From contig NC_068992.1 of assembly GCF_001194135.2 (NCBI RefSeq), forward strand, positions 7,672,245 through 7,706,488: a DNA stretch of 34,244 bases. Reading direction: 5' to 3'. The translations under genes were made by a program, and so were the position numbers. The notes beneath the pieces were generated by a model that was given only the letters and a program-made list of their open reading frames with translations, did no database searches and had not been told where the DNA came from. Source of the stretch: Octopus bimaculoides (Eukaryota). Positions 1-34,244 of this stretch are shown here, piece after piece; position 1 is the first letter of the stretch; each line of letters starts with the position of its first letter.

Positions 1-7
1 AACAAAC

Positions 8-272
8 TGTTATATGGACTGTTAGATATGTAATTCGTCTGACGTTCCGTGTGTCATGTGGTTCGTCTGAGTTCATTGTTTCATTGTTGTTGTCTTGTGG
101 GACTGTCGTAGTAAAATGTCATTGATATATATATGGCGGACATGACTTTTGTTTATTCATAACGAACATTGGGTGAGTGCGTTCTTTGTATGTAATTGAA
201 CAATAAATGTAATAATTAAATTGTATAACTCGTTATGTTATCTCTGCGAGTCAGTCCGAGGGAAACATAACA
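8..272. mobile_element. Solo LTR of an LTR retrotransposon (265 bp)
   Basis: Starts TGTTAT (8) and ends ATAACA (272), a 6-bp terminal inverted repeat. Flanked by a 5-bp direct repeat CAAAC (3-7, 273-277). Internal AATAAA near 201. CpGs retained. Confidence 0.8.
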
Positions 273-1095
273 CAAACTGTAAAGAATTCCTACTGTATAC
301 ACTTGTAAATTGTCCCCTCTACTTGGAAATATTTACAACCAGATGTGGGGGATAGCAAGGAGCAAGCTAATTAAAATCAAGTGGCTTTGAAAAGGAGCAA
401 AGCAATGACAGATTACAAATTGGTAAGCCACCTTACCCGAACCACTCAATAAACTAAAACTCTCTCCAAATAATTACTTTGCAAAATACAAAAATTTACA
501 GAATTTGCATATTAATTATTATCAAATCAAGAAGTACTATTTAATCCGAGCTGCATGAAGAAAATATAAAAGAAATTATCACTGACAAGATTCTCAGGTT
601 GTTTCCTGCGTCGATACCTATGTAGATACACATGCACACATATAAATATACACACACATATTTATATGTCTATATATATATATGTGTCCATGCGCATGCA
701 CACACACACACACACACACACACAAACGTGTACGCACACTACATACATATATCCTTTAGAGTAAAGAAATTTATATCTTTAATCTTAGCAAAGAATTTTT
801 TGAAGCCAGTTAAGTCTAACATAATTAATTATTAAAATATCTTGGTTGGAAACAAACAGACATAGCAACAACATGGATAACAGTAGCTTTGAACACAAAA
901 GTGATCGCTTACTGACTGAATATGCCTTGGCAGCATTTGGAGCTGCAGTTTTCTTAAGTTGGCCTCCAGCAGATGTCGCTGGAAGCACTGTGGCTTGATG
1001 CGGTGCTGTGCCTGTGGCTAATGAAGTGCTGGTAGCAAACTGAGAATCTTCTTTCTTTAAAAAATGCAATCTTTCAAATGGATTCATATTCTGCC

Positions 1096-1175
1096 ATATA
1101 TAGTTCTGACTCATATATAGTTCTGACTCATATATAGTTCTGACTCATATTCTGACTCATATATAGTTCTGACTC
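1096..1175. repeat. Tandem array of the 17-bp unit ATATATAGTTCTGACTC (four full copies plus one 12-bp variant)
   Basis: Full units at 1096-1112, 1113-1129, 1130-1146 and 1159-1175; short unit ATATTCTGACTC at 1147-1158. Confidence 0.95.
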
Positions 1176-1721
1176 ATGTGATTTCGCTGAGAATCAGATA
1201 ATAACTGTTCATTGAGAATCTGGAACGCTTTATTTCTATTGCGATTCTTTGGTTTTTGGTGCTGCATATCCAACCTGTGATCCCCAATATATCCCGGTAC
1301 CTTGTTATCATAAGAATCAAACTGTTGATTAAAACGTTTGTACTGATTGGTTCTTTTATATTCATCAGAATTCTGCTGTGAAAACTTATAATTTTTAGGA
1401 AAAACCGGATAATTATAATTTTTCTCATTGCTATATTGCCTACCTTGGAACAGTTGTTGAGAATCACTTTTCCCTCTTGTTATCTGAGAATTTTTATTTA
1501 ACTGCTGGTGAACAACATTTTCACTGGGGTGGGTCTTTGACTGCACTGCTTTCTGTTCCAAATATGGATTATAAGGCAGTTGCTTGACAGAGGAAGCTGG
1601 AATGTCTTTAGTGACATCTGAGAAATCATTATTAATGCATTCCATATAGCTTGGTATATGGTCTTCACTGTGAGAATAGTACATCATGTAGAAGTTGCAC
1701 ATCTCATCATCATGAGTTGGT
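1157..1721 (-). CDS. PAM: PAM/PHM coding exon 12: end of the PHM catalytic core (GPTHDDEMCNFYMMYY, CuM Met) plus a Q/N-rich linker. Stops at TGA 1159-1157 in this assembly; alternative donors at 1444, 1301 and 913
   Basis: Acceptor CAG at 1724-1722; phase 2 matches exon 11 (GG|A). The DEMCNFYMMYY motif is diagnostic of copper type II ascorbate-dependent monooxygenases. The 3' boundary is uncertain. Confidence 0.9.
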
Positions 1722-1792
1722 CTGCAATGGGAATAAACATTGGAGTTAATTATTAAGGTTTCAGATAATGGACACAATTGATTATATGAGAA

Positions 1793-1830
<38 letters not shown>

Positions 1831-2399
1831 GGGGAGAAAGAGTAGTTACATATGATTAAGTTCTTAGAAAGCAAACCCAACAATATGGTTGGAGCCATTT
1901 TATTTGGAAATAATGAACAGACAAATCTTATTCTCCTCTCTAAAAATTCTATATCTCATGTCAAGGCATTGTTCAGTAAAACGCAATAATAGGGGTCATG
2001 CAGTGGGACTGAACCTAATACCAGTCTTCTTAACTACACAGTTATGTCTGTGCCTTTGTATATACTAATAAGTTTTGAATGAATTCTTAGAGTTTCACAT
2101 TCCCATTCGTCGGACAGTTTTGTTTAGAATGGAACTAAAATAAGGTTATAAGCCAAAATATACAACTAGTTTGATAGATACACATTTGTAAATGGTTTTG
2201 TTTCATTGGTCCTTTCAACTAATGGTCTTTTCAATAACCGGTTGCATGCAAAGTGTGGAATAAAATTATATTATTATAAAAATTGAAGAAAACCTTAAAT
2301 CAAAAAAAGCTTATAAAGAAAGACAGAGCCTGAATACCTAGGGTAAATAATTAGCTATTAATATTAATCAATTAATAAATTAAAAGATATATCCATTAA

Positions 2400-2740
2400 A
2401 AAAAATTTTAACGTCTTGCTATAAGGGAGGGGCATTGGAGGAGGTGATCCAGTATCAGGTGATGAAAGGTTAGATTGTGATAGAAAAGTAGGGAGGCAGA
2501 AATAGGTGTCTTGCTATAGAGGAGGTACATGGTAAGCCAGGGAGAGAGAGAGAGAGATATTAGGAAACAGCAGAAGAGAGAGATGGTGAAGTATGCCATA
2601 ACAAAATGCACTCAGTACACCTTGTAAAGTGATTGCTGTTAAGGATACACAGCCATAGAAAACAAACCATGTCAGAATTTGATAACCTATCCTACCCAAG
2701 GCAAGATGAAAAGCAGTTACATAATAATGATGATGATGAG
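2400..2740 (+). repeat. Degenerate RTE-3'-end/SINE-like repeat with (GAT)n tail
   Basis: Shares blocks with the copies at 13190-13520 and 30363-30659; ends in tgatgatgatga. Confidence 0.5.
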
Positions 2741-2757
2741 TTCAATGCAATACATAC

Positions 2758-2810
2758 CCAATCTTTGTGACTCTATTTCGACCTGTTGAATTATAGGTAC
2801 AGCGTGCAAC
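2758..2810 (-). CDS. PAM: PAM/PHM exon 11 (VARCTYNSTGRNRVTKIG)
   Basis: tag|GTTGCA ... ATTGG|gtatgt; 53 nt, phase 0 to 2. Matches the PHM 'AARCVF..G' segment. Confidence 0.93.
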
Positions 2811-3449
2811 CTAGCAAAACAAGAGACACTATTAATTGTTTTACTTAATTTAATTTTTCATAAGACACAACAAATAATATGCTAATGTAAAAGAACCACT
2901 TAGTCCAATAGTAATTTGGGTGCTAGCATCGTTACAAGGTTTACTTTGCAATTACACAGTTCTAAGTTCAATTCCAGAAATGTAGCACCTTAGGCAAGTG
3001 TTTTCACTTATAGTTATGTGTCAACCCAAGCCTGGTGTGTGAGATCAGATTAGATGGAAACTGTTCAAAATGCCTGTTAGATTAGCTTTAGTTGTTCTTG
3101 TGTGGTAGACTTAATCAGTTATCAACTTGAACACCACCACCTGGTCCTTTTATCAGAGTTCATGCTGTTGCAAGTATTTGAAGGTTTCCTGTCTGAAGAT
3201 AACCTATTTATGGCTTCTTCTTCCTTTTTCCTTCTCAAAGGGCCTGGGAAAGGTCATAGTCAGAGATGAAGAGCAGTGCTTGGAGCCCTGAAAACTTAAC
3301 TCTTTTAAATTGTTTTCATCTAGATGGGTTTCAAATTGTTACAAGTAATTTCCTTTTCTCTGTACTAGTTCCTACTTTAATTTATCAAACAAAAGTTCTC
3401 GAAGGCAAATACAAAAGTGTCATTGTTTCAAACAGAGAACTATAATTAC

Positions 3450-3500
3450 CACAGTGTCGTTTCTTTCAATTTTGATTCTTCTCTCAATGGGATAAAAGGC
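3450..3500 (-). CDS. PAM: PAM/PHM exon 10 (AFYPIERRIKIERNDTV)
   Basis: ttttacag|GCC ... GTG|gtaatt; 51 nt, phase 0 to 0. AFYP motif. Confidence 0.93.
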
Positions 3501-4216
3501 CTGTAAAATAATAAACGACAGTTTTTAGCTAACTGAAACAGAATCAAGACATTGTACTTGTGTTTACATTGAAATAATCTATCTCTTGGCAACAAGATAA
3601 AAGTGTATTAAAATAAAAAAAATATTGGCACTAGGTTGCTAAGTAGTGAATCATTTAGGCCATGTTAACCTACTATGAGCAAATATTGCACCTGGTTCAG
3701 CAAGAGACAATGAATAAGACCAATAAAAAGCAACATTTACATGTACACACTTTCCTTCTTTCACACATACACACAAAAAATTTCATCCAATTACAAGAAA
3801 TAATATATGCATAAACCATATTAGACAATACACTGGACAATGAATAAGACTTATAAAGAGTAACTTGCTAATTATATTTCAGAGGAGGCTTATAACAAAC
3901 AATGTATAACCAATATTATACACCCAATTTATGTATAATTAAAAAATGGATTCTTTGTAGAAGCTCCTACTAGACATGGTTTCATTTCAAGAATTTGCTA
4001 AAAGTAATTATAAGCTAGATTAATTAATTTTATGAACGACTAGCTTTCCTATCTTGAACCATTTTACAGCATTGACAGCAAGTATTTTGTCCCGTTACCA
4101 ACACATGCAGACCGAATATAAACATGAATTCAGAAGTTATTTTAAAGTTTCTATAAAAACACTTTTCCTTAGTAATAATGAAAGAGTTAAAAGAGAAGAA
4201 GAAGAATTAAACTCAC

Positions 4217-4290
4217 TTGAGGCCAATGGGGATTGCTTTTCCCGATCAATGTCCAGCTTCCATTAAACTTATAAGCACTCACCACTCTTG
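4217..4290 (-). CDS. PAM: PAM/PHM exon 9 (RVVSAYKFNGSWTLIGKSNPHWPQ)
   Basis: tttcag|CAAGAG ... CCTCAA|gtgagt; 74 nt. Resembles PHM 'KVVSGYRVRNGQWTLIGRQSPQLPQ'. Confidence 0.93.
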
Positions 4291-5088
4291 CTGAAACAGT
4301 GAAAAAGATGTCAATTTTACTATGAACCCTTTCATTATGGTATTTCTAATGAGATATGCTGCCTTCATTTTAATTGATTTAGAGAATACTGACGAATTTA
4401 GTAAAATAATTGTCATTATTAACACTTTTGATATTAACCTACCCAAGACTGCCCCTGGATTCCATTGATAATCACAAAGTTATTTTACTAAAATTAATTG
4501 GAATAAAAGCAGGATATTTCAGTAGAGTTAGAGTAACAAAAGGGCTAAGCTGATGCTTAGCACACAAATCAGATAGAAATTCTGAGGAAAGGTTGTAACT
4601 TAGACCACTGTAAAATGGGAAGATTGTAACATAAAACTAAAGGCAGTCTCAGATGGGTTGATATCAAGAGGTTAAAAGGACAGACAAACATCAATCTTAT
4701 TGATTTAATATACTTTTACTGGTTTCAGTCAATGAACTGCAACCACACTGGAACAGCTGTCTTAAAAGGTTTCAGTTGCTTTGTCTCCAATATTGTATCA
4801 GGTACAAAAAAAAACTAAAAACACAAAGTTAACTGTGCCATAAAGGACATAATTTGTATGGACAAAACTACAAGAGATTTGTTTGATGCACCAATTTTGT
4901 CACCCTCATCAATACATATGCACACACACACATAAATGAACGTGCATGTGTGTGTGTGTGAAGAAACATTACTGAAGAATTTACGAAACATTTATTCTTT
5001 TACTGAAATATCTGAATAAAAACCTTTACAAAGTCTTTATTTTATTTTGTTTGTTTTAATAATAAAAGACTGTAAAATGTCTACTTGC

Positions 5089-5169
5089 CAAGATTGTGTG
5101 CATGGGTCCGAAATGCAAATGGATAAATAACTCTTCTTGGAAATTTGCAGCTAACATCAATGTTGCTTA
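5089..5169 (-). CDS. PAM: PAM/PHM exon 8 (SNIDVSCKFPRRVIYPFAFRTHAHNL; CuM His-x-His)
   Basis: tttacag|TAAGC ... CTTG|gcaagt (GC donor); 81 nt, phase 1 to 1. FAFRTHAH motif. Confidence 0.92.
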
Positions 5170-6292
5170 CTGTAAAGCACAAATGAGTTGAGTTAATAGA
5201 ATAACTGAAGTATAGTAATTAAAATTTGTGTTCGCTAACTATTGTTGATTAATCCAATGATTATAATTAACTGATTTTCAACACTTAATTGGTACTGACT
5301 GAATAAATATTAAAATAACAATATTGATATCTGACATAGGCACAAAGTCACAAATTTGGAAAGAAGGATATAATATTGACCTTCAATGTAAAGGGATATA
5401 GCTGGAGATACATGCCCAAGGTGCCAAGCAGTGGGACTGAACCCAGAACTATGTGGTTGGGAAGTAATCTTCTTAACACACAGCCATGCATACCTGCACT
5501 TTCCTTCTTTTTTAAACAATAGGACGTGGCTTGAGAGAGACTTAGTTAATGCATTTTAAATTATATATTTCACAGGTTTTTTTGTTTTTTTTAAAATATA
5601 GACATACAGCTATACTAATTTAGAAATAACAGTTAAATCAACCTAAATACTTGGCAGGTACTTAATTTGCAGGATGACTACAAAAGTGATTCCAGCAGTA
5701 TTTGAACTCAGAACATAAATGAACAAATAATGCAAGTACTCTTGGTTCTTACTCACAGCCCTTAATATTGCAATAATGATTTCAAGGATATGTAGTTATA
5801 AAGGATGGACTCTGATGAGATTTGAACTGTGAACATAAAGAACCATAATTAAATATGCCAAAGCATTTTATCCAAGACTCCACCAATTCTGCCATCCCTC
5901 AACTTTGTCATAAGAGTAATAGAAATGTGGTACTAATCACAATAAAAATCCTCAAGAAAATAGAATTGTCTGATCTAATTAAAATACAAAACGTTTGAAC
6001 ATTAGATTTTTGAATAGCATACTTGTTTCTAATAATATCTTAAAGGTATGTATATATATATATATATATGCCGGATTAGGCAACACCTGGTTTGAAGCTA
6101 CAAACAACAGCTGTTTTTTTATTACTCTCATAAAGAAGGAAAATTTCAAATGCACTTTCATAAAACCTGCTACATTCCAGACAGAAAATACATATAAATG
6201 TTTGTTCTGGAAGAAACTATCTCAATAATATCTAGAGTAGAAACGTTGTTCACACGTGATAAACAATGCTGTAATATATAATTTAACCTTAC

Positions 6293-6360
6293 ATGGAGTA
6301 GATTTGGGAACAACACCATTTTCAGAATCTAAAATAAAAATTCCTGCAGCATACTTCTGT
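6293..6360 (-). CDS. PAM: PAM/PHM exon 7 (QKYAAGIFILDSENGVVPKSTP)
   Basis: ttttcag|ACAG ... CCAT|gtaagg; 68 nt, phase 2 to 1, bridging exons 6 and 8 in frame. Confidence 0.9.
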
Positions 6361-6411
6361 CTGAAAATATGAAAAAAGAAACGACATGTAATTAACTAGT
6401 CTTTATATTAA

Positions 6412-7385
6412 ACTAGCAGAGGCACCCGGCGTTGCTCGGGAATGAAATTGTTGCTTATATACTTGAAGAAAAAAAGGCAAAATATGCTGTATAGAAATTT
6501 GAGGACATTCTGTAGATGGACTCTCAGATGAATGATGGCTGGGCGCCTCTCATGAATGGGGAAAATTGAAGATGTGCCAAAAAGCTTCATTGGTACTTGG
6601 AAACTTTTACGAAAATTAAAATGGGGATTAAATGAAAAAAATGACTTACGTGAATATCCTCACAAGAGTAATTGAAATAAATGGCGATTGTGGAACCCCC
6701 CATACACGCACGCATACACACGTGTGTCTTTGNNNNNNNNNNNNNNNNNNNNNNNNNNNNNNNNNNNNNNNNNNNNNNNNNNNNNNNNNNNNNNNNNNNN
6801 NNNNNNNNNNNNNNNNNNNNNNNNNNNNNNNNNNNNNNNNNNNNNNNNNNNNNNNNNNNNNNNNNNNNNNNNNNNNNNNNNNNNNNNNNNNNNNNNNNNN
6901 NNNNNNNNNNNNNNNNNNNNNNNNNNNNNNNNNNNNNNNNNNNNNNNNNNNNNNNNNNNNNNNNNNNNNNNNNNNNNNNNNNNNNNNNNNNNNNNNNNNN
7001 NNNNNNNNNNNNNNNNNNNNNNNNNNNNNNNNNNNNNNNNNNNNNNNNGTGTGAGACAGAGTGAGAGAGCGGTGTGTATGTAGTATTTACTCTCTCTCTC
7101 TCTCATACACACGAACACACACACACTCACACACAAAATAGAGAGTGAAGCTTTTTGCCATTGTTACGTCAATACCGGAAGTTGACATTGAGGAACCTTT
7201 TTAAAGAAGTGAATCTTAAATATAAAGCAATATTATTTATTTTCAATTAAAAAAATCAAATGAAGAGCCTAACATTTATCCGAGGTCAAATTATTCATGC
7301 ATCACAAGTATGGAAGCATTTGGTGAAGTCGATTTCACGTGAAAAGCGATTACACACACATCTCTGTTTTATATATAGTATAGAT
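6412..7385 (+). mobile_element. Non-autonomous Helitron-like element spanning a gap
   Basis: 5' end ACTAGCAGAGGCACCCGGCGTTGCTCGGG and 3' end TTTTATATATAGTATAGAT, as I recall for invertebrate non-autonomous Helitron-like families. Internal microsatellites and N gap. Confidence 0.55.
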
Positions 7386-8495
7386 TAGGCAGCTGTAAAA
7401 CTTTCTACTTAAAACGACATGTGACTAAGTAGTCTTCGTATCAAATTGAAAGTCTTACAGCTACCAAGAACTCCTAGTGTCAGCTTATAAATGTGTTTAT
7501 GTTTGAAGTACAGTATGTCAAACATCAGGTGAAGCCATCAACTACTATATTCATTTAATGATAAATTAGAACATATCCTGCACTTTACTATCAACAAACA
7601 TCAAAATAGTTTTATGTTCATGAACAATTAATTGTTTCTTTATATAAACTGTTAACAAGCCTCTTTTTTCTTAGGCTGGAAAAATGGATTGAATAACTAG
7701 ATACAGACAACAGAATGATGATTGAAGATCGCTATTTGAAGAAAACAGACAACGGTGATAATCTGTCAATTGGTTTAATATTATCATTTGGCCCATTGGT
7801 CCCTTTAGTGAAATCCACTTTGTTATCAAGCATTTGGGCCCAATCACCACTCTGTGGATAACTTTCTCCCCACCAGTCATAAAAGCACTGAAAAAGGGTT
7901 GTAAAAATTCCACCTCTAACTAAGCCATAAAAAGAAATGACGGAAAAGTGTTCTGTAGTCAAGCCTTTGTCAGGGACCAAATTTATATTCTTTAGTGAGG
8001 CAATCCTCAGAAATATGTTTGAGTATGGTGAGGAGTTTAGGAGGGGAAAAAAAGGCACACCTCTTAAGCAATAATGAATAAAGATCCAAATACATAACAG
8101 TTTATTTGTTGTAAAGAAAAGGAAAGCAATATGAATTACCAGGTACACAAAATATATACTGCCAAATAATGTCGCTTTGCACAAAGATAATTCTGTTACA
8201 ATCCAAAATGTACAGCAACTGTGCTAACCTCATCCAGTATTCCTCCTATCCACTAACCTAAAATAGCCATTTCATTCTCTTTTTCAGCCAACATATTAAG
8301 ATAAATCCTGTCTTAAACATTAAATTCTGTTTTGGAGAGAACTCACATCAATCTAGTTGATTTACTTTTGTTTACTGGCAAAAGAAAAGACATATTGCCA
8401 CTTCACTGCTTAGTTGTTAGTACTTCACATTAGGTACAGTTGTCCTATAGAATGAAAGTAAGATAGAGAAATATGTTTAGGAATTTCAAACTCAC

Positions 8496-8547
8496 TTATG
8501 CTTTGTTACATATAGAGATAATCCAGAATTATCTGCAGGCTGTGCAT
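8496..8547 (-). CDS. PAM: PAM/PHM exon 6 (DAQPADNSGLSLYVTKH)
   Basis: tacag|ATGCA ... CATAA|gtgagt; 52 nt, phase 1 to 2. DNSG motif. Confidence 0.92.
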
Positions 8548-9475
8548 CTGTAATATACAAATAAGAAAATAAGTAAACAAAAATTTTAAAAAAGAGCATT
8601 TTTATTTTATCAATAAATACCACAGTCAAATATTGAACATCTCACATCTGGAATATCATTTTCACATTTTGTCTGAAAAAAAGAAAAAATCTTAGTTTTC
8701 CCGAGGTTTCGTTGTAGTCAAATCAATGTAATTAGGAAACAGACAGTTGTTAGACAGAAATGTGTCATATGCAAATCCAAAGAATCAGTTTTCAACAGTC
8801 TCCAGACATATGCCATCTTTATTCCATCAAAAACAATGTAAAGCCTCTTCCATCTACTCTGTCAGACACTCTCATCTCTCTTTCATTGAAAATACAGATC
8901 CTCTCTCTTTGTAAAAGGCCATAGCTAAAATATATCTCCAGACATTTTTGTCTGCTGGTCATATGATTCTGCCGATACACTGCATTTCTGATATGTAGCA
9001 TGTTGTCTATTGATTTATTTTGTAGGCATGAGTCTTCTTATTTATATCAGTGAGAAAATTAGCATAATGTTCAAGAATATTAATGGAATAAAATGAAATG
9101 GTCACATGTTGGCATTGAAAGCAGATCAATGACAAAGGTACTCAACAGGTTTCACTCTAATTTTCTCACCAAACACCAAGGGATCGATTCCTTTTATAAA
9201 TTCTGAAATTTAAGTTTCAGGTTTATAGCACATAAGAAGTGAGGCTAGGTAGGTAGCATTCACATCTAAATTAAAGACATTAATAAAGTGAAGTATTGCA
9301 ATCCATAATTTCCAGGAGTCAATAATCAACTATAGACATATTACACACTTCAAAAATGTTAGCTAAGAGAGTCATTTATCTACCTTTTGTAGTAAATGGC
9401 AAGCTGTTCCACTAAAATCTAGCAAACATGAGCACAGAAATTTCATGATCTCACGTAATTCTACAGTTACTAATT

Positions 9476-9862
9476 GTTGTTGTTGGCACTCCGTCGCTTA
9501 TGATGTCGAGGGTTCCAGTTGATCCGATCGACGGAACAGCCTGCTCGTGAAATTAACGTGCAAGTGGCTGAGCACTCCACAGACACGTGTACCCTTAACG
9601 TAGTTCTCAGGGATATTCAGCGTAACACAGTGTGACGAGGCTGACCCTTTGAATTACAGGCACAACAGAAACAGGAAGTAAGAGTGAGAGAAAGTTGTGG
9701 TGGAAGAGTACAGCAGGGTTCACCACCATCCCCTGCCGGAGCCTCGTGGAGCTTTAGGTGTTTTCGCTCAATAAACACTCACAATGCCCGGTCTGGGACT
9801 TGAAACCGCGATCCTATGACTGCGAGTCCGCTGCCCTAACCACTGGGCCATTGCGCCTCCAC
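9476..9862 (-). mobile_element. Full-length young tRNA-derived SINE with 13-bp target-site duplication
   Basis: Minus-strand head GTGGAGGCGCAATGGCCCAGTGGTTAGGGCAGCGG...GGTTTCAAGTCC (A/B boxes); (CAA)n tail; TSD ACAGTTACTAATT at 9463-9475 and 9863-9875; CpGs intact. Confidence 0.9.
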
Positions 9863-10121
9863 ACAGTTACTAATTAACATAAAACTATAAAACAATAAAA
9901 TCTAAAACAATATGAAATGACATGAAATAGGTACAGCTATGAACTGAAATCAAACCAGTTCTCTTTTACCACATGAAATGAAAAACATTGTGAACATAAA
10001 TACATGCATCAATCATTAACCTTGTGTGTTTACTTTCTGTGCTCTATCAGGAAGTAATTAAAGCAAAACATAATGGGGCCAGAAACAGATCCCATAATAA
10101 GAAACCGAAAAGTTGCATCAC

Positions 10122-10199
10122 CTGAAAATTTGTTTTTGTAATGAACTTGCATGACCAAAGATGAAATGTTTGATCCTTTACCAATATGGAAACCAACAT
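10122..10199 (-). CDS. PAM: PAM/PHM exon 5 (VGFHIGKGSNISSLVMQVHYKNKFS; third CuH His)
   Basis: tacag|ATGTTG ... TTCAG|gtgatg; 78 nt, phase 1 to 1. VGF..G and QVHY motifs. Confidence 0.94.
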
Positions 10200-11749
10200 C
10201 TGTAAAGAGAAGAAGAACAGAAACAGACCAGTTTATTTGAGAATTAATTTAAAGCATTGGTGTATTTATATAATGAAATTAAAATAGTGTATCCATATGA
10301 TTAAATCAAAATCGTGTATCTATATGATTGAATTAATATGAATTTTTAGAAAAGGGAAAATATCCTTTACTATACCATTTCACATGGATTAAATAGGTAC
10401 ACGATATTGTTTCTTGTTATTCTTGACAATTGCTGATTGTTAGGCGAATACAAGTTCTCTATGCTTTATCTAACAACAATGGTGTTGCTGTGTGGTTAAG
10501 GAGTTTGATTTGCAACTAGATGTTTCAGGTTCAGTCCCACAGCACAGCACCTTGGGCAAGTATCTTCTACTATAGCCCAAGTCAGAACTTATGAGTATAT
10601 TTGGTAGACGGAAACTGGAAGGAAGCTTATCATATACACTACCATCACTTTATTATCCACTTTTCCGTGCTTACATGAGTTATAGGAACTTGTTGAGGCA
10701 GATTTTCTATGGCTGGATATCTTTCCTGTCGCTAACCATCATCTTTCTAAGCAAGGTAATATTTCCTTGTGGCTGAGAAGTTGATTACAGCAGAATTGCA
10801 GATGAATGCAACAAAGCAGTTGTCAGCAGTACAAAAGGAGATGGACACAACAAGAAGGGAGTTTTTCCTTAGTTGCAAAGTTGTCAGTTATCTCACAGTG
10901 AACTGGCTATGATAGACTGTACATAACAGCAGTGGGTATCAGACCCGCTAAGCAAGGACAACCAATGACCAACTCAAACACAGCTTTTACAAGGCAACTC
11001 AGATCAGCACCAGCAGCCCACACTAAAACACAAACATGAGTGCAACACTGATACTTATCATATTGAGACCTAAGAACCATCAGTGTTTGCCAGACATTGA
11101 TGCCTTGCTCTGGAATGCTTGAATATTGCCATGCTATAGTTCAGCATAATTCCGTTATCCTGTACTAACTGGTTGTTGTCATTATGTCTGGTTTCTATAG
11201 CGATACAGGGTAACATCATTACTCAAACTGCTCACCATTAGCTCAATGAACATACCTCCAAAGGGCAGGGCTGTGGTTAAACTCGTGCAGTTTGTGAGCT
11301 TACTAGAGTGCCTTACACTGAAGACACACCCACATTTGCACACTATATCTGTCTATTGAGAAGACAACATTAGCTCAATGATTAATATTATTTCAGTCAA
11401 ATCTTGGCAAGTAAGAGTGACAACTTTGGACATGTTTTGATACTATTAGTGATAACAGAATCGATGTAATGATGGACAATAATGTTCATATGCACGAATG
11501 AAACATTTTCATAATGTCCGACAGAAATTTTCTAAACTGCTGCTTCTTACACCCAAAACCATGCCACAAGCAGAACAAAAGCAAAAGCTTTCCTCTAAAA
11601 GGACTAAAAGACAAAGGAAGAAAAAGCACGCATCACCTGCACCAAAACTTAAATATGCCAATGCAGTGTGCACTACCTCTAAAAGCCAGCCCTGTCCAGA
11701 AGCCATGATAAGGGTTGCAGCTGAGCAACAATCAGAGACTAGCATCAGT

Positions 11750-12250
11750 GTACACAGTATGAATGAGATCCAAATTGTTTGTGAAGTAGAGATTGAATAT
11801 ATTGTTTGCCCTGGCTGGTTGGAGTATTACTTGCTCTATGTCTAACTTATTGGTGAAGTTGTGCAGGGATTCCACATGTCTTTTTCCACATTGCATTATT
11901 CCTGAGAGGGAAAGGCCCTCGAGCCATCCTACATTGGGGGCAGGTTGGGGTCTCTCATGAGAAGTACACGGACGAACTGTTCATGTTTGGTCAAGGCTTC
12001 TTTTCTCCACAAGCAGTCTTTGAATAGGCCGGTGTGATTTGGATCATCTGGTGGGCAATAAGTAGTACATATAACTATATTGAGTTAACTTATATGTACA
12101 ATTAGTGCGTCACACACCGAGTTTGGGTGTGACAAAAGAATCTGGTGCATGAGATCTTCATGCTGGTACATTCCAAGCCACATGACTCCTATCTTTTCTG
12201 TTGCTTTGCGATATAACATGTATTTCTGCATCTGCAATGTTAGCTTTTAG
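11750..12250 (-). mobile_element. Decayed LINE (CR1/L2/Jockey-type) endonuclease fragment
   Basis: Minus-strand translation gives YCPPD, LMRDPNLP (compare GDFNLP) and EQVILQPARANNIFNLYFTNNLDLI (compare PTRGNNILDL.LTN). Confidence 0.65.
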
Positions 12251-12412
12251 GTGCATTTCAGTATGTTACATATCCTGAAAATACATATTTCAAATCATCT
12301 TTTCCTAAGACTTTTATTAACTGGCACTTAGTAAAAATTTAAGCAGTTTCTGAGCTGAGCGATAGATGATGATTAGTAAGATAAACAATTAAGCATAGAA
12401 ATTAATACTTAC

Positions 12413-12498
12413 TACAAGGTAGCTTAGCTGGATCAGCATTCTTTGCCCATGCAAAAAGGATTTGAGCTACATCTTTTTTACATATAGTCCCACATGAC
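12413..12498 (-). CDS. PAM: PAM/PHM exon 4 (WSCGTICKKDVAQILFAWAKNADPAKLPC)
   Basis: ccttttag|GTCATG ... TGTA|gtaagt; 86 nt, phase 2 to 1. ILFAWAKNA motif. Confidence 0.94.
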
Positions 12499-12865
12499 CT
12501 AAAAGGAAAAAAAAAATGCAGTATTGTTTAAAACTGTTGTTGTCATATTTTTGTTTAACTCTTTCGTTATCATATTTCTTACAAGATGCTGTGTATCTTT
12601 CAATTAATTTTAAATATAACAAAGAATTTAGTAAAATAACTTAGTTATCATTAAGCTAGTGTTAGGAACATAAATTGTGACTAAGGTTTGGTGGAAGATT
12701 TTAATTCAGAACTTTTGAAAATAAGACATTTGTACTACAGAGCCAGAGGTGGTTTCAGCCAGTTTGGTATCAAAAGGGCTGAATACACTGTATACACACA
12801 CACACACACAAATAAATACATACATAAAAACATAGACTGATGAGAATGTTGCATACATTGGTGCA

Positions 12866-13096
12866 GTGACTAAAGCCAGAATAACAAAAGAGTACTTCTG
12901 CAGACTCCAAAAAATATGGAACTCAGAGCTGTCTGCATTTAACAAGATTTTATCTCACAATGGTTTGGCAGTAATAGTGCTAGTACCAACATTTGGGGTA
13001 CTGGACTGGACACTTGATGAGATACGCAGCCAGGACATCAAAACCAGAAATGTACTGACCACCATATTAACAGCAACACTGATAGGATTTATGTGA
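12866..13096 (+). mobile_element. Non-LTR retrotransposon RT C-terminal fragment (R4/Dong-like)
   Basis: KIWNSELSAFNKILSHNGLAVIVLVPTFGVLDWTLDEIRSQDIKTRNVLT resembles the 'NK..AIN..AVPV..Y..G...WT..EL..LD.KTRK.LT' region. Confidence 0.6.
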
Positions 13097-13826
13097 GACA
13101 AAACCTTGGCAGTGGAGGCATAAAATCAGTTCAATGTCGTTAAGAAGGACATTTAGCCATAAAAACCATGCCAAAACAGACAGAGCTTAGTCTTTATACC
13201 TGCCAGCTCCTATCAAACTGTCCAGCCCATACCAGCATGGAGAACAGATGTCAAATGATGACAATGATGATAATATATACACAACAGGTATTTCTACTAA
13301 AGCAGCACATTTGTTTTTGTGTCTCTGTCACACTCTAACCTTTCATCATCTGGCACAAGATCACCTCCTCCAATTCCTCCCTCCCCTGTCAAAGGATTTT
13401 TGTCTTGCAAGTTACTTGGTGATCCTGCCATGTCAGTGCCACATAAAACGCATCCAGTAGACACTGTAAAGTGGCTGACATTTGGAAGGGCATCCAGCTT
13501 GTATAAACCATGCCAAAACTGACATCACCTACGCTGGTACCAAATACTGTTCTTCAAATTCCTTACTATCTTTCAAGGAGATTCAAAAGTCTAATATCTT
13601 AGGACTTCACAGTGTCAGCAGATATTGAATGAATTTGACCATCTGTTTAATGAAATATTCTCTACACCTTTTTTTGTTCTTTTATTCAAGCAGAGTTGAC
13701 TGAACATAAACCAGTAGCAACAAGTCTTAACTCTTAAGATAGCAAGCCTTTGTAGAAAACACAATAGCCATGGCTAAAAGGCATTAGATTTAATTTGACC
13801 CAAAAACTTTACACAAAACAACTCAC

Positions 13827-13914
13827 CAAATACCACCAACTGTTAATGGCTCCTGGCAACCAAATAAAATGATATGATGAGCAATGACTGCATCTGATAG
13901 TGATTCAAATTTAA
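13827..13914 (-). CDS. PAM: PAM/PHM exon 3 (VKFESLSDAVIAHHIILFGCQEPLTVGGIW; CuH His-His)
   Basis: tttcag|TTAAA ... ATTTG|gtgagt; 88 nt, phase 1 to 2. AHHIILFGC motif. Confidence 0.95.
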
Positions 13915-14017
13915 CTGAAAATAATATGGAAAATAAGATCAAATATAAATTGGGTGAAAATATATAAACTATGTAAATTTCACAACTATTCTAATTACAT
14001 TCAACAAATCTTGTTTG

Positions 14018-14053
<36 letters not shown>

Positions 14054-14055
<2 letters not shown>

Positions 14056-14298
14056 TCATCATCATCGTTTAACGTCCGCTTTCCATGCTAGCATGGGTTG
14101 GACGATTTGACTGAGGACTGGTGAAACCGGATGGCAACACCAGGCTCCAATCTAAATTTGGCAGAGTTTCTACAGCTAGATGCCCTTCCTAATGCCAACC
14201 ACTCAGAGAGTGTAGTGGGTGCTTTTACGTGTCACCCGCACGAAGGCCAGTCAGGCGATACTGGCAACGGCCATGCTCGAAATGGTCTCTTTTATGTG
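14054..14298 (-). mobile_element. Young high-copy SINE/RTE-tail repeat with (CAT)n/(ATG)n tail, truncated by a gap
   Basis: Near-identical by eye to the reverse complement of 30412-30659. Confidence 0.8.
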
Positions 14299-15038
14299 NN
14301 NNNNNNNNNNNNNNNNNNNNNNNNNNNNNNNNNNNNNNNNNNNNNNNNNNNNNNNNNNNNNNNNNNNNNNNNNNNNNNNNNNNNNNNNNNNNNNNNNNNN
14401 NNNNNNNNNNNNNNNNNNNNNNNNNNNNNNNNNNNNNNNNNNNNNNNNNNNNNNNNNNNNNNNNNNNNNNNNNNNNNNNNNNNNNNNNNNNNNNNNNNNN
14501 NNNNNNNNNNNNNNNNNNNNNNNNNNNNNNNNNNNNNNNNNNNNNNNNNNNNNNNNNNNNNNNNNNNNNNNNNNNNNNNNNNNNNNNNNNNNNNNNNNNN
14601 NNNNNNNNNNNNNNNNNNNNNNNNNNNNNNNNNNNNNNNNNNNNNNNNNNNNNNNNNNNNNNNNNNNNNNNNNNNNNNNNNNNNNNNNNNNNNNNNNNNN
14701 NNNNNNNNNNNNNNNNNNNNNNNNNNNNNNNNNNNNNNNNNNNNNNNNNNNNNNNNNNNNNNNNNNNNNNNNNNNNNNNNNNNNNNNNNNNNNNNNNNNN
14801 NNNNNNNNNNNNNNNNNNNNNNNNNNTTCTCTCAAGATACTTGGCCCGAGGCTATAGTAGAAGACACTTGCCCAAGGTGCCATGCAGTGGGGCTGAACCC
14901 GGAACCATGTGGATCGTAAACATGCTACTTACCACACAGCCACCAAACAAAAGCAAATTTGCTCTAACAACAAGCAAAATCCTATTTTGTGAAAACTCAT
15001 CCCAACTATACATAAAGTGGATTATAAAATAATTTTAC

Positions 15039-15093
15039 CAATATAATTGGTTTCCTTGGACAGCTTTTTACTGGTGCATAAGTATTCATCATC
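15039..15093 (-). CDS. PAM: PAM/PHM exon 2 (DDEYLCTSKKLSKETNYI)
   Basis: ttttag|GATGAT ... ATTG|gtaaaa; 55 nt, phase 0 to 1. D.YLC motif. Confidence 0.92.
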
Positions 15094-15741
15094 CTAAAAC
15101 AAAAGAGCAAATATCATTAGTGGCTTCCCCACCAAAAAAAAAAAAAAAATCTAAAGGAAATTAAATTCATTGACAATTCCTAAAACAGTAAAATTAATAG
15201 AAAATAAAATTCTGAAAGTATAATTCCAAAACACAGGCAATCCTAAACTTTGACATTATAACCTCAGGAACTATAATGAAAAGACTGGGTCCGATGACAG
15301 AGCTCTGGAAAGGTTCTTATGTAGTCCCTTGACCAGCTAGAAATAGCAGCCAAATCTTCAAATTACACCCTATCACTTAAAACAAAAAGGAAGGACACAT
15401 TGAATAATATTGTTCTAGATACACTGTCTGCAATAAAAAGAGAAAAAATGCTGGATGATCATAGATGGAATGTATTTGATAAAAAGTCTCCTTGTCAATT
15501 CTGATCATAGTTGATTATGTCTAGTCAGTAGTTTTGGGGATGAGCATCATCACACCCTGTCCTCATTCACTGCAAATGACCAAACCAGCAAAGCTGCCTC
15601 CATTCATCGACAGTCACAACACAACATTAACCGGACCAAAGTAGCCATTTAACTATGACAAGGGCTTTCTGGTTGGGCAGTTATAAGAAACAGTGATAAT
15701 ATCAAGAAAATTAAGAGAACAGACTGAGAAATCCTACTTAC

Positions 15742-15939
15742 CTTAGATGGTCTGGCTCCAGGCATAGTGATTGCTATTTTCTCTAGATCTAAATCCTCAA
15801 AGTTTTTCACCTTCCTTGTCACTGGATCTAAACAAGTATTTTTCTCTGTGACTACATGAGTAGTAATAGTACCTAGGAAAGTGCAGACCAGCAGTAACAA
15901 AGCCAACAGCAGGGAGGTGTGTGGCAGAACCGAGATCAT
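15742..15939 (-). CDS. PAM: PAM/PHM first coding exon: signal peptide MISVLPHTSLLLALLLLVCTFLG through ITMPGARPSK
   Basis: ATG at 15939; hydrophobic leader; MPG..P motif at the start of the PHM core; donor AAG|gtaagt. An acceptor ttag| at 15974 implies an upstream 5' exon. Confidence 0.9.
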
Positions 15940-16199
15940 AGTGACTGTGAAAAGAGTCCTTCCAGCTGGGCAGCTAAACAAATTTTAATTCAATACCTAT
16001 AAAAGTAAATCATTTACACAGTTGAATTATATAAGGAGGTGGTCATACAAGCATACAAACATACACACACTATAGAACGATACAAAAGATGATTTGTTTC
16101 AAACAAGAAAAACAAAGTAACCATGTTGCTTTCTTCACCAGTTTAATATTTGTTGTTTTGGGATTTTTTTTTCTTTGATTTCTCTCCCTCCATGAATAA

Positions 16200-16320
16200 C
16201 TCACTTCCTCGAAGACAATCTGTTGAACTCCAACCAGTATGGTTTCCGGGATGGGATGGTCACAACTATAATGTACTTGATTAGAGGTCTGCTAAATCAA
16301 AACTGACCTGACAGTCAATT
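16200..16320 (+). mobile_element. Small LINE RT fragment
   Basis: Translates HFLEDNLLNSNQYGFRDG (QYGFR motif of RT domain 2). Confidence 0.5.
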
Positions 16321-17085
16321 ACTTCATACGCACACACTGAGAACAGGTACATGAGAATATGAAAAAAACAAATGTGTGCATGTGTGGGTGAGAGGTTGCT
16401 TGGGTGGGTAGGTAGATATATATATATATGCATGTATAAACGGGACAGCCAGATTAAAACCACCAATGCCCTAAGCATAGCCTGAAAATAATTTCCCCAC
16501 TCAAATCTCCTATTACTGAAATACTAAAAAAAAAAACAAATACCTAAAAGTGCTGAATGTGATATATCAGATTAAATTCAGTTTCCTTTTAGGCTATCTC
16601 GTAGCCCAGATCACACAACAATATTAAATATCTAGATGTTTTTTAAAAATTTATTTATTCAACATTAAACAGCAGAAAGCAATATAAAGAATCTACTTAT
16701 TCACAGTAACAGGAAAAAACATGCAAATTTTCAAAACATTTTTATTGATTTAAAAACAAAAAAAAATCTGTTTGAAGAAAATATAAATACAAAATTTCAT
16801 AGAAATTTTCTTTTCAAGTTTTGAAATCATAAATTCAAATAAAGTAATGTTATGTTTACCAGAATGATGATATTGTATGTATATTTCAGATATTTGAGAT
16901 ATTTTATGACAATAAAAGTCACCTATAGAATACAAAATTCAAGTTTGCAACACTGACTAGCTATACCAAGAAACAGACCAAGAGAACATAGCATACTTTT
17001 ACTTTGTGAAGTGGCTTAGTGATATGTTTAAAGACTACTGTTACTTGGTGGATAAAAGCATCATATTCTTGCCTCTTTAATTCTT

Positions 17086-17650
17086 TTGATCTCAAACATA
17101 CATGTTAGAGACCACAGACTACAGGAGGTGGAGAAGTTTACCTATCTTGGCTCTACAGTGACCTACAACCTATCCCTTGATGCCGAGCTCAATATACGCA
17201 TTGGCAAGGCAGCTGCTGTGATGGCCCAGCTCTCCAAACGGGCATGGGACAACAATAATCTGACCAAGACCACAAAAATGAAGATTTACCAGGCATGTGT
17301 ACTTAACACTCTAATGTATGGCAGTGAGACCTGGACGCCATACACACGCCAAGAGAGTTGCCTAAATATCTTTCACCTGCACTGCCTCCGAAAAATCCTT
17401 GGCATCAAATGGCAGAATCGTGTCCCCCAACAAAGATGTCTCAAGCAAGCAGGAATACCAAGCATGTTTGCATTCTCACACAAAGACATATGAGATAGCT
17501 TGGACATGTTAGTCGTATGGAAGATGGCAGAATCCCGAAGGACATATTCTACGGAGAGCTTCCTAGGAGCACTAGGTCTGTTGGAAGACCGTTCTTACGA
17601 TACAAGGAAGTTGGCAAAAGGGACATGAAGGCCTGTGACATCAATATTAC
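17086..17650 (+). mobile_element. RTE-clade LINE fragment (RT C-terminus), frameshifted
   Basis: EVEKFTYLGS...IRIGKAAA...KMKIYQACVLNTLMYGSETWT, then LGHVSRMEDGRIPKDIFYGEL...GRPFLRYK in another frame. Confidence 0.85.
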
Positions 17651-17729
17651 CAACTGTTGGTAGAGTATTGAGGACTGTTTTTTTGTCGTCATATTGTCTC
17701 AGATGTTCATTTAGTCGTTCTGCAATATA

Positions 17730-19220
17730 TAAATATACACACATACATACGTACGTACGTACATACACACACACATAAAAACGTAGAGACACATGTACGT
17801 ATATATACATACACATATATGTAGACACATACACATATATGTAGACACATACCTATACACACACAGACGTACGTATATATACACACACACACATACGTAT
17901 ACACAAACACACACCTACACGTATATGTACAGACATATACGTACGTATATACACACATATACGTACGTATATAGACACATAAACGTACGTACGTACATAC
18001 ACACACACACGTACGTACGTACATACATACAAAGACACACACATACGTACATACGTAGATACAAACACACATATACGTACGTAGGTACACACACATATAC
18101 GTACGTACATACACATACACACGCACACATACGTACGTATACACACACGTCAGAACGTATATACACACACGTACGTATACTCACATACGTACATATACAC
18201 ACGTNNNNNNNNNNNNNNNNNNNNNNNNNNNNNNNNNNNNNNNNNNNNNNNNNNNNNNNNNNNNNNNNNNNNNNNNNNNNNNNNNNNNNNNNNNNNNNNN
18301 NNNNNNNNNNNNNNNNNNNNNNNNNNNNNNNNNNNNNNNNNNNNNNNNNNNNNNNNNNNNNNNNNNNNNNNNNNNNNNNNNNNNNNNNNNNNNNNNNNNN
18401 NNNNNNNNNNNNNNNNNNNNNNNNNNNNNNNNNNNNNNNNNNNNNNNNNNNNNNNNNNNNNNNNNNNNNNNNNNNNNNNNNNNNNNNNNNNNNNNNNNNN
18501 NNNNNNNNNNNNNNNNNNNNNNNNNNNNNNNNNNNNNNNNNNNNNNNNNNNNNNNNNNNNNNNNNNNNNNNNNNNNNNNNNNNNNNNNNNNNNNNNNNNN
18601 NNNNNNNNNNNNNNNNNNNNNNNNNNNNNNNNNNNNNNNNNNNNNNNNNNNNNNNNNNNNNNNNNNNNNNNNNNNNNNNNNNNNNNNNNNNNNNNNNNNN
18701 NNNNNNNNNNNNCACACATATGTACCTATATATTCACACATACGTATGTACGTACATATTCACACATATGAACCTATATATTCACACATACGTACGCATA
18801 GATACATACGTAGTTACAGACACATACGTACGTATATACACACACAAATGTGCGAATATCGTGTGTATACGTGCGTTTATGCACACATATGTGCGTATAT
18901 GAACACATATACGTGCGTATATGCACACATATATACGTGCGTATAGACACACATATATACGTGCGTATAGACACACATACGTACGTATAAGCACGCATAT
19001 ACGTACGTATAAGCACGCATATACGTACGTATAAGCACGCATATACGTACGTATAAGCACACATATACGTACGTATAAGCACACATATACGTACGTATAG
19101 ACACATATACATACGTATAGACACATATACACTCAAGTACAAACAATCTTACGTACAAACACACATATTCTTACATGCATATACACATACGTACGTATAC
19201 ACACACACACACACACACGT
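17730..19220. repeat. Complex (AC)/(AT)/(ACGT) microsatellite field with gap
   Basis: Directly visible; includes about 22-bp higher-order units (ATATACGTACGTATAAGCACGC) near 18980-19100. Confidence 0.95.
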
Positions 19221-20307
19221 TCGTAAATACAAATATGAATACAATATAGTGGAACAATATAATACGACCGAGGGTTCTGATGATTCGTGTAAGGAGGAAC
19301 TATGATTGAAGTGGTGGAATTCATTCATTCACACTGACTTCCAAAAACACTTTTCATTATTTCTTCAAGCCCGAATTCAAAGATAAAACTCGTTCTTCCT
19401 GCCTCTACAAAGTCGAATTTTTATCAACTCTTAATCCTTTTTCATTTAAATTTTCCCCGACGCCGACCATGATACGAACCAACGAAGAGAGGAGACTGTA
19501 CGTGATAGATCACCCCGCAAGAAGCAGCATCTAAATCTCCCTCAAATCACATCCTATAGTCTTATAACAAGGATAGAATACGTTAGATAATGTAATAATC
19601 TACACACCGCCACATATGGAATGTCCTTAAATCACGGGTCTATTCTAGATGGGAGCCAAACAACTTTACTCGATTTCTAGTATATTTTTCTTCTTTATTC
19701 GTACAACCTTAGTCACACACACACACACACACACACTCACACGAATTATGAATGGATTCGTAGGCGGGTATGTGACGAGAAAAATAAAACAGCCAGGACG
19801 CAGTTGAATGAAAGCCCGACAGAGACGTTTGGCGTGCTAAAAACTGCAGCCAAATTTCCCTCTTATCACATCCTACCATCTTTCAAAACACACACACACA
19901 CACATAATCGATAATGTTGTGCAGAGGAACGTAATATTGGGGAAAAAAATTAAAATTAAAAACAGGTTGGTCACGACATGATTACAGGTCTGCCTAATAT
20001 GGCATTTAAATTTTCCCAAACAGTAACAACAAGGGTAGAAGTGAGTGAGGGAAAACTTAATAAGTACCCCACATTGTTTACAAACGTACCTCGAACTTTA
20101 TTGTGTATGCAAATGTGTGTGTGTATGAAATTCATGTATAAGCAGTACTGTATATATATATATAAATATATATGATGTAGCTAGCTTATTGAATGTGGGA
20201 GTTTAGTTATTTATGAGATGAACACAAATACGTCAGACTGGGCAATTGACAATCGGATATGTTTGCGCATATGTGTATGTACATACATATACACACCGAA
20301 TATATAT

Positions 20308-20343
<36 letters not shown>

Positions 20344-20454
20344 TGCTTTATGGCGCAGTGGATCACATATCCGTAACAGAATTTCCCTGACATATGACAT
20401 ATCCGTAACAGAAAATGGACGATTAATGAAACATATATGTATATGTATACACAC

Positions 20455-20590
20455 TCGCCGAGGTCGGCTTTACTTTTCATCGTTTCGGGGTCGATAAATT
20501 AAGTACCAGTGGCGTACTGGGGTCAATCTAATCGACCGGCCCCACCCTCCCCAAAAGTTTCGGGCCTTGTGCCAAGAGTAGAAAAGTTGT
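20455..20590 (+). repeat. SINE 3'-half fragment; related copies at 23450-23610 and 32560-32640
   Basis: Shared GGTCGATAAATTAAGTACCAGT...ACTGGGGTC block. Confidence 0.65.
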
Positions 20591-20624
20591 AAATATTAAC
20601 CAAGAATATATACATCACACCTAA

Positions 20625-21190
<566 letters not shown>

Positions 21191-21387
21191 ATTATATATT
21201 GCTGTTATGCCAAGATAAACATGACCATAAAGATACGAAGAAACCACACAAACACTGAAAGTTGAGGGAAATTATCTCAACATACTACTTGATAATGCTA
21301 ATAGCGATAAATTAATGTCAACAATATGGTTTAAATCCTTCAAAGACACTGACAGTATGTTACTAGATATAACGGCGACATACTTAC

Positions 21388-21523
21388 GACAGTCAACCAT
21401 GTTCTGGTCTGTTGTTGTGAAATCCGAAAGAAGGCAGACGACTCAGTCACGTGGCCGTATATGAATAATGAATATTCATGAGCTTTATGAGGCGGCGGCG
21501 GGGGTGGGAAGAGACGGAAAGGT
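21388..21523. promoter_or_regulatory. Candidate bidirectional promoter / divergent first exons
   Basis: CpG-rich non-repeat patch with a minus-strand donor GTC|gtaagt (21388), a plus-strand donor AAG|gtaata (21521), E-box CACGTG (21448-21453) and palindrome ATGAATATTCAT (21468-21479). Confidence 0.4.
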
Positions 21524-21524
21524 A

Positions 21525-22330
21525 ATAAGGAGATGATGGATTTGGATGTGAGAGGTAATAACGAGATAGTGGAGGTAAGATGGAAGTGTCGGAGGTGGAG
21601 GTAAAAGGAAATAAGATGTGAAAGGAAAAAGGAATGAAGAAAACGTCGGAGGTACAGGTGAAGGCGATGTCGGAGGTGACATGGATGAAGGTGTTAGAGG
21701 TGGCGATGAAGAAAATATAGAACGATTGAGAAGGGAGTTGAAATAAGGGATAAGAATAATAATAATATGGAAGATGGAATGAGTGGAATTTTAAAAAATA
21801 ATTCAGAGTTGGGAGGTAGTTAATGAACTTGAAAGAAATGAAGGAGATTGGTAGGAATGAAACAATTAATACCAGAGTGAGGTGAATGGAATTGAAAGAG
21901 ATAAAGAAGGATGATGGGAATGAAGGGATTAATGTGGAGGAGGGGGTAGAGTGAATGAAATTGAAAGAAGTAAAGGGTGATAGGAATGAATGAAATAATG
22001 TGGGATGGAAGAAGAATCGAAAGAGATTAGAAGAGGTGATGGGAATTGAAGAAATACCAGGAGGAATAAAAGAAATAATGCAAGGGGGGGGGGGTGAATG
22101 AGATTGAATGAAATATGAGAGAGGAGTGATAATCAATGAAATAATGGTAGATGAAAGGAACTAGAAAAAAAAAGATAAGGTAATGGAAGTGGGGCGAAAA
22201 GAAGGAAAGTAGTAGAGTGAGAATGGTGAAAGAAACATGGAGATGAGAAAGAAAGAAATAATAAAGATGGTGGAGAAAGAAATGAAGGAAGGAAAACAAA
22301 GGAGGGAAAGGAATGGATAAAAGACGACAT
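21525..22330. repeat. Purine-rich (GA) low-complexity tract; a similar tract lies at 23150-23400
   Basis: Strong plus-strand A/G skew; explains the F/S/P-rich minus-strand ORFs. Confidence 0.85.
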
Positions 22331-22659
22331 GTAGATGGGAGAATGCCTTGATTATTAAACCTTTAGTGTTCGCATTATTCTGTCAAAATTAATGCTTTTT
22401 TATCCACATTGTTTTGAACTAATCATGTGTTATCTTGTAGCTATGAGATTTTGATGAGGTAGCTGTTAATTTTTAAAACGATATTGTAGGGTTGGTGTGA
22501 GAGACCAGATCTGGCCAGTTTGAACATAAAACAGGCAGAATACTTTTGGCTGGATATGGCCGGTTTAAATGCTAAAGTGTTAAACCTTTTGTCTATCCAA
22601 AGCATTTTCATAATTTTTTTCTAAATATCTATGCTTATTTTTGATTCATGGCAGTACAC

Positions 22660-22910
22660 TGTGTGCTTGAGCAAGACACTTTATTTCATGTTGGCCCAGT
22701 CCACTCAGCTGGCAAAAATGAGTTCTAACTGTGAGTCAAAGATCAAGCTTTGTCACATTTTGTGTCATGCTGAATCTCCCTGAGAATTATGTTAAGGGTA
22801 TGTGTGCCTGTGGAGCGCTCAGCCACTTTCACATTAATTTCATGACTAAGTTGTTCCATTGATTGGATCAGCTAGAACCTTTGTCATCATAACCGATGAA
22901 ATGCCAATTG
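22660..22910 (+). mobile_element. Old degenerate copy of the SINE family at 9476-9862
   Basis: GTTAAGGGTATGTGTGCCTGTGGAGCGCTCAGCCACTT aligns to the reverse complement of about 9560-9600, with CpGs decayed. Confidence 0.7.
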
Positions 22911-24445
22911 TTTTTTCTTTCCATACTTTTGGTTAGTCCTTTTTTCATATGTTCTGAGTAATATAAAACTTTCCTTTCACAAGTCCCAAAATATTCTGTA
23001 CTCATTTCAAAAACAAATTTGGAAACGAGTACTATACATGTTGCATGGACACCAAGAAAATATGCCTTGTGTATCACATGTGATATACAAGACAAGCAAA
23101 AGGTTAACTAAGGTAGCTGGTGGGGTTCAGTAGATGAAATAAAGTGAATGACAGAAAAGAGATGTGAGGGGTAACATGAATGGAATTAAAAGAAATAAGG
23201 TGATAAAGGTGGGTGGTTAAAATTGAAAAGAATAAGGTATAAATGGTGAATTAGACAAAAGAAAGAAAGAGTAATTGAAGAAATATAAAAAAAAAAGTAA
23301 TAAGAGGCAGTGGTGAAAGGAATGAAAAACAAGGCGGAGAAGAGAAAGAGAAACAAAAGATTTAAAATGAAGTCAATGAAGATAAAAAGAATGCAAACGA
23401 ATACAGAGAATAATGTTTTGATTAAGTGACTTATATTGTGTTCAAATCCCAATAAAGTTAAACTCTACCTTTCATTCATCTGGGGTTGGTAAAATAAGTA
23501 CCCATTGAGTACTGAGATTGATAAATTAAAAGTACCAGTTAAGTACTGGGCTTGATATAACTCATCACACTCATTCCCCAAATCAACAGTCTTGTACTTA
23601 TGATAAAAAAGATTATTATTATTATTACATGATTCTATACTTTGGTTTATAGTTTATCGTTCACACATTAATATTTAAAAATGTAAAAAGAAGGAAAAAA
23701 CAAGAGAAAAAGAAAAGAAGCAATTTAGATTGGATTCAAATTTTGGCACAAGGCCAGTAATTTCAAGGGTGATGTACATTGATTACATTGACCCCAGTAT
23801 ACAACTGATATGGTAGGTTCCTCAGTGACATTTATTCCCTCATTTTACAGAGGACCATGTGCTTTCCACTTGTTGCATGTGGGTACCAGCTTTCAAGTCA
23901 ATAAATTCAATGGTATGGTTTACTGTTCTCAGTTTTCAATTTTTCTATCATATTTGAAAGGTGAAAGTTGGCTGTGGTCCTACTGCTCTTTAGGTTGAAA
24001 GGCCCAGGAAAAGATATAGTTCAAAATTATGGAAATGAGATAGTGACAGGACAGCAACTGAAAATATCTGTTTGTCAAAGAAAAATAAAATATATGAAGC
24101 AGACAATACCTTGGTTTTTTTACTATGGAAACAGGCACCAATATGTCCATGGCTTTCAATTGGCTAAGATTACCTAAAATTTGCAAGCTTTAAAAGCTCT
24201 TAACTTTTTAATTATTAATTTATGGCAAAAATGAACTTCATTTCCATAAATAGCATACACCAAATTTGAAATCATTTGGAACAAAATTAAAGAAATTGAA
24301 AAGTGTGAGCCAAACAGAAAAGATTTGCCTTGGCTTCTATAGCTAACAGACTGAATAACTGTTGTGAGCAAACTTTATATACAGGACTTTCTGAATAGCT
24401 AGCGTAACAAAAAATTACCTTGATTATTTTTTAGAAGTTTCACTT

Positions 24446-24514
24446 GCCTGATGATGAGTTATGTCTCATATAGCCCACTTCTTAAAAAGGTTGACAAATG
24501 ATTTACACTGAGGC
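24446..24514 (+). ncRNA. Candidate box C/D snoRNA (69 nt)
   Basis: GCC-TG-ATGATGA (box C 24451-24457) ... CTGA (box D 24508-24511)-GGC. Terminal stem with K-turn spacing; possible D' CTTA (24481-24484) and C' GTTGACA (24490-24496); 45 nt upstream of a plus-strand 3' splice site at 24556. Confidence 0.65.
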
Positions 24515-25129
24515 CTGTTTTCCTAAATTGACTTGTTTTCCTAAATTTATTTTTAGTTATGAGTAGTGTTTGTGTGCAACAGGACGATTCCTTTTGGTGG
24601 GGAAAGGGGTCTGGTTACAGGTTCGAAGGCTGGTGATATTAATATAATATTCTTTCTGAATAGCAGCCTGTTGATAGTCATAATGAAAACAAGAGCAGGA
24701 GAGAAAACTAGAGAGAACATTTTTGGGTAGAACAGAGGTCACAGTAGTAGTGGTAGAAAAGGCATGTCTGTGGGCCAGATGTTGAAGTGTGTTGATAATT
24801 GACTTCATGTCAGTCAATCAGGTAGCTGTTTTTTTTCTTTGGCTGCAGATTAGGATGTATGTAGTGATCTGGGTCAGTGTTGCAGCAGAGTTCACCTGGA
24901 TGTAGGGATAGTATTTCACAATGGGCCTCACCTGAGCAAATGTTAGCAAGGCTGAATTATTTTGCAGTCCTTAAGAGGTTAGCTGTTCCAGGTCAATGCA
25001 TATCTAATAGATATGGCTCCGCACAGGCGCTTTTATTGCATTGTTGCTTTTACGTGACACTGTCTCAAATGCTTTACACCACCAGAAGGATCAATCTTAA
25101 CACTTTTTCTGTGGAGTGTGAGTCTTCTT

Positions 25130-25450
25130 GAGTACGGCCAGGCACCAGGTATCTCACTCCTTAGTCATCTCACCTGAAAGGTGCAGTGTCCTGCGGTCAT
25201 TCTTCAATACTTCATCCATGTCTTCCTGATCTTCCTCTTCTATGTGTTCCATCCACTTGGAAAGATTGGCACTTCTTTATGGGGCTGTAATCATCCATCC
25301 GCATCACATGACCAAACCAGTACTGTCTTCTCTCTTGCACACACCAAACAATTCCTCTTATGCCTAACTTTCTCTCAGAACACTGGCAGTCTGTTGAACA
25401 TATACACTTGTATTACACATCCAGCGGAGCATACTGCCCTCAGTCCTTTC
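25130..25450 (-). mobile_element. RTE LINE 3' fragment
   Basis: Minus-strand translation resembles RRGR.RKTW.EV.KND.R.L; homologous to 31120-31650. Confidence 0.6.
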
Positions 25451-25461
25451 TAACCTTTAGT

Positions 25462-25977
25462 TGGTGGGATGTGAAAGGTTTAGTTCACTTTGAACTTTTA
25501 AACCCAAACCAAATGATAGCAAAGTTCTACTGTGAGCAACTAGAGTGGCTTAAGTCAGTGCTAGAAGAAAAACAACCATCTTTGATTTCAAGACAAAAGG
25601 TATTCTTCCATCAGGATAATGCTCAGCCACATACAGCAAGGACATTCCAAAGGTTGGAGCAGTTTGAATGGGAAACGATGCTCCACTCAACATATTCGCC
25701 AAACATTGCTCCATCTGATTATCATTTATTCCACAGTTTTCAAAATTATTTGGATGAAAAAATATGAATTCTGTAGATGAGGTTAGAACAGTACTGGTGG
25801 ATTATTTTTCGTCATGGACAAGTGAATTTTAGAAGAGAGGCCTTGCAAGTCTATCAGATAGAGGAAAAGCATTGTAGAATATGAAAGGAGAGCATATTTT
25901 AGATTAGAAAAGCAGTTTGTTAATCTTAATTTTGAAAGAATGATGAAAAACAGCATTATTTATGGGATGACCCCATA
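25462..25977 (+). mobile_element. Mariner (Tc1/mariner) transposase C-terminal remnant with right TIR
   Basis: WWDVKGLVHFELL...YCEQL...FFHQDNAQPHTA...YSPNIAPSDYHLFHS. Catalytic D-D spacing is 33 here versus the canonical 34. Stops and frameshifts follow. TIR-like end TTATGGGATGACCCCA-TA. Confidence 0.9.
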
Positions 25978-26892
25978 TTTAAAGGTACGGGTAATCTTAT
26001 GAATACACGAAACTCTAAGATCTAATTATTATTAGTTAGATTGTTCTTATCTCTATATTTGAAAATTTCATATAATTCCATACAACATAGTTTACATCCG
26101 TATGGGCTATTTGTTTATGGCTGAGAAAAGGAAAGGGGGAAAAAAGAACAGTAGACGGGCGGCGGAAGCCATTGTAACGCTGACCGAACCCAAAGCACCT
26201 CCAGTGGGAAATGTGCCACCGGAGAGGGAGACTTTGTCAGCAGGAATTGTGCCGCTGACAGAGCAGTATGAGGTCCCTCCCTGAGAGGAAGAGGAGTTAT
26301 ATGTTCTCCTGTACCATGAGGGAGGGACTATTGACAGTTTCTTGGACCGCGAGTGCGGTCAACGAGAAGCGTGTGTGCGATGACGAAAACGGCGCTGTCG
26401 GCCGCCGAACGTGCCAAAGCAACGATGCCGGGATGGCGAGCGCGAGGAGATCGCGACTAGTTCAACGTGACGAGAAATATCGTGACAAAAGCCAGGAGTA
26501 ATTTTGACAAAGAGAACTTTGTCGGCCTCNNNNNNNNNNNNNNNNNNNNNNNNNNNNNNNNNNNNNNNNNNNNNNNNNNNNNNNNNNNNNNNNNNNNNNN
26601 NNNNNNNNNNNNNNNNNNNNNNNNNNNNNNNNNNNNNNNNNNNNNNNNNNNNNNNNNNNNNNNNNNNNNNNNNNNNNNNNNNNNNNNNNNNNNNNNNNNN
26701 NNNNNNNNNNNNNNNNNNNNNNNNNNNNNNNNNNNNNNNNNNNNNNNNNNNNNNNNNNNNNNNNNNNNNNNNNNNNNNNNNNNNNNNNNNNNNNNNNNNN
26801 NNNNNNNNNNNNNNNNNNNNNNNNNNNNNNNNNNNNNNNNNNNNNNNNNNNNNNNNNNNNNNNNNNNNNNNNNNNNNNNNNNNNNCCCCAGT

Positions 26893-27280
26893 GGCTAACT
26901 ATTATGAAATAAAGTAGCTTGCTGACCAATCACATGGTTCCGGGTTCAGTCCTACTGCCTGGCACCTTGGGCCAGTGTCTTCTACTATAGCCTCGAGCCG
27001 ACCAAAGCCTTGTGAGTGGATTTGGTAGACGGAAACTGAAAGAAGCCCGTCGTATATATGTATATGAATATATATGTGTGTGTGTGTGTGTTTGTCCCCC
27101 GAACATCGCTTGACAACCGATGGTGGTGCGTTTACGTCTCCGTAACTTAGCGGTTCGGCAAAAGAGACCGATAGAATAAGTACTAGGCTTCCAAAGAATA
27201 AGTCGTGGGGTCGATTTGCTCGACGAATGGCGGTGCTCCAGCATGGCCACAGTCAAATGACTGAACCAAGTAAAAGAGTA
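26893..27280 (+). mobile_element. tRNA-derived SINE with internal microsatellite; a degenerate inverted copy lies at 27723-28110, fragments at about 1960-2050, 2940-3060, 5380-5500, 10480-10620 and 14830-14940
   Basis: B-box-like GGTTCAGTCC; shared GCACCTTGGGC..GTGTCTTCTACTATAGCC and GGTAGACGGAAACTG blocks across copies. Confidence 0.8.
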
Positions 27281-28669
27281 TTCTCTTCCTTCGGTCATTT
27301 CGATCAAGAGTACCTTCTTACCTCCCTTGCATTTCTCAACCATTATTTACGAAATCAAGGCAGAAACACCTTTATTGAGTATTTCGATTACGAAATAATC
27401 GACAATCAACAAACGATCGGTGAATTCACGTAAATAGTATGTGTTTTATTTATTTTTTTTAATTTAAAAATACTGTTTTAAAATCTTAATAGTTTCAAAA
27501 TTTTCTACTTTATTGTTGTTTAAGGTGACTTTGCTGTTATATGTAATTAAGGGCAATGCGCGGAACTAATATACTATAGTATAGCAACGTAGGTTTTGGT
27601 TTTAATGTTTAATTGTATAGACAGATGATGTGACAGAGATATGTAGGAATTTAGACACATTTAATAATTATAGTGCTTCTATCAATTTGGTACCGTAGTG
27701 GCTCTCTTCACTTATGAATATTTTTTTTTTTTACTTGTTTCAACCATTAGACTGTGGCCATGCTGATTCACTGCCTTGAAGAATTTTAGTTAAACAAATC
27801 AACTCCAGCACTTATTTGTTTTTCCTTTAAGCCTGATACTTATTCTATTAGTATCTTTTGCCTAACTGCTAAGTTACAGGACATAAACACACAAATACTG
27901 GTTATCAATCGGTAGTGGGGTACAAACACACACACACACACACACGCACGCACACACAACGGGCGTCGTCCAGTTTTCATCTACCAAATCTAATCAGAAG
28001 GCTTTAGTCTGCCTGAGGCTATAGTAGAAGACACTTGCCCAAAGTGCCACATGGTGGGACTCAACTTGGAACCGTGTATTTAGGAAGCAAAACTTCTTAC
28101 CACACAGCCACACCTGTACCTATACGTTTTTTGGATGCGTAAGCAACTTCTCTTTGATACTATCAATGATTTTGGTATTTCATCAAAAATATTCTTTGCA
28201 AATTTGTATGAATCTTTGTAGAAGTAGCTTCTCTATTTTCCTTGATGTTTTCTCTTCTGGAAGAGATATATCACCCTGATGTCTCTGCACATTTTCTTCT
28301 CATCCTCATACAACTCCAAAAGGTCTCCCTTCATTTCTTTCTCAACCTTTTACTTCTCAGACCTCAAGTTCACCAGTAGGTATTGCCTCATCAACAACCT
28401 CCCTCTTAACTATTTTGCCCCCTTTTTATCACTAATAGTCTTAGTCCCAAATTCTTCCAGGCAACAATTGTAAAACTTTCCTGCACTTTCAACATTCTCT
28501 AATCCCAACCTTTCAGACACAATCCAGTCCTTATATCTTTACTTTTTTTTCTTTATATATCTTCTTCCTGTTTGTATATCTCACTTGCTGTTTGTATATC
28601 TATACTTTCAGCACTTATATATATCTACTGCCAATTCTTATATTTCTTATATCTCTACTTTCAGTCCTT

Positions 28670-28783
28670 ATGCCTCGCTATTATGAAGCTGAAGAAGAAA
28701 GTTCTAGTATCTGGAAACCTGCATGTTCTGGCTTGCGTATAGAGTTGCAAGAATGTATAGCTGAAAGTGATTGTTACAAAAAG
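28670..28783 (+). CDS. COA5: Cytochrome c oxidase assembly factor 5 (PET191 family), coding exon 1 (MPRYYEAEEESSSIWKPACSGLRIELQECIAESDCYKK)
   Basis: MP.YYE start and C-x9-C motif as in human COA5 (MPKYYED...ACAGLKEDLGACLLQSDC). Acceptor ttcag| at 28664. Donor AAG|gtggta; alternative GTG|gtaatt at 28786, same phase. Confidence 0.93.
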
Positions 28784-29626
28784 GTGGTAATTTTTTCCAT
28801 TACAAAAGAATGTTTGTGATTTGCACAGTTTCTTTACTATATAAAATATATTAATTTGGCTCTTGTTACCTAAAACAGCTGCATCCCTCTAGAAATACTT
28901 CAATGACTTATGATTTACAAGGGAAACATTAATTTCTTTGTCAGATAATTTACAGGAAATGTTTCTGAAGATATTGAACAACACATTCATTTTTGAATAT
29001 TTCCTTTTGACCAGCTAACAGATGAATCAACTTTTTCTTACTAACAGTCTCTTACATGCTCTGCTTCTCCTATGCACTAGGTAGGATAGAAGCTTATAAT
29101 CTTACAAAGATTAATCCTTTCATAATCATAATTCTAGGAAACAAAAAAGAACTGTGTTTCAGTGAATTTTGAATATAATCAAACATCTGCAAGGATTTTG
29201 GCAAATATCTTTTATCTTTATTAATATTGTGATAGAGATGTAACTATGTAAAAAGTTTTTACGTAAATTTCAATGGGAGATTTTATATCAGAACCAGAAA
29301 CAAGTTAGCATCAAAAGATTTTTGTATTTTGTCTGTGTAACATGTATCATCATCATCATCACACACATACACATGCAGCCATTGCCATATGTATGTATAT
29401 ATGAACGAAATGTTTCTAAATGAAGAGAATGAATGGGAGAAAGAGGGTCTGCCAGATGTCGACCCAACAGAGGGACCAGCTATCTGAATTGATTGTACCT
29501 TGATAGATAAAGCAATTAAGAGTATGAAGACAGGGAAAGCCCCCAGCCTTAGAATTGTGTCAAGCAAGTTGCTTCGTCTTTGTGTGCTTTTCTCAATCTT
29601 GATTCTTTGAGAAAAAATCTTCTCTC

Positions 29627-29666
<40 letters not shown>

Positions 29667-29757
29667 TTTCCAAATGTGTTTCCAAACTATGTATTAATGC
29701 TATTTTCATATTCATTACCATTATTTTAATTCCATTTTTTCTTGTTCTTTTCTTTAG

Positions 29758-29904
29758 GATGGCCACACAATCAGAGAATGTGTAGCCCTTGGAAATCATC
29801 CATCTATCCCTAATGAGTGTAATGTTTTGAGGAATTCTTTTTTTGAGTGCAAGAGATCTTTACTAGACATGCGAACTCGGTTCCGGGGCCGGAAGGGTTA
29901 TTAA
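29758..29904 (+). CDS. COA5: COA5 coding exon 2 (DGHTIRECVALGNHPSIPNECNVLRNSFFECKRSLLDMRTRFRGRKGY*)
   Basis: Long pyrimidine tract and ttag| acceptor; second C-x9-C; diagnostic FFECKRS.LD.R.RFRGRKGY C-terminus; TAA at 29902-29904. Confidence 0.96.
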   Translation, partial: DGHTIRECVALGNHPSIPNECNVLRNSFFECKRSLLDMRTRFRGRKGY

Positions 29905-29931
29905 CATATGCTATATTAATTATGTAATTTA

Positions 29932-29937
29932 AATAAA
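29932..29937 (+). terminator. Candidate polyadenylation signal of COA5
   Basis: AATAAA 27 nt after the stop, followed by T-rich sequence. Confidence 0.5.
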
Positions 29938-30362
29938 TGTTTAATATTTTAATACTTCATGGTATTTATTGTTTTTTTTATTTTTTATATGCTTCACAGT
30001 CTTCAAGTGAATTGATTAAATTAAAGTTACACACCAAGTGTTTGTTGTTCTCTGCTATCTACGAATCTATCTTAAGACTCATTCACACCAATTACCACTC
30101 ATCATCATCATTATTTAACATCTGTTTTCCATGCTGTTGTGGGTTGGATGGTTTAACAAGATATGGCGAGCCAGAGGACTGTACCAAACTCTATTTCCTC
30201 CTTTGGCATGGTTTCTACAACTGGATGCCTTTCCTAATGCAGCCATTTCACAGAGTATACTGGATGCTTTTTACTTTGCACCAGCATCAGTGAAATAACC
30301 AAGTGTGTAAAGAAAATATATTTCTTGAAAAATACAAATCACACCTGACTATAAACATATAA

Positions 30363-30659
30363 CCAGAGCGAGATCGTTGCCAGTGCTCCTGGACTGGCTC
30401 TTGTGCGGGTGGCACATAAAAGACACCATTTTTTAGCGTGGCCGTTGCCAGTACCGACTGACTGGCCTTCGTGCGGGTGACACGTAAAAGCACCCACTAC
30501 ACTCTCTGAGTGGTTGGCGTTAGGAAGGGCATCCAGCTGTAGAAACTCTGCCAAATTAGATTGGAGCCTGGTGTTGCCATCCGGTTTCACCAGTCCTCAG
30601 TCAAATCGTCCAACCCATGTTAGCATGGAAAGCTGACGTTAAACGATGATGATGATGAT
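30363..30659 (+). mobile_element. Young SINE/RTE-tail repeat with (GAT)n tail; partial copy at 31907-32038
   Basis: Inverted near-copy of 14054-14298; 31907-32038 shares GGGCATCCAGCTGTAGAAACTCTGCC...AAACGATGATGATG. Confidence 0.8.
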
Positions 30660-31119
30660 TTTAATTCATGAATGTATAACCACCACTGTACATGTTTTAT
30701 CTCATTACTTTAACTCCTGAGTTTATATAAATTTACCCTCCCCAAAAGGTGTACCCTTAAAAAAAAGTGTAGTTATTTCCCCTGTCTCAAATAATAACAA
30801 TCACCAATTACCTCCCCTTAGATTTTTTTATACATGCTGATTCATTTACAAATAAACTATCATAGAAGTATCATGGACTAAAAATTTTAAGAAAATACAG
30901 AATTGCAGTGTTTTCACCAATTTCAATGTCATGATTAGCGAAACACAAAGCCGGTTAACTATCGTAATATTCTATCCTTTAAAATATAAAATATCTGCTA
31001 CGACTACAATTTCACTTGCCTTGATAGATCTTCTTCCCAAGCACATCATTTGTCATTGCCTCCGTGAGGTCCAGTCTGCAGAAGGTGCTTTTTACGTGCC
31101 ACCAGCACAGGTGTTAGTT

Positions 31120-31650
31120 ATGTGACACCAACAACAACCACAGCTATGATTTTAATTGGCTTGACAGGTTTTCTCAAGCACAGTATCTCACCAAAGTCTT
31201 GGCCACTAGTCATTCCCTCCATGAAGTGCAACATTTGAAGATCATGCTTCACCACCTCATCCCATGTCTTCTTGTGTCTCCCTCTTCCACAGGTTCCTTC
31301 CACTGATAGAGATCATCACATCTTCCCACAACTGTCCACATTGATACGCATCGCATGACTGTACCAATGCAATCACATCTGATGCCTCTTATGCCAAACT
31401 TCTCTCTTAAGACACTTACACTCTGTCATACATGCACATTGACATTACACATCCTGCGAAGCATACTAGCTTCAGTTCTTTCAAGCCCACACATGTACTC
31501 AGCAACCACAGCCTATGTAACATGGCTGTTCACACACTGGCATCATACAATCTGCCTATCAGAGGTAGGGGCTCGCTGAACTTTGCCCAACCTGTTCTTA
31601 TTCTAGCAGCTGACTTGGCCACCTAGGTAACAGAAGCTATCAACTACTTC
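31120..31650 (-). mobile_element. RTE LINE 3' fragment
   Basis: Minus-strand EGTCGRGRHKKTWDEVVKHDLQML (GR..KTW motif). Confidence 0.7.
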
Positions 31651-32646
31651 TGGTTTTCCCCTCTGACATTTGATGGAGTCTGTTTCTTGAATATTTATAG
31701 TGTTGATTGTACCTGTGTACCTTCCACACACAAGAACTATACACTTCAATATTGTAAAAAAGGGAAAGTAAGTTTCTGAGAATTACGAGTTCCTTTCTCC
31801 CTTGTTTCTTGAACGTTTTACAGACACATATACATGCACACAACCACTTGACACCACACAGCTGTATCAACTAATCTTTGGGTTAATTGATATAATATGT
31901 ATATATGGGCATCCAGCTGTAGAAACTCTGCCAGATCAGATTGGAGCCTTGTGCAGACATCTGGTTTGCCAGTCCTCAGTCAAATCGTCCAACCCATGCT
32001 AGCATGGAAAGTGGACGTTAAACGATGATGATGATGATAATGAACATGTTTATATATGTGTGTAGATAAATTTCAAAAAGAGACATAAAAAGAAATTAAA
32101 GAAATAAAAAAAATGTTCTGAAAATTGCCAAACACATAGACAAAACATGATTTTTTTCATTTGACACATAGGATATCAGGTCGAGTAGCCCATCCCGCTC
32201 AAAAGGTCCCTGAATCAGAGTTAAGGATGTTGAACGAAATACCCATGTTTCCAAAGGTGAATTATCCAAACCCCAAAGAATTCCTCTCAACACATGGCTA
32301 TGATGCTTCCCCACTACTTCTGCTCGTGATCAGAGATGCACATATCGTCAGCCACCAAGGGACATGCTCAACTGGTTAAGGTCAAACTGACATGCAAATC
32401 TGTGGTATTGAGCAGAATATTTACTGTAACCCATCTTTTATACCAAGACAAAACAATGTACATGATAACACTTCCAATCAGTTAAGATCAGAAACCATGA
32501 GAACCACTCTTATTATTATTATCATTATTATTATTATTATGGTTACTATTTCAAATTCTGCTGAGGTTGACTTTGCCTTTCAGCCTTTCGAATCAGTAAA
32601 TTAAGTACCAGTCACGTATTAGGATCAATGTGATCAACTTGCATTC

Positions 32647-32854
32647 GGTAATTTTTCAGATTAACAACTGCACGATCTTCACTAGGGTTTTAGGGTCATG
32701 GTTAGGGTTACGGTTAGGGTTTTAGAGTTTGGGTTAGGGAATTCCGTCCCTAACGTAACCGTAACCGTAACCCTTAAAACCCTAACCCTGACCCTAAAAC
32801 CCTAACCCTAACACCCTAGGGAAGATCGTGCGGGTGTTAATCTGAAAAATTACC
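32647..32854. mobile_element. 208-bp foldback/MITE-like element with about 42-bp TIRs and inward telomere-like repeats
   Basis: Left arm GGTAATTTTTCAGATTAACAactGCACGATCTTCaCTAGGGT matches the reverse complement of the right arm with 3 mismatches. TTAGGG-like units on the left, CCCTAA-like units on the right. No clear TSD. Confidence 0.8.
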
Positions 32855-33164
32855 TTTCATTCTGGTGGGTATCAGAGCGTTTGAGTGACATCAGACCCCA
32901 ACAAACGCCCATAAATTAAATTCATCTATCTGTGTCACGATCGTGACCCGTCGCGCTTTATGTGTTAAAATATGAAAGTATTGTCCACTCTCGAAAGAAA
33001 AAATGTTTTTGAGTGTGTGTTCCTTTTCTAACCAAAATTGACATTTTCATTGCAACCTATTTCCTATGTCAAAACAGCGTTATTTTTGTCTGACATTCTT
33101 TTCCTATTGCTTCATTTCCGCCATAGCTGAATAGTACTTTCGTTTTAGTTGCGTTAAAGAGAAG

Positions 33165-34090
33165 ATGGCGGCTGCACCTCATGATTTTACATTGCCTGTT
33201 TTCAAATTTCTATGTAGAGAAGGATCCAACGGCCTCAATATATATTCTATTGTTGAAAACTTATCTCATAGTAGCAACGATCTGCATTTGAATTTATCAT
33301 ACGTCAGGAAGGTAATTAATAATCCAGAACGCTTCCACCAAGACGACGGTACCATTTACCCTAAAACTTTTCTGCGAATTTGTGGCCACCCAGTAAATCA
33401 CGATAAAAATTGTACGTCCTTACACCTATGTAAGTTTTATCTATTAAGTGATACCTGCACGTACGGTAAGAAATGTATATATGGTCACAACTTTGAGAGC
33501 GAACATAACATGAAAATATTAAAAGAACATGAACTTAATAATTTAAGCCTTGACGAAGTGCGCGGTTTATTAAAAACGCGCTGTAATCGTACATCGGAGA
33601 CCACACCTCTTTTATGTATATATCACAACAGTCATGAGAAATGTCGAAAGGATGTGAACTGTCACTGCATTCACATTTGTAAAAAGTTTTTAGATTCCAA
33701 ATGTCAAGGGAAAAATTGTAATAGAAATCACGATATTGACAACCAAGTGACGACCGTTTTGGAGAAATTTGGATTCGATACAGATTTAGACGAGGAATCA
33801 ATAATCGAATTGATAAAAACTGTCACCGAATTAAAATTTGAAGAAGTACAAGCCCCGTCTTGTGTCCCATCAAAGCCCAAACATAAACAGGAAACGTCTG
33901 AATTTTGTCGTTACTTCTTAAAGGGAGGATGTTCACGTGAAAATTGTAAGTTTATTCACTCTAGACATCCTTATATGTGGTGCTACTATGAAGAACAATG
34001 GCTTAACTTTCCTGAGCAGGTCAACGAACAAATCGAAAAGCAATACGCTGACCCGAACCTAAAGACCGCTACTTTGTTTCAGCAACACAA
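33165..34090 (+). CDS. PARP12: PARP12/ZC3HAV1(ZAP)-like zinc-finger protein, first coding exon (five zinc fingers and the start of a WWE domain); the gene continues beyond the window
   Basis: Strong start context aagATGG. LHLCKFYL..C...C..GH and HN..IL..H.L..LS..E...LL signatures of ZAP/PARP12. Fingers C-x8-C-x5-C-x3-H (two) and C-x7-C-x4-C-x3-H (two). PYMW...W..F......IEKQYADP marks WWE1. Probable donor CACAA|gtttgt; exact donor and orthology uncertain. Confidence 0.85.
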
Positions 34091-34244
34091 GTTTGTATAC
34101 GTTTACTTTCTTTTCTAGTTCACCACTTTAAAGTTAATCCTATACAACAGAATCAGAAATTAGCTAATTGAAGAAAACCAGACAAGCTGAGAAGGAAAAC
34201 AATAATAATAATATACACCTCTTTCTTTTACTTGTTTCAGTCAT

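What the first reader, a model, noticed from the sequence alone, without database searches (positions are those of the whole stretch)
785..1180. A coding VNTR puts stop codons in the PAM linker yet restores the frame: a possible PHM-only versus full PAM switch
Seen: the PHM frame (1777, frame-matched to 1114) reads ...QRNH-MSQNYI-TGA, passes two TGA stops inside the 17-bp array, then resumes as MSQNYIWQNMNPF... for 110 open codons to 785. The excess over a single repeat unit is exactly 63 nt (3x17+12). A one-unit allele would give one continuous ORF. Known: PAM is usually bifunctional (PHM-linker-PAL), and soluble monofunctional PHM arises elsewhere by splicing, proteolysis or separate genes. 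Inference: repeat copy number could act as a heritable or somatic switch between secreted PHM-only and longer forms. It could equally be a recent loss-of-function allele or an assembly artefact.
Basis: partly seen in the sequence, partly recalled or inferred. Interest (0 to 1): 0.75.

Follow-up and report, generated by a model that had tools for sequence, protein, structure and literature searches.

The report
Truncating 17-bp repeat expansion in PAM gene
A young 17-base tandem repeat has expanded inside an optional coding extension of a mollusc peptide-amidating enzyme gene and puts a stop codon there; it looks like an ordinary recent truncating mutation, not a designed switch.

Summary
On the minus strand, 1177-1098 holds 17+12+17+17+17 nt of ATGAGTCAGAACTATAT. 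It adds 63 nt and puts TGA stops at 1159-1157 and 1147-1145, and the old frame then runs on to 785.

A sister-species contig has one unit and one continuous 244-codon ORF. The segment after the array is conserved as coding (6 synonymous to 1 non-synonymous change).

The "switch" reading is not supported:
- Every allele with two or more units stops at the same codon (...MSQNYI*).
- All three frames are closed across the array.
- Frame restoration is therefore a one-in-three coincidence that does not change the protein.

The array also lies 266 nt downstream of a splice donor, CAAG|GTAGGC in phase 1, at 1444|1443. A bivalve PAM gene has the identical donor in the same phase, where it joins the monooxygenase (PHM) exon to the first lyase (PAL) exon. 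The main bifunctional transcript therefore probably removes the array, and only a read-through or long-linker isoform is truncated. The PHM catalytic core is untouched.

Best reading: a recent truncating minisatellite allele, possibly heterozygous. An assembly error in copy number remains possible. No PAL exons lie in the window. Copy-number variation between individuals could not be tested.

The parts
1444..1721 (-). Last PHM exon up to the conserved donor. It encodes (G)PTHDDEMCNFY... (CuM ligand Met), the end of the catalytic core and the LPYNPYLEQKA motif.
   Evidence: Acceptor ttgcag|a at 1723-1722, in frame with the exon at 2810-2758. Aligns to rat PHM structures and to PAM proteins P0096 and P0105.
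1442..1443 (-). GT of the splice donor CAAG|GTAGGC, phase 1. Probable orthologue of the PHM-to-PAL intron donor.
   Evidence: The same 10-mer in the same phase occurs in sister species L001 and in bivalve genomic contig L006. In L006 it is followed about 1.3 kb later by tttttag|AA ATG ATT TAT GAT, the first PAL exon. This matches the mRNA-derived protein P0096...AEQ-E-MVYDPSWPDK. It is one of the two best-scoring donors in the exon (tied with 1467).
913..1443 (-). Read-through coding extension, in frame with PHM. It is Q/N-rich, has KR sites, and contains the array.
   Evidence: The ORF continues about 170 codons past the donor in L001. Window versus L001 dN/dS is 0.30 for 1440-1180 and 0.04 for 1114-913. 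The two indels downstream of the donor are 24 and 63 nt, both multiples of 3.
1098..1177 (-). Minisatellite array: 17 + 12 + 17 + 17 + 17 nt of ATGAGTCAGAACTATAT. The sister species has one unit.
1157..1159 (-). First in-frame TGA, created at the junction of unit 1 and the 12-nt unit. The predicted product ends ...SQRNHMSQNYI.
1145..1147 (-). Second in-frame TGA.
913..1114 (-). Post-array segment, MSQNYIWQNMNPFERLHFLKKEDSQFATSTSLATGTAPHQATVLPATSA...AAKAYSV. It is strongly conserved as protein.
   Evidence: Six synonymous and one non-synonymous difference from L001. The one indel is 24 nt.
911..912 (-). Candidate second donor TCA|GTAAGC, also phase 1. It would make 1443-913 an optional long linker.
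   Evidence: Read from the sequence. Identical in L001. Same phase as 1443. Weak consensus score. Not verified.
785..912 (-). Continuation of the ORF through a hydrophobic stretch, LLCSKLLLSMLLLCLFV, to TAA at 787-785. In L001 the ORF ends 19 codons earlier, at TAA where the window has CAA (844-842).
   Evidence: 3 synonymous, 1 non-synonymous; Kyte-Doolittle 2.37. Whether this stretch is coding or intron is unresolved.
2758..15094 (-). Upstream PHM exons: 15094-15038, 13914-13827 (HH), 12498-12413, 10199-10122 (QVHY), 8539-8496, 6360-6293, 5169-5085 (HxH), 4286-4217, 3500-3453, 2810-2758. One more exon ends at 15751.
   Evidence: tblastn and splice-site reading. Pfam. PDB alignment. No stops or frameshifts in these exons.

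Best explanation
The window carries a PAM-type peptide-amidating enzyme gene on the minus strand, probably from a mollusc.

Its last monooxygenase (PHM) exon has a conserved phase-1 donor at 1444|1443. By orthology this donor should lead to lyase (PAL) exons beyond the left edge of the window. If the donor is skipped, the same frame continues into a conserved extension of about 170-215 codons. That extension is either a PHM-only isoform ending in a hydrophobic tail, or an optional long linker that uses a second phase-1 donor at 913|912.

Inside the extension, one 17-nt unit has recently expanded to 17+12+17+17+17 nt. The likely mechanism is replication slippage or unequal exchange, helped by an imperfect direct repeat already present at the site. 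Because 17 is not a multiple of 3, the first added unit reads ATA TGA, and the read-through isoform ends at ...MSQNYI.

The truncated product keeps the whole catalytic core and loses the conserved distal segment plus whatever follows it (the hydrophobic tail, or PAL). The canonical spliced isoform would be unaffected, which would explain why the allele is tolerated.

This is a young truncating allele, possibly heterozygous or polymorphic. It is not a programmed switch.

Shown directly: the array, the stops, the one-unit intact orthologue, coding constraint on both sides of the array, the identical donor in a bivalve PAM gene, and an intact PHM core.

Inferred: use of the 1443 donor in this species, PAL exons downstream, the mutational mechanism, and the allele's recency and frequency.
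For: - Array and stops.
- Four perfect 17-mers, which implies a young array.
- Sister-species contigs from three sequencing runs have one unit and a continuous 244-codon ORF.
- After the array there are 6 synonymous and 1 non-synonymous changes (dN/dS 0.04). Before it, dN/dS is 0.30-0.36. Indels are 39, 24 and 63 nt, all multiples of 3. The extension was therefore coding until very recently and carries no other damage.
- Every modelled allele with two or more units stops at residue 187 of the exon, and all three frames are closed across the array.
- The PHM core is complete, with copper ligands HH, H, HxH and M.
- The nearest homologues are bifunctional PAMs, not the mollusc PHM-only genes.
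- The identical CAAG|GTAGGC phase-1 donor joins PHM to PAL in bivalve contig L006.
- Rat PAM is known to produce forms with and without a linker, and monooxygenase-only forms, by alternative splicing: PMC2289459.
Against: - There is no transcript evidence for either isoform in this species or its sister.
- PAL exons are not in the window, so the bifunctional status of the gene is inferred.
- No reads or second individuals could be examined. Fixation, heterozygosity and assembly error cannot be told apart. Exact-sequence look-ups for the window's own ORFs found nothing.
- The window comes from a gapped draft assembly with five runs of N. Three identical 17-mers in a row leave the exact copy number open to assembler error.
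- The window has also lost the stop codon that ends the ORF in L001 (CAA at 844-842). That could mean a longer history of decay of this isoform.
- Synonymous divergence in the exon (0.17-0.41) exceeds flank divergence (0.05-0.07). This is unexplained.
Confidence: 0.6

Rival explanations
1. Assembly artefact. The real genome has one unit, or a different number, and the extra copies come from mis-resolving a short tandem repeat or from merging two haplotypes in a gapped draft assembly.
For: The window has five N gaps of 237-528 nt, so it comes from a scaffolded draft. Three consecutive identical 17-mers (51 nt) cannot be counted by short k-mers. The downstream ORF is otherwise pristine.
Against: The first stop comes from the junction of unit 1 with the distinctive 12-nt variant, only 29 nt from unique flank. 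An assembler does not invent such a variant. The whole array is 80 nt, shorter than ordinary reads. Assemblers more often collapse tandem repeats than expand them (general knowledge).
Confidence: 0.15
2. Fixed loss of the read-through isoform in this species. The expansion is not a rare allele but part of the decay of an extension that is no longer needed.
For: There are two lesions on the same lineage: the stops in the array, and the loss of the terminal stop that L001 has (TAA in L001, CAA at 844-842 in the window).
Against: Apart from the array there are no frameshifts or stops, and 6 of 7 substitutions after it are synonymous. The units are still identical. Without an outgroup, it is not known which state is ancestral at 844-842.
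Confidence: 0.15
3. Programmed or reversible copy-number switch. Gain and loss of units toggles heritably or somatically between a truncated soluble PHM and a longer form.
For: Unit 1 and unit 5 are identical, so a single unequal exchange could delete exactly 63 nt and restore the one-unit allele. Alternative forms of PAM have known biological uses in rat (PMC2289459).
Against: Only the one-unit state is ON. All states with two or more units give the same product, so there is no periodic on/off pattern as in contingency loci, and frame restoration has no effect. The sister species shows a plain single unit in three runs. A conserved donor upstream of the array already offers the usual way to choose isoforms. 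There is no evidence of polymorphism.
Confidence: 0.03
4. The stops are bypassed, by A-to-I editing of UGA to UGG, by translational readthrough, or by removal of the array as a tiny intron. The restored frame would then give a full-length protein with a 21-residue insert.
For: Both stops are TGA and the frame is restored. If the animal is a cephalopod, RNA recoding is common in that group (general knowledge).
Against: The RNA around the array folds no better than shuffled sequence (z = +0.67), so there is no double-stranded substrate for editing. A 5' G neighbour is the context least favoured by ADAR (general knowledge). Two stops would both need bypass. An intron under 70 nt with weak sites is unlikely.
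Confidence: 0.02

Closest known systems
Alternative forms of vertebrate PAM: optional linker between PHM and PAL, and monooxygenase-only forms (rat PAM; PMC2289459)
   Same: A PAM-type gene in which sequence just after the PHM domain is optionally included. Including it decides whether soluble monofunctional PHM can arise. Dibasic KR sites are present in the optional part. There are two donors in the same phase (1443 and 912).
   Different: Here the optional part is a read-through of the conserved donor, not a cassette exon, and has no sequence similarity to the rat linker. No transcript data exist. In this allele the long form is cut short by a mutation, not by regulated splicing.
Mollusc bifunctional PAM genes (P0096 mRNA-derived, 811 aa; scallop PAM P0105; bivalve genomic contig L006)
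   Same: PHM core exons are 47-78% identical, exon by exon, to P0096. Shared sequence motifs include RCTYNS, NPxWPQAFYP and LPxNPxLE (P0096 has RCVYNS at the first). The CAAG|GTAGGC phase-1 donor after the last PHM exon is identical.
   Different: In L006 the read-through ORF ends after 14 codons. In the window lineage it runs about 170-215 codons and is under constraint. PAL, the transmembrane segment and the cytosolic domain are not visible in the window.
Separate monofunctional PHM genes (e.g. scorpion PHMm, PMC6669573; bivalve PHM-only proteins P0036 and P0053)
   Same: They would also give PHM without PAL.
   Different: They belong to a different orthogroup. They carry an insertion after the HH motif and have PQMFY and ARCTM signatures, and are only 35-37% identical to the window protein in the alignment.
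Bacterial contingency loci (phase variation by repeat copy number inside an ORF)
   Same: A tandem repeat inside a coding region whose unit length is not a multiple of 3.
   Different: Contingency tracts cycle ON and OFF as units are added. Here every state above one unit is OFF at the same codon. This is a eukaryotic gene with a 17-nt unit and no evidence of hypermutability.
Truncating tandem-duplication or minisatellite alleles in eukaryotic coding exons (ordinary loss-of-function variants)
   Same: An out-of-frame duplicated unit creates an immediate premature stop. The copies are perfect and young. The orthologue is intact.
   Different: Nothing essential. The only unusual point is that the total insertion happens to be a multiple of 3.

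Membership tests
PHM (copper type II ascorbate-dependent monooxygenase, peptidylglycine-hydroxylating) | Both Pfam domains, Cu2_monooxygen and Cu2_monoox_C | tested here: met
   PF01082 at E = 9.8e-15 and PF03712 at E = 1e-33, on the assembled exons.
PHM (copper type II ascorbate-dependent monooxygenase, peptidylglycine-hydroxylating) | Copper ligands: HH and H (CuH site), HxH and M (CuM site) | tested here: met
   AHH, QVHY, THAHNLGK and DEMCNFY align with the corresponding rat PHM residues. E = 3e-66 over residues 33-307 of chain 4e4z_A.
Bifunctional PAM | PAL (NHL-repeat lyase) domain encoded downstream of PHM in the same gene | not testable with these tools
   tblastn with PAL-containing PAMs finds no PAL match in the window. 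Only 1443 nt (or 912 nt) lie beyond the candidate donors, which is shorter than several introns of this gene.
Bifunctional PAM | PHM domain groups with bifunctional PAMs rather than with monofunctional PHM genes | tested here: met
   The best matches in the exhaustive search are PAMs with PAL (P0096, P0105, P0095, P0099). Sequence signatures and identity favour PAM: 46% to P0096 over the full alignment, with the long tail diluting the figure, against 35-37% to PHM-only proteins. No formal tree was built.
Bifunctional PAM | Conserved PHM-to-PAL intron (position, phase, donor) | tested here: met
   CAAG|GTAGGC, phase 1, lies 20-33 codons after the LExKA motif in the window and L001. L006 has the identical 10-mer in the same phase, 17 codons after the motif, followed by the first PAL exon.
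Phase-variable / contingency switch | Successive copy numbers alternate between ON and OFF | tested here: not met
   All modelled alleles with two or more units end at the same codon. Only one unit is ON.
Phase-variable / contingency switch | Copy number varies among individuals or cells | not testable with these tools
   No reads or other individuals of this species were available. The window's own ORFs are absent from the contig collection. The sister species shows one state in three runs.
In-frame coding VNTR | Unit length is a multiple of 3, so copies add peptide repeats | tested here: not met
   The unit is 17 nt, with one 12-nt variant. Stops occur in all frames.
C-terminal membrane or GPI anchor signal | Hydrophobic stretch at the extreme C-terminus, preceded by small residues and a polar spacer, with a conserved stop | tested here: inconclusive
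   LLCSKLLLSMLLLCL has a Kyte-Doolittle mean of 2.37. In L001 the ORF ends 4 residues after it (SVSN*); in the window it runs 20 codons further. The 3 synonymous to 1 non-synonymous count is too few to decide. A GTAAGC donor candidate precedes the stretch. No anchor predictor was available.

The most novel reading that the evidence does not exclude
The 17-nt array is a reversible, heritable on/off element. Unequal exchange between its identical first and last units would restore the one-unit allele. In natural populations it would toggle a conserved alternative isoform of a neuropeptide-amidating enzyme between an anchored or long-linker form and a truncated soluble PHM. This would be an animal counterpart of a contingency locus. 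A smaller novel point is that the read-through extension past the conserved PHM-to-PAL donor is an undescribed, selectively maintained PAM isoform in this mollusc lineage.
Probability: 0.03. Interest if true: 0.75.

Novelty: new member of a known kind. Interest (0 to 1): 0.22.

Why it matters
If real, the allele is a natural knockout of one PAM isoform that leaves the catalytic PHM core, and probably the canonical bifunctional transcript, intact. It could be used to ask what the long C-terminal extension does. For genome annotation, the region shows that a long conserved ORF continues past a conserved splice donor, so gene models may miss or mis-join an isoform here. It does not change what is known about amidation. 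The "frame-restoring switch" that made the finding look special does not hold up.

Tried and rejected
- Same-species evidence. Exact look-ups of the two ORFs flanking the array found nothing. The homology search found only the sister-species protein P0001.
- Patchy index. The word-indexed homology search appears incomplete. It missed P0096, which the exhaustive search found. Absence of hits there is therefore weak evidence.
- P0093/L004, a PAM with NHL repeats, comes from a compact, gene-dense genome and was dropped as irrelevant.
- P0094, P0096 and P0097 were first taken for cephalopod PAM paralogues. That was rejected. The run holding P0097 is adjacent in accession number to Mytilus coruscus runs, so they are probably bivalve PAM orthologues. 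The species assignment rests only on accession adjacency.
- P0101/L007, another mollusc's long exon, was examined as a model for an internal linker exon. It lacks the CAAG|GTAGG donor and has several phase-1 donor candidates. Its tail resembles the window's only weakly (E = 0.005 over 41 residues). It is left as ambiguous.
- RNA editing or structure. The fold of 1040-1240 is no better than shuffles.
- Accession numbers of the sister-species runs are not mentioned in any searchable paper, so that species is unknown.
- Literature on cephalopod or octopus PAM genes gave nothing specific.
- A rat PHM sequence recalled from memory was used only as a probe to locate exons. Membership rests on Pfam and PDB searches.

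Full report
**1. What is in the sequence**

The window is AT-rich eukaryotic DNA (34% G+C). It has many microsatellites and five runs of N, so it comes from a scaffolded draft assembly.

On the minus strand, 1177-1098 reads ATGAGTCAGAACTATAT / ATGAGTCAGAAT / then the 17-mer three more times. The four 17-mers are identical. Shuffled sequence gives 0.16 such matches on average.

Translating from the exon start gives ...SDSQRNHMSQNYI*VRI*VRTIYESELYMSQNYIWQNMNPF...KILC*. There are TGA codons at 1159-1157 and 1147-1145. The array is 63 nt longer than one unit, so the frame after it equals the frame before it.

**2. The gene**

Exons of a peptidylglycine-hydroxylating monooxygenase (PHM) lie on the minus strand from about 15.8 kb down to 1721. 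All have canonical splice sites and consistent phases.

- The joined exons hit both Pfam copper-monooxygenase domains.
- They align over the whole catalytic core to rat PHM crystal structures at E = 3e-66.
- The copper ligands HH, H, HxH and M are all present.
- The core ends near 1590, about 400 nt before the array. The repeat does not touch catalysis.

An exhaustive profile search places the protein nearest to bifunctional PAMs. These include P0096 (811 aa, from an RNA contig, with PHM, PAL and a transmembrane segment), scallop PAM, and an annelid PAM. The window shares signatures with them, and not with the mollusc PHM-only genes.

No lyase (PAL) exon is in the window. The "cephalopod" origin was not verified. 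The evidence only says lophotrochozoan, probably mollusc.

**3. A related species**

Three sequencing runs of one related species gave identical genomic contigs (L001-L003) covering this exon. They have a single unit (ACGAGTCAGAACTATAT). Their ORF is unbroken for 244 codons, from the Met of DEMCNFY to a TAA just after a hydrophobic stretch.

Comparison with the window:

| Segment | Result |
|---|---|
| Before the array | dN/dS 0.30-0.36 |
| 1114-913, after the array | 6 synonymous, 1 non-synonymous; dN/dS 0.04 |
| Indels | 39, 24 and 63 nt, all multiples of 3 |
| Introns and flanks | 5-7% divergence |

The sequence on both sides of the array is therefore protein-coding in this frame and was under purifying selection until very recently. 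The expansion is the only lesion. Its copies are still perfect, so it is young.

**4. Why frame restoration means nothing**

Alleles were built with 1-5 plain units, and with the 12-nt unit plus 1-5 units.

- Every allele with more than one unit ends at the same codon (...MSQNYI*), because the first added unit reads ATA TGA.
- All three frames carry stops across the array.
- The state is binary: one unit is open and anything else is closed. The multiple-of-3 total is a one-in-three coincidence with no effect on the product.
- The RNA around the array folds no better than shuffled sequence (z = +0.67). This gives no support to rescue by RNA editing.

**5. Where the array sits in the transcript**

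A bivalve genomic contig, L006, carries the homologous exon, and about 1.3 kb further on the first two PAL exons. L006 is probably Mytilus, judged only from the adjacency of its run accession to Mytilus coruscus runs.

In L006 the PHM exon ends ...AAG CAA G|GTAGGC. The next exon starts tttttag|AA ATG ATT TAT GAT. This reproduces the mRNA-derived protein ...Q-E-M-(V/I)-Y-D-P.

The window and L001 have the identical CAAG|GTAGGC, in the same phase 1, at 1444|1443. This lies 20-33 codons after the conserved LExKA motif, against 17 codons in L006. It ties with 1467 for the highest donor score in the exon.

I infer that the canonical bifunctional mRNA is spliced here, 266 nt upstream of the array.

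The conserved ORF beyond the donor must then belong to a second isoform that reads through it. There are two options:

- It ends in the hydrophobic tail, LLCSKLLLSMLLLCL. The Kyte-Doolittle mean is 2.37, and in L001 the stop follows 4 residues later (SVSN*), although the window has CAA at that position.
- It uses a second phase-1 donor, TCA|GTAAGC, at 913|912. That would make 1443-913 an optional long linker.

The data cannot decide between these. There are only 3 synonymous and 1 non-synonymous change after 912. I lean slightly towards an optional long linker or internal exon.

Both options have precedent in rat PAM. There, alternative splicing yields forms with and without a linker, and monooxygenase-only forms. 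The linker allows soluble PHM to be released by endoproteolysis (PMC2289459). The window's extension contains KR sites.

**6. Mechanism proposed**

The ancestral site already held an imperfect direct repeat (GAGTCAGAACTATAT / TGGCAGAATATGA). Slippage or unequal exchange there probably produced the array.

The consequence is truncation of the read-through isoform only. The catalytic core is kept. The highly conserved distal 67 or more residues are lost, together with the tail or any downstream domains. The canonical isoform should be spared, which makes the allele tolerable.

Whether the allele is heterozygous, polymorphic or fixed is unknown.

**7. Rivals**

- Assembly error in copy number (0.15). 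The 12-nt junction variant next to unique flank argues against it, but three identical units in a gapped draft leave room for error.
- Fixed decay of the isoform in this species (0.15). Loss of the L001 stop codon fits this. The otherwise clean ORF does not.
- A programmed reversible switch (0.03). One-step reversion between identical end units is mechanistically possible. However, the on/off logic of contingency loci is not met, and no polymorphism is known.
- Bypass of the stops (0.02).

**8. Verdict**

The attractive interpretation fails on the point that made it attractive.

This is most likely an ordinary young truncating minisatellite allele in an alternatively used part of a PAM gene. 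The by-product worth keeping is the evidence for a conserved read-through isoform beyond the PHM-to-PAL donor.

Noticed in passing
window 913-1443 (minus); L001 337-780: A long ORF continues in frame past a splice donor that is conserved from bivalve to this lineage, and it is under purifying selection. This suggests an unannotated read-through or long-linker PAM isoform.
   Followed up: partly
window 1441-1639 (minus): There is a patch of unusually high divergence from the sister species just after the PHM core (dS 0.41, dN 0.15, plus a 39-nt indel). Introns and flanks differ by only 5-7%. The cause is unknown; relaxed constraint, positive selection or conversion from a paralogue are possibilities.
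   Followed up: no
window 842-844 (minus): The window has CAA where the sister species has the TAA that ends its ORF. The window ORF therefore runs 20 codons further, to TAA at 787-785. Which state is ancestral is unknown.
   Followed up: partly
window 33135-34115 (+): An uninterrupted 327-codon ORF with PARP12/ZAP-like CCCH zinc fingers and a weak WWE match (Pfam PF25261 at E = 1e-10). It is a separate gene on the opposite strand.
   Followed up: partly
window 32690-32818: Interstitial telomere-like repeats in inverted orientation, (TTAGGG)n followed by (CCCTAA)n.
   Followed up: no
window 25312-25764 (+): A fragment of a mariner-type transposase (Pfam Transposase_1 at E = 1.7e-9) inside the region upstream of the PHM gene. 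Neighbouring short ORFs at 25215-25412 and 31121-31312 (minus) gave no Pfam match.
   Followed up: partly
window 6733-7048, 14299-14826, 18205-18712, 20737-20973, 26530-26885: Five runs of N (237-528 nt) show that this is a scaffolded draft. Two of them lie in PHM introns.
   Followed up: no
window 17730-19220 and 20600-21190: Large, complex (ACAT/ACGT/AT)n microsatellite and minisatellite blocks with periods of 22-48 nt. The genome is generally prone to tandem repeats.
   Followed up: no
window 4286-4291 (minus): A tandem acceptor, tttcagcaag|A. Only the distal AG keeps the PHM frame (LGK-VVSAYKF). The proximal CAG would shift it.
   Followed up: no
L007 785-1579 (SRR26493809): Another mollusc also has a 264-codon ORF running on from the last PHM exon, with a His-run, an RNRNR motif and a Pro-rich end. 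It resembles the window's tail only weakly (E = 0.005). Long read-through ORFs after this exon may recur across molluscs.
   Followed up: partly
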